Source: Perna viridis (Eukaryota). Taken from it: 64,000 nucleotides of DNA. The notes under the pieces were generated by a model. It ran no database searches. It was not told the DNA's origin and was given only the letters and a program-made list of their open reading frames with translations. Location: assembly GCA_037379345.1 (NCBI GenBank), contig CM074514.1, positions 27,032,001 through 27,096,000 on the forward strand. Direction: 5' to 3'. This document shows positions 1 through 64,000 of the stretch, one piece after another. Position 1 is the stretch's first letter; each line of letters starts with the position of its first letter. The position numbers and the translations under genes were made by a program.

Positions 1-180
1 AAGTAACTTTATATCAAAATAAAAATATGAAATCTTTTTCCGAATAAACCATTATTATGATAATGCGCATGATTGCTCCGACTAGTTAGCCACAGGTTTG
101 TTGTAAATCATAGATTAAACTCACCATATCAGCAGATCATGATCATAAAAAAGAATAATTGAGTCTAAAAAAATGTATGC

Positions 181-192
181 CTTTTTTTTCAG
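181..192 (+). promoter_or_regulatory. 3' splice acceptor opening the large exon that carries the coiled-coil ORF
   Basis: cttttttttcAG ends at 192. An in-frame TGA at 258-260 lies between it and ATG 339, so 193-338 is probably 5' UTR and the intron lies in the UTR. Confidence 0.6.
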
Positions 193-338
193 GACAATTT
201 AATCCAGCACCATCCTATACTCAACCCGCCTTATGTGTTGTCCCAGTCCTGTCCATGTGATGAAGCTACAACTACCTGAGTCGTCGTTCGAGGACGAATT
301 TTCTTTCCGAGGATGGGGAAATACTACACTTTCTGCTA

Positions 339-3300
339 ATGGAAACGGTAGCGTACAACTCCGGTTCTAGTCTGCATAGACAAGATACTTTTCAGACCGA
401 TCCAAGATTTGCAGCGAGATCAAAAAGCGGAAGTGTCAGAAAAGGGAATCTTTCGTTACCAGTTATTGGACCTCGGCATTTAATAAGACATAAATCTGCA
501 GACAGAAATCCATCACCTAAACCGCAGAGACGTGAACGCTCTGTAGAAAGAACAAGTGAAAGGACAACCAGGAAGCCGTTTTCACTTGTTCCTAGTGATA
601 GGAAGACTGTCCTCACGGACAAAACTTACACAAAAAGTTTGGTTGGACCCGTAAAACAAAACAAACAATTAAATGGGAAGACAGACGAAAAAGTAAAACT
701 TAAAACCACTACAGTTAAATCTAAAGAGGTTTTAAATGACGAGATAAATCGACAAACACAATCTAACAACAATTCATTGAATATAAAAAGACAAACTGAC
801 ACGAAAAGTGTAGACAGTGGCGATTCATTAAAGGAAAATAAGCTTACTGGAACTAAAGGACTGCATAGGAAACATGCAAAATCACCTGTTAATTTAAAAG
901 AGTCAAAAAGTGCGGACGAACTTTCTTCTAAGGACACGAAAAAAGACGAAAGTTTAGCACTGAAAAAGACGAAACCAGAGAGAAACAACCCACTTAAATC
1001 CAACGACACAGAAAGAGAACACAAACAAGAACCGAAAGAGGTGAGCAAGCGAACACAACTATTGAGAGTTACAAACAATAAAGTAAATGATTCTTCAGAA
1101 ACCAATGATAAATCAGTTGCACCTAAAGTACGTAAAAGAGAAACTCTTAGGGATAAACTTACAAGCACCCCAATAAGCGATTTCACAAGCGAAATTAAAA
1201 GTAAACCTCACAAACCGAAAAGTGTCGTGCATGTTAAAGAAATTCAAAGCGAATCCGGAAAACAAAAAGGGTTCAACAAGCAAACTCCGGGGAGTGTTGC
1301 TCAAAGCACAAAAGTCGTATTACCGGAATATGATAAGTCTGAAAAACAGAACAACAAGAAAAAATCTGATACTGACTCGGATGACTTAAAGAGTGGTGCT
1401 TTGAAAAACATTAACAGTAAACGGGAAAAAGTAAAGAAAGAATCCCCTGAACTATTTGAAAAGAGAAGTCTAAAACAGAGACAAAATCTTTCAATAAATG
1501 AGCGCAAGCATTCTTCGGGTTCAATCGAATCGGGATTTGCTTCTTATCGAAAAAGCAAGGAACTAGATGATGCTATATCCATTTTGTCGCTAACCGAAAC
1601 CGAAGTAGGTAAACCGCCGGAAAACACCTTACTTGATCGTCCGCGGAGTGACAAAAGCAGAGTTAGTGTAGGTTCTAATCATCCCGTAAGTGAAAAACTT
1701 GGGACTAGTAAAGCCAATCAAAGACTCGTTGAGGACAAAATATTAGAAAATACACTAAGACAAAGGATCGAGACAAAAAAGTCTGGTCAAGGTGTCGTTT
1801 CCGGCGACAACAAATCAAGTCGAAACAAGCATAGCCATTCTATGGAACCTGCCGTCCAACGAAAACCAGGATTTGAAAGGATGACAGAAACTTATGAATC
1901 AATTTACGAAGAAAGGCGAACTCTCCTTGAAGCGGAGGTTGCCTATAAAAGGCGTATTAAACAGTTAGAAGATGAAATGAATCAGTTTTTGAGAACAATT
2001 GAGGACCTCCGTTCAGAAAACAAGGCGCTGCGTTCAAGAATAGATTCATTAGAAAGTGCTAGTCAATCTGGAAACGACAACGAAAAGGAACAATTGAAAT
2101 TGACTATAAAGTCACTGGAAACACAAAATAAAATGTTAGGCACTAAACTTGATAACGCAGAAAACGAACTTGAAAAGTTAAAACCAGAAAGAGATAAACT
2201 AACTTCTGAGAGCAAGGAAATAGCAAAAAAACTTTCCGAAGTTCAGGAAAAGTATGATAATATGAGTGGCGAACTTGAAAAACTCAAATCTAATGGGGAT
2301 GGTGGTACTGCAAAACTAGAGAAAGAAATTAACCAGTTACATACTGAACTTCGAGCTGAACAAGCTGAACGCAAGAAACTTGATGATGAAAACACAATTC
2401 TAAAGACAGACAAAGATGTACTGAAAGATGAAATTAGTGCTCTCCGATCAATTAACAAAAACTTGGAGGCAATGAACGAGGAATTAAAGACAGACAATCC
2501 AACTGATCTTGCATCGAGCGAAAAAATGGAACTAAAGTCACAAATTATTAAACTCCAAACAGAAAACCAAACTTTGAACGAGGAAAACATAAAATTGAAA
2601 GCAGAGAATTTAAAACAAGTAAAATCAATTCATGATTTGGAAAAGACAGCTAAATCGTTTGAATCGAGTGTAACAGCTGTAGAATCAACGAAATTGACAG
2701 AAATACAAGATCTGAAAAACGAAAACGCGAAGTTGAAATCTGAAATAAAAGATTTAAAAGAAACATACGCAGATGTCGAAAATAAAATAAAGACTCTTGA
2801 AAACCAGAATAAAGAACTGGATGAAACTCTGACTCAAAAGAAAACAGAACTTTCAGAACTCATGTCTGCTCTTAAAGAGGATGATAAATTTGAAAACGAG
2901 ATTAAGGCGCTCAAGGCCGAAAATATTCGGCTTCAAAAGAACGTGGAAGAAAAGGATACAAAGGCTGAAGTATCGAGTAAACGTCTAGAGGAGATAAAAT
3001 TGGAGAAGGACAAATTTGAAACTGAAAAAAATAAGTTGTCCGAGAAAATCAATGACATGCTAAGAATTAACGAGGCACAAAAGAAACAAATGGCAGACAT
3101 TCAATCTAACCTTGACCTTGCCAAAAAGGAAAACGAATCAAACAAAGACAAGTTAAAACACGTCGAAAAATTTGAAACCGAGATAGCTGAATTAACATCA
3201 CAGCTTCAGGAAGCAGAACAAGAAAAAGCAAACTTAATGAAAAAGAAACAGGAAGAAGTTGAAGCGTTAAAACTGAAAATGGACCGAAATAGCGCAGACC

Positions 3301-4118
3301 ATAAAGAACAAATCGATGCAATAAAATTTGATTACGAAAAACAAATCGATGAACTAAAACAACAAGTCGAATTCTTGCAGAAAGAAATCGACGAATTGCG
3401 ACAACTCAAAGCTGTCGAAAGCGAACTTCTTGAAACAAAGGATGAACTGAGAAGTGTTAAAGAGAAATATTCTCAAATGATATCTGAGGTAGAAGAGAAA
3501 TCGGACATCGAACAGAAAAATTTTCAGTTAAACGTTCGAATGACTCAGATGAACAATACAATTAAACAGCTAGAACGTGAACAAAGAGACTGGCTGATTA
3601 AAAAGCAAGAATTCGAAGAAATTGAGGCTGATAATAAACGGTTACAAGAAGAAAACACCCAATTTAAGCAAAAAGGCGGTGCTCGTCGAATTTCAAACAA
3701 GATCGATAGACAACTCGAACTCCTAGAGCGAAAACAAAAAGACGCTGAAACTAGAGTTAAACAACTTGAAGGGTGGGTCGGTGATATTTATGATGATGAA
3801 AATCAAAATAAAGCAACATATGTAGGGTCTCTGAATACTAGAAAAACTACTCAACCAAGAAAGAAAGCTTTCACAAAAGCACCGAAGTTGCAACAAACGA
3901 CTATTCGGGTGGAGAACGAACGCCCACGTAGTCTTGATGACGTTGTCGTAAAGGAGAAAGTGCCGACTGAAAGGTCCGAGAGATCGGACAAACTTTCTCA
4001 TAGATCATCACCGATACTGCCAGCCATTCAACCAGAAACAAGACTGACGTTTGGGTTAGGGTATTCTCAGATTCATAGAAATCGCATAAATGCGGCACAA
4101 AAGTACAAAAAATCATGA
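339..4118 (+). CDS. 1259-aa protein: basic, low-complexity disordered N-terminal ~520 aa, long heptad coiled coil (~aa 520-1150), short basic tail; single coding exon
   Basis: A 3.78-kb stop-free ORF in AT-rich DNA. E/K/L-rich heptads (e.g. IKQLEDEMNQFLRTIEDLRSENKALRSRIDSLE). Several AATAAA downstream (~4357, ~4477). No catalytic domain recognised. Confidence 0.9.
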   Translation: METVAYNSGSSLHRQDTFQTDPRFAARSKSGSVRKGNLSLPVIGPRHLIRHKSADRNPSPKPQRRERSVERTSERTTRKPFSLVPSDRKTVLTDKTYTKSLVGPVKQNKQLNGKTDEKVKLKTTTVKSKEVLNDEINRQTQSNNNSLNIKRQTDTKSVDSGDSLKENKLTGTKGLHRKHAKSPVNLKESKSADELSSKDTKKDESLALKKTKPERNNPLKSNDTEREHKQEPKEVSKRTQLLRVTNNKVNDSSETNDKSVAPKVRKRETLRDKLTSTPISDFTSEIKSKPHKPKSVVHVKEIQSESGKQKGFNKQTPGSVAQSTKVVLPEYDKSEKQNNKKKSDTDSDDLKSGALKNINSKREKVKKESPELFEKRSLKQRQNLSINERKHSSGSIESGFASYRKSKELDDAISILSLTETEVGKPPENTLLDRPRSDKSRVSVGSNHPVSEKLGTSKANQRLVEDKILENTLRQRIETKKSGQGVVSGDNKSSRNKHSHSMEPAVQRKPGFERMTETYESIYEERRTLLEAEVAYKRRIKQLEDEMNQFLRTIEDLRSENKALRSRIDSLESASQSGNDNEKEQLKLTIKSLETQNKMLGTKLDNAENELEKLKPERDKLTSESKEIAKKLSEVQEKYDNMSGELEKLKSNGDGGTAKLEKEINQLHTELRAEQAERKKLDDENTILKTDKDVLKDEISALRSINKNLEAMNEELKTDNPTDLASSEKMELKSQIIKLQTENQTLNEENIKLKAENLKQVKSIHDLEKTAKSFESSVTAVESTKLTEIQDLKNENAKLKSEIKDLKETYADVENKIKTLENQNKELDETLTQKKTELSELMSALKEDDKFENEIKALKAENIRLQKNVEEKDTKAEVSSKRLEEIKLEKDKFETEKNKLSEKINDMLRINEAQKKQMADIQSNLDLAKKENESNKDKLKHVEKFETEIAELTSQLQEAEQEKANLMKKKQEEVEALKLKMDRNSADHKEQIDAIKFDYEKQIDELKQQVEFLQKEIDELRQLKAVESELLETKDELRSVKEKYSQMISEVEEKSDIEQKNFQLNVRMTQMNNTIKQLEREQRDWLIKKQEFEEIEADNKRLQEENTQFKQKGGARRISNKIDRQLELLERKQKDAETRVKQLEGWVGDIYDDENQNKATYVGSLNTRKTTQPRKKAFTKAPKLQQTTIRVENERPRSLDDVVVKEKVPTERSERSDKLSHRSSPILPAIQPETRLTFGLGYSQIHRNRINAAQKYKKS

Positions 4119-5746
4119 TGCTCGCCGCGTTTTCATTTTTAATTATGGTATAGTGGGATTTTTTAATTGGTTTACTTTCCTTTTAATTTTCTATTCTTTA
4201 CTAAAGTACAAAAGTTTCTAAATATATTGGAAATGCATTTAAATTTATATTTTTCATTAATGTGAATTATGAATTGAAAAAAATCGATATATCTATTAAA
4301 ATCCCCGCTATATACGACCATAGGTTTCTGTGATTAATGTAGTTTATGGAGACTCGAATAAATACAGCATGTGTAGGTAAAGATGCATACTCATGTGACA
4401 TGATTTCCTATATTTCAGTATTCGGCGAACGTAGAAACATTTTGTAAACTGTGAATAGCTTTGAAATGGATGATAGAATAAATGTACACATAAAGCATAT
4501 CTGTGATATATGGGGGATTATTTAGTGAGAAGTTCATTACTAGAAAATTATTTGAGTACATTCTTTATGTACATATATTATTATACTTGTCAAGTTTGAT
4601 AATGTCAGATATTTGTATGCAATAGATTTTTACCATATTATTTTATTTTGAAATATAAGAAGTATTTCAGATTTGAAGAGTGTTTCCTAAATAATTAATG
4701 GTTCTTTCATCACTTTACCATGTTTACTTCCCGCACATAAACCTGATTCAATATGTTCCACGTTGCCATAATTATTTAAGGATTAGGTATACAAAAGTTA
4801 ATACGATAAAAAAACTACTAGCTATGCATTAACGTTACTGCTTGAAGAAAGATCTGCTTATATAAAAAAACTGGTTCTGAAGCCTCTATTCCTTTGACAA
4901 AAACAAAATGACAAGGCGCCCTTTTTGTTAAATGTCAAGGGATTAATTGAATTAGATTATGAAGTTATAGAATGAACTTGAAAAGGTCATTCGTGAATGT
5001 CATATTAGTGATATATTCCTACTCTTTAAAACTAAGCTGTCCTTGACAGGTTAAGATTTTATCTATCAATATCTATGGCTGTTGAGAAGACATTGGAAAC
5101 GGGGGTGGGGGGTGTCTAACAGACAAGAAACCTAATAAACCGCGAAAAAATTGTTAAAAAGACTATAACGAACGGTTGGAAATTTCCCACACCAAAGTTT
5201 GGTCCCTGAAACGACAGGTATACCGATTCTGCGAAATGGACATTACACGATACTCTAAAGTTATAAAGAAAAACAAAAATAAAAAAATTAAAGATCCAAC
5301 AAGATTAACAAAGACTGACTAAGGACAGACGCAAAAGTCTTCTCACATGACCCATATTTAATTACCCTATTGCACTAGCGTTTCATACCAATGATTAATT
5401 CTTTATGAAAAATATGAATTCTCAACAAATACTAATCATGACAGCATTACATTTTAAATATATGATAGAATCAACAATTACATATGGCCTTAGTTAGGTA
5501 GGTTTTCAATCTAATACGCATTTACCAACATTTAATGTACTCCAATCCGAGATCAACAAGAAGAAACAGGAGACATCGACACGTGACCACTTATTGTATG
5601 TTTCTTGTTTTTTGTTTTTTTTTTTGTTTTGTTTCTTTTTTTTTTGCAAATGTCATTGAACCTTGGCTTTAACCTTGACTGAAAAAAATACAACACATTG
5701 TGCATTGGATAAAATGATTATTCATTCACAGAGATTAACATGACAA

Positions 5747-5752
5747 TTTATT
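5747..5752 (-). terminator. Candidate polyadenylation signal (AATAAA) of the beta-helix gene
   Basis: tttatt at 5747-5752 on + reads AATAAA on -, 3 nt after the TAA stop at 5758-5756. Confidence 0.45.
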
Positions 5753-5755
5753 TCT

Positions 5756-8700
5756 TTAAAACCATATTTCTTGAAGCCTTCGCAAAAAGTCACCGTCAAC
5801 GACTTTAGACAGTCCTTCAGCTGATCGCAACATTTTCGCTGGTCCTGCCACTTTGCACGATTTGGGAGCTGGTGCTCGCCCAGTTTTATAGCCCTGGAAG
5901 GTTTTTTCTAAACCTGGCGATAAAATATCCATATGTAACAGAATCCTCGGTTGTTTTGAAAACAAGTTTTTTATCTTACAATTAAGAATTTATAACATGA
6001 TTAGTTTTATAGTGCAAGACAAGAAAAGCAGAAAGCAAGGATGTAATAAATTCTCACATTGCTCAGTGATTGAATCCGTGATGTCATCTGTAACAAAATA
6101 CATGTTAAACATAATTTTAAGCTTTGTTCTACAATACGTAGTTAATGAACAAAATTTCCCTTAAAATTGGGGAAAATTATTTTTTTTTGCATGAAATCTT
6201 CATTTTTCACAAATTCTACCCCAAAAAATTTTTTTCGCTCGCCATTTTTAATTCTATTAACGCCCACCTTACCTAAAAACCTAGATCCGGTTTATAGAGA
6301 TTACAATCCTTGCACTATACTTGGCATATTCAGAACAGTGCTTCCAAATATTGAAGCAATATTCCTATATTTTCTAAGCAGTAAGTTCATATTTAACTTC
6401 TTACATACCTGACACAGTTGGTCCTACTGGGTATCTAGGACCAACCTGATTTGGCAAAACGGGCTTTCCGAATTTTACTCTGGATGCAAAGCTCGCTAAT
6501 TTACATATTGGCTTCATATCACCATAAGCTGGAGCATAGAAATTCTGCTCGTCTTCCGTCTGAATAGACAAAGGCATTTGGTACATTACAAGCACCTCGA
6601 TCAAAATACGGTTTTAAATTTATTTATGCCTTGCTTAAAAGAAAATTTCATTTATATTTTCAAAATCCACATCAAGAAAATTGCTACAAAATATAGGTTG
6701 CAATGCATTGAAAAAAATGGATTGTAGAGGGTAGAATTAGTTTTAACCACGGCAGTTTTGTAAAATTCAATTTCTTATATATCAAGAGGAGTATCTAACA
6801 AATCAAGAACGGAACTTTTGTTCAAATACTATTAAGGACGTTCACATCCGCTGTTAACTTCATTTTCTACTTCAAGTTTAACTTGTACTTTTTTGTAACA
6901 AGGTCGCAAGTCCAAATGTAAATTTCTATTTTTATGTAGATAACCATTATGATGGTTTCGTTTGCTAAAGACACTTTTGTGGTAAGTTTATGAGTATGCT
7001 CAATATACACTTCCGCGAGGTAGGGCTTGGATTTTCCTCGCGGAATTGAATATCGAGCATGCTCCACTAAAGGGTCTAAGGAAACATATCCACTGTTTTA
7101 AGAGTTATATCTTGTTATATATTGTTTATGTATTGTTACCTGGATGTTGTTGGAAACTTTATACCATTCCGGGCCGTGCGTAGGGCCACTTACAAAAGTC
7201 CTGTTTACAGGATAGTACACTATGTTTTGCTCAATTCGGTTACCTAGAAGAAACATATAATGTATAAAGGAAAAAGAATATGAAAATTCAAAGACTTTAC
7301 TTGACCTAGCACAGGACGTTACTCAAGCAAATGTGTTTAAGGAACAACCACATGATTTTGAAAACGCCAAACCTGGTTAAGTAGAAGTTGGATACACAAA
7401 AATGGGTATCGCCCAGCAGAGACAATGGCAAAGCTCATATTACAATTCAGCTAAAGGGAAACCCAAACTTCATTTATACCGAAAATTAATACAGGTGAGG
7501 CACGTTGGCTAGAAATGATAAAACTTCCACGAAAGATTCACGTATGTAAGTACAAAATTGGTTCCTACTTACAATAACTGGAAAGGTCAAATAAGGGAAA
7601 CAAACCTTGCTTAAATACCACAGGCGCTTGGGGACAATTTGTGGTTTCTCGGTATTTTTCGTCTTTATAGTGTTCCCTTATGTGCCTCATAAGGGAACAT
7701 TATAAAAATACGCGGGTTTCGACGAAAAATACCGAGAAACCACAAATTGTCCCCAAGCGCATGTGTTAAAAACAAAACAAAACAGAGATAGCAGATAAGA
7801 AATCAAACCGACGATCGAAATAAAAGCAATGTATGCTGTGAAGAAGGACCACTTGCACCAAGAGAGTAAGCATTCTCTGCTTCATAGAATCATATTGTTT
7901 AGTTGCTATGTTACGCTATTTAAAATATAATGAAATGAGATTGAATGTTCTCAGATTGGGACTGTTTTATTGTTTGTGGTCAGTAGATATAAATTTGCAC
8001 TTTTATCTTAAGTAAACGACTGATTATCTGGAATGCATTTTAACTGAGTATCAACTATGTACTTAACCCAATGAGAATAAAAGAAGGAGAGTCTTTGTCA
8101 ATATTCAGGTCCAATATGGATATATGGATATATGTACATTCATCATACGAACAGAAGCAAAGCTTCGAATAGAACACACCTCACTGGTGGATATTACCTT
8201 CTGGTTCATCCGGGTCATTGTTTTCGATAGCAGCGAGTTTAGGATATCGTGACCTCCATAATTGACTTTTATATGGCACTGCCTGTTCAAGTAAATTTGC
8301 AGAAATAAAATATATCAAAATTATTGAGGTACATGCACTATGACTACCAGTACATGGAACGGATCAATGTGTGTATGACAAAATTATTAGCTCGATACGT
8401 ATCAAAAGGATTGATACAGTTCATTTTAAATGTTGAAGAGGTTTTTAACAAATAAGAAGGGTTCACTCACCCGCCCTGTCATTTTCACCCAAAACAGATA
8501 TGAGAGGGCACGCTTCTGAATGAAGTTATGGAAAGGAAAGCCCAATCTTGGATAATTAAGTAAATTGTGGTAATTGTACTGCAAAATTCGGACAAAACGT
8601 TGTTCCAAAAAGAGTAATCAAGGGAACCAAGGTTATAGCGGTAATCAAAAGAATGTAATCCTGGGACAAAGACCAGACATGGAAAACAGACATACACAAC

Positions 8701-11700
8701 AAAGAACATAAAGTAACTAAAATCATACATACAAAGTAACAAAAGCAAATAAGCAACTCGGACTCTGGGAGCATGGACCAGGTGCACCGGTAGGGTAAGC
8801 GTCCTCTAGGGGAAACTTATCCAATGAAGGGTAATAACAAAATTACCAAACTGATAACTCTAGGAAATATTAAAACGGAATATTTTTTAAAAATGGCAAT
8901 ATTAAGGTAAAAACCAGCAAGTTGGAAATCACCGCAATGGTTCTGACGGTTCAAGCATTTCAGGCAGTTCATAGAAATGGTGGGCTAGACCAGGTTTTCA
9001 AGCGCGCCAAAATGAGGTTAATTTTTTTCCGGTATATTACAATATAAACAGGCAGCATGAAATTATGATAAGAAAACATTACTAGTGAACCCCGTATACT
9101 TACATTAAGTCTTTTCGTCAGGAAGTCTGTATGTTTGTGTTGTAATCCCCTAGCGTCAACGCTTATCGAGTATTGGTGAGCACTATAGAAAACGTTGTGA
9201 AAGACACCGTTGTCCCGGCCACCTGCTATTCTGACATCGACATCGTTCTTTAACGAAACAAGTACATATTTTTTTTAAAAAGGAGCATGTAGGAAGGTAA
9301 ATAAGCTTATACTTTTTTTACAAAAACTTCAATGAAGCTTCGAAAATCTACTTTCAAGACCAATTATTATTATTTCCATCTTCCAAAAAATAAAAAATAA
9401 ACAGAACTCCGCAAAATCGCGTATCAAGCTTCCCGAAGTTTTTCTATTGTCTCAATTCCTTTTTACTAATCACTAGAGTTTTCGTATTTTCCAATATGTT
9501 TGGTTTAAGACGAATTTCAACACACGCATATCTCGTAAGCTAATAGATATGGGGAAAGTAATTTAAGTGAAACAGCGTTGAACCCATCCGATTGGTGGTT
9601 TTTACGGTCTTGGCTATCCTTACGGATCTCGCACGACCGCCCCTTACAGGGATTGTGTTAGTAGATGTCTGTTAGTAGTTGGAGGTAGCGAAGCACAGCC
9701 TTCGGGATACCTGACCGAAGAAATCAGTCAGAGTATGTCCTACTAGCGGCTAGGCTGCTCCCAGACCCCACGTGGGTTCGAGAGCGTTTCCCACTCTATT
9801 TGGGAGTACGTCAACATTTATGTGTGTTGAACCCAACTATCACGACATTATATAGTCCATGGTCTGGGAGAGTCCACTGTGATTCCTGCCCCCTCTCATA
9901 GTCAACCTCATGATGATATTCGTGTATTTTTCAACCTCCCATTGATTATTCGTTGTATCCTTATTAGTATAAAAATGTATATTTACTCAACTGGGTAAAA
10001 AAAACTATGGGCTCAATTGTTCGACTGTCTAAGTCATCCTGTGATAACACAAATAAAGAACGCAACATGAAGCCCATTGTCTCAGCTTGCTAGGAGTACT
10101 AGAAAAACTGTAGTTACACATCCGTTTTTTTTTAGTCAAATGTTTCCCAACTCAACCGAAAAGTTGCCTGAATACATATTTTTTCAATGTAAATCCCAAA
10201 AAACCCATTGGCGACATACTGATTGAGAGATATTAAGGTACCTGAAAATAATAATTATGGTATGCGCGGTAGGTTATCTCAGTCCACGTACAGTTTTAAT
10301 GAAAATTTACTGAATGTATCTTTGAACACACCAGTTGTACCATCGGAAACCTGCTTTTTAACTTTACAATGAAAATCTTACATTGAAGAACACATTGTTC
10401 CTAATGTCAACCGAAGAGTACTGGTCATCTAACATAACCGCTCTAACATCGGCCCCTGGTACCCTTCTAACTGTGTTCTGGATATGGTTGTTCTTTATAA
10501 GGTTTCCTCTCTGCAATAATATAGTGGTTATTTATTGAGGAGCTAGGATTAACTTGATTGATATAAAAGGGTAGACCTCGACATACTTCTGATGAAAACG
10601 AACATCATTACGATCATTTGATCTTCTTGACAAAGGGTCAAATTTGACATTGGAAGTCAGAATTCTGAATCCGAATAACAAAATACAAAATATCCTGGTC
10701 CTTGCAATCAAAATTAAATGGTTGTCCCCTCCTTAAGGAGGGGATGTCAACCCAAATCGAATATCCTTCTGTAAGAACAAAATTACATTTATTTGTAAGT
10801 TCATATCAAGGTTGCGCACAAGAGCGAAGGTGTTGATCAAAAGCTTGTGTGTCTAAAACGAATATTTGAACATTTTCATTTACTTAATGTTTTTCTGTAT
10901 GTGTTTATTTTTTTATTTTATGTGATTTGTTGTATTTGCTTGGTCTAGGTCTCTTGATATCCGAAATCCGATTTTGTTGTAACTGTTGACGGTCTTGACG
11001 CACTTTAAAAAATACCCACCCTAGTCCAATCTCTTCCGGACATAAATGCTCCACAATCACTAGTTTTAGAACACATTCTTGAAATATGGTTATACTCAAA
11101 ATGAAAGTCATTTCCCTACAATAGTATATACATAACAGACGACATTTAATAAAAACTAGGATCATATTCAAATTCTATTCTTGTCGAAACTAGTATATGC
11201 AACCGTGACTCGGTTTGTAATTGTGGAATAGTTCACTATAGTATATGGTGTATCAGTCTCTTTATAATTTTTGTTTATTACAGAGGTCACGGCAACTACC
11301 CTATTGGTATTTAATCGATTCTTTCGGTTACAATGAAGTCATGGTTGCTAACTATATTTTTGATACATGCCTAGCATGTTGTTTGCTAGGTTTTGTCTCT
11401 ATTTCTGGCATCGTCGGTTCTTCAAATTTCCAATACTTTTGTGTATAAGAGAATGCATTTCCCGTTGATTTCACATATTTAAGCTACAATAAAAACCGTT
11501 AATGAAAGTTAAACAGATACTTTTGTTTTATATATGGGGTATGTTCTTACCTCCCAACGTATACCGGTGTACGATCCATCCCATATTTTATTGTGATGTA
11601 CTTTTGTTCCAACTCCGTAAAGGGATATTCCATCACTTCCGGTATAAGTCGCTCGGCCGAAGTTTGATATCAGACAATCTGCGATCTCATTTCCCGATGC

Positions 11701-14700
11701 CTTTAAAGTATTTCTATCACCACCTTTAGAACAACCAAGGTTAAAATGTGAAATGTCCATATTTATATATTCATTTACATGTATAGTTATTTTATAACTA
11801 CAAGTAGTTCTCAGATGATGCCTTTGCACGCCAACATGACAGGAAGACAACAACAGAACCTTTGATACCGCCTTATGGTCAGCCACCCATCACCGAAACA
11901 GCGAACGAATACCCATTCTGGTTCCTGTCAAGCAGATCAACACACGTTTTCTTACGGGAGCGTATTGGGGGCAGGGTATTTCTTTTCTTAATTTGTTATA
12001 TCAAATTATTTATTCGTTATATCAAATTGTTAATTTGTTATATCAAATTACTAACTTGTTATATCAAATTATTAACTATAAATTAAAAGCTGTACTCTTT
12101 TACAGAATCTGTTTAAGATTCTTTAATGGCTTCTCTGACGGACAAGATTTTTGGCCTTCCCGTATCAGACCTACAAGTTGGGCTAGCAAAACACCCTAAG
12201 CTAACTCAAGTCAATGTTCAAGTTACTGAAGGAAAACGTTCTATGTTTTCTGGTTCTTCCTCCGATCTCTCAGCTCCTCAGGAGAGGAAAGAGGGTAAGA
12301 CAGGTCATACTTCCAATCTCGCCACAACCAAGTCTGGTAAGATATCCGGGAATGGTAGTTTGGTCTTTGCCCTTCAGTAATCGGCGAAATTCTCGTGAGA
12401 GGAAGGCCTTTAAAAACTATTTCTCCATTAATTCCAGTAGGAGGAAGACTAACTAATAATTTCAAATAAAAACGTAAGAAGTACTCAAGATTCTTGTGTA
12501 TTGTCAGTACAGGCGGGTGACTCTTACTACAGTTTCGTATTCGTACTCCTCTTCTATCAGTGACTCCTATCTCTTTACTCAAGCGAAAAAAATTCACTTC
12601 TTTCGGAGGAAGTTTTATCCATGCTTTTGAAAAATGAAAGTTATTCAGGATATCTGTCAGATTTTCAGGGTTTTACTATAGACTTTTACTCGTACCGAAG
12701 TAAACTGATGTCTTTCATCCAGTAATATCTTTTCTAAACATTTCTTTAGTCACTTCTCAATTCACTCCGCACAAGTGTGAATAACGTTTGACACGTGTCG
12801 CGTTGCTGCATTTTTGTAAGCAATTCGGAGTATGTCCGTTCATATATCACTGGAGAAATTCCTCTGATACACCTCTTCAGTCACGACCGGACAATTTTCA
12901 CAAATTTCTGGGATTCACTTGCATAGTTCCCCTTGGACGCCCACATATAAGCGCTCTTCAAAATTATCTGCTGGTATAGTGGACCACAGCCTCTGGGTTT
13001 TACCAGTTTACTCTCTTTCCTACCCATCTTCTATGGTGGTGTTCGTAGGAAAATGTTCTTCAGGGGTTCTTCCCCTCCTTTAATAACTCTTTATACATAT
13101 GCCTCATGTCTGGGTTATGGTACTTTTGCTCAAGGGAAAAACCTTTTTTCGGGCATGAGGCCTCCTGCTCAAAGCAGAAACACATTAAACTGTAGGAGTT
13201 AAGGGCAGCACTCCTTGCTTTATTTCATTTCAAGGAGGAACCGACTCAAAATTCTGTGATTGTAGCGACTGAAAACTCAGTTCTTACTGCTCCACCTTGG
13301 ACAAGAGAGGCCTGTATGACAGATCTTCTACAAATGTCTTGCGAAAATCCACTTCTTTTTCCGCTGCGTCCAAATGTGTTGTCTCAGTTTAAAGGAATAA
13401 TTCTATATCCCCATTCTGAAAACTTACATGTTCAAGCATAATTTCTTTCCGGAGAGGTATCCGTCAGAAAAACTTTTCTGAGGTAGCTTCCATGCACATT
13501 CATAAAGCAGTCTACAGAGACCTTCTATGATGCCACGTGGGCAACCTTCAGTGATTTGTTTTCAAGACGAAAAAAATGATCTAATCATTTTCTCGTTACA
13601 TCAATGAGCAGTTTTACTATTTTCTCTTTTCGAAGAAAACAATCTGGTTCATCCCACTACTAAGGGTTATAAATCTGCTATTTGTAGAACCCACATTATA
13701 TCAGGAGGACCTGATTTCTTAAACAATGGCTATTAAGATTATGTTATGAGAAATTTTTTATACTGAAAGAAATAGCCAGAGAAAAACTTATTCCACAGTA
13801 GAATTTTGGTTCTTAACAGACTCCAGCTCGCTCAAATGTTTATACCCAAACTCTAAATTGTTTTTTTTTCTTGTTATGGAAGGTGTTCAGAATAGCTCAG
13901 CTAAATCTACTTCTGGGTAGCTAGTTAACACCATTCACTTGCCTTATAAAGTGTATGGCAATCATATCTATTCATCTAATATTGTTTAAACTCACGAAGT
14001 AAGATTATTACCCTCTTCTTAGACTGCTCAATACTGCTTTAATCAAGTTGTTTTAGCCTGCCGGTGCACCTGATCCATTCTCAAAGTTTTGAGTGGAGTC
14101 CGGGTTGCTCATTTACTTATTTTTCTCTCGTTATTCCATGTTTTTTTTTTCGTTGTTTTGTGAGTCTGATTTCCCTGTGTAGTCTTTATTCTTGGAATAT
14201 ATGTTTTTAATTTCCGCTCGAAACTTGGTTACCTTATTACTCCTTTATCTGCAGCTTTTGTGTTGTTAGAATTCGTTTACTGATTCTTACATGTATTGTT
14301 GTATCGCATACTGACAACCTTTTTTACTCTTTGGTACCTATAATAGCTGGTCAACGAATTGATTTCCGCAAATTGCTCAGTTTAAGGAGATTCTGTTATA
14401 CGCTATATTCTGATTTTCTCACTTTGAAAGATTATATAACTTTTACTAACCACTATAAATTGTAAGTCTCACCTCTACGTTTTCCAACCTTTCAATCAGT
14501 CTTTTTTGAGGAAATAGAATGCGAGTTCGTAAGCTTTTCCGGTCATGAGTGATTGACCATAGAGTGGTTTCAAAGGTCTTGTTGTCTCCCTTTCGTTTAG
14601 CCTTATAGATGGACCATCTCGAAGTAATAGTGGTACGTAATTAGTTTTACTTCAAAAAATTGAAATATCATCAGATTGTTTTTTCAAAGAAAAGAACGGA

Positions 14701-17700
14701 GGCCTTGAAGTATTGTACTACATAAAAACCAGGCATGGGGTGATTCATCATATCTTAAGATAATCAATGAAATTGTATAAATGCATTTGTTATGTCCTAA
14801 AAAAACAGCTCTTCCTATGTTCTTCGATTTGATACTTATCGTTAAATATTTTTTGATTGGTTAAAGTGTAAAAATTCTGGCGGGAAGTAGAAAAACATAA
14901 CCAAAATCAAACTGTTAATATCTCCAGTGGGCAACTCTCACTTCAACTTTTATTTTTGAATACAGTTTCTATGAGGCCTACTGAAAGAATTTCCAATAAA
15001 AATATAGGGGATCTCCTACATATCTAGAAATATATTTTACTGGTTATATGTAAAAATTCTGGGAGAAATTTCCCAATACTTTTTCTGTAGTAGAACATCA
15101 TAAAATTTTAAGTTTTAATATCTCCAGTGGACTATTTTTATATACACTTATATTTCCTAATAAAGTTTCTATGAGGCTACAGAACGATTTGCAATAAAAT
15201 AATATTTGGGATTTATAAATGCATGAATCACCCATTATAAGCCTCTGCTTATTTTAGGCAGGGCTGTACTTAAATAGCTTGCGTTGGATTTGTTTAAAAC
15301 TCACTCATATCAGACGCCATTGCAGTTAATACAAAATGATGGAACATATACAACATTTGTTACTGAATTACATTCACTGACACTTTACACATACATAAGA
15401 ATTCTGTAAAGATGTTTGGTGAAGTGAAGAAAGCAGAGAGATTGAAGAGAAATAGCCACCTTAGGTTGTATAGGAAAATAGGAATGGAAGGAAAATTTTG
15501 AAGTGTATTGCAATAACTTATTATGTCTCTCAATGCCATGGCAACCTCATTCTCCGCTATAAAGCATATTTTGGTTGTTCATGGGTGTATTGATATCATG
15601 TTAGCAAAAAAAAATCTGAATATTTTTAAATATAACAAAATATTTGGGTGCGACTGATACTTAAATGGACCTGTACTTAAAGGTATGTTATACATTAGTT
15701 TACCTCTAATATCAATGCCACCATCAGTATTCCTGATTTCAGATTGTGTTATTTTCACATCAGTGCTTTTTGATAGTACCATACCAAAAGACCCTGGAAT
15801 ACAAAAAAGACACAATGTCAATAATTTCAACAACGGTCATTTTCCAATAGAAAGTTCTTTTTGCATTTCGTTAAAAGGCATCAGTAAGAGGTTGCGTTCT
15901 ATTAGTTTTGATCCTCCTAAAAAGATTAATTGTCTAGAAACATTTGTTATGTCTTTTTTTAAAATCTATTGTTTGCAATACATATATAAGAAATATAACT
16001 GTTTTGCTTCAAATACCATTCTGATACATAAAATCATGTTCATTTCTGGGTCACGATTTCATCATTTTAGCTATTTCAGAAATCTGCTATGTTGTTAAAC
16101 GAAACGTAATGCAATGGTCTATTTACGCCTTGGATGGAAGCACTGATTAAGTAAAAGAATTTTCAGAACAATGTATAAACATTACAAATTATACTTATTA
16201 TGCTTATCACAAAAAAATAAAGAAAACTAAATCTCGTTTAAAATTTTAAATTAAAGAATATACACATTTGTATGTAAATTGTTCGGAAGCATCGGTACTT
16301 ATTTTCCGCTTTTATCAGTGGAACCTTTCAGAAGCGTCTTTACTCTAGGTTCGCTGGCACATTTCGGAAGAATCTGCAAGCTTATTCCATTGGCGCCTTT
16401 CGGGGACGTATGTAAATATTTGTTGTAGGGTCATCTGGAAGCGCGCGTACCTTTGATTTGCAGGAAAGCTATCGTTATAAAGATGATTCGGATCCACGTA
16501 TTATTCAACTCTACCAATACATGTAGATATAAAAGATAATGTCGTTTGTTTTACTTACCTAAATTCTGAATCCTCATTTTCGTAAAGGATATCTTATTAA
16601 TATCGTTGCCTAGAATACCAAAATGTCGACAGGTCTCCACTGTAAACGCTTCCAATACTATGTTAGAAGAGCCGTCAGTTATTCTAAAATTGAAAGAACA
16701 TAGATCAAATTTTATATGTTAAAAACACGAACTGCAAAGCGCAATATTTATGTGAATTTTGAAGCCCTTATTTAAGCTTTTCAGATTTTTAACGGCAAAG
16801 ATATTCTATTCAAGAAAACTCCGTCAGCTTTACTAAAAGGCGACTAAATAGTGCTCAGAACCCTAGCCGGAGGCTAGGGGGCTCTGCCCACAGAGCAACT
16901 GGGATGTGTGTCCCAGGTGGTGGAATGGGGTACCCCTGGCATGTTACATGCTGGGGTTGTCAGGCTATAATACGGAAAACCTGACCGCAAACCATAGTGG
17001 TGCACCGTGTTGGGAAAGATGCCACGTTCCTCGCACGTTAAAGAACCCTACTGTGGTATTCTCCCGGAGTAGGAACCATAGGGCTCCGCCAAAGGAGGCT
17101 AAATTGTCCGACCCTACCCACCTCTCCCTATTTCCAGCGGCAATCAAAATTTGTCGACCCCATTATCCTTGTGTCCCATCCATTTTTCATTTCATCATCA
17201 TCTCATGTTCATTTTATCATCAATTTCATGTTCATCGTCTGAATATAGCTGAAATATTGCTGCTCGGACGTTAAACCCCGACAAACAAATCAAACGTCAT
17301 AATAGCAACATGTAACAACTGGATTTATCTTATACTTACTGTATACAATTGTCGATGATAGATGCTTGAATAATATCGTTTTTGTTGTAACCGGCATTTT
17401 TCAATGGCCATACGTATAGGTTTTTCGTCTTTCTGTCAACGTAATATTCGCCCTAATTATAATAAAAAAGAATCTTCGCTTGATAAAGGTTTCGTAATTA
17501 ACTCTTGGTTTATGTACATAATTTTTATGTACTTGGGTAGCTCGAATGTGAAGGAATAGAACCAGGGACGTAATCTTGGCCATGGCGAATGAAGATGAAA
17601 AAAGTACGGCTATTAACATATTATTTTAGATAACATTTACATGTACACTATGTTACAGCTTCATTATTAAGTTACTCCCCGCCAAAAAAAAACAACAAAA

Positions 17701-20700
17701 AAACTTCAATAGTAACACTGAAGCAACACTGTGATGTAATTGTATGATGTTTTGAAGACTTACCGGTTGGTCTAGCTCGGACAATACATTGACAAACCTA
17801 AAGTAACCACCCTGTTTATGATAGTTACTGGATTTCGGGTCTTCACTGTTATAGTGACCTATAATAATGAAGTACGAGATTTAATTCTGCACGAGATGTC
17901 GGATGAGTGTAACGTTGAAATATTTACCAAGGTTCAAAACTTTTTGATACAGGGAAAACGCTTCAAATTAACAAACTAAATTACATACTTACTTCTTTTG
18001 AATAATTGAATAATTTTTAAAATTGCTTATGACCTGAATAAATACTTAGAGCATTAAATATCAACCTCTTCACTTTGCACCTAACTCGCCAAATGCACGT
18101 TATAAACACTAGAGCACTACTTCCTTGAGCTATGCTTTATATCAATGATATCATTATTATTCATGATTTCAGGAGACGAATTTATATAAGACTTTAAGTC
18201 TTTGTTTCTGAATCCTGTAGTTAATTTGCTAAAGTACATTTCATTCTATTGTTTTACTTAATAAATATGTTTAAACTAATTTTGTCGCCTTGTCCATCAA
18301 GTCTGCATGACATTTATTCTTAAATTCATGCTGATTCAATAACTTTTTTTTTCTTTTAAACCCAATATTTACATCTTTTTTTTTAAAGATTTAATACTGG
18401 AGAATTTCTAGATTTTAGTGTGCGATTCTACTCATTTGTGCAATTACTTTTCATGTTGCTAGTATTTTCTCTGTTTAATTTTACATTTTTGACTAAACCT
18501 CTTACAGTGCAAACTCAAAGCAAGTCTAAATCAGGCAAAAAAAACCAGGTCACTTTATACCAGGTTCTTTGCTTTTTCTGAACATATATACATGTATAAA
18601 CCAGGTACCTGTCTGAATGAAACACGTCATTATATTAAACAGATTTCACTACTTACCTTCCCTCAAACCATACATTGCTGGTTCAGATAGTGTTGCCTTT
18701 TTATCTCCTGGATTTAGACTTGTTACCTTATACGCCTTGTCAGCCCAGCTCCAATACCTATATTGTTTTATAAAAGTATGTCAACCAAATAAAACATCCG
18801 GGGGTTTGAATTATTTCTCTGGAAACTGAGAATAATGAAAAATAACAAATATACACCAACAATTGCAAGAGGCTGCATCGTTTAGTTTTACCAGAACCTG
18901 ACCGTTTCGGGGTCCAATACAATCGCAAATTCTTGAAGTTTTTTCTGGTTTGTGACAGATATTTCGAGCAATAGTGTAAGAGCAAGAACAAAGTAACTTT
19001 ACAAATTTTGAATCCGTTATCAAAGAATTATATTTGATTGTCCCTCTAGAAAATAGTAAAACGACCATAAATTTGTGTAAGTTGTCTAGTTGATGTAGAA
19101 AGTTTTACCATCAACTTTATAAGATTTATCATTTGATTCGTTACTTGTATCCTATGAAGTAGAATGTGTCCATGAACATTTAAAATGTCGCTTTGACAAA
19201 AATATTTTCCGTAGCAGGTGAAACAGGTTACCAAAAATAATTCTGACAATGTTTCTCAAACACAACAAGGTCCTATAAACACGACCTAACCTTCATGAAG
19301 ACCATGATTAACCACTAAATTGACTCGTGGCTTACCAAAAACCGTGCGCCCAAACGTCTTTTTCATTTTTCCACGTCTTAGGCGCATCTGAATCAAATTG
19401 AAATGTTTTCTTGTCCTTGGACGGTTTAAGAATGTTGATGTAGTGCTTAAAATAGATAAAACTATTAACTTAATAAGTATATGACATTCTTGTAAAGAAC
19501 AATATGATTTCCATTGGATAATATCCCCATTTAATCTTCGCTTTCGTCGGTTATAAAATCAGTCCCCCCCCAAAAAAAAAAAACCAAAAAAACAAACAAA
19601 ACAAAACAAAAAACAAATATACGAAACTTTGTTGTATTACTATATTATACAACTGTATGTATCTGAAACCCGAAAATATGGTTGCAAAATAAAAAATAGA
19701 TGATAAAAAAATGTAAAAGAGCCATAAATGTAAAGGTTCGTATTGTTTTTTTTTTTTTTTTTTATTTAATATATATAATAATGAATTCCGTGTGTAGCGA
19801 CTACCTTTTTGTTTCTGCCGAAGGTGACTCCAAAGGGAACCGGGTTATTGATGCAAAATACAATAGACACAAACATATTTTGCTCTCTTATTAAACTGGA
19901 GCGTATAACAGCCTTTTAAACCTCCGTTACAACCATTTACAGGTATCTCTCGAGTTGCAACATGCTCTTTATTTAAAGAGGGTACAAAATTCATTTCTAA
20001 ACTAGAAGAACGCAGACTTTATCCCACCATGGTTAAAGAAAAGCAGTAATCTAACATGCTAACCTCATTCGGATATCGAGCCAATGTCAGAGCTTCACTG
20101 TTTTCAAAAATTTCCAGAGGAGCAACACGCTTAGTATAGTATCCATAGCCGGACATTGTACCTAGATCTGTGATTCCAACGCTTGGCAGCGTCACTTGTA
20201 AAACCTAGATAAGAAATATATACAAATTTTAAAATGATACAAGGCACCCAGAACCAGGATGTTTATACAGGATTTATGATTAATTGTTTTATTCCTATTA
20301 CCGTTATCACAAGTAACAATTTTTTTTTCACAACACTGTCACTGTCAACATTATGTAAGAAGTATTTTTTCACATCACTGTCACTGTCAACATTACTTAA
20401 GAAGTATTTTTTCACACCATTGTCATTGTCAACATTACGTAAGAAGTATTTTTTTCACATCACTGTCACTGTCAACATTACTTAAGAAGTATTTTTTCAC
20501 ACCATTGTCATTGTCAACATTACGTAAGAAGTATTTTTTTCACACCACTGTCACTGTCAACATTACGTAAGAAGTATTTCTCACACCACTATCACTGTCA
20601 ACATTACGTAAGAAGTTTTTTTTCACACCACTGTCACTGTCAACATTACATAAGAAGTATTGTTTACCTTTGATTTTGAGGCAGATGGAATTCTTTGTAA

Positions 20701-23700
20701 GGCTCCTTTGTCGGTGACTTTTGTGAATTTGGTCGGATTAATCAACTTTCCTCCAACCTATAAAAAAAAACAATCGAAAGTTTTGTTTAATTCTTAAATT
20801 ATTTTCTTAATGTCAATTTATTTATTTAATAAGATTCTGCTAGTTACCAGCTTAAATCGAGGTATACTTTTAATAGCATACGTTTTGAATTACTAGTAGG
20901 AAGACTAATTCTCTCGCGATATATAAAACGGATTACTTAAGACATTTCTATATGTACGATTTTTAAATGTACGAGAGCCCAAAGAGCTATTTTCATTATT
21001 ACGCGTGACTTGCAAAAGTTCCGCGTTATAACAATTTTTTTTTATCATTTTACGAATATGAGCTCAATGGGCTTTCGTAGAAATGCATTGAATACAACAG
21101 TACATAAGTAACTGATTATTTTTCCCACAGATATTGTACATTGTCGTTTCATCTATATAATACTACTAAAAAGATCGAATACGTTTGTGATATGAGGTAT
21201 AAATGTAGTGTTGTGCATTTCCCAAATTTGTCTCTGAAACAATCTTTTTTTATACGGAAAACGCGATTTTTTGGGAAAATATCCCAATTCGGAGACCGTC
21301 ATTGGTCCGTGTGTTATAATACGCTGTCGTATGCTCAATCGGAACTACTCGGCCATTTCTGCTACACTAAAAAATAATCTCGGATGCAAAAAGGAGAACT
21401 TCTTCTTGAAAAAAAATGCCGAAATTGTAGTCATACGCGACTCAAAATAGTACGTTCCACCGGGTGGCACTAAAAAATTTGGTTAAATATCACTAGAAAT
21501 AAAGAACAATAACTAATGTCAAGAATTTGGCGCGAAGCGAGGAGCTAGGAAAAAAAGGTAATGGTAAAAAAAAAATCAACCAGTAAAACTATAAATTTAG
21601 AATCGGATCGGTAAAATTTCTGACAGATTCTTTTGCCTAGTGCCTCCGAGGTTTTTTTGTTGAAAGGCTGAAGAGTTCCGATTGTCGCATGCTCAATCGA
21701 CGAACTGTTTGGATCACGTATACATTGTTACACGAGTATTGTACGTTCATCATTTTCTTAATTATTAAACGACATCCACCATTTTTCTGAGGTCCAGACA
21801 CGGAGAGGCGTAGAACATGTCAAACTAAACCTTTGTGTAAACATCTGCGACCGAGGTCTGAACCGCTTCCCCTTTTTATGTGTGAACTAGCATGACTGGT
21901 AAACCCCCTACCCATTGTTCTGAATAAAATATTGAATAATTTAAAATTCACGAATTTATTATGCATCTTTTAACTGGGTGGAGCAGAACATAAAGAAAAT
22001 AAAGAGTGTTCAACCCAACTCCCCCTCCCTCCCACCCCACCCCAAAAGAACAAAAACAAAAACTACTGGATCATCAATCACAAACAAACAGGAAATGACA
22101 TTATAACACATCAACAAGTCCCAGTTTGGGGATTGACCACATATTAGTATATACATATAAAAGTGTGGTTATGGAGTGAATGTGCGTCTGCAAAAAAAAA
22201 AACTCACGCGATACATCGAAAATAACCGATATCAAGGAACAAGGCTTTAATGCTTTAACTATCGTTAACAATGAAAAAATACGTTAACACCCTCAAACCA
22301 GACCGAGAAGGCCCTCTATAACGTGCATATAAGCAGAATTCATGATAAAATAAAAATCAAGGTTACTCTCTTGCTGCCAACTGACCATAGAGTGAAAACT
22401 TGGGCGAAGCCTCAGGATAATCAGCTAACATTGTTTATTGCAACTGTGATTGATTGAGTTTGTTTTTTTCTCAACGGGCCATAACAACTTTTAAAGTCTT
22501 CTCTTTGCGTTTGTCGGTGTCGTCATCGTCGTCGTAAAACATCAGCTCCCATATCCCTGGGTCAAATTAAATCTGGGACCAATAAAAAGCTTCTTAGTCC
22601 CAGATTAAACCATTTTTCCAGGAAAGTATATTAGCATGAGTATGTGAAACTTTGCTTAGTGACGCACCATTTAAGTTCTGGGGAAGGAGGGCTTGGTTTT
22701 TTCTTTGATTGTTAAAAATATTTCGCTCCTGACTTTGGAGAAAAGATAATTAGGTTAAAAAAACGAGTAATGTGAATAAGGAAAGAAAAGAATAACTCGC
22801 TTACATGCGTTAGAAAGGTACATAGTTTTGCGCGCTGGGCGCTGGGTCAAAAAGAAAACCAAATCCCCTTGAAAGTTTAATGTTCAACTCCTCTTAAACC
22901 AACAAAGCAATTTGAACAAAACTGCACACCATTGATGTATGGTAGATGATCGCAGATCCTTTACAACAATCACTCATTTTGTTTGGATTCGTCAAATTAG
23001 TACTGTGTCCGCACTTTGCTCATCGACCGCGATTTTGCGGACATCCTTTAGTATTACTTTAAATCTATCGAATTTTAAAGGACAATTTGCTCGGATTACT
23101 TTTCCATATTTAAATGTGTGAGTTTTTTTCCAGAATTGTTGGTAATACTGACGAGTAATTAGGCAACGGTTGTATAGTGGCCTGAACATTTCTTAAAATA
23201 GTGTAAGAATACTTACCAAATGAACATCGTGCTGGCCATGCCTCTTGATGGCCAAAGTTCCCGAACCTTTGTTTGTTATGACTGCGGTCTTATCAAGCTC
23301 GAAGTAGCAAGGGGATTTACACGGAGAACATACCAGGTAAATAGTGGCATCTGTAATGAAATACACAAGCCGATGCTGAAGATAGAGAATTCAGTCATTT
23401 TTTTGGTTCAAATATTGATAAATCTTTTGGTCTTTGATAAACCGAAAGGTTGCTTTCTTTAAAACAAAATCAACGCAGAATTTTAAATTAATAAAAGTGA
23501 GAAAAAAAACCTTCTTTACGGCTTTATTCTTGATAACTTAATGGTGCAACAGTAATGCTTCAACAAAATATTTGGGGAATAGGTGGATTTAACCACTCCC
23601 CGATTTCTTCTTTGACAACCATCACTTCTTTTTTATCTGTTAATTTCAGTAAAAAGGCCAGTTTGGTGACTGTTTTTCTGTCAATTTATCAAAACAACAA

Positions 23701-24085
23701 AACAACAAAACATACCACAAGCAAAACTAACAAACAAACAAACCATTAATATTAAACATTACCTTTATTTTTACTGGTAAAACTTTCTGCAGCTGACAAA
23801 GCCTTGTAGACGCTTTGCAGAGGCGTTTTAGCCCCCTTACTGAAAAAAAAAACACAATAAACCAATAAAAAATGATACAACATTAAAGAATAACTAAATA
23901 TAAAAGAAAATGTGAATGAGACGTTCCAAACAAGGATACAAAATTATTATTTTACTTAAGAATGCTTACCCGTTATTTGTATCTTTACCACATGGACTTA
24001 CGAAAATAACGTTAGTGAGAACTGAACCTATTATATTGACATAAAACAAAGCCGCGATTATACAACGGACGTTCATTGCGTCCAT
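5756..24085 (-). CDS. Secreted right-handed parallel beta-helix protein (pectin-lyase-like fold, GH141-related bacterial-type family), 753 aa, 20 coding exons
   Basis: Exons read manually on -: 24085-23970, 23839-23763, 23350-23217, 20757-20668, 20204-20064, 19445-19336, 18757-18657, 17858-17764, 17452-17340, 16683-16559, 15793-15704, 11723-11551, 11115-11020, 10510-10382, 9247-9104, 8282-8198, 7243-7140, 6559-6409, 6087-6058, 5913-5756. All introns are GT-AG, phases match, and the total of 2262 nt has no internal stop. Signal-peptide-like start MDAMNVRCIIAALFYVNIIGSVLT. Motifs in order: IFVSPCGKDTNNG, LTLARYPN, VWAHGFWYWSWAD, NVLSELDQPGEYYVD, GGDRNTL, GNDFHFEYNHI, SDCGAFMSGRDWT, RGNLIKNNHI, VMLDD, GGRDN, DARG, PYKSQLWRSRYP. 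Confidence 0.92.
7619..7765. mobile_element. 147-bp foldback/MITE-like palindrome in an intron
   Basis: A 45-bp arm cacaggcgcttggggacaatttgtggtttctcggtatttttcgtc pairs with gacgaaaaataccgagaaaccacaaattgtccccaagcgcatgtg (1 mismatch). There is a second inner stem tttatagtgttcccttatg / cataagggaacattataaa. Confidence 0.75.
8609..8806 (-). mobile_element. 3' non-coding tail of a Penelope-like element (dispersed copy)
   Basis: Reverse complement of the sequence following the RT fragment at 50275-50485 (accggtgcacc...catgctcccag...gttgctcattt...ggttcccttgattactctt). Confidence 0.75.
11987..12075. repeat. 21-bp tandem repeat, ~4 copies
   Basis: Unit approximately ttaatttgttatatcaaatta. It produces the spurious ICYIKLL repeats in the ORF track. 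Confidence 0.85.
12090..14050 (+). mobile_element. Degenerate DIRS1-like tyrosine-recombinase retrotransposon in intron 11 of the beta-helix gene, antisense to it
   Basis: Broken motifs in DIRS order: RT remnants (~12690-12940), RNase H HIKL*ELRAALLALFHF...VIVATENS (~13180-13280), recombinase STETFYDATWATF (~13510), PTTKGYKSAI (~13655), THEVR (~13990). Many stops and deletions; boundaries approximate. Confidence 0.7.
14059..14245 (+). mobile_element. 3' tail of a Penelope-like element (more diverged copy)
   Basis: ccggtgcacctgatccattctc...gtggagtccgggttgctcattta...cttggttaccttattactc matches 50295-50485 and 8609-8806. Confidence 0.7.
14870..15215. repeat. Diverged tandem dimer, period ~200 bp
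   Basis: taatatctccagtgg at ~14916 and ~15116; agtttctatgaggc...caataaaa is repeated at the same spacing. Confidence 0.65.
16830..17295 (+). mobile_element. 5'-truncated SINE with Meta-like and Deu/Nin-like central domains (bivalve MD-SINE-like)
   Basis: aaaaggcgactaaa (Meta-like, ~16835), gcacgttaaagaaccc (Deu/Nin-like, ~17033), 3' end aatatagctgaaatattgct...gacgttaaac plus an (aaac/aatc) tail. A second copy lies inverted at 29459-29672. Confidence 0.7.
20320..20659. repeat. 42-bp minisatellite, 8 copies, intronic
   Basis: Unit ttttttcacaccactgtcactgtcaacattacgtaagaagta. Units are contiguous with no unique spacers. Confidence 0.95.
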
Positions 24086-25003
24086 GTTCGCCAAACAACA
24101 GTTCTAGAATACAGACTAACGTTTTATATTTGTATGGTACATAAAGCATTTGGATATCATGTTGAAATCTTTTGGATGGAGTGATATGCATTACATATGA
24201 TACCACAGGCTATAGTTCTAAAACAATAACATATTGGGACCGCACGACTAAACCATTGGATCTATTCGGTTACATGTAGGAAATTTGCTTCGGGTTACAA
24301 CTCTGTACCATAATTACGCATAGCTTGCTTTTTAATTAGCTGAACGGTCTGATTCAAAACTAGTAGATCATTATGTTCTGGGATATTTCCTGACGTTCCT
24401 GATTGGTCAAGATGTATTTTACGAGTGGGCTATGACGATGCAACGATTTTTTACGATGAACGAAGTCAAATTGAATTCATAAAAATATCATAAAGTTATT
24501 AATACCTTAAGCTTATTCAGTTTCATTAGCTTTTCAATTACACAGAACAGTGTTCGTAGCTTTTTTGACCGTTAAATACCCTCGTATGTCTCGACCGCAC
24601 ATGCTCGGCATTTGACTGTCTATCGGACGATGATGTTTGCTGTAGAGCTGTAGACCTGTGAAACACTTATAAAAGTAAGCTAGTTAGATTATAAATAAAG
24701 TATTTTGTCTATATTGGTCTCCAAAGTTATTTATCATTACATAATAGATAAATGACTGTGATTAATGTCTAAATAAGGCTCATTGAAGATTTAGTGATTA
24801 TTTTAATTGTAGTTCGTCAATTTTTTTCCCGTTTGCTAACAATAAAAATTATCAAAGAGTACTTGTTTTTTTTTTTAATCTGATGCAACTGAACTCGAAC
24901 TAGAGATTTCGCCTTTTATTTCTACTGCTACTTGTCTATATGTAAATGCTCATAAAAACAAATTGTTACTTTGAAATATCAAGAGTTGATGTCCACGCAG
25001 CAC

Positions 25004-25402
25004 TTAAGAATTGGCTATAATAAAAATTTTGTCTGTTGAAAAATAACATACATTTTCCATGTGCATATTGTTTATTGCGCGAAGTGCAATAAACAAAATA
25101 TGCACATGGAAAATGTATGTTATTTTTCAGTAAATTAATTTGAGATAGATACTGTAATCTGATTGCTAAAAATAATTTTGTTATACCTCGATGCATAAAA
25201 AAATATTGACACGCCCCTCTACAATTAAATTCAGAGCTACTTTTTTCATGTTTAAAGATAAAAATATGTTTTTAAATTAATTTATAAGAATATTTTCCAT
25301 ATGCATATTTTGTTTATTGCACTTCGCGCAATAAACAATATGCATATGGAAAATTTTTGTTATTTTTCAATAGACAAAATTTTTATCATAGCCAATTCTT
25401 AA
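25004..25402. mobile_element. MITE with long TIRs and TTAA flanks (Kolobok-like), each TIR containing its own hairpin
   Basis: TTAA|gaattggctataataaaaattttgtctgttgaaaaataac ... gttatttttcaatagacaaaatttttatcatagccaattc|TTAA. Inner palindromes are centred on gcgcgaagtgc (~25080) and its complement (~25325). Confidence 0.8.
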
Positions 25403-25529
25403 GTAGACAAAAAAGACATAAAAGAAATCCACTTCTGAACGGCTAGCCCAGCGAGCCAATATATTTAAATAGCAGTATTCATGACAATTAGACAGGAAGT
25501 GATTCATGCATGTCAAAAACCCACTGAAT

Positions 25530-25868
25530 TCAGTTTTATTTATTGTTCAGAAACCGTAATAGATCGCATAGTCCGTCTTTGTTTACATTTGGTTGTTGCG
25601 CTTTTGAGATAAAATTTATATAGATTGTATATGAAATTAGCACTTTGCAAGAGTTATCATTCTTGATTAAGTTTGATTTGGTCGATTTTAGTGGGAGGTT
25701 AAAGTGTAGTTTTCGCAAAAGTACGGGTCTAAATACAGAAATGATTATTTTCACATAAAATATAGCATATGTAGACCAAAAAAGCATCGTCTGATCCAGG
25801 GGTTTTTCTACTCCATGAATCACCTTACCATAGGCAGTGTCTGAATTTTATAAGGACTGGTACTTGAT
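25530..25868 (+). repeat. Dispersed ~330-bp repeat, copy 1 of 3 (probably a DNA-transposon end)
   Basis: Ends in gaatcacc...accataggcagtgtctgaattt...ggactggtactt. Homologous to 49490-49805 (+) and 58366-58700 (-). Confidence 0.75.
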
Positions 25869-26359
25869 AACATTGATGAGAAAACCGACATCAAGGCCCG
25901 CTGGAATTACTTTGAAGCGGGTAAATGTAAGGGCCGATGCGTTGGGTTAGGGGCAGGCAAAAAGAAACGACACATGGTTCGACCAATAAGACAATAATAT
26001 TGTCGTTTTACTATACACAAAATATATATTTTGCAGACCTTTCAGTGAACACCGGAGTGATGAGTCTCCTCTCGTTTTTTTTTGTATATGAAAAACTTCT
26101 TGCTGCACAAGTTTCTTTGGTCCCAATAATTTTACTTAGAACAATATTGAAATAATATACATCGAAGCTTTATTTCAGTTTTCCCAATTCAGGCAAAACT
26201 GTAGATCAGTATAGGCAATAATTGGTAATGTCTGATCTGTTGTATGCTTTTCACAAAACAATGATATCAATGAAACATAAATGAATAACAGTCAAAGGTA
26301 AATACTAGAAAAAAACAGCTATGATGAAACAGAACAACTGCTACGTTCGTATTACTTTT

Positions 26360-26540
26360 ATGAAAAAAATAGTAAATACTTATTACAAATGCGAGCAAAA
26401 CGGACCAGTTGTGAAATGTAAATACCGTAGGAGGGTGCTTCGGGAATATCTAGGAATGGAAACTAACAATAGGAAAATCTACATCGTCTCTTGTCGTAAA
26501 TGTATGTATGAAGACTGTCATCATAACTAAATGCGTCCTG
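26360..26540 (-). mobile_element. Degenerate Penelope-like RT C-terminal fragment
   Basis: The minus strand reads, with frameshifts, YDKR.DDVDFPIVSF...IPEAPSYGIYISQLVRFARICN, the same motif as 49828-50205. Confidence 0.7.
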
Positions 26541-26986
26541 TAAGTGTATTTTCCCCGTCAAAATCACGGAAAAAAATGAAAAAAAAAACATTGTAGCCAT
26601 AGCAAGAAATAAATTGTGAGCCTGATTTATCAAAAGACTATTCGATTAAATATGACAGCTTTTCCTTAATAGGTTTATATTACAGTAATGTATACAGGGT
26701 AGAAAATTCATAACTATGTACAAAATCATACGAATATTAAGCCGATCGAATACCTCAAACGAATTTTTGATGCTCAAAATTAGTTGACACCATTTTTTTT
26801 CATAACATTTATAACAATAATTAATAACAAAGTTTTAATAGTTGTTAAAAAAGGGGGGAATTAAGATATATCAGTACTACAACATTTACTGGAAGATGAA
26901 ATAAACGTGATTTGAACGGCTATTTATGAAGTTTTGGTATCCACGGTCATATAATCAGTGTTGGTACACAACAAAGCAGCTGATAC

Positions 26987-27094
26987 CTTGTATATGATTT
27001 TCTTTAGTTATTTTACTCTCTGTTGAATTCGTGTTATAAAGTACTCGGGTTAGTTATTTTGTTACGGAGTACTTCTATATGACATTTATATATA
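26987..27094 (-). promoter_or_regulatory. Possible TATA box plus non-coding first exon of the beta-helix gene
   Basis: TATATATAAA at 27094-27085 on -, then ~70 nt ending in AAG|gtatca at 26987. The first coding exon has an acceptor at 24105-24104 upstream of its ATG, so an upstream UTR exon is likely. Motif-only evidence. Confidence 0.3.
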
Positions 27095-27349
27095 CATGAC
27101 TATATCTCTAACAAGTCAACAAAGTTTTAGTCATTTGATTAGTAAATAAATTTTCCTAACAGTTTCCTCAACACCACTTTTATCTAAACCCTGAATGTTC
27201 CAGCTAATACAGCTCTTATTGGACCTTTGTCCTATGACACCAATTTGTCCAACAAACAATTTCCCGAAAGGGGACAGAGCAATATAATATGCCCTCTCTA
27301 TCGCAATAGCTTGGAGGCTGTGTTATATCACTACCATCTAACTTGTAGC

Positions 27350-27465
27350 AACACAATGTCGTATAACCTCGACGCAACAAATCCTATAATACAGAACAGA
27401 AGTTTCGCCAACTATCGTATTCTCATAACATTCGTCGTGTACAATATTCTAACACTCCTGCAAAA
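27350..27465 (-). pseudogene. 5' relic of a third GT14/GCNT copy (acceptor, start codon, signal-anchor segment)
   Basis: ttttgcAG GAGTGTTAG...GAATGTTATGAGAATACGATAG aligns with 57880-58010. There is a stop at codon 5 (MRIR*) and homology ends after ...DIVLLQVR. Confidence 0.85.
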
Positions 27466-27802
27466 CTAAACAAAAAAAACCAAAAAAAAAAAACAACTCA
27501 AATCTAATATAATTTATTGTTGCATTGTATAGCCGGTGGTATACAATATCACAAACTGACAATCCGTGTTGCTTGAAGAGGACATCGATCATTTTGCTCG
27601 TCTCAATGATAGGAAATTTGTCGTATCATACTATACAACAGACAGAAAAAAACCTGAAGGTTCCAACGAAGCAGTAGTCTCGGAGCTGCTTAGTTCTATC
27701 TCAAATTCTCATGTTTCGTTGTGACGGTGAATTTAAATCACTAATCTGAAACCCTTTTTTCCCATATTCAAGATTTGTTTTCTCCATATTATAAGATCCC
27801 GC

Positions 27803-28778
27803 ATGGCAAGCCAAAGTGGACAAAAATGAGCATTTTTCTAATATTAAAAAAATGATTTTTTAATATTACAAATTAATTTTCTAATATTACAAATTCATTT
27901 TCTACTGTTACAAATTAGATTTCTTATATCCCAAAACACTTTTTTAATATTAAAAATCATTTTTTGATATCAAAAATCCAATTGAATTTCTAATATTAAA
28001 AACTATTATTGAATATTAGAAATTGATTTTCTAATATTAGAAAATGGATTTGTCGTATTCAATGACGATTTTTAATATTAGAAAATCGTTTTGTAATATT
28101 GAAAAATGCAACTGATTCTCTAATATTACAAAATGTGTGATATTTTATAATATTACTAAATCAGGAATTTGTAATATTAGAAAATAAATTTGTAATATTA
28201 GAAAATTAATTAATAATATTAGAAAATGAATTTGTAATATCAAAAAATGAATTTGTAATATAAGTGTTTTCTAATATTAAAAAATGATTTTTTTAATATT
28301 ACAAATTAATTTTCTAATATTACAAATTCATTTTCTAATATTACAAATTAGATTTCTAATATCACAAAACAATTTTTTTATATTAAAAATTCGATTGAAT
28401 TTCTAACATTAAAAATCGATTTTTAATATAAGAAATTGATTTTCTAATATTAGAAAATGGATTTGTCGTATTCTGTTGCGATTTTTTTTATATTAGAAAA
28501 TCACTTTGTATTATTAAAAAATGTGACTGATTTTGCAATATTGCAAAGGGATTTTTTAATATTAAAAATTCAATATGTAACATCGCAAAACGTGTGATAT
28601 TTTATAATATTACTAAATGAGGAATTTATAATATTAGAAAATGAATTTTGTAATATTACAAAATGAATTTTTAATATCAAAAAAATCTTTTCTAATATTA
28701 AAAAAATGATTTTGTAATATTAAAAATTCATTTTCTAATATTACAAAATATTGATTTTTGTCCACTTTGGCTTGCCAT
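27803..28778. mobile_element. ~975-bp non-autonomous TIR element filled with ~20-21-bp TAATATTA-centred subrepeats
   Basis: Perfect 25-bp TIR atggcaagccaaagtggacaaaaat / atttttgtccactttggcttgccat. The interior holds dozens of ttttctaatattacaaa-type units and an internal duplication (~27830-28200 vs ~28265-28650). Confidence 0.85.
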
Positions 28779-29458
28779 TATCCCGATCTCAGTCGTCATT
28801 CTATCCCAATATAAATGCATGAAACAAAGAGATATTGATAGGTGACATGTATGTAAATGTACATTTAGGAAATTTAGAATAAAGCAGTCAAACTAAATTT
28901 CAATAATAAGCAATAAAAATAAACAAGTTATACATCGTGAAAAATAGAACCTTGAAATGGTTAAAATGAGAGGATTAAAAACTGAGCCATTGTTGGGTGT
29001 TTTCTGTGCAAATAAGAAGAAGGAACAATCAGATAATATTATCAGTGAAAACAAGGTATGCTACACGTTCTCTGGGTATAAAATGTCGCAATACCGACGT
29101 TTTATTTTTCAAAAGTCATAATCATATTAAATGGTAATACTATTTTGGTTGCATAAGGAAGATATTTTTTTTTTTGAGAATGTTATCCTGATGATGGTCC
29201 AGTGTCTTAAATTCTGCGATTCGCGTGCGCATAGCTGATTCGCAAGAGGAGCGCTGATTCAATAAAAAAAAGATGTGCATACTTAAATTAAAATACTGTT
29301 TCATGTTATGTCACAATGAAACATTGTTGGTTTTAATATCTATTCAGGGTTTTAATTTGAGACTATTCAGCAATATTTAAATATCTTTCAAATGTTCCGG
29401 TTTGATTGAATGTGTCTTTGCCACGAGTTTTTCTATACAAATGAAGTATCTTTATAAA

Positions 29459-29672
29459 ATGGTTTGCAGTCTGGTTTTCCGTATTACAGCCTGACAATCC
29501 CGGCATGTAACACGCCAGGGGTATCCCATTCCACCACGTGGGCACACAACCCAGTTGCTCTGTGGGCAGAGCGCCCTAGCCCCCGGCCAGGGTTTTGAGC
29601 ACTATTTAGTCGGCTTTTACAAGCTTAGTGCTGTTGTGGGCCTATTCTTTTGACACCCGGACCCGCACGGGG
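29459..29672 (-). mobile_element. Partial copy of the Meta-type SINE
   Basis: Reverse complement of 16835-16995, extended 5' by gccccgtgcgggtccgggtgtcaaaagaataggccc. Confidence 0.75.
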
Positions 29673-30180
29673 CAATCACCTGGAACAAGATTAAACAAAA
29701 GGCAATGGCTATATATAGATATCAGGGCCCTGATGATATATATCACCTTTATAGAGTCAATTGTAATGAACGCCTGTGTTTAAATCTGAAACTGGGTAAT
29801 ATTTCATAAATTCAATGCTAACCGATCATTCTATCTTTTAATGTAAACTTCCCGTTCTGATACATGCAATAAATAACACGCACAGACATGTGTACGATAT
29901 GTTTTAAAAGAGGTACGTTACATCACGATCTCTGGGTCGCTTATAATATTGACCAGGGAACCAGTTTAGGAACCAGATTAAGCAACTGGCAATGCAATAT
30001 CGGGGCGTGCTAATATATATGACCTATATAGTCTTGTAAACCAGCCCCACTGCCTTAATCGAAAACTGGATAAAGTTCAAAGCTAACCGATCATTTCATG
30101 TAAACTTCCCGTTCTCGAACAAGAAAGAACACACGTAGAAAACGCGTGTATGATACTTAAGAGGTACATTTTTATCTCGT
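29673..30180 (+). repeat. Dispersed repeat with an internal ~280-bp diverged dimer
   Basis: gctaaccgatcatt...tgtaaacttcccgttct...gaggtac occurs twice (~29820 and ~30085). An inverted homologue lies at 62105-62537. Confidence 0.75.
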
Positions 30181-30779
30181 ATGAAGCTAGAACTATGATG
30201 CTATGGCGGTAAACACGACGAGGATCTGCAGCATTACGTGGCTTATAACTACATATTTATGCAAAACATATGCGAATATTAAGTACTGAAATTACGAGTG
30301 CAAAAAGTCGCTAACAATATTAGCGACTTAAAAAATGATTAATTCATGACCTCGATAAGTGTCCGTAAGCTACTGAATATCTTATTGCCCTTTTATTGTT
30401 TCCCACGAGAATTATGTTTGATTTATCAACCACAACGTTGTTCGACGTAGACAGAGTCCCTCAGGTTTAACACTAGTCTTTGTTTTTCCTGCAATTTTGT
30501 TTGCATGATGCAAATAACCCGTATTGTTTTTTTTACTTATGATATAGTCCCTTTGTCAGTATATAAGCATGAAGTTTTGTTTTCATAAACTACTCGGGCT
30601 GCATATTTAGTTGGCAACAAGCCCCCGTGACCGACATTTCACGTCAAACTAACTTTTTTTATGTGTGATGCTTTTGAACGGCAACTATAAACGATTCTTC
30701 AAAGATCCCCTGGGACTCAGAAACAACGATTTTGAATATCCTTGCAACTTCAATAAAAATAAAAAGTAGGAAGCGTCAC

Positions 30780-31478
30780 TATAGTCCAAGTCACCTCAGA
30801 TTGTTTGCGTTTTTTTGCGTTTATTTTTGTAATTACTCGACGGTTCCTTTCAAAAACTTGCCATTTTATTCATGTCGTTCTGTACTACGATTCCCTTACA
30901 ATTATTTTTCGTTCTTACCTCCGAGATTGAAAAAACTCAAAATTTATTTTTCCTACGAGAATTTTGCATTGAATGTATTGTTTATCCACCATCTTGTTTC
31001 TATGGATATTTTGAAATGTTCCCTATTATCTCACAATTGAAGAGGTGAAATAACATGATTTCCCGCCATATTTCTGGTTCCCTGCTAATTTATAACTTTA
31101 TGTGGTAAGACTCTTATTAAGTACCAGTTGTAACATTTTCATTCGGAACTTCTGGTTTTGTCTTTTACTAAAGGTAAAGAGCAGAAATATGGCGGGAAAT
31201 CATGGTATTTCAGCTCTTCAATTGTGAGATAATAAGGAACATTTCAAAATATCCATAGAAACAAGATGGCGGATAAACAATACATTCAATGCAAAATTCT
31301 CGTAGGAAAAATAAATTTTGAATTTTTTCAATCTCGGAGGTAAGAACGAAAAATAATTGTAAGGGAATCGTAGTACAGAACGACATAAATAAAATGGCAA
31401 GTTTTTGAAAAGAACCGTCGAGTAATTACAAAAATAAACGCAAAAAACCGCAAACAATCTGAGGTGAATTGGACTATA
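30780..31478. mobile_element. Foldback MITE: ~297-bp inverted arms, ~105-bp spacer, TA ends
   Basis: TATAGTCCAAgtcacctcagattg...cccgccatatttctg (30780-31076) is mirrored by cagaaatatggcggg...ctgaggtgaaTTGGACTATA (31182-31478). Confidence 0.9.
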
Positions 31479-31488
31479 CAAGAAGTTA

Positions 31489-32440
31489 CACTCAGGTGCC
31501 AAAAGTTTGTCAACTTTTTTTCAAGATGGCGTTATTGTAAACAACAAACATCACAATAAAAATTTTTCGTTCTTACCTCCGAGATTGAAAAAATTCTAAA
31601 TTTATTTTTCCTACGAGAATTTTGCATTGAATGTATTGTTTATCCGCCATCTTGTTTCTATGGATATTTTGAAATGTTCCCTATTATCTCACAATTGAAG
31701 AGCTGAAATACCATGATTTCCCGCCATAGAAACAAGATGGCGGATAAACAATACATTCAATGCAAAATTCTCGTAGGAAAAATAAATTTTGAATTTTTTC
31801 AATCTCGGAGGTAAGAACGAAAAATAATTGTAAGGGAATCGTAGTACAGAACGACATGAATGAAATGGCAAGTTTTTGAAAGGAACCGTCGAGTAATTAC
31901 AAAAATAAACGCAAAAAATCGCAAACAATCTGAGGTGACTTGGACTATAAAAAAAAAAGTCTTGATATATTTCTCCGAATTCATATTTCCGTCAACGAAT
32001 GCAAGCAGTCCTCGTCCGAAGTAAGTAATAGTACACCAAACCATAAGCTTCAGACTACGAGTCGGTCCCTGATTCAGATATCCAAGACAATAACCACGCC
32101 ATTTTTCGTTTTGTTTTCTCCATACCTTCACTTTACCATCCGGTTTTATAACAATAGTCATCTCATCACTGAAAATAACTCTCTTCCAGTTACGGTTAGC
32201 TGTCCAATGTAGTTTTCCACGACAGAATTGTAGGCGTTTCTTCCTGTTAACCTCGCGTACTCCAAGTTTTTTCGCTACTGTCCTCCTATTATACCCAAGC
32301 CTCTTCAATTCACGTTGAACTGTTCTACGAGACAGTTTCACAGGTGTATCACTATTAAGTTCCGCTGTTATGTCGTTCAAAGTTTTCCGGCGGGCTTTCT
32401 TTACAATCCTTGTCAATGCATTTTCTCCGCGAACAAGTCG
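31489..32440 (-). mobile_element. Tc1-family transposon relic (terminal repeat plus transposase fragment) interrupted by a MITE
   Basis: TA|CACTCAGGTGCCAAAAGTTTGTCAAC at 31487-31514 is a Tc1-like terminus. 32440-31958 encodes the second HTH (LSRRTVQRELKRLG), RLQFC, WKRVIFSDE, LMVW and MNSEKYI. The later catalytic D/E region is deleted. Confidence 0.85.
31561..31949. mobile_element. Second, doubly deleted copy of the foldback MITE, nested in the Tc1 relic
   Basis: A partial left arm (31561-31728) is fused at ccata to the right arm, which ends TTGGACTATA at 31949. Confidence 0.85.
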
Positions 32441-32750
32441 AATTCGATTTTGTACAATTCCCTATCCATTACTTTTCCCAATAAATACATATGTCAATTT
32501 TATTTTTTTTTAAGCAAAAGTTATGAAGGTTATTAAAAAATCGTCGTGCCTGTATAGCTTTTCTAGAAATTACCTAGCACATGTACAAGGGAAGGCTGAT
32601 TCCAAGTTAGAAACATGACATTTGGGCTTACGTCTTGTATGTATAAACACCGCTTTGCAAAGAAATACCATTTTCCTTTCTCTAGATAAACTTGTACGTT
32701 AACCACTTCTTCCCATCACTCCTTGCACATGTCAGTGGCGAGTAAAGCTG

Positions 32751-35353
32751 TTATTTCGGTATGAAATGTAGATGTTTGTAATAGTAAGTTTCAAATGGTA
32801 GATTTACGAATGTATTATTGTACATGTACTCTTCTAAACAATCAAAAGCAAAATACTGAAAGTCCATGTAAAATTTGTTCGCGAAAAATTCCTTTTTTGA
32901 GACTAGTTCATTGAGATCAGCTACTCCAAAAACGCAATCCCCGAACGTATTTTCCATGACACTTGTCGCGTCCTCCCCAAGAAGCGTAGACAGCTAACCA
33001 ATGTTTGGTATCTGGATTACCTGATGAGGAAAAATATATAGATATCAGCATTCTAAACAGGAAGGCTTCGTACTTTCCAGCTTACCAACTTTGCGGCAGG
33101 TGTCAATTTTATGCTGCCCGTTTTTATTGAAATATACTGGAAACAGCTAGTTTTAAAAATGACAGGTCGTACGACCCTTACTGTATTTCTAGAAAATACC
33201 CATACGGTCTGGAACATATGCACTCCCTGCTTATATAAACAATATTATTGTCAAAACATTATCTTTTTTCTACCACGATCTATTGAAGATGTTTTTTAAG
33301 TTGCGTAATATTTCATATGAGTCCGTGATAGTCACTTTCCCATATTGTGATTAGTTAACTAAAAGGGATAATAATGAGTGAAATAACTCATTAATAAATT
33401 ACAACTGTTTCGACTCGGAGCAATCAACGAAAATGATAAAATGTTTCGAATGGCACAGGTTCACATGATCGCCGAAGTTGACTGATTGATACAAGGTTGA
33501 AGAAACTTCTAATGTCGGACACCTTTTGCCCTAGATTCCAACATCATTAGGGCCATAACTATTGTAATCCATCAAAACATTCCTTACGAGTTGTATAGAA
33601 CCTATTACTACAATTCTAGATGTACACACTTTCATTCAATAAATTGTCCAGAAACCAGAAATGTCTTCGTGTTTGGTCATATCTCCTTCATGGATACGGT
33701 AAACTTGACCCTTGATATGGAATTGTCGTAGTGAAACGGGCGAAAAGTAAAGAACGTAAGGTTGCATGTCGAATAACGAATAGAAAAACGTATTAAACGT
33801 CTAATAACATAATCGTAAGATAACGTCAATATCCTCGCGTTTTATGCTGCTACATATTCTCAAGAGGAACCTTGTAATATAATTACAGAGATCATTTACA
33901 CATATACTTAAGGTTACATAAAAAAGTTTTAAAATATTTGCATTTGAGCCCTTATGACCAATATTCTTAAGTAGTAAGGTCAAGGGTTATTACCTTTAAT
34001 TTGTGGTATGTAAACTTTTGGTAAGATCAAGGTGGTAAACTTTCTGGTTAAAAACATTAGCATTCATTTTTATCAAGGTCCACTAACTACAATCCCTGCT
34101 ATCGCTAGAAAATCATGCGTATACGGACGACGACAGTGCCATGCACAATTTTGCGGCCATATGAAAACGCATTTCCTTACCACTAATATCGACCCGGAGC
34201 TTTGAGTATCTCGTTATGGTTGAGAGTTGCCCAATAATATTCATTCGGGCTTTTCACGTCCCTTATATAGTCAAATATATCTTTGGCACGTTGATCATTA
34301 ATTATATAGCGAACAAACCCACGACTGAATATGCCATACGCACTTCCTTTCACCATAGATGCATTGTAAGGCAACGTCTTGTTCTTAAGTCCCATTCGCT
34401 TGAAAGTTCCCTTTACCTATTTGTAGCTGAATTTAAATCGAGTAGGCATTTGTCGACGTGGTTTACTTATTCCCTCAATGTCATTAGCGCAATGGTAAAT
34501 CTTGAGTACTTTGACCATTTCAAGGTTTGTTTTAAGGGTGAAATGCTGATGCGGTAAGTTGAAAAAGTATCTCCATTTTTCAGATATAACAAGAAGGTCC
34601 GACATACAATTTAGATCTGCTTGAAGACGACTGATGTGATTGTATATGATATCCTCTGTTTTAGAAACAATAAAAACGTTAGAGAAACAGTCCGCTATTG
34701 CACGCATTACCCGATGAAAATCTAACGAAGAACTTTTATCTACATGGATGCAGTAAAAGTTATGGGGCCGAAAGATGGCGCGTAAAAGGCGCTCCGTCTG
34801 AATTGCATCTTCATACGTTAAATTACTGAATGCCAACGGAAAGTCTTTTTTCTCGCTCGTGACCGGATACGAGTCATACCGACGTGAATTACGGAAAGCA
34901 TAATGATTTTGGAAGCCTTATTTTCCAAGATTCGCAACGGTATGCAACTTTAAGATGTCATTTGTCCTGGGAATTCACAGTGAGACTTTGAAAATTACTT
35001 TTTTAACATGTAAAGTAATGGAAACGTTAGAAGTGGTTAGTGAGACCACAGTCTTTTGCCTTTTCAATGAAATCTGCATTGTTGATGCGCTTTGCATGTT
35101 GCAATTTCATAAACGCTTTATATTTTTCATTTTGATCAAGCCCGATTAGTTTTTTGCAGTCAATCGGGAGTTTTCTACGTCTCGGTGGAAAGGTTGATAA
35201 AACTCTCGATGTTGCTACTTCCTGTTTCAAAAGCACTTCCAGATCCTTTCGTTGTACTCTGACTTGTATCACCACAAAGTCGTATAACGTCGAAGCAATA
35301 AACCCTACAATACAGAACAGCACAAGCTGTTTTGCCACTTGTCGTTTTCTCAT
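32751..35353 (-). pseudogene. Unprocessed GT14 (core-2/I-branching beta-1,6-GlcNAc transferase) pseudogene
   Basis: Same two exons (35382-34181, 33020-32751) and homologous intron as the intact copy. Lesions: ~150-bp insertion 34898-35048, TAC>TAG at 34419-34417, +1 nt giving TAG at ~34183, SPDE>SPNE, and a 2-nt deletion near 32938. Confidence 0.9.
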
Positions 35354-36287
35354 AACATTCACCGTCTACCAAACTCTAACCCCTGCAAAATATAGAAAAA
35401 AAACAACTAAAGTTGAAATAGCGGATATATTTCTGTGCAAATACAGAAGAAACAGACAGAAATACAGGTTATTTTGGCATAAAATGCATGCATGCGCATT
35501 TCGCAATACCAACGTTGTATATTTTGTTTTCAAAAGGCATAATCATATTAAATGGTAAAAATATTTTCCTTGTGTAATGATGATACTTGTACTACTCTTG
35601 ATAATGTCGTACCGATTTTCTACTCTTGATAATGTCATACCGATAATTGTCCATGCGTAGCGGATGAACAAGAGGATCACTGATTCAATCAAAACACGGT
35701 TAAAATACTTATATTAAAATACTGTTTCATGTTGTCACAATGAAAAATTTTTGGTTCTATTATATATTCAAGGTTTTAATTTGAGGCTCTTCAACACTCT
35801 TTTAAATATCATTCAAATGTTTCGGTTTGATTGAATGTGTCTTTGGCATGAGTTTTGCAGGCGCGTAGCTGCCGTTAGGCAGAAAAGCTTTTGCCTGCAC
35901 TTAATTTTGCCAATTTTTTTTTTTTTCAAAATTTTGAGATAAAATACATCCAGGAGAGGCATAAATGATGCTCTAAAACGCTATCTCCGTGGAGCTTTGG
36001 GGGGGCTTCGCCCTGGAAATTTCAAGTGTGAAAATAATAAGGATTATATTTTCCTTCCTGGTGGAATGGAATGTGCCTATGAAAATAATTGGAACGGACG
36101 TTTAAAATTTAAATTTATTGTCTATATTTCATCGACAATTTACAAAATAGGATTCATGCATGACCTTGATAAGTACCTGTTCCCTAAGATTGCCCTTATA
36201 TTGTTTCACACGACAATTATGTTTGATTTATTAATCACAACATTGCCCAACGTAGACAGAGTTCCTAGGGTTTAACACTAGTTATCG

Positions 36288-36686
36288 TTTTTGTCCCCAG
36301 GGACGCGTCGCGAGGGGACATGGAAATGCCGTCCGTCCGCGTTTTCCGCACTTTCTTGTTATGCTTTTACCAAATAAGTTTGTTTTTGGTATGTGGCCTT
36401 ATTATGAAAAGTTACAGATTACGTTCGACTTTGGTTACGGTTGAATGATTTTTAAGGAAGTTACGGCCCTTAGAAAATTTCAGCGAATTTACAGTTTTCC
36501 GCACTTTTGTTTGTAATGCTTTCACCAATTGATTTTAGATTTTGTAAGCAGTCTTACTATGAGAATTACAGATTAAGTTCGACTTTGGTTAGGGTTGATT
36601 GATTTTTATGGAAGTTATGGCCCTTGGAGTTAGTAAATTTCAGTGAATTTAAAAGTTTTCTTCACTTTTTTTTCGCGGGGGACATT
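36288..36686 (+). mobile_element. Non-autonomous Helentron-type (HINE/pearl-like) element with two ~160-bp internal repeats
   Basis: 5' tttttgtcccc...gcgaggggaca inverted motif, gtccgtcc microsatellite, a tandem dimer (gttttccgcacttt...gttcgactttggtta...gaagttatggccctt) and 3' gcgggggacat. Confidence 0.75.
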
Positions 36687-36750
36687 GGAACACTGTTCTG
36701 TTATTAAAGTTACTTTCTCTTCTAAGTAAGTTATAATATTTCTTTCTTCT

Positions 36751-39700
36751 CTTGAAAATGAATATTTACGTTTCAGCAACAATTACGAATATATTTGCCT
36801 TATGGGCGACTTCAACTCAAGGGTTGCAGAAGCTAACGACTATAATGAAATTGTTTATGACGAGTTCTCGGGCATGTTAGAAAGTCAAACTAATGGTTCA
36901 GAAATTCTGAACGAATTGAATGGACCATTAGATAGAACTAATTGTGACAAAATAAGGAATAATTTTGGTAACTCCCTACTAGAGTTCTGTAGAAACAACT
37001 CTTTATTTATAGTTAACGGTAGAGCTGGAGATGATAAAAATGTTGGAAATTTTACTTGTAAAGGAACTAGTGTTGTAGATTTTGTTGTTTGCTCTCCAGT
37101 ATTTTTTAGCATTATAAATGAGTTTTCAATTTTAGATTTTAGTAAGTTATTGTCTGATGTACATAATCCTATCCATCTTGTTTTGAAATGTATTAGTAAA
37201 CCAAATGAAATGGAGCAAGAAAACGTATCACTGATCAAGAAAACTAAGAGATGGGATAATGAAAAAGCTGGCGACTTTCAAAATTATTTAAATACTCAAA
37301 ATATTGATATTATTTTGCAAGAAATAGAAAATGTCAACATGAACAATATTGACAAAAATATTATTAATGGGCTCGTTCAGAAAGTTGGTGAAATTCTGAC
37401 AGATGCTGCCGAAAATACCTTTGGAACATATATTCCTTCTAATAAGCAAAATAAAAAGAAGAAAAATGATAAACCGTGGTTCAATGCTGATTGTAAATTA
37501 GCTCGAAGGCGTTATAAACGTTCAAAACGTCAATTTAGAAGTATGAAAACAGAGGCTTTGAAGAATCAAACAAAGCGACTAGAAAAAGAATACAAATCCA
37601 CTTTGGATGTTAATATAAAATTACACAGGCAGCAGTTAAAAAGGAAATTAAATAATTTGAAAACTAAAAACCCAAAGGAGTATTGGAAAATAATAAATGG
37701 TTATAAAAAGAAAAAGTCACCAGATATTCAAATAGAAAGTTTATTTGATTTTTTCAAAACCCTTAACATGAATCCACACAATGATGATTTTGATCTACCC
37801 GAGGTAGATGTTGTAAATGAACAAATTAATCATACTATTTCTGATGAAGAAATAGAACAAGCTATAAAACGCTTGAAAAATGACAAATCGTCAGGTGACG
37901 ATAATATTGTAAATGAATATTTGAAATATTCATTCTCTATCATGCCTAATGTATATGTTAGATTATTTAATATCATTTTTGATAGTGGCATTGTTCCCGA
38001 TGAGTGGCTTCTTGGTAATATTATACCAATCTATAAGAACAAAGGAGACCAATTCGATCCAAAGAATTTTAGGCCTATTACTATTATAAGCTGTTTTGGA
38101 AAATTGTTTACCTCTGTCTTAAACTATAGATTGAACAAATTTTCAGAAGAAGTGAACCTGATATGTGAAAATCAGGGAGGGTTTCGACCAGGATACTCAA
38201 CGATAGATAATTTATTTGTTCTGAATTCCCTTATTGATCTGATAAGTCAATATAAGAGGAAGAAATTATTTTGTTTGTTTATTGATTTTGAAAAAGCTTT
38301 CGATAAAGTTTGGCGTCTTGGTCTCTGGAATAAAATGTTACTAAACAATATAAATGGTAAAATGTATAATATTATTTTCAACATGTATAGTAGTATTAAG
38401 TCGAGAATTTTATACAATGGTAGTATGTCTGAATACTTTGAATGTAATATTGGTGTTAGACAGGGAGAAAATTTATCTCCTTTCTTATTTGCCTTATTTT
38501 TAAATGATTTAGAACAATTCTTCGTAGAGACTGATGTTAGGGGGTTGAACAGCCTATCTGATGAGATAGGTGATCAACTCAACATATTTATCAAACTATT
38601 CTTACTTTTATATGCTGATGACACAGTGTTATTAGCAGAGACAAAAGAAGATTTACAGTTTCAAATTGATAAATTTTTATGAATATTGCACTCAATGGAA
38701 ACCGTATGTTAATACTAATAAAACAAAAGTAGTCATTTTTTCTTCAGGTCGCATACCTAGAAATACACTTTTTTCATATAACGGTAATGCGATTGAAATT
38801 GTTAAAGAATTTTCATACCTCGGTCAATTATTTTCAAGATCAGGCAGTTTAACATCAGCGAAAAAGATGAATGTTAAAAAGGCTACCATAGCTATGTATG
38901 ATGTTCTTAAGAAGGGTAGACTACATAACCTGTCAATACGAGACCAATATGACTTATTTGACAAGATAGTAAAACCTATTCTTTTATATGGTTGCGAGAT
39001 ATGGGGCCACACTAACTTAGACATTATTGAGAGGGTTCATTTGAAATTCTGTAAGCTATTGCTTAACTTAAAGAGGAGCACGCCAAATGTTATGATATAT
39101 GGTGAGCTCGGTGCTTACCCTTTAGCTGTTCAAATTAAGTCTCGTATGATGGGATATTGGTCTAGACTCGTAAATGCCAAATCCAGTAAACTTTCAAATG
39201 TACTTTATAGATATATGTATGAACTATATATTCAAAACATATTTAAATCTCCATGGGTTAACATGATTAAAAACACTCTAGATAATTGTGGGTTTGGGAA
39301 CATTTGGCACATTCAGTTTGCGGGAGGTTTTCATTCAGAGTGGTTTACAAAATCTATTAGTCTGCGATTAAAAGACCAGTTTCAACAAACATGGAGATCC
39401 GACGTAGAAAACTCGCATAAATGCTTTTGTTATAAATTGATTAAAGAAAAATTTGAATTCGAAAACTATTTAGATATTTTGCACGAAAAGGATGCTATTA
39501 CTCTGTAGATTCAGAGTAGGCAACCATAGACTACCAAACGAAACAGCAACTTGGCAAAACTTTGATAACTCAAGTTTATGTACCTTATGTAATAATGGAG
39601 AACATGGAGATGAGTTCCATGTCATTTTCCAATGTCTCCATTTTTCGGACACGAGGAAGCAATTTTTAAACAAAAGATATTTAGAGCGAGTGAATGTTCT

Positions 39701-39993
39701 GAAATTTAGAGATCTGTTTCAGACAAAAAACAAGCATGAATTACGAAACCTATGTAAATTTGTTAAACTCATCGAAATTGATTTTAAAAATGTTTCTCAA
39801 GGTTAGTCCTCTACAATGCCACTATCTGAAATTTGTCAAAATGTGTTAAAATGTTATTTACTTAATCTTTTTTTTTCTGTTATCTTATTATAGTTTCCAC
39901 AATTGTCATGCGCTGAATATTTATGTATTAACTGTATTGTCTTCTCTGTACTGTAATGGTGTTTAGAGAATAAAAGAATCTGAATCTGAATCT
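36751..39993 (+). mobile_element. 5'-truncated CR1/L2-clade LINE: C-terminal APE, RT, Cys/His motif and 3' tail
   Basis: GDFNSR, SVVDF, SDVH (APE). FRPITI, QGGFR, FIDFEKAFD, GVRQGENLSP, LYADD (RT). CTLC...DEFHVIFQC. Only two frameshifts (~38675, ~39500). AATAAA at 39969 is followed by (GAATCT)3. Confidence 0.93.
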
Positions 39994-40300
39994 TCTTTTT
40001 CTACTGTTCAGATGGGCCTAATTAAAGAGCCGCCACCCCGTGCCTTGTGCGGATTCCCAGCCATATTTGAGCCAAACCAGCGACTTGACTAATCAGCAAC
40101 CGTTATTTTTTCAACAGTTTCCAATGTTACGCGACTGGTTGTCCTTGATTAGCTTTCAATAATTCATCTCGTCTCGAATGTGAGACGGGAATCATCTTAA
40201 ATCTATGGAAGCGGGGAAAGTAAACTTAAAGAAACCTAGATGAGCGTCTGTAATTTTCGTAACTTAATACTAGCTGAGTACTACGCACAACTACACTGAA
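39994..40300 (+). repeat. Dispersed repeat, target of the LINE insertion; uninterrupted homologue at ~53115-53440
   Basis: ggcctaatt.aagagccgcca...ttgtgcggattccca...gccaaaccagcgacttgac.aatcagca occurs in both. 36705-36750 matches 53115-53165. Confidence 0.75.
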
Positions 40301-42289
40301 CTCCCTCCTCTATCCAAAGATGTATTTGTTTTTTCAAAGCTTTTTATGTTATTTAGTAAAACAGGAAATTGTTATTAGATTTGCGGATGAGGAGATTTGT
40401 ATTAACTTTGGATACAGTGCATGCGATTCCAGTCCTTGTTTTTAATTATTTCGGTCTGTATATCAGTATATAAGCACGAAGTTTCACTGGGCTGCATATT
40501 TTATTGGGAGCAATATTCTTGCAACTTCAGTACAATGAGACGTCACTACAAGAAATAATATACAGCGAGTGATACTATATCATGTGTAAACTGTAAGAAC
40601 AATCGGAACCATAAAGTTGCCAATACTTGTAAAGATACCGTTGCAATATTCTGGTGTAAATCTTAAGACTGAAATGGACTGATTCAGAAACTGTATTGCA
40701 TTCTTATATTGCTTTTGTTCATGACATTTTAAAAGGATTCTTGCGTTGTATTCGATCTTTTTGTCTTTTACGGCTTGAGTCCTTGCCGTTGAATAACCAC
40801 TTTCGCTTTGCACTCAGATTTGTTATTAAGAAGCGACCCTTACAGCACATGCGCGGACTAAGGTCACCAGAAATTATATACATGCATACGAATTTAATTA
40901 GGTCGATTTTTTTTGTCTTGCAAGACAATAAATATATATAAACACCTATTTCATGTATTTAATGCATTTTATCTGTGTATATCAAATGAAATTATACAGG
41001 AAAAGTACAATTTAGTAGAAATAATTCAAAGTTAAGGCATATTTCAACAGAAGCAAAAATTAACGAAAATGACAATAAATGCACTTTTAAAATCGTTTTT
41101 TAATGTCAAAATGCCTTTTCTTCTTGTAATATTTATTTATTATCTGTATTGAAAACGAAAAAAGACATATCTTATCTGACTTTTTATACACTTTCAGCTT
41201 TCTGTACATTTTATCATTCTTTCTAAAAGCGAGAGATGTTATTTAAGCCCCACGATTTGCAAGTCTTCAATTTGTTTCTGCAATAAAAAAAAACTGTAAA
41301 CAGACAAGGTAGAAGCGAATGACAGGTAATGTGCAGAATGCATATCGATGTCGGTTTTTGTTCAATTTTATTTTTATTTCATCATAATTTTTGGAAACCG
41401 CCTAAAAAAACCTTCTTTAAAATAGTAATTTCATATTAAGTATAAAAATTAGAAAGTTTTTCATTTACAGAATTAGTTGAAAAAAAATAATGATTACAAT
41501 TTATGAAATTTAAAAATTAAGGAATTATGATTTAAACAGTAGATTCTATAGCGGTAAGAAGTCTAGCGCGGCACCGAAAGTCTGCGTAGTTACAGCTAGC
41601 TTTGGTTTAACTTTTGGGTTCTGGTATGAGAACTACATACGCAGGTTCTGAAGCAAATCAATGATCTACCTTCCATTTCCTTAACTAGTTTCGGAATTAA
41701 CAAAGATTTGTTTTGATAGGTGTATAGTATACATTTTGGGATCGTATAGTTTCCGGAATTACTTGCATAATTTTTTTTCATAAGTCGTTACGTAATTTTT
41801 TGTGTCTTTCTAGTATAGTGTCCATAAAAAGACGCATTTTATTGCAGGGATTTAATGACGTATCAAAAAATTTCTTGCAAAATATGGTAAAGTGCAACAC
41901 ATAAGAAACTACATTTTTATCCGAATTATTTAAATTTCCAAAGTAAATCTAATCGTACCATATGTACAGTTCGCTCGTATACCGACCACGTTGTAGCCAA
42001 ACCAGATCGTGTATGTGCATTTTTGTTGATATCAATGACCTTTTGGAATATTAAAGAAGAAATGAAGTTAAATCATGTAAAATCATGTATATACAAACAC
42101 AAGAAAAAATGAAATTATATTTTCATATGTTAAACTTTTATCTGGGAAAACAACTCATTTAGCAAATACCATAATTATGGTGTAATACGACGACTGCACC
42201 ATCGCCAATTCACTGCACTTTTTATAAAGAAAATATATTTTGTTTTATATTTATTAACTTAATTACATGCCATTGTTTGGTCGCGGCTG

Positions 42290-44511
42290 TATGTTACTTT
42301 TAGGGGAAAAATAGGCGGAATAGGCAGGCAGGAATGTAAACAACGTCCGGTCATATATGTAAAATTATTATGATTCCATTGCATTTAAGAGACTATTTCT
42401 GTTCTAAAGTGATCTTGGAAGACTCAGTGACATTTCTGATGTATATATAATGCGTAAAAATAAGTCAAAGGGAGGAGAAAGGAATAATAGTTCAGATCAA
42501 ACAGGTTTGACCCCACCGGAGAAAATGGCCTCCACAGGAACACACTTACAAAACACGAACACTTCTCAAGTAATAGCCCAAGCAAATGAATCGATATATG
42601 GTACTTTGAGCCCACAACATGTATTACAAGATGTTTCATATGTACAACAAACGTTTCCGCTGCCGCAACCTCAGCCAACTTTTCCAACTCTATTACAACC
42701 CTCTTCATCTCAACCAATGTACCCACTTCAAAGCACACCAGTCCATGCATCCCCTAGCCAAACTGATACAAAACAGATACCTCCTGCTTCCCAGAGATTG
42801 TCGCCTTCCCAGCCTATCGACCTGAATATGACACTTCAGAGTATTATTGCCAATATGAACACTATGAATGGTAAATTAGAAAGCCTTAACAATGCAAACA
42901 ACTTTATTCAACAGAAATTACAAAAACTCGACATTCTAGAAGAAATTGATAAAAAACTGATTACCGTTGAGGAAAATATTACACAAATGAAAACAGAAAT
43001 TACCGACATTAAAAACATTCAGGAACAACAGGCTAAAACAATTCAGAACGAAGAGCGACATCATCATGAAATTGAAGATAGAATGCGATACTTAGAGGGT
43101 CAAAACAGGAAACTAGAAGTCGAAAAAAATGAAATATATGAACAATTCCTACAATTCCAAACACACTCGATGAAATATAATTTGATATTCACTGGGTTGA
43201 ACGAGGCAGAGGATGAATCCAGAGAACAAACTGAACATATTGTGAAAACATTTATTGATAAAGAACTAGAAATTGAAAATGCGAATGATATACAGTTTCA
43301 GAATGTGCACAGACTGAAACCACGTAATGATGGTAAACCCCGTAGTATCATTGCGCGATTCATAAACTATTCTGATCACCAGCGAGTTCTACGCGAAGCT
43401 TCCTTAAAACTGAAACTTAACCCACAACACTCTGTCTACCATTAGTATCCTCAAGAGATAAGTGAAAGACGAAGAGCCCTTGTCCCAAAACTTAAAGAAT
43501 TTCAAAGATGTGGTCATAATGCAAAAATTGTAAACCAACAGTGCTATATACCCGAACCCCATGGTGACCCCCACATTCCTGGACAGACATAAGGTCAACA
43601 GCTCGGACACACATGAACGGCTATAATGAAATGATTTTAAAATAACATTTATAAATGTATGTGGACTTAAATCAAAATTATTAAACATTGATTTTTGTGA
43701 TATGATTAAATTGTACGATATCGTATGTATATTAGAATCCAAACTAGACAAATATGATGTTCTTATCGTTCCAGACGGTTATGATTATGTCATGAAAAAT
43801 AGAAAATTGGTAAAAAGAAAATCTGGGGGTATAGTAAATATTTACAAAAAGTCGTTGTCAGAGTACATTACATTTTTAAAATCAGAATCCGAATTCGTTC
43901 AGTGGTTTGAGATTCATTCAAAATTTACAGGTCTATCAGAAAAGGTTCTTTTGGGTTCGGTTTATATTCCTCCAGAAAACTCAAAATATGCATCTGAAAA
44001 TGCGTTTGATGAAATCTAATCAGAACTTATATCATTGTCATCGAAAAACGCAAATTATGTTTCCCTGTTTGGCGACTTTAATGATCACACTGGCACTATG
44101 CCTGATCATGTCGTATCTGATGTTGATTTGCTCGACAATTTAGGTTTTTTGAACGAATTAGATGATGACACAGTAAAGAAAATGTACTCCTATCAGGTTT
44201 TACTTCATAACAAAATAACGTTGGATAGAAGCTCCCAAGATACAGGTAGAGCCAACAACTATGGTAAAAAAAATTATTGACTTGTGTGAAAGGTGTTCTC
44301 TATATATAGCCAATGGCAGAATTGGATTAGACAAGCTAATTGGAAAAACTACGTGTAAAGATATAAGTCTTATTGACTATTTTTTGTTACCATCTGATTT
44401 GTTTAATTATGTAAATACCTTCTCTGTTTTGGAATTTGATCCGATGTTCTCTGATGTCCATAACAGAGTTCATTTTTCTTTTTTCATTTCAAATGTGAGC
44501 AAATAAATCCA

Positions 44512-44543
<32 letters not shown>

Positions 44544-45792
44544 GTCTAATGATAAATCCTTTGTTAAATGGACCAGTTAATAAATGAGTAAGAGATTTCC
44601 GCACACCTTAGGGAAATTCAAGCTAGACTCGATGGCCTAATTGTAACAGATAATGTCACGTGTGAACAGGTAAACAATATTACGAATGATCTTGTTTATG
44701 CAAGAGTTACGTAAACATTCCAAATCTGACTCGAAGAAATATTGGAACATTTTGAATAGACTCAATAAATTGTCTAAAGACGAGCTCGACATACCTGTAG
44801 AATTTTTTTATGAATACTTTAAAAATCTTAATGCAGATAATGTAAAGATGAACCTTATAATTATGAGATCGATGATGTTGATCTTCAACTCTTTGTCACA
44901 AATAACCCTCGTATTGATGATATTAATAATGGGCCAGTAACTGAAGATGAGGTAAAAAGGGCAGTTTCCAAATTAAAAAATGATAAAGCACCGGGGGTAG
45001 ATGGTGTTATCAATGAATACATAAAAAGTATACCACCAGAGTATATACTTTTATTTTGTAAACTCTTTAATGTGGTCTTTGACTCTTCAATTATACCCGA
45101 AAACTGGCTAATCGGAATTATAAAACCAATTTATAAAAATAAAGGCGACAAATTCAACCCAGATAATTTTAGGGCAATCACACTTATTAGTTCCTAAATT
45201 ATTTAATTCAATTTTGAACGATAGACTGAACGACTTCTCATGCGAATTTCACTTGATCTCTAAAAAATCAGGAGGGATTTAGGAAAGGACATTCAACAAC
45301 TGATAATATATTCGTGCTTCATTCTCTGATATCCTTATATTTGTCCTCTGGGAAAAAACATACAGTACATTCATCGACTTTAGAAAGGCGTTCGACACTG
45401 TCTGGAGGACAGGACTATGGCAGAAACTCGAGAGTAGTAATATTAAGGGAAAATGTTTCAAAATTATCTACAATATGTATAATAACATAAAATCCTGTGT
45501 CCAATATAAAAAATGAAAAATCTAATTTTTTCCCTTGTTTAATATGAGTTCGACATGGTGAGAATTCTTGTCTTCTCTAGTATCACTCTATTCCAAAAAT
45601 TGGTATATTATCTTTATTTGACCTGTTTTTCTTTATTTAATGTATTTATGTATATATCTGTATGCTTTGTTATCTAATTTCATGTAAATGTTTATGCCTG
45701 TCTGTTTTGTCATTTTTGTATCATGTATATATTATGTCCTCATGTAACACATAACATGTCTCGGAGTGTAAATAAAAGAATCAGAATCAGAA
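42290..45792 (+). mobile_element. Degenerate near-full-length CR1/L2-type LINE with ORF1, APE and an internally deleted RT
   Basis: ORF1 42450-~43520 (coiled coil, NLIFTGL, VHRL, KPRSIIARF). APE (CILESK, SGGI, VYIPP, GDFN, LIDYF, SDVH). RT N-half (KAPGVDG, KPIYKNKGD, FIDFRKAFD) ends ~45570. Tail AATAAAAGAATCAGAATCAG. Many stops; 5' boundary approximate. Confidence 0.88.
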
Positions 45793-46149
45793 AAAAATTA
45801 TTTAAAATTAAATTAAAATTAATCATTCAATATAAGTTTAAAAAGCGCACAGAAGTTGTTCAATATAAGCAAAAATGGCACACACACATAAGAATACTAT
45901 AAGCACGCAAGGAATCATTGTTCTTCAATATAGGTTCGTTATTCATCACGATGGCATACAAGAAATGAAAAGTTCATTGTGCACACAAGCATCTTAAGTA
46001 ATATAAATTTTTCGGCACAGTTGAATTACGGGCTGTTGTACTTGACTCTGGGATCAGTATCAAGACAACAGTTCAGGGTGACTTGAATCTGTGCCGCGCT
46101 TTCGTTAAAGGTCAGAGCATGACTACCGCTGTTAATATTATTTCTTTTA

Positions 46150-48940
46150 AGGCTTGGAGGCTATTTAAGAATACATAACTACCAATGTGTGACAGGTGAA
46201 CCACATCATTGGACCATAAATTTTGCTCAGTTAGTTTCAAATCTGGTTACTTGATATAGGCCTCCTAGACATTATATGAAAATTTGCTCCATAATTATTG
46301 GGTCTGACCCTCCTGTTCATTGCGGTGTTATTCTCAGAATATCTCCAGTTTTGTCTTGGGAGCATTTGTGAGTAGATTATTCTAGTGTTTGGCATAACAT
46401 GTTTTAAAAAGTTCAGAACACTTTCCGCCAGGTTTCGTGTTTTCCATAATGAAATTTCTCACCAGTCGTTTCCACCGCAGTGCAACACTAGATAAGATGT
46501 GGAGTCTGTAAAGCGCAAGATGTTTCGGACTCTGTTTTTAACTTGTTCCAAGTTTCATAACAGAATATCCCTGCCAAAGGACATTTACTCCTAAACTGGT
46601 CAGCCCTAATTAGGTTCCACCCTGTCTTGCTCTTACATGTAACCAAGCTCGTTTAATAATAGAAGATCCAAGGATCCATAGCGAAGAGTGACCTAGAAAA
46701 GTTATTAATTTGGACGAATATACGACATGTATACAGATGATTTCCAACGGCCCATAGCTTTTATATCATCTTTTGATCTGCCCGCAACTGACACGGCTGT
46801 CTCCCCCCCCCCCACCAGGCGAAATGAATGGGACTTTAAATTGAATGAATCGATTATTGCATGTGTCAATATTTTATGAAGTAAGGCAGAAAATTGATTT
46901 TTAGTGAAGGGTTCACGTTTAAAGTGGCAAAACAGGGGGCCATTTGTTGGTGGTCTTACGGCTAGTTATTGTTGCATCGCGTCAAAGGGACAAATTGACA
47001 AATTAAATTACCCACTTTTTTAAAGCTCAATGGAAACTCCTTTACCAGTTTGGTCAGTTTTGGAGCATCTCAGAAAGGTCATGAATGTGCTAGTGTCTAG
47101 GTTCATGTTTATGTCGTTTATCGCCAAGATTTGATTTACATCTTTTCCTTTTGTTTTTGTTATTTCCCCAAATCTAAATAAACCCTAAAAGGTAAGGGGA
47201 AATGCTGCTTTGAAAAATTTACTCTCATATACATTGCGGCATACACCGGACAGTTTCAACATAATTATGGAAAGTACATCGTCCGTAATTGGGAGCCTAG
47301 CATCGGATTTATGTTTAAGTCTTTTAAGTCCTTCTAACATATTTTTGTACAATAAAATTACGAGTTGTCATAAAAACCTTTAATTTTACATTTGAAACCA
47401 ACTGCCAGGTTATAGGACTTGGCGGGATTGGCAGATAAACCTTTTAGGGACAGGTACGTATTAAAATGAACGATCGTTTCAAGTTTATGTGCATGGCCAA
47501 GATTTAGCTATTTTTGCAAGGATATAAACTGGTCAAAGGCAGACAAGCCTGTCTCGTATGATTCAGTGTATTGTTTGAATATGCGCCCTCTCTACAAGTC
47601 TGTTGGCTTCATGCTCCAAATCTACTAAAGACAAATTTCCGGGATTTTCTCTGGGGTCTTCACAGCGTTTGGTGCTAGCCCTCTGAAGCGGGTCCAATCC
47701 TATCGAGAGATGAAATCGATTATTGAGTTTAATTTACCCTGCGAGAAGCTCGAAAGATTATGTTGTTTTGTAACATGTACAGGACAAATACTCTCTTAGT
47801 TTTATTACCCGCTTCGACCTTGAGGTGTGTGAATTGATTATTTCAACAAGACTTTTATTGTCAATAAAGAGCTTTATCTTTTTTTTATTTTGAAGGCGTG
47901 CACACCAAACTGCCATTGCTAACACCACGGGAACGAATAATAATAATAATAATGATAATGATAATAATAATAATAAATTTATTTATTAGCGTGTCACGCA
48001 TTGATCTTACAATAAATATAAACATAGACAATTACATTAAATTAAAGATCAACACCCAGCCTTATTAGACTTGTGAGACACTATTATATACATATATAAA
48101 AAAAACACATTGTAATAACAAACTAAGAATTTGAGCAAAAAAAATCAACCTTGAATGAATATATGTAAATTTATCATTTTAGAAAAATTTCAATAACACC
48201 AATTAAAAAGCCAACCAATACTTTATTAAAACTAAAGATATGATGTTTTAAATCAAACTTGATATAATTATTAAAACTAACGATAAAAAGTACTCTAAAT
48301 TCTACTTTGTAAAATAAATGTAAAAATGGACATATTTAAAATATGGCATATCAATTTCTTATTCTTATATATCGTCCTTAGCCCCCTCATTCAAGCAGAT
48401 TTTATGATATGGATGACTTGCCTTAATAGTAAGATCGTAAAAACGCCTATTGAACGCGCGCCCGCATCGAATTGCCTTACAAATGAAGTTTAATGAACCC
48501 ACGAGTGACTGAAATTTTTTAGGGTTATCTTTTCTTGATTTAAATAGAATTTAAGGTCCCTCAACAAAAAATTCACGTTCTGATCAGTAACTCGTACCTG
48601 TCGATTATAAGCCCAAGAAACGTGAGAACTGTGACCGGGCCTTCATTTTTTTTCGGTTGCGATGGGCACGCCGAATTCTGTACAAATATTAAGAAAGCAT
48701 TCTCTCAAAATTTGACAACTGTTTGAATGTTCGGTTCCTGCGAAAATATACTCGTCAAGGTAATGATCTAAAGTGCTTAAACCTGACCATTTTTCCATTT
48801 CCAAATGTAACAAGGAAGCGAAGTTTTCCCATGTTTTGCATGAAATAAAGAGCCCAAACGGCATGCACTTTTCTATATTTCGTAAAACCAAGAAGGTTAA
48901 AAATCCCCAGGAATATACTCGGAGTAAATGGAATGCAATT
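46150..48940 (-). mobile_element. Degenerate Ngaro-like tyrosine-recombinase retrotransposon: RT, RNase H, recombinase, SGNH hydrolase ORF
   Basis: RT MPFG..SC..WE.F...HYLDEYIFAG (48870-48730). RNase H FVPVVLAMAVW...FIDNKSLVEIIN (~47935-47830). Recombinase KSHSFR...IKAMGRWKSSVYMSYIR (~46840-46710). SGNH blocks WILGSS, LHCGGND, DVVHL (46680-46190). Confidence 0.82.
47937..48400 (-). mobile_element. Insertion between RT and RNase H, resembling a LINE 3' end with an (ATT)n tail
   Basis: AT-rich block that interrupts the Ngaro-like frame. On - it ends in AATAAA-like motifs followed by ~13 ATT units. Confidence 0.5.
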
Positions 48941-49489
48941 TTTATGGTTTAATATTTTTAGCCTGGATTCCGATCATGTAATGTTGGATTTGTGGATTAA
49001 AATTTTACATAAATTACATTATAGTTGGAATGAAAACGACTTTTTGTTGAATTTATAGTATAATTCTTCGTAAAAGTTTTATCAATTTGTAATGTTGCCA
49101 TTACATTCAACATACAATTTAAAGCCTTTCAGTCAATATTTTAGCACAAATTCCCAATACTTCACATTGAAAGGTTTATTCAGGTCTGTGTTCAAGAATA
49201 AGGTTCCATATGTTTGCTTATTTTACAAATCTTAAAAATGAAACATCAATGTATTGATGCGTATCTGTCAAAAGTTTGCAGAAAAAGAGACCGGAAATTC
49301 GCGAGCGATCCCTTTTATATTGATAAAGGAAAGTAACTCGCTAATAGGTACCGATTTTGCGCCTTTACATTAATGACCAATGGACAGTTTCAAGCAGACG
49401 AAGGACAATTCAATCGCGTTTCGTGATAAATACATCTCTTCTGTTAGTCGAATAAATGCAAATATGAAAACAAATGCCACGTTATTTTT

Positions 49490-49805
49490 ATTTTTTGTTC
49501 AGATAGAGTTACAGACCACATAACTAGTCTTAAGTTTTCATTTGGTTGTTGCGCTTACATTGATTGTGTACGAAATTGGCACTTTACAGGAGTTATCATT
49601 CTTGATTTGGTTTGATTTGGTTGGTTTTAGTGGGTGATGAATGTATGGTTTTCTCAAAATGTGAAGATCAAAATACAAAAATGACTCTCGTTATATGAAA
49701 TATATATGTAGACCGAAAAACATCATTTGTTCGGTGGGTTTTTCCACACCATGAATCACCTCTACCATAGGCAGTGTCTGAATTTTATATGGACTGGTAC
49801 TTAAG
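49490..49805 (+). repeat. Dispersed ~330-bp repeat, copy 2
   Basis: Homologous to 25530-25868; ends ggactggtacTTAA. Confidence 0.75.
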
Positions 49806-49827
49806 TTAAATTGTTTTTTTTTTCACT

Positions 49828-50485
49828 GTGAAGTCAGCCTCATATCTTGACCTACACTTAGAGATCGATGGTAAAGGAAAACCAATGACCAAATTTTACG
49901 ACAAACGTGATAACTTTTCATTCCGAATTGTCAACTTTCCTTTCATCTGTGACAACATCCCTTCAGCACCTGCGTATGGAATTTACATATCACAACTCAT
50001 GCGTTATGTCAGAGCTTTCCGTAACTACGCAGACTTTTTTTTGTATCGCGCTAGACATCTTACAATTAGGCTTCTCGAACTGGGCTATGTTGCTGCAAGG
50101 TTAAAGTCATCACTACAGAAGTTTTATGGTCGCCACCATGAACTCGTGGGTCGTTACGATGTATCCATCTACACCATGGAAACTGATTTGTTCATCGTGT
50201 CATAGTTTTCCTTCTTCTTTCGTCCACCCCGGACTTGATTTTTTATGAGCAACTCGGCGGGTGTTTCTAGAAAAGAAGAGGACGCATTTTGTTACCGGTG
50301 CACCCAGTCCATGCTCCCAGTTTTTAGTGAAGTCTGAGTTGCTCATTTGCTTTTGCTACTTTGTATGTATTATTTAGTTACTTAATGTTCTCTGTTGTGT
50401 TTGTCTGTTTTTCATATTTGGTCTTTGTCCCTGGATTGCTTTCTTTTAATTTCTGCTAAAAATTTGGTTCCCTTGATTACTCTTT
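49828..50485 (+). mobile_element. Penelope-like retroelement 3' fragment (RT thumb/C-terminus plus tail)
   Basis: SASYLDLHLEID...YDKRDNFSFRIVNFPF...IPSAPAYGIYISQL...KFYGRHHELV, followed by the tail shared with 8609-8806 and 14059-14245. Confidence 0.82.
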
Positions 50486-50989
50486 CAAATAAAGATGAGT
50501 ACAAATTCAATGATGATTTATACTTGTAAGTCATAATGCAATTTAAAACTTATCCTCTAATTTTAATTTCTAATTACTTAGTATTAGTATTAATCAAAGC
50601 AATTCATGTATCGACGAAAAGCTATCGACATTTAGCTGCAAATAACCTGACAAAACTTACAAAATCTGCAGCTATCAACTACACAGCGGATATATTCAAC
50701 CCAACAACAGCGTGGTTTGTGCCGTTATACATATGATTCTCACATAACTGATAAGCAACATGTCTCTCACTTACAAATGATCATCATATAAAAGCAAGCA
50801 AACATTTCACACTATAGTCATATGATTATTTATTCCTGTTATTGATATCAAACGTTACAATTGGCCTTACCATCAGAGTATATTGCTGGGCCTACCAATT
50901 CAAGTGCACAGCTATAAAACTCCTTTCAATACCAACTCATTGGTACTTTACCTGCAGCAATTAGATATTGTCTCAAAAATTATTGTGAT

Positions 50990-51900
50990 AAAGCCTACTT
51001 TACAAATGGGGTCAATCAGAAATGGATGCTAAAAAAATCACGACAGTGTTTTCTACTGGTAGCATTACCAATTTAATAGAATAAAAACCTAAGTTTTCCT
51101 ATTAGTGCACCACACTTACACATAACAATCTAAGTCAGTCCTCCTCCACCATTATTTCTGTACAAAACATGGAACTAGAAATATGTTAATACTGCAAAAG
51201 GGAGAGAAAAGGCTTATTTTATGAAAACCCACATTGATTCTTACAAGACGTACTCTGGCGTTGGAATTTCTGTTCGAATCCTTTTTGTCGAAGTAGGAGA
51301 CGGGTGTTCTAGAAAGACCATTGAAATATCTGTGGGATCACATAGTGTGCCACTCTTGGTCGTTCTGTTTCTATATTCATATGTAGTTAGATTTTTATCA
51401 AGGCTACTACAGAAAAAAGTACCGACTAGCACAGTCTCTCATATTTTGTTTCCGTTATATAGATGATGTATCATCTCTGAATAGTCCTAATTTCAAAGAT
51501 TACTTACATTTGAACTTCAAATAAAAGAGACCGTTTAAGATCTTCTGCTTATTACTCGGACCTTGTGTATACATAGGTAATGCAGGACATTGGAAATCGA
51601 AACTTTATGACAAACATGATGATTTTGACTCTCCAATTGTAAACTTTCTCTTTCTAGGAGTAATATATCAACAGTTCCATTCTATGGAGTATACACTTCA
51701 CATATCTTCCGTTACAGTCGTGCATGCACTTTCTTTGTAGAACTAAGATATTATCTAAAACTTTTTAGATAGATGTATGTTAAACCTTTTCCATTTCAAT
51801 ACTACAGAAGTTGGTCGTCATTGCATCTTGATCTGTATTAAGTTTATGTCTTAGAGATGAGATAATACATCTACAGTTTTACCGGCTTGACAGACACTCA
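50990..51900 (+). mobile_element. Older, heavily degenerate Penelope-like RT
   Basis: PLLVVLFLYSY, FRYIDDV (~51450), KLYDKHDDFDSPIVNF and YGVYTS...RYSRAC, with stops and frameshifts. Confidence 0.75.
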
Positions 51901-53826
51901 CCTGATTTTAATCATTTACAATGTGGTTGCGGGTTGATCGGGACATCATTCCGGAGAACGTAATGTCATTTCCGGGTTATTCAGGGAGTTCATATTGCAA
52001 ACGCTGTAGTTTTTGTTGTGTGTGTGCTGACTTCTTCTCTCCATTTCATACACGTAATTGTATTTTATTCTGTTGTCTACATTGTGTATGTGCATCGTCG
52101 CTGTATCCTGTTTTCAGGTGTGTCATGTTTTTTTTTTATCCTAATGCCTCTGAATTGTCCTTCTTTTTTAGGCTTTGGTATTTTTTTTTTGCCGATATTT
52201 ACCTCTCTTTGAATGACAATTACTAGAATATAGTAAGTAATTGTGGGATAACTGTGGGTCTTTCAAGTTTTCAAAGAAGTTTGCATCTTGTGGCCATGAT
52301 ATTATAACATGATCTTATTTTAAATGAAATGGCTTAAAAGGTGACTAGAGAATTGCAATAGCTGCATTATTAAATCAATCTAGAAACGTACACGCTAATG
52401 ATGTTATTTTTATTTTTCTAAATGATTGAAGCTTTATTCTAATAATCATCGATTTTAATCCAAACTTATATTTCTCAGGTTGATCACGTGTTTGGATAAA
52501 CAATTTTATTTCCTTGAATCTTTTTGCGATGTTAGTTTCTACAATTGGCACTGGAATAGTTTTACTAAAAGTAATAGCTAACCTAAACAGCTGGCAGTCT
52601 CTTAGCTTTATCTATGTTGAGAATTAAATCTTATGCAAATGTGTACCTTGTAACTTTTGACTTTTATTTATGAGTATTGGTTTATTTACCTTCAAATGAT
52701 TGACTTTGGCCTTTTTGCAACACCTCCAAATAATGGACAAATAATAGTGTCAAGTATCAAGATTTATAACATTTAAATTTTGTCTAAGAGGTCCTCTCTT
52801 GTTCATGATGCACCTTCTAATAATGGATGATGATATTCACACAAACCGTCAAAATTTAGCATTACTGCTTTGACAGACATATATGGCGACATTTTGTGAA
52901 GTTTTTAATATGTTGACAAACTCTACAAAAGACGCTGTGGTAGAAAGCGCCATCAATTTTAGAGACAAGCATTTTTAAAAGTCATTTTGACTAAAGATGA
53001 AATTTTCGTCCGCCCAAACCTTAGTGAAAGCGATTAATATCATTTGGTGCCATTCCGTATATCTCCTCAACATGTTTCTTTCACCGAAAATATCTTTAAA
53101 CGTAAACGCGTCTTTTTAAAGTTACTTTCTCTACAAAATAAACTATAGTATTTTTTATCTCTTTTCTTTTTCTATTGTTCAAGCCGGCCTAATTTAAGAG
53201 CCGCCATGCCGTGCATTGTGCGGATTCCCACCCACTCTTCAGCCAAACCAGCGACTTGACCAATCAGCATCCGTTATTTTCTTAACTTATTCCCATGTTA
53301 CGCCACTGGTTGCCCATGAAAAGCTTTTGATTATTCATCCCTTCTCGCGTGCATCTTAAATCTTGATAGCGGGAATTTAAACTTAAAAAAAAAACCTGGA
53401 TGAATGTCTCTTGTCTTCGTAGCACCACTACACTGAACTTCTTGGGGGGTTGTATGAAGTACTAGCCGTGCGAGATCAGATAGACGATGTAAATAAAAAA
53501 AGAACTTTAATCTAGATCTTAACGATGGCAATATTTTATTTTCAAAGATCCTTTTAACCAACTTTTTAACAATAACTTTAAACACAAATATAGTAATAAA
53601 AACACTGAATACAAACGCAGATTGCGTAACAGACATTGTTTCACTTACAGAACGGCAGTGTGCTTGCGTTGCTATGATATTTAGTTAAAAATTACCTTAG
53701 ATTCAGTTTTGTTACACTTCACCAGAGGCTCAAGCCGAATACGTTTGTACAATTCCCTATCCTTGGCGTTTTTCAATAAATATATATGTCTATTATAAAA
53801 AAAATATTAAAAAAATGTAAGCAGAA

Positions 53827-53827
<1 letters not shown>

Positions 53828-53860
<33 letters not shown>
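53828..53860. repeat. (TTA)n microsatellite; similar AAT tracts at 44511-44542 and 47937-47975
   Basis: Read directly. It is absent from the paralogous flank near 32520. Confidence 0.9.
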
Positions 53861-53861
<1 letters not shown>

Positions 53862-54062
53862 ATGATTGGTTATTAAAAATCGTCGGACCTGTATATAGGG
53901 AAGGGCTTGTTCCAAGTTGGAAACAAGTTCTTTGGACTTGTATCATATATGCACAAACACTGCTTTGCAAAGAAATACAATTTCACTTTCTCTATAGATA
54001 AACGTATACGTTAACCACCTCTTTCCATCTTTCCTCGCACCTGTCAGTGGCAAGTAAAGCTG

Positions 54063-57000
54063 TTATTTCAGTATGAAAGGTAGATGTTTGTAATAGTAAG
54101 TTTCAAATGGTAGATTTACGAATGTTCTATTGTACATGTACTCTTCTAAACAGTCGAGAGCAAAATATTGAAAGTCCATGTAAAATTTGTTCGCGAAAAA
54201 TTCTTTTTTTGAGACTAGTTCATTGAGATCAGCTACTCCAAAAACGCACACTCCCCGAACGTATTTTCCGTGACACTTGTCGCGTCCTCCCCATGAAGCA
54301 TAAACGGCTAACCAAGGTTTAGTATCTGGATTTCCTGAAGATAAAAAAAAATTAAATATCAGTGTTTTAAACAAAAAGGCGTTACCAACTTTGCGGCATG
54401 TGGCATTTTTTTTTACTTTTTCCTAGAGTATATCAGTTCAGTAATTTCAAATTGTTAATACCCTCTCTTGACTGAAAAAAAGTATGTGATAATTTTCTTT
54501 ATTTTACCTCGTTCCCCTCAAGTGTTTTCTGTCAAATAAATAAACAAATTCAAGTGACTGTTATCTAACCCAACAGTACTTGAAGATTCAGAAAGGGTGA
54601 ATGCGAAGACAAGTACACAATTTGTCCATTGTTTAGAATGCTGTTGAAGGCGAATGTTTGTGTAGTCAACTATTAAATTATGTTTGTTTCTTAAAAAAAA
54701 CATGCTTTTTTTCTAGTACATGTGGCTCAAAATTGTGTAGTCCACTCCTCACCCTGATTAAATCAAGAACTGTCACCACCATTATATATCGTTCTCGGCG
54801 TCGTTTAAATAGATTCTTTTGTGATAGTTCGTGGCACAGATGGTCTGGCTTTTGCTAATATAATTCGTTCAATTTCATGGTTATTATTTTTTTTGAGCGT
54901 GTAATTTCTTTCCACAATTTACCAATGTAGGAATTAATGGACAACAATAAAACGGTTCTTGTGCTTTTATTAATGAACTCGGATAATATAAAAAAAAATA
55001 CCAGTTAAATATAAACTGGTATGTGAAGTTTTGCAATTGTAGATCTCGAAGAGAATAGCAATCATCAGTCCTGGGTGATAACCCATACTATCCCCTCTCC
55101 CAATCATTGTAGGTCACTGCAAGACCTTTCAAATTTGACATTGCTTCACATAAGAAACAATAATTAAGATGACAAAATAAACTTTCTTTGATCATGTAAC
55201 AACATATAATAATTCTACTACTACATACTAGAAACATTTACAGTGTCCCATATTAAAACTCGATCCATTGATGATACTGTTGGGTTTGAATGGAAGTGTC
55301 GGTTAAGTTGATTCACGGGCTAGTATGGAAAATCTTATGCAATAACGATAAACAAATGATAACGGAACAAACGGGAAATATGTAATAAACCTCAATGTCA
55401 TCTCAAGTGAGTCATTGATTGCAACTGTGCGTTTTATTTTTTTTTTCTTTTCGATTTCACCATGCATTAAAAAGCAGAATACATCTACATTACGGGAAGG
55501 GAAATTAGTCACAACCAGTAGCAGTTGTAAGTTTGCAAAGGGATATGGATGCGTTTGCTGCTTAAGTAGCTGTCTTTGTAAGAATCATGCAAAATCTTAA
55601 AAATGTGATGTATTCCAAAAAAGGTCACATATTTTTATTTTTGTAATTAAGTTGTTTTATTGGTCTTTACTGTGAAATGTGTAATTACTCATTCAAATCT
55701 GCCTGCTCCTAGGAGATAATCAACATTAAAAATCCAATATTCTATTCTATTTGAGTGTCATTTACAGAGTTATCCCCCTTAACTTTGAAATATACAGTGC
55801 ATTCTATATAATTTTTATCTCCTAAGAACACGGGTTGTATGAAAAACTGAAAGATTATTTCTGTTTACTATGACAATTCAAAGAAAATATAAAAAATAAA
55901 GATATGTAGGCTTTTTACCTATGAATCACATTTTGCATGATTCTTAGCTGGAGTGCCACTTAAGTAGTGTGGAAGCTTAAGCTAATATTTTAAATTTCAG
56001 TCATACTGAATGGTTTTATTGAGTACATCTAAATTGTTACCATTGTTACGGTCAAATCATTATTTATTTTAATGAGAATTTAAATATTTAGTAACTTATA
56101 ACAGGAACTTTTTATACACTCCCTGCTAATACAAACAGCATTATTGTAAAATTCCCTATGTCAACATTATCTTTTTTCTACCACAACCTATTGAAACTGG
56201 TTTGTAAAGTTCCGTACTATTTCATATAACTCAGGGATATTGAAATAGATAATTAAAATAATAATAATGAATAAAATAAAAAAGTGACTCATTTATTGAA
56301 TTACCACTGTATCGAACGGAAGTAATCAACAAAAATGATAAAATGTTTTGCAGGACGCAGCTTCATACGAACGCCGATGCAAAGTGATTGATAAAAGGTT
56401 GAAGAAACTACTAATATCAGACCCCTTTTGCCCTTAGGCTAAATTCCTACATCATAAGGGCCATAACTATTGTAATCAATCAAAACATTCCTTATGAGTT
56501 ATATAGAGCCTATTACTACAATTCTAGATGTACACACTTTCATCCAATTAACTGTCCAGAAACCAGAAATGTGTTGGTGTTTGGTCATATCTCCTTCATG
56601 GATACGGTAAAAACCTCAATCAAGCTTCACTGTTGATACATGTATGAAACCTTTTGATACAATAACGTAGAGATCCTTTACACATATACTTCAGTTATAT
56701 AATGAAGTTTTAAAATGCTTGCGGGTGACCTCCTATTCTTAAGCAGTAAAGGGTTATTATCTTCATTTTGTGGTAAGTAACCTTACAGTACGATCAAACA
56801 GGTTAGTTTTCTGGTTTGAAACACTATTATTAAATTTTATCAAAGTCCGCTAACTGCTATTCATGTTATCGCTCGAAAACCATGTTTCTACGGACGACGA
56901 CAGTGCCATGAACAATAAATTAAAACGCTTTACTTACCACTATATCGACCCGGAGCTTTGAGTATCTCGTTATGGTTGAGAGTAGCCCAATAATATTCAT

Positions 57001-57970
57001 CCGGGCTTTTAACGTCCATCATATAGTCAAATATATCCTTGGCACGTTGATCATTAATTATGTAGTGAACAAACGCACGGCTGAATATGCCATACGCACT
57101 TCCTTTCACCATGGAGGCACTGTAAGGTAACGTCTTGTTCTTAAGTCCCATTCGTTTAATAGTTCCGTTGACGTATTTGTAGCTGAATTTAAATCGACCA
57201 GGCATTTGTCGACCAGGTGTAGAAATTCCCTCAATGTCATTAGCGCCATTGTAAATCTTGAGTATTTTGACCATTTCAAGGTTTGTTTTAAGGGGGAACT
57301 GCTGATGGGGCAGGTTGAAAAAGTATTTCCATTTTTCAGATATGACAAGAAGGTCCGACATACAATTTAGATCTGCTTGAAGACGACTGACGTGATTGTA
57401 TATGATATCCTCTGTTTTAGAAACGATAAAAACGTTTGGGAAACAGTCCGCTATTGCACGCATTGCCCTATGTAAATCTAAAGGAGAACTTTTATCCACG
57501 TGGATACAGTAAAAGTTTTGAGGCCGATAGATAGCGCGTAAAAGGCGCTCCGTCTGATCGACATCTTTGTATGTTATTATGCTAAATGCCAATGGAAAGT
57601 CTTTTTCTTCGCTCGTGACGGGATACGAGTCATATCGCAGTGATTTACGGAAATTAGAACAGTCTTTTGCCTTTTCGATAAAATCTGCATTATTTATGCG
57701 TCTTGCAGTTTGTAATTTCATATACGCTTTTGCAAGTGCCGTTTCATTTTGATCAAGCTCGATTATCTTTTTGCAGTCAATCGGGAGTCTTCTACGTCTC
57801 GGTGGAATGGTTAATAAAACTCTCGGTGATGCTACTTCCTGTTTCAAAGGCAGTACTAGATCCCTTCGTTGCACTCTGACTTGTAGCACCACAATGTCGT
57901 ATAACGTCGAAGCAATAAATCCTACAATACAGAACAGCAGAAGCTGTTTCGCCAACTGTCGTTTTCTCAT
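54063..57970 (-). CDS. GCNT: Core-2/I-branching beta-1,6-N-acetylglucosaminyltransferase (GT14, GCNT family), 434 aa, two coding exons
   Basis: Exons 57970-56938 and 54334-54063 joined by a phase-1 GT-AG intron, 1305 nt. Type II signal anchor. Motifs FPLAFSI, ERLLRAIYRPQNFYCIHVDKS, SRLQADLNCM, WKYFFNL, FPLKTN, KGSAY, SPDEYYWATL, C.G.YVR.VCVFG, FANKF. Acceptor at 58003-58002. The symbol is family-level only. Confidence 0.95.
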
Positions 57971-58365
57971 AACATTCCCCGTCTACCAAACTCTAACACT
58001 CCTGCAAAATATAGAAAAACAACTAAACTTGAAATAGCGGATATATTCTGTGCAAATACTTAAGAAGGAACAGACGAATAATGTAATAAGTGAAAACAGG
58101 TTATCAGGGTATATATAGAAAAAGAGTGAAACAACTTAAACCTTTTCTTATTTTTTACAAAAGGTATTTTCAGTGGTAAATACTATTGCAAACGCGGACA
58201 ATCTTTGTTGTTTGATACAGAAAACTCGCAATACTATGTCATAAGAATAATTTATAGATTGTAAGACATTTAATGTATTTCAACACATAGTTATATGACC
58301 AATCAAAAAAGATCCAGTACACGTTAGCTTAATATGTCATTTTTTTTGTTCGTGGAATCAAAGTC

Positions 58366-58700
58366 TTAAGTACCAGTTCATATAGAATTCAGACACTGCC
58401 TTATGTAGAAGTGATTCACTGTGTAAAAAAACCCACAGAACAAATGATGGTTCCTTGCTCTACATATACTATACTTTTGAGTAACAACAGTCCTTTCTGT
58501 ATTCAGATCTGTACTTCTGAGGAAAAAGCATACTTTGATCTCCTAGTAAATTTCATTACATTAAACTAAATCAAGAACGGTAACTTGAAAAGTGCGAATT
58601 TCATACACAACCTATATAATTTTTATCCCAAAAGCTCAAGAACCAAATGACAAACTAAGGACGGTTTTGTGGTCAGTATTTATTACAGATTTAGAAATAA
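58366..58700 (-). repeat. Dispersed ~330-bp repeat, copy 3 (inverted)
   Basis: cttaagtaccagttcatatagaattcagacactgcct...gtgattca is the reverse complement of the ends of copies 1 and 2. Confidence 0.72.
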
Positions 58701-59329
58701 ATAGTGAATTTGGTTCGGTTTTTTAAAAGAATCACCTCCTGTCTGATTTTTATAGACTGCTACTTAATACTCAATCGTCGTTCTGTTTCTATCCATTGTC
58801 TTAATACTGCAACAAGAAAAAAACGGGTTGAGTCTGAAACACGAATATTTTGAATGCCTTGGTAACTTCAAAACAAATTCAAGTAAAGTTTGTATGGTCA
58901 AAACAAAACGTTATGTTCGATCAGTGAAAGTATATTGTTTGTAAATAATACTAGTAAGTAATATACGGTTGCTCGGTTACCATATTTTTATTTATCCCCT
59001 TTTATACCGATATACTGATGTACACAGTGGATGTACATACAGTGGATGTACTCTAGAAATCACTCACTATTTTAATTATTTAGTCACATAGTGAAAATCA
59101 TAGAAATACAATTAAACCACTAATCGAAAGAGCTGCAAGTAGAATTAAACCTTTACTATAACTTACTATAAGATTTCTTTTCGACAAGGGGTGTAACCTC
59201 TGGTAATTAAAAGAACCACAATTTTGCACAAGACCAAATTAAAGTTTCGCAACAATTTTAACTGAGAATTAAATTTAAAAAAGAAAACCCCGAAAACGAC
59301 ATGGTTAGCCATGCAATAATGTCTTTAAA

Positions 59330-59406
59330 GTAATAATGCAATAATGTCGTTTAAAGTAATAATGCAATAATATCGTTTAAAGTAATAATGCAATAATGCA
59401 ATAATA
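59330..59406. repeat. ~25-bp tandem repeat, 3 copies
   Basis: Unit approximately aatgcaataatgtcgtttaaagtaat. Confidence 0.8.
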
Positions 59407-61289
59407 TCTGTTTTGGAACAGTTTTTTTAATGAGACATCTTACCTTTATATCAGAACCTAAATAACTTGAAAGTGTGAACCGTTCCGCTTTATATGGACG
59501 CCTTATCATTTACTGTGATATTGTGGATTCTTTTCTGTTTTCCCCTTTGGAAAAGACCAATAGTATCCGGATGTCAGATATCGGACATTCAATACTCATA
59601 TGGTTGTACTTACTAAATCTGACATTTCGGTTTTGATTATTAGCATTACTAATTTATTGGTTGATTTAATCAATAATTGAATCAATCAGATGAATGGCCA
59701 TGCGTGTGACAACTGTTTTTGATTACTGATAACCGGTCCCAAGAAGGTATAACATCAATAATTTTATATTTCAAGAGTAATTAAAAATCAGTTTTGTTTA
59801 AATCTCGTGTCATCTCTCAATAAACATATTGATACAACATATAAGGTAAATTAAGGACCAAACGAAGTAATACGAGATCCAGGTATAACCTATATGGTCA
59901 TCTTTGAAAAAGTGTTGAGTTGTCTTGAAGCAGAAGTTCATCTATAACAGCTGTTTCAGGTGAAGATTGTCGATATTGTTCTTCACGTCGTATTAATACT
60001 TTTGACGTACTTGTGTAATATTTGACAATATATCAAGTTTATAAACAGAGAATAGTTTGAGAGGAGGATATTTTTTTCAATTAATATACCATCAAAAATT
60101 CATATGCAATGCTCATTATCATGTACATGCAACTTCGACCAAATATTATTTTTGGTTCACAGACCATTCTTAGATACTCCAATTGTCCAATTTTATGATC
60201 CTAACTAAACCAGCCTATATTCGCTGGTAATTGGTTCAACCATCGCTTAAGATAGACGTTCACAGATACGAGAAAAAATGAATGATATCATTGATAAATT
60301 TCTCAATGAGCTTTTACTTTGTTTACGTTTAGGTGTTTTGTTTTGTTTTTCATTTCGCCATAATAAAACAATCATATTTGTTTATCCATTAATATATTTA
60401 CCACTATCGACATTGACGGCTTACAATCTTTGATTGGTTTATAGAGTTGCAGAGTTCTGATTTGTTTACAATTAATACTCATCATATACTCATTTTATGC
60501 GTATAAACGTAGTTTATCAATCTTGTTTTATCTTTGGCGAATGAAAAAAATGTTTACGGACAGACGAACAGTAAATGAGTTGATAGAAAAACAAATTTGG
60601 GCTATAATAATGAAACGCAAGTGTAATTCAAGTGTGTTGTGTTAACAATAGCTATATGCTTTAAAAGTCATGTATTTTTAAAAGGAATATGTGCGTGTGT
60701 GTGAAAAAATCACCATCCTTCGTACACCGATTTGAAACGGTATTAATTCATTCGATGAGTGACTGTGACAGTGTAAGATACGAATACGTTTGCCCCTTCA
60801 GTATAGTTATTTTCTATAAAAGCTGTAAAGTTGACATTAAAGATTTGGAATTTACGTGCTAGAATTCCGGAAGCATTTTTAACTACACGACAACCTCTTG
60901 GAATCTTATTGTTGGTTATTATTTGCTTTTTTGGCTTTTTTGACGAATTCCTTCAATAAAGACGGTTTCATTTAAAAACATGCTGAGAGCGTCATCTCGA
61001 AGAATAAAGAATAAAGTATGCCATTTTCTGTTGACAAACGGTAGTGGTTTAGGTTTAGGAATTCGAATACCACTACATTGTATTTCCGCGGCATTCTTTC
61101 TGTCCAATTCATTAAATATCTGACAGCCAGACTTTCTTCAAAAGCCACCGATATCAAACCACACAAACTTTTACTGGCAACAACAAATGCCACCAAAACA
61201 ACTTTAAAAACCTTTATAGTTATGATATATATTGCCAGCGTTAGGCGAACATTTGATGGCAACATGCTTGACTACTAAGGTTTTTTAGG

Positions 61290-61800
61290 CATGAGAGGAA
61301 TATTAAAAAGACTGTCAGTGATAAGCGGACATCTGATATCAACATGCTTGAAATCGAAGACTCAGCAGGCATGAGGAATATTCCATATATTAAGGAATTC
61401 GTCCGATGAAGTTCTCGAATCCGAAATTACAATTTTTAAATGTACTCATGATTCATTGCTTGACATACTCGTGGAACAAAGAAGACCAATTGTGTTCTTC
61501 ATTACGTAGAACCGGTATTGGAGACTCGAAAAAACGTCCCAGCTACTAGTTAAAGACACTAGAAGGATGACTTATTGACGGTCGTGAAAAAGTGATACCC
61601 TGAAGTTGGTTTTTACTTTATTGATCCCGAGCAGATCTCCCTGAAGAAGCTCGCGAAATATGCTTGGCACAAGTGGAACAAATTGACAGAGTGTTTGTTT
61701 GTCTTCTATCCGTAGTTCAGTCATCAGATTGATCACATAAATGTAATCTCTAGTAGCAGAAGTCTCAACCAAACTGAACTTTGAATTATCTTCTACAATT
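61290..61800 (-). mobile_element. Degenerate PIF/Harbinger transposase fragment
   Basis: NLMTELRIED...P.IFRELL...KTNFR, then SLQYRF, VCQAM and WNIPHAC*VFDFKHVDIRCP, resembling the Harbinger WNFPxxxGAxDGKHxxIxxP motif. Confidence 0.65.
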
Positions 61801-62104
61801 TCTTCTCTGTAACATGCAACATGCCTTGCTGGGCTAGATTGCCCAATCCGTAAGTCTTTACAAAAGAGCAAAATCAGAATTGACACTGTCAATTCGTCCT
61901 ATACATCAGATCATAGAAAAACGTAAGACATTATAGACGAGTGTAGTAACATATATATTTTATGCGTAGTAGTATATTACTACCGCAAGTTATGACCGTA
62001 CATATTTTAGCTGTATCGTAAGAGTAGTAACAGAACGAGGGAGAATCGACGAAGGAGTTACTAGTTGCATGCAGGTCGTGGAACAATCGTACTAGACATA
62101 TTGT

Positions 62105-62537
62105 ATGAGGACGGGAAGTTTACATGAAATAATCGATTAGCTTTGAACATTACCCAGATTCCGATTCGGGCTCTTGGGCTCGTTACAAGACTATATAGAT
62201 CATATACATTAGCATATCCCGATATTTATGAATATTCACTGCCAGTTGCTTAATCTGGTTCCTAAACTGGATCCCTGGTGATCCAATGATCGTTACAACG
62301 TACCTCTTTTAAAACATCATACGCATGTCCATGCGTGTTTTTGCTTATATGAGAACGGGAAGTGTTCATTAAAAGATGAAATGATCGGTTGGCATTGAAT
62401 TTATGTAATATTACTCAGTTTCCGATTCAAACACAGGCGTACAATTGACTATATAAAGGTCATATATATGTTATCAGGACCCGATATCTATACATACGTA
62501 GCCATTGCCAGTTGTTTAATCTCGTTCCAGGTGATTG
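62105..62537 (-). repeat. Inverted homologue of 29673-30115
   Basis: For example gccagttgcttaatctggttcctaaactgg is the reverse complement of ccagtttaggaaccagattaagcaactggc (~29961-29990). Confidence 0.78.
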
Positions 62538-62859
62538 AAAACACTCAGGTCATTACGGTTACGAAAGAGTACGCAATCATATCAAGGGAACCAACATTTT
62601 TGCGGTAGTCACCCGATTTTAGGGCATATCCCATTCGTACCATTTCGGATGTTGAAAGGAAGCCAAAATCAATGACAGAGAATAATTGACGATAAGCGAC
62701 TTTCAAGGCTTCAGTCTTTGCTTATTCTAGTTCCCCCGATTCCAAATCGATCTACCGTGAAGGTCGTGGATACATAGTTGTGTCGTGGCTCGTTGAGACA
62801 GGGACTAGAAGGTCACATTCATATAAACGTCTCAGAATGTGACAACTCTATACGCTACA

Positions 62860-63016
62860 CTGCTTCATCGGATCAAATTGATAGAAAGATAACGTAAGCA
62901 TAAAAGGTTTGGAAAAATTCCGAACGATGTTTAAACTGTTGGTCGTTCCCTCTGCGAGACTCGAACTCGTACCGCTGTGACATCTACAGCAATACCGCCT
63001 GCACAAAGTCCAGCGT
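62860..63016 (-). mobile_element. tRNA-derived SINE head remnant
   Basis: B-box-like GAGTTCGAGTCTC in a T-arm-like stem on - (~62957-62969). No complete cloverleaf. Confidence 0.45.
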
Positions 63017-64000
63017 CAAATGACTTTGCTTTGTATCCACGACATTCTCCTCCGCAGACTTATAAATGCTCCCGGATTCACTACAGGATGTGAAAATTGT
63101 TTCACAAGGCATGGGCACAACTCATTACAAATCCGCTAAGATATTTCTGGTGTACTGTACTAATAATTGACGGGATTTAGCACTGAGTGTGGTAGAGGCG
63201 TAAAGTTTGGAAATAACGAATATTCACTCTGTGGGGAGCAGATTGTCTGACCATATGGATATTTGTTTAGTACATGTACATTAATTATGCATTCCAACTA
63301 ACAGAATAAAAAAAATCAGATGATTTATAAAAAGATGAATAGCTTGTCTGTTGAGACAAAATTCTGCAAATATTTCCCTTAGTTGGTATGCATTATATAA
63401 AAAGAAAAGTAAAGAAGTTTGAAAAAAATGCATTATTTAAAATAAATGATCTAATATGGGTTATAAAAATCAAACAGGATATTCGCCTAAATCCATTCTT
63501 AACCAACCACAAATACCCAATTTAAAGTAACAAGTATACAAAAAATACGTTCACATTACGGGAAATAAAATTCGGACACAAATGGGTTTAAGCAGAAGAC
63601 GAAGGCAACTTCAGCAGTTAATAGTGTTCCAGACTATTTTTTACTCTGAATGGCCAACATTTTGCACGAAATTAACAATATTTTATTGAGCAAATAAGGG
63701 GGTTCACCCATTAGATCCACTACAGTTTAGGGTAGAGGGACGTCCGTTGGTGTGAAATTGGGAAATAACATATTATGGGAACACTTTACATCCTACAAAT
63801 GAACATGAACTTTAAGGGAGTAATGTACAATTTAACACGTACACTTATTTTCCAACTTGGTATTTAAATTCATAGGTTGGGGTTGTTTACACGTCGAGGA
63901 CGATAAATGTCATTTCAAAATAAACAAAGTGTACATGTTGACTATAGTTAATACAATATACGCAAGTCATTTGTATAGATTACAAGGAAGAAATAAACAA

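What the first reader, a model, noticed from the sequence alone, without database searches (positions are those of the whole stretch)
5756..24085. Intact 20-exon animal gene encoding a secreted bacterial-type beta-helix (GH141-like) protein
Seen: 20 short exons, mostly missed by the ORF track, splice with canonical GT-AG and matching phases into a stop-free 753-aa protein with an N-terminal signal-peptide-like segment. Known: the motif series ARxPN, WxxGxWxWxWAD, NxLxELDxPGEYY, GGDRxTL, GNDxxxEYNxI, DxGAxxxGRDW, LDD, GGRDN, DARG and PYxSxxWxxRYP is one I associate with bacterial right-handed beta-helix proteins related to GH141 (Bacteroides BT1002 alpha-L-fucosidase, Clostridium Xyn141E). I know of no characterised vertebrate or insect member. 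Inference: either an old bacteria-to-animal transfer that became fully intronised, or a patchily retained ancestral gene. Either way it could give a filter feeder an endogenous enzyme for algal, fucosylated or pectic glycans. The introns and embedded host transposons exclude bacterial contamination.
Basis: partly seen in the sequence, partly recalled or inferred. Interest (0 to 1): 0.85.

Follow-up and report, generated by a model that had tools for sequence, protein, structure and literature searches.

The report
Bacterial-type beta-helix enzyme gene in molluscs
This is a real, intact, spliced gene of a mussel-like bivalve for a secreted beta-helix protein whose nearest solved fold is a bacterial fucose-cutting enzyme; among animals the family turned up only in molluscs, it probably came from bacteria before molluscs diversified, and its substrate is unknown.

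Summary
The gene exists on the minus strand with exactly the reported ends (ATG at 24085, stop at 5758-5756). My model has 19 coding exons and 743 aa, not 20 and 753. All 18 introns are GT-AG, phases match and there is no internal stop. All ten reported motifs are present.

Spliced contigs from two public runs confirm two junctions exactly and four further exon edges. Two raw RNA-seq runs showed no reads on the exons.

The protein belongs to a family found in chitons, gastropods and bivalves, all annotated "uncharacterized". All other close relatives are bacterial (Planctomycetota, Verrucomicrobiota, Hydrogenedentota and others).

In the tree the molluscs form one clade with 100% support, and the window gene is sister to a Mytilus californianus protein. 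All 18 intron positions are shared with chiton and abalone genes and 17 with an oyster gene, so intron gain predates crown molluscs. This genome holds at least four paralogous loci.

A confident model of the Mytilus orthologue matches BT1002 (GH141) best (Z 34.4 over 486 residues). A family profile hits PDB 9RX2 (3.8e-57) and BT1002 (2.4e-29), but the Pfam GH141_M match stays below threshold.

I read it as a distant GH141 relative, not a shown member.

The scan noted a paralogue elsewhere in this genome (s1-771724).

The parts
23970..24085 (-). Exon 1: start codon at 24085, signal-peptide-like N-terminus, start of the mature protein (IFVSPCGKDTNNG)
   Evidence: Aligns with the N-termini of homologues.
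23763..23839 (-). Exon 2
   Evidence: Homology-guided splice model, GT-AG. Intron positions shared with chiton, abalone and oyster.
23217..23350 (-). Exon 3 (carries the Cys-rich insert shared only with the Mytilus short form P0106)
20668..20757 (-). Exon 4
   Evidence: tblastn with Mytilus and oyster proteins
20064..20204 (-). Exon 5, with ARYPN motif (20081-20067)
19336..19445 (-). Exon 6. I chose the acceptor at 19445 because homologues align over the extra 10 residues; an alternative in-frame acceptor lies at 19415.
18657..18757 (-). Exon 7 (completes WAHGFWYWSWAD)
17764..17858 (-). Exon 8 (end of the GH141_M-like insertion domain, NVLSELDQPG)
17340..17452 (-). Exon 9
16559..16683 (-). Exon 10
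15704..15793 (-). Exon 11
11551..11723 (-). Exon 12 (GGDRNTL; beta-helix coils)
   Evidence: An RNA contig in run X1 lies on 11550-11725 and continues elsewhere. Pfam Beta_helix E 0.0047 on the surrounding ORF.
11020..11115 (-). Exon 13 (GNDFHFEYNHI, DCGAFMSGRDW). Candidate catalytic Asp475 at 11058-11056.
   Evidence: The motif lines up with BT1002 and 9RX2.
10382..10510 (-). Exon 14 (MLDD). Candidate catalytic Asp515/Asp516 at 10429-10424.
   Evidence: An X1 contig lies on 10382-10481.
9104..9247 (-). Exon 15 (GGRDN, DARG)
   Evidence: An X1 contig lies on 9103-9247, with both ends continuing elsewhere.
8198..8282 (-). Exon 16 (PYKSQLWRSRYP)
   Evidence: The junction to exon 17 is supported by homology only.
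7140..7243 (-). Exon 17
   Evidence: Donor junction 7140|6559 seen in X1 and X2 contigs. The acceptor at 7243 is used in X2.
6409..6559 (-). Exon 18
   Evidence: Both junctions seen in the RNA contigs of X1 and X2.
5756..5913 (-). Exon 19, with stop codon 5758-5756. The short C-terminal tail resembles that of Mytilus P0106.
   Evidence: Junction 6409|5913 in X1 and X2
7573..7641 (-). Alternative or cryptic exon (at least 69 nt) with a GTAAGT donor, joined to the exon 17 acceptor in one contig of run X2. Homologues need no such exon.
8609..8807 (.). Roughly 200-bp interspersed host repeat inside intron 15. It has very high depth in RNA runs and copies on all chromosomes.
   Evidence: depth, loose ends; 4623 first-look candidates; 40 scored copies at 93-97% identity
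20323..20665 (.). Tandem repeat (42/85-bp unit, about 8 copies) at the start of intron 4

Best explanation
The stretch 24085-5756 (minus strand) is an intact, transcribed 19-exon gene of a mussel-like bivalve. It encodes a 743-aa secreted right-handed beta-helix protein with a GH141-type layout: an N-terminal helix segment, an inserted beta-sandwich domain, the catalytic helix, and a C-terminal cap.

It is the short form, lacking the Cys-rich C-terminal domain, of a gene family present in chitons, gastropods and bivalves. Every other close relative is bacterial.

The most likely history is a single transfer from a bacterium into the mollusc stem lineage, or somewhat earlier. At least 18 introns were then gained before crown molluscs split. 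After that came vertical descent and duplication, giving at least four loci in this genome.

The most likely activity is hydrolysis of a glycosidic bond in an extracellular polysaccharide. It would use a pair of carboxylates two helix turns apart: Asp475 in SDCGA, and Asp515/516 in MLDD. These correspond by motif and spacing to D523/D564 of the GH141 fucosidase BT1002.

Shown: gene structure, splicing of the 3' part, family distribution, fold of the orthologue, and conservation of the residues. Inferred: secretion, direction and date of the transfer, hydrolase chemistry. Unknown: the substrate.
For: Gene and splicing:
- Stop-free 2232-nt CDS with 18 GT-AG introns and consistent phases.
- Colinear exon-by-exon matches to mollusc proteins.
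- Spliced contigs in two runs with exact junctions.

Conservation:
- 45 of 47 columns conserved in at least 90% of 42 mollusc and bacterial sequences are kept, including all conserved Asp residues.

Family distribution:
- The top 120 relatives of a full-length homologue are about 60 mollusc proteins from three classes; the rest are bacterial or metagenomic at 30-37% identity.
- Unnamed animal-like hits all sit next to mollusc proteins.

Tree and introns:
- Molluscs form one clade (SH-aLRT 100) whose internal order follows mollusc classes. The window gene is sister to Mytilus P0106 (98).
- Intron positions shared: 18/18 with chiton, 18/18 with abalone, 17/18 with oyster.

Paralogues and host context:
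- Multi-exon matches on contigs C9, C12 and C13.
- Host repeat in intron 15. Bacterial relatives sit among ordinary bacterial genes.

Fold and profile:
- AlphaFold model of P0106 has pLDDT 91.3.
- 5MQP is the best match by Foldseek (2e-19) and by VIA (Z 34.4, 486 aligned residues).
- Profile against the PDB: 9RX2 3.8e-57, 5MQP 2.4e-29, GH120 XylC 2.6e-9.

Catalytic pair:
- D523 and D564 are essential in BT1002 (PMC12786026).
- The motif N-x-I-H-x7-D-x2-G is common to BT1002 (NLIHHYAKHMYDVAG) and 9RX2 (NEIHNVMKKLGDGNG). The window protein (NHISRMCSKTSDCGA) shares the N, the I and the D at the same spacing, but has S where they have H and A where they have G.
- The second conserved Asp lies 40-41 residues on, as in BT1002.
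Against: - The window protein itself was never folded or searched as a whole. Fold and profile results come from a 52%-identical orthologue and from family alignments.
- The Pfam GH141_M match is below its cut-off and is not found in this genome.
- HMMER aligns only the N-terminal and insertion domains to BT1002 with significance. My register for the catalytic Asp is a manual reading of printed alignments, and one insignificant alignment suggests a register shifted by one coil.
- Two raw RNA-seq runs, sampled at 19-24%, gave no reads on the exons. Expression is therefore low or tissue-restricted, and the 5' junctions have no RNA support.
- Only the best 120 relatives could be seen, so other animal phyla are not excluded.
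- Eighteen introns already in the mollusc ancestor is a lot for a transferred gene. That leaves room for an older origin.
- Bacterial gene neighbourhoods gave no hint of a substrate.
Confidence: 0.68

Rival explanations
1. The gene was not transferred. It is an old eukaryotic or metazoan gene kept in molluscs (and perhaps rotifers or brachiopods) and lost almost everywhere else.
For: [quoted passage not shown]
- A rotifer-rich eukaryotic cluster of look-alike proteins with GH141_M exists.
- A pectin-lyase-like shell protein is reported in a brachiopod.
- The tree is unrooted and the mollusc stem branch is long (1.25).
Against: - No named non-mollusc eukaryote appears among the best 120 relatives, although bacterial proteins at 30-37% identity do.
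- The bacterial relatives span many phyla, and the mollusc clade falls inside them under midpoint rooting.
- Bdelloid rotifers are known for many independent transfers (my own knowledge).
- This reading needs very many independent losses.
Confidence: 0.17
2. The protein is a polysaccharide lyase or a uronate epimerase (of the PL6 or AlgE4 kind) rather than a glycoside hydrolase. It could, for example, act on alginate or another acidic algal or bacterial polymer.
For: - After BT1002, the next structural matches are the AlgE4 epimerase (Z 29.7), PL6 alginate lyases (Z 28-29) and the RbmB lyase.
- One exon gave a weak hit to a PL6 lyase (E 0.8).
- Conserved Arg, Asn and Asp residues could bind a cation and a carboxylate.
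Against: - These matches cover only the generic helix (about 300-370 residues), against 486 for BT1002.
- No lyase family is hit by the sequence profile. The profile hits are GH141, GH120 and a GH28 polygalacturonase.
- The conserved Asp pair fits the GH141 pair in motif and spacing.
Confidence: 0.13
3. The protein no longer catalyses anything. It serves as a secreted glycan-binding or structural protein, for example in mucus, shell matrix or immunity.
For: - The family has multiplied, and the long forms gained a Cys-rich animal-side C-terminal domain.
- Expression in the sampled runs is low.
- Beta-helix proteins in shell matrices have been reported.
Against: - Residues that line the presumed active site, including every conserved Asp, are invariant or nearly so across bacteria and molluscs and are kept here. 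That is not expected for a mere scaffold.
Confidence: 0.1
4. It is an artefact: bacterial contamination, or a decaying pseudogene.
For: The closest non-mollusc relatives are bacterial, and two raw RNA runs show no reads on the exons.
Against: - 18 spliceosomal introns, a host repeat in an intron, flanking animal genes and transposons on a chromosome-scale contig.
- Spliced transcripts.
- No stop codon or frameshift, and 45 of 47 conserved columns kept.
Confidence: 0.02

Closest known systems
BT1002 of Bacteroides thetaiotaomicron (PDB 5MQP), founding alpha-L-fucosidase of CAZy family GH141. Other characterised GH141 members are the xylanase Xyn141E and the Wf141 endo-fucanases (PMC12786026).
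   Same: - Best structural match to the orthologue model: Z 34.4, 2.6 A over 486 of 599 residues.
- Same domain order, including the inserted beta-sandwich.
- Profile E 2.4e-29.
- Motif around the first catalytic Asp and the 40-41-residue spacing to the second conserved Asp.
   Different: - Only 13-17% identity.
- The significant sequence alignment covers the N-terminal and insertion domains, not the catalytic coils.
- Pfam GH141_M is below threshold.
- The host is an animal, and the gene has 18 introns.
- No activity is known.
PDB 9RX2, 'Parallel beta-helix repeat protein' (717 aa)
   Same: Closest solved sequence: profile E 3.8e-57, aligned end to end (1-716), including the EYNEIH...D and R-x-D/LDD regions.
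   Different: I found no paper or function for this entry, and it is not in the fold library used. It therefore says nothing yet about activity. It lacks the mollusc WxWxWAD and GRDW details.
XylC beta-xylosidase, GH120 (PDB 3VST)
   Same: Third profile hit (2.6e-9) and second Foldseek hit (4.8e-11). It is a beta-helix with an inserted domain.
   Different: The match is limited to the N-terminal 90-100 residues at sequence level, and the structural fit is much weaker (TM 0.41).
Uncharacterised bacterial beta-helix proteins of Planctomycetota, Verrucomicrobiota, Hydrogenedentota, Poribacteria and Armatimonadota (for example P0115, P0158, P0109)
   Same: 30-37% identity over about 65-75% of the length, with E down to 1e-198. 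They share the same conserved residues. They are the likely donor pool.
   Different: They have no introns and sit among bacterial genes that are not polysaccharide-utilisation loci. Some are double-module proteins of about 1500 aa. Their function is also unknown.
Animal carbohydrate-active enzymes of bacterial or fungal origin, such as beetle GH28 pectinases and nematode cell-wall enzymes (my own knowledge). In this same genome, the bacterial-type beta-propeller gene of scan note s1-759823.
   Same: A secreted glycan-active protein of microbial type that has acquired introns and multiplied in an animal lineage.
   Different: The fold family is different. The acquisition is much older (before crown molluscs), and no biochemical or physiological role has been shown.

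Membership tests
CAZy GH141 | Significant sequence similarity to a characterised member (BT1002 or Xyn141E) over the catalytic module | tested here: inconclusive
   Family profile against 5MQP: E 2.4e-29. The significant stretches are profile 27-125 and 260-328 (N-terminal and insertion domains). The catalytic coils align only at E 27-31. Single exons gave no 5MQP hit. dbCAN and CAZy assignment were not available.
CAZy GH141 | Beta-helix fold with the GH141 insertion domain | tested here: met
   Tested on the Mytilus orthologue P0106 (52% identical to the window model), not on the window protein. Foldseek top hit 5MQP at 2e-19. VIA Z 34.4 over 486 residues, clearly above generic helices.
CAZy GH141 | Pfam GH141_M (PF21231) at or above the gathering score | tested here: not met
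   16.8-18.5 bits against a cut-off of 27 in mollusc proteins, matching only the last 30-40 profile positions. No match in the window's genome. Above the cut-off only in the double-module bacterial P0100 (39 bits).
CAZy GH141 | Catalytic Asp pair equivalent to BT1002 D523/D564 | tested here: inconclusive
   Asp475 and Asp515/516 are conserved. The first fits the N-x-I-H-x7-D motif of BT1002 and 9RX2, and the spacing is 40-41 against 41. No residue-level superposition could be made, and D564 was not seen in any printed alignment.
CAZy GH141 | Glycosidase activity (fucosidase, xylanase or endo-fucanase) | not testable with these tools
   This needs recombinant protein and substrates.
Pfam Beta_helix (PF13229), right-handed parallel beta-helix | Match above the gathering score | tested here: met
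   Orthologue P0106: 45.5 bits against 25.9. Other homologues: 33-72 bits. The window's single exons reach only 17 and 13 bits because they are fragments.
Horizontally acquired, domesticated animal gene | Integrated in the host genome (introns, host repeats, host neighbours) | tested here: met
   18 GT-AG introns. An interspersed repeat with thousands of copies lies in intron 15. Reverse transcriptase, Tc1-type transposase and a Core-2 branching enzyme gene lie in the same window.
Horizontally acquired, domesticated animal gene | Transcribed and spliced | tested here: met
   Contigs of runs X1 and X2 carry junctions 7140|6559 and 6409|5913. Depth is low, and two raw runs gave none.
Horizontally acquired, domesticated animal gene | Animal sequences form one clade nested among sequences of the donor domain | tested here: met
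   Mollusc clade at 100. It sits in a group with 31 of the 34 bacterial rows at support 89, with three long bacterial rows outside. The root is a midpoint only.
Horizontally acquired, domesticated animal gene | Absent from other animals and from eukaryotic outgroups | tested here: inconclusive
   No other named eukaryote among the best 120 relatives, and unnamed ones are mollusc-like.
PL6 polysaccharide lyases | Sequence similarity and the Ca-binding plus Lys/Arg catalytic site | tested here: inconclusive
   Fold similarity only (Z 27-29 over about 360 residues). No PL6 chain among the profile hits at E up to 0.01. Site residues were not examined.

The most novel reading that the evidence does not exclude
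Molluscs, both grazers and filter feeders, carry an animal-encoded family of GH141-related hydrolases acquired from marine bacteria more than half a billion years ago. The family lets them cut sulfated fucans or similar recalcitrant algal or microbial glycans without their microbiota. That would make animals direct players in the turnover of these carbon-storing polymers.
Probability: 0.18. Interest if true: 0.85.

Novelty: new variant of a known kind. Interest (0 to 1): 0.6.

Why it matters
Microbial carbohydrate-active enzymes domesticated by animals are known, but mostly in insects and nematodes, and mostly as cellulases and pectinases.

This case differs in three ways. The family is mollusc-wide and multi-copy. 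It is a distant relative of GH141, a family now linked to fucoidan breakdown in the sea (PMC12786026, PMC13668718). And it had already gained its introns before chitons, snails and bivalves split.

I found no paper on these proteins, and every database name is 'uncharacterized'. If they are active enzymes, they add an unrecognised digestive or glycan-remodelling capacity to a major group of marine grazers and filter feeders, many of them farmed.

They would also be a dated example of massive intron gain in a transferred gene. If they are not enzymes, they show how a bacterial fold was reused.

Tried and rejected
- Exon-by-exon searches against solved structures gave only chance hits. NCBIfam gave nothing for the exons or for full-length homologues.
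- GH141_M was not found in the window's genome. The control genome matched, but no locus was returned, so I could not obtain the BT1002 sequence for a direct alignment.
- Gene neighbourhoods of three bacterial relatives showed no sulfatases or other glycan-active genes, so they gave no substrate hint.
- Rfam found no family in 5000-25000. Intron ORFs carry no Pfam domain, so 'embedded transposons' rests on the 200-bp repeat, not on transposase genes inside the gene.
- The raw RNA runs X19 and X20 gave no exon coverage.
- Literature searches for 9RX2, for locus names of the mollusc proteins, and for beta-helix or pectin-lyase-fold together with mollusc and gene-transfer terms found no description of the family. 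The supplement of the metazoan transfer compendium is not held.
- A 20th coding exon was considered and rejected. Homologue alignments leave no gap for it.
- The acceptor at 19415 for exon 6 was rejected in favour of 19445, on homology.
- The joined (spliced) protein was not sent to any database, family, fold or atlas tool. The join was made only inside sandbox scripts, for frame checks, local alignment to proteins already fetched, and the tree.

Full report
**What is there.** I took the largest exon by reference (window:11551-11721:-) and searched the 1.84-billion-protein library with it. It found Mytilus and Pinctada proteins at 48-65% identity and longer bacterial proteins at 41-52%. tblastn of those natural proteins against the window gave a colinear series of short matches from about 20757 down to 6419.

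I then built a homology-guided splice model, using candidate AG/GT sites inside each open frame and requiring compatible phases. One acceptor was corrected (19445 instead of 19415), and RNA contigs fixed the last exon.

The result is 19 coding exons:
- 24085-23970, 23839-23763, 23350-23217, 20757-20668
- 20204-20064, 19445-19336, 18757-18657, 17858-17764
- 17452-17340, 16683-16559, 15793-15704, 11723-11551
- 11115-11020, 10510-10382, 9247-9104, 8282-8198
- 7243-7140, 6559-6409, 5913-5756

The CDS is 2232 nt (743 aa plus stop). All 18 introns are GT...AG, and there is no internal stop. The exon count and length differ by one exon and 10 aa. Alignment to five homologues leaves no gap where 10 residues are missing.

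**How the spliced model was handled.** The joined translation exists only inside sandbox scripts. There it was used for frame checks, local alignment to proteins already fetched, and a tree. Those searches were done exon by exon by reference, or with natural full-length homologues as stand-ins. Fold and profile statements below therefore concern the family and the nearest orthologue, not the window protein itself.

**Transcription.** One read-laying run was allowed, on 5740-11739. Contigs of two runs recorded as probable RNA (X1 of organism A, X2 of organism B) carry the junctions 7140|6559 and 6409|5913 exactly as modelled. Other contigs start and stop at the edges of exons 11723-11551 and 9247-9104.

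X1 also holds an unspliced piece (7140-7461). X2 joins the 7243 acceptor to an extra exon ending at 7573, which has a consensus GTAAGT donor. Two raw RNA-seq runs of organism B, sampled at 19-24%, had no reads on the exons. Expression is thus real but low or restricted. The junctions upstream of exon 12 rest on homology only.

**Host context.** The window lies on a chromosome-scale contig of a 723-Mb assembly. A roughly 200-bp element in intron 15 (8609-8807) has thousands of candidate copies on all chromosomes, at 93-97% identity. It accounts for the enormous read depth there. Intron ORFs have no Pfam domains and Rfam finds nothing. Elsewhere the window holds a reverse-transcriptase ORF, a Tc1-type transposase fragment and a Core-2/I-branching enzyme ORF. 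Contamination is excluded.

**The family.** A full-length homologue (P0014, oyster-like, 953 aa) retrieves about 60 mollusc protein clusters:
- Bivalves: oysters, scallops, mussels, Pinctada, Sinanodonta, Mercenaria, Ruditapes, Mactra, Dreissena.
- Gastropods: Haliotis, Patella, Lottia, Gigantopelta, Littorina, Pomacea, Batillaria.
- The chiton Liolophura.

All are named 'uncharacterized' or 'Right handed beta helix domain-containing'. After them come only bacterial and metagenomic proteins at 30-37% identity: Hydrogenedentota, Planctomycetota, Verrucomicrobiota, Poribacteria, Armatimonadota and Sedimentisphaerales. Unnamed animal-like hits are all closest to mollusc proteins.

The window model is 52% identical over its whole length to Mytilus californianus LOC127721850 (P0106, 710 aa). 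It shares with that protein a Cys-rich insert in exon 3 and a short C-terminal tail. Many other members carry a Cys-rich C-terminal domain of about 250 aa that this gene lacks.

The window's genome has at least four multi-exon loci: C4 (this one), C9, C12 and C13. The C9 and C13 copies include the long C-terminal domain. The scan had already noted one such paralogue elsewhere in this genome (s1-771724).

**History.** I built a maximum-likelihood tree of 33 mollusc and 34 bacterial sequences. The molluscs form one clade (SH-aLRT 100) on a long stem. Inside it, chiton, gastropod and bivalve groups appear broadly as in the species tree. The window gene is sister to P0106 (98) within a mussel clade. 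With midpoint rooting the mollusc clade lies among the bacterial lineages; the root itself is not established.

I mapped the annotated chiton, abalone and oyster proteins back onto their own loci and projected intron positions onto an alignment. All 18 introns of the window gene have a counterpart within 0-2 columns in chiton and in abalone, and 17 of 18 do in oyster, where two exons are fused. The exon-intron structure therefore predates the split of the mollusc classes.

Together with the absence of closer non-mollusc eukaryotes, this favours one transfer from a bacterium into the mollusc stem lineage or earlier, followed by vertical descent.

Some points keep an older origin or patchy retention alive at roughly one chance in six:
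- Only 120 relatives were visible.
- A rotifer-rich eukaryotic cluster of look-alikes carrying GH141_M exists in the ESM Atlas.
- A brachiopod shell protein with a pectin-lyase-like domain has been reported (PMC4536745).
- Eighteen introns is many for a transferred gene.

**What it resembles.**
- Pfam finds Beta_helix and NosD above threshold in homologues. It finds the GH141 insertion domain only below threshold (16.8-18.5 against 27 bits).
- A 42-sequence family profile hits PDB 9RX2 ('Parallel beta-helix repeat protein') at 3.8e-57 along its whole length. It hits BT1002 (5MQP, GH141) at 2.4e-29 through the N-terminal and insertion domains, and the GH120 xylosidase XylC at 2.6e-9. I could find no paper for 9RX2.
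- An AlphaFold model of P0106 built on a 40-sequence alignment is confident (pLDDT 91.3, pTM 0.91).
- The best structural match of that model is BT1002: Foldseek 2e-19 with TM 0.53/0.62, and VIA Z 34.4 at 2.6 A over 486 of 599 residues.
- Generic beta-helix enzymes (AlgE4 epimerase, NosD, PL6 lyases, tailspikes) follow at Z 25-30 over about 300-370 residues. The extra 100-plus aligned residues are the shared insertion and C-terminal parts.

**Likely mechanism.** Of 47 alignment columns conserved in at least 90% of the mollusc and bacterial sequences, the window protein keeps 45; the two exceptions are G to S and R to K. Among those kept are Asp458 (GND), Asp475 (SDCGA, codon 11058-11056), Asp484 (GRDW) and Asp515/Asp516 (MLDD, 10429-10424).

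D523 and D564 are essential in BT1002 (PMC12786026). In the printed alignments BT1002 reads NLIHHYAKHMYDVAG around the only Asp near that position. 9RX2 reads NEIHNVMKKLGDGNG, and the window protein reads NHISRMCSKTSDCGA. BT1002 and 9RX2 share N-x-I-H-x7-D-x2-G. The window protein shares the N, the I and the D at the same spacing, but has S where they have H and A where they have G. The next conserved Asp follows 40-41 residues later, against 41 in BT1002.

I therefore propose a carboxylate pair two helix turns apart acting on a glycosidic bond. This agrees with scan note s1-774471. It remains an inference: HMMER does not align these coils significantly, one insignificant alignment shifts the register by a coil, and no residue-level superposition could be made. 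The substrate is unknown, and bacterial neighbourhoods were uninformative. A lyase or epimerase chemistry, or a non-catalytic role, remain possible.

**Verdict.**
- GH141 membership is not established. One defining feature tested, the Pfam insertion-domain score, is not met.
- The gene is one member of a mollusc-wide, vertically inherited and so far undescribed family, not a peculiarity of this species.
- No open-access paper on the family was found.

Noticed in passing
window 339-4118 (+): A single 1259-aa open frame just downstream of the gene, in a stretch with very strong A-over-T skew (0.29-0.40). Its only Pfam match is a weak one to the coiled-coil GAS domain (27 bits, below the cut-off). 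It may be a long coiled-coil protein exon or a repeat-derived frame.
   Followed up: partly
window 36802-38682 (+), 38666-39508 (+), 31799-32416 (-): A reverse-transcriptase ORF (RVT_1, 1.7e-26) with an adjoining ORF, and a Tc1/mariner-type transposase DNA-binding fragment. These are ordinary animal mobile elements.
   Followed up: partly
window 56930-57970 (-): A single-exon 346-aa ORF with a strong Core-2/I-branching enzyme (glycosyltransferase) domain (6e-46).
   Followed up: no
window 8609-8807: A roughly 200-bp interspersed repeat with at least 4600 first-look candidates genome-wide at 93-97% identity. It has extremely high depth and many internal rearranged joints in RNA runs. It is a young, transcribed SINE- or MITE-like element with no Rfam match.
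   Followed up: partly
window 20323-20665; L010 5240-6991: A 42/85-bp tandem array begins three bases after the donor of exon 4. The abalone homologue has a tandem array of about 35 units with a 40-bp period right after its fifth exon, each unit repeating the exon's last nine codons. Minisatellites at the intron starts of this gene in two distant molluscs may be coincidence.
   Followed up: no
window 7573-7641 (-): An extra exon with a consensus donor, spliced to exon 17 in one contig of run X2. It lies in a repeat-like stretch where raw reads show several differences. It could be an alternative first exon or a cryptic exon.
   Followed up: partly
G000 C9:2158570-2193438, C13:22720519-22738818, C12:3912637-3925388, C13:23349811-23359015: Paralogous multi-exon loci of the same family. 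The C9 and C13 copies include the Cys-rich C-terminal domain of about 250 aa, which Pfam does not recognise. A second C13 locus matches mainly that domain.
   Followed up: partly
ESM Atlas cluster (rank 28): A 314-member cluster of beta-helix proteins with GH141_M in 19% of members. It is 53% eukaryotic, mostly rotifers. It may be an independent transfer of a related gene into bdelloid rotifers.
   Followed up: no
L005 1526-7886: The verrucomicrobial relative P0158 sits about 2 kb downstream of a type V (C2c1/Cas12b-like) CRISPR-Cas locus with a Cas4-Cas1 fusion and Cas2.
   Followed up: no
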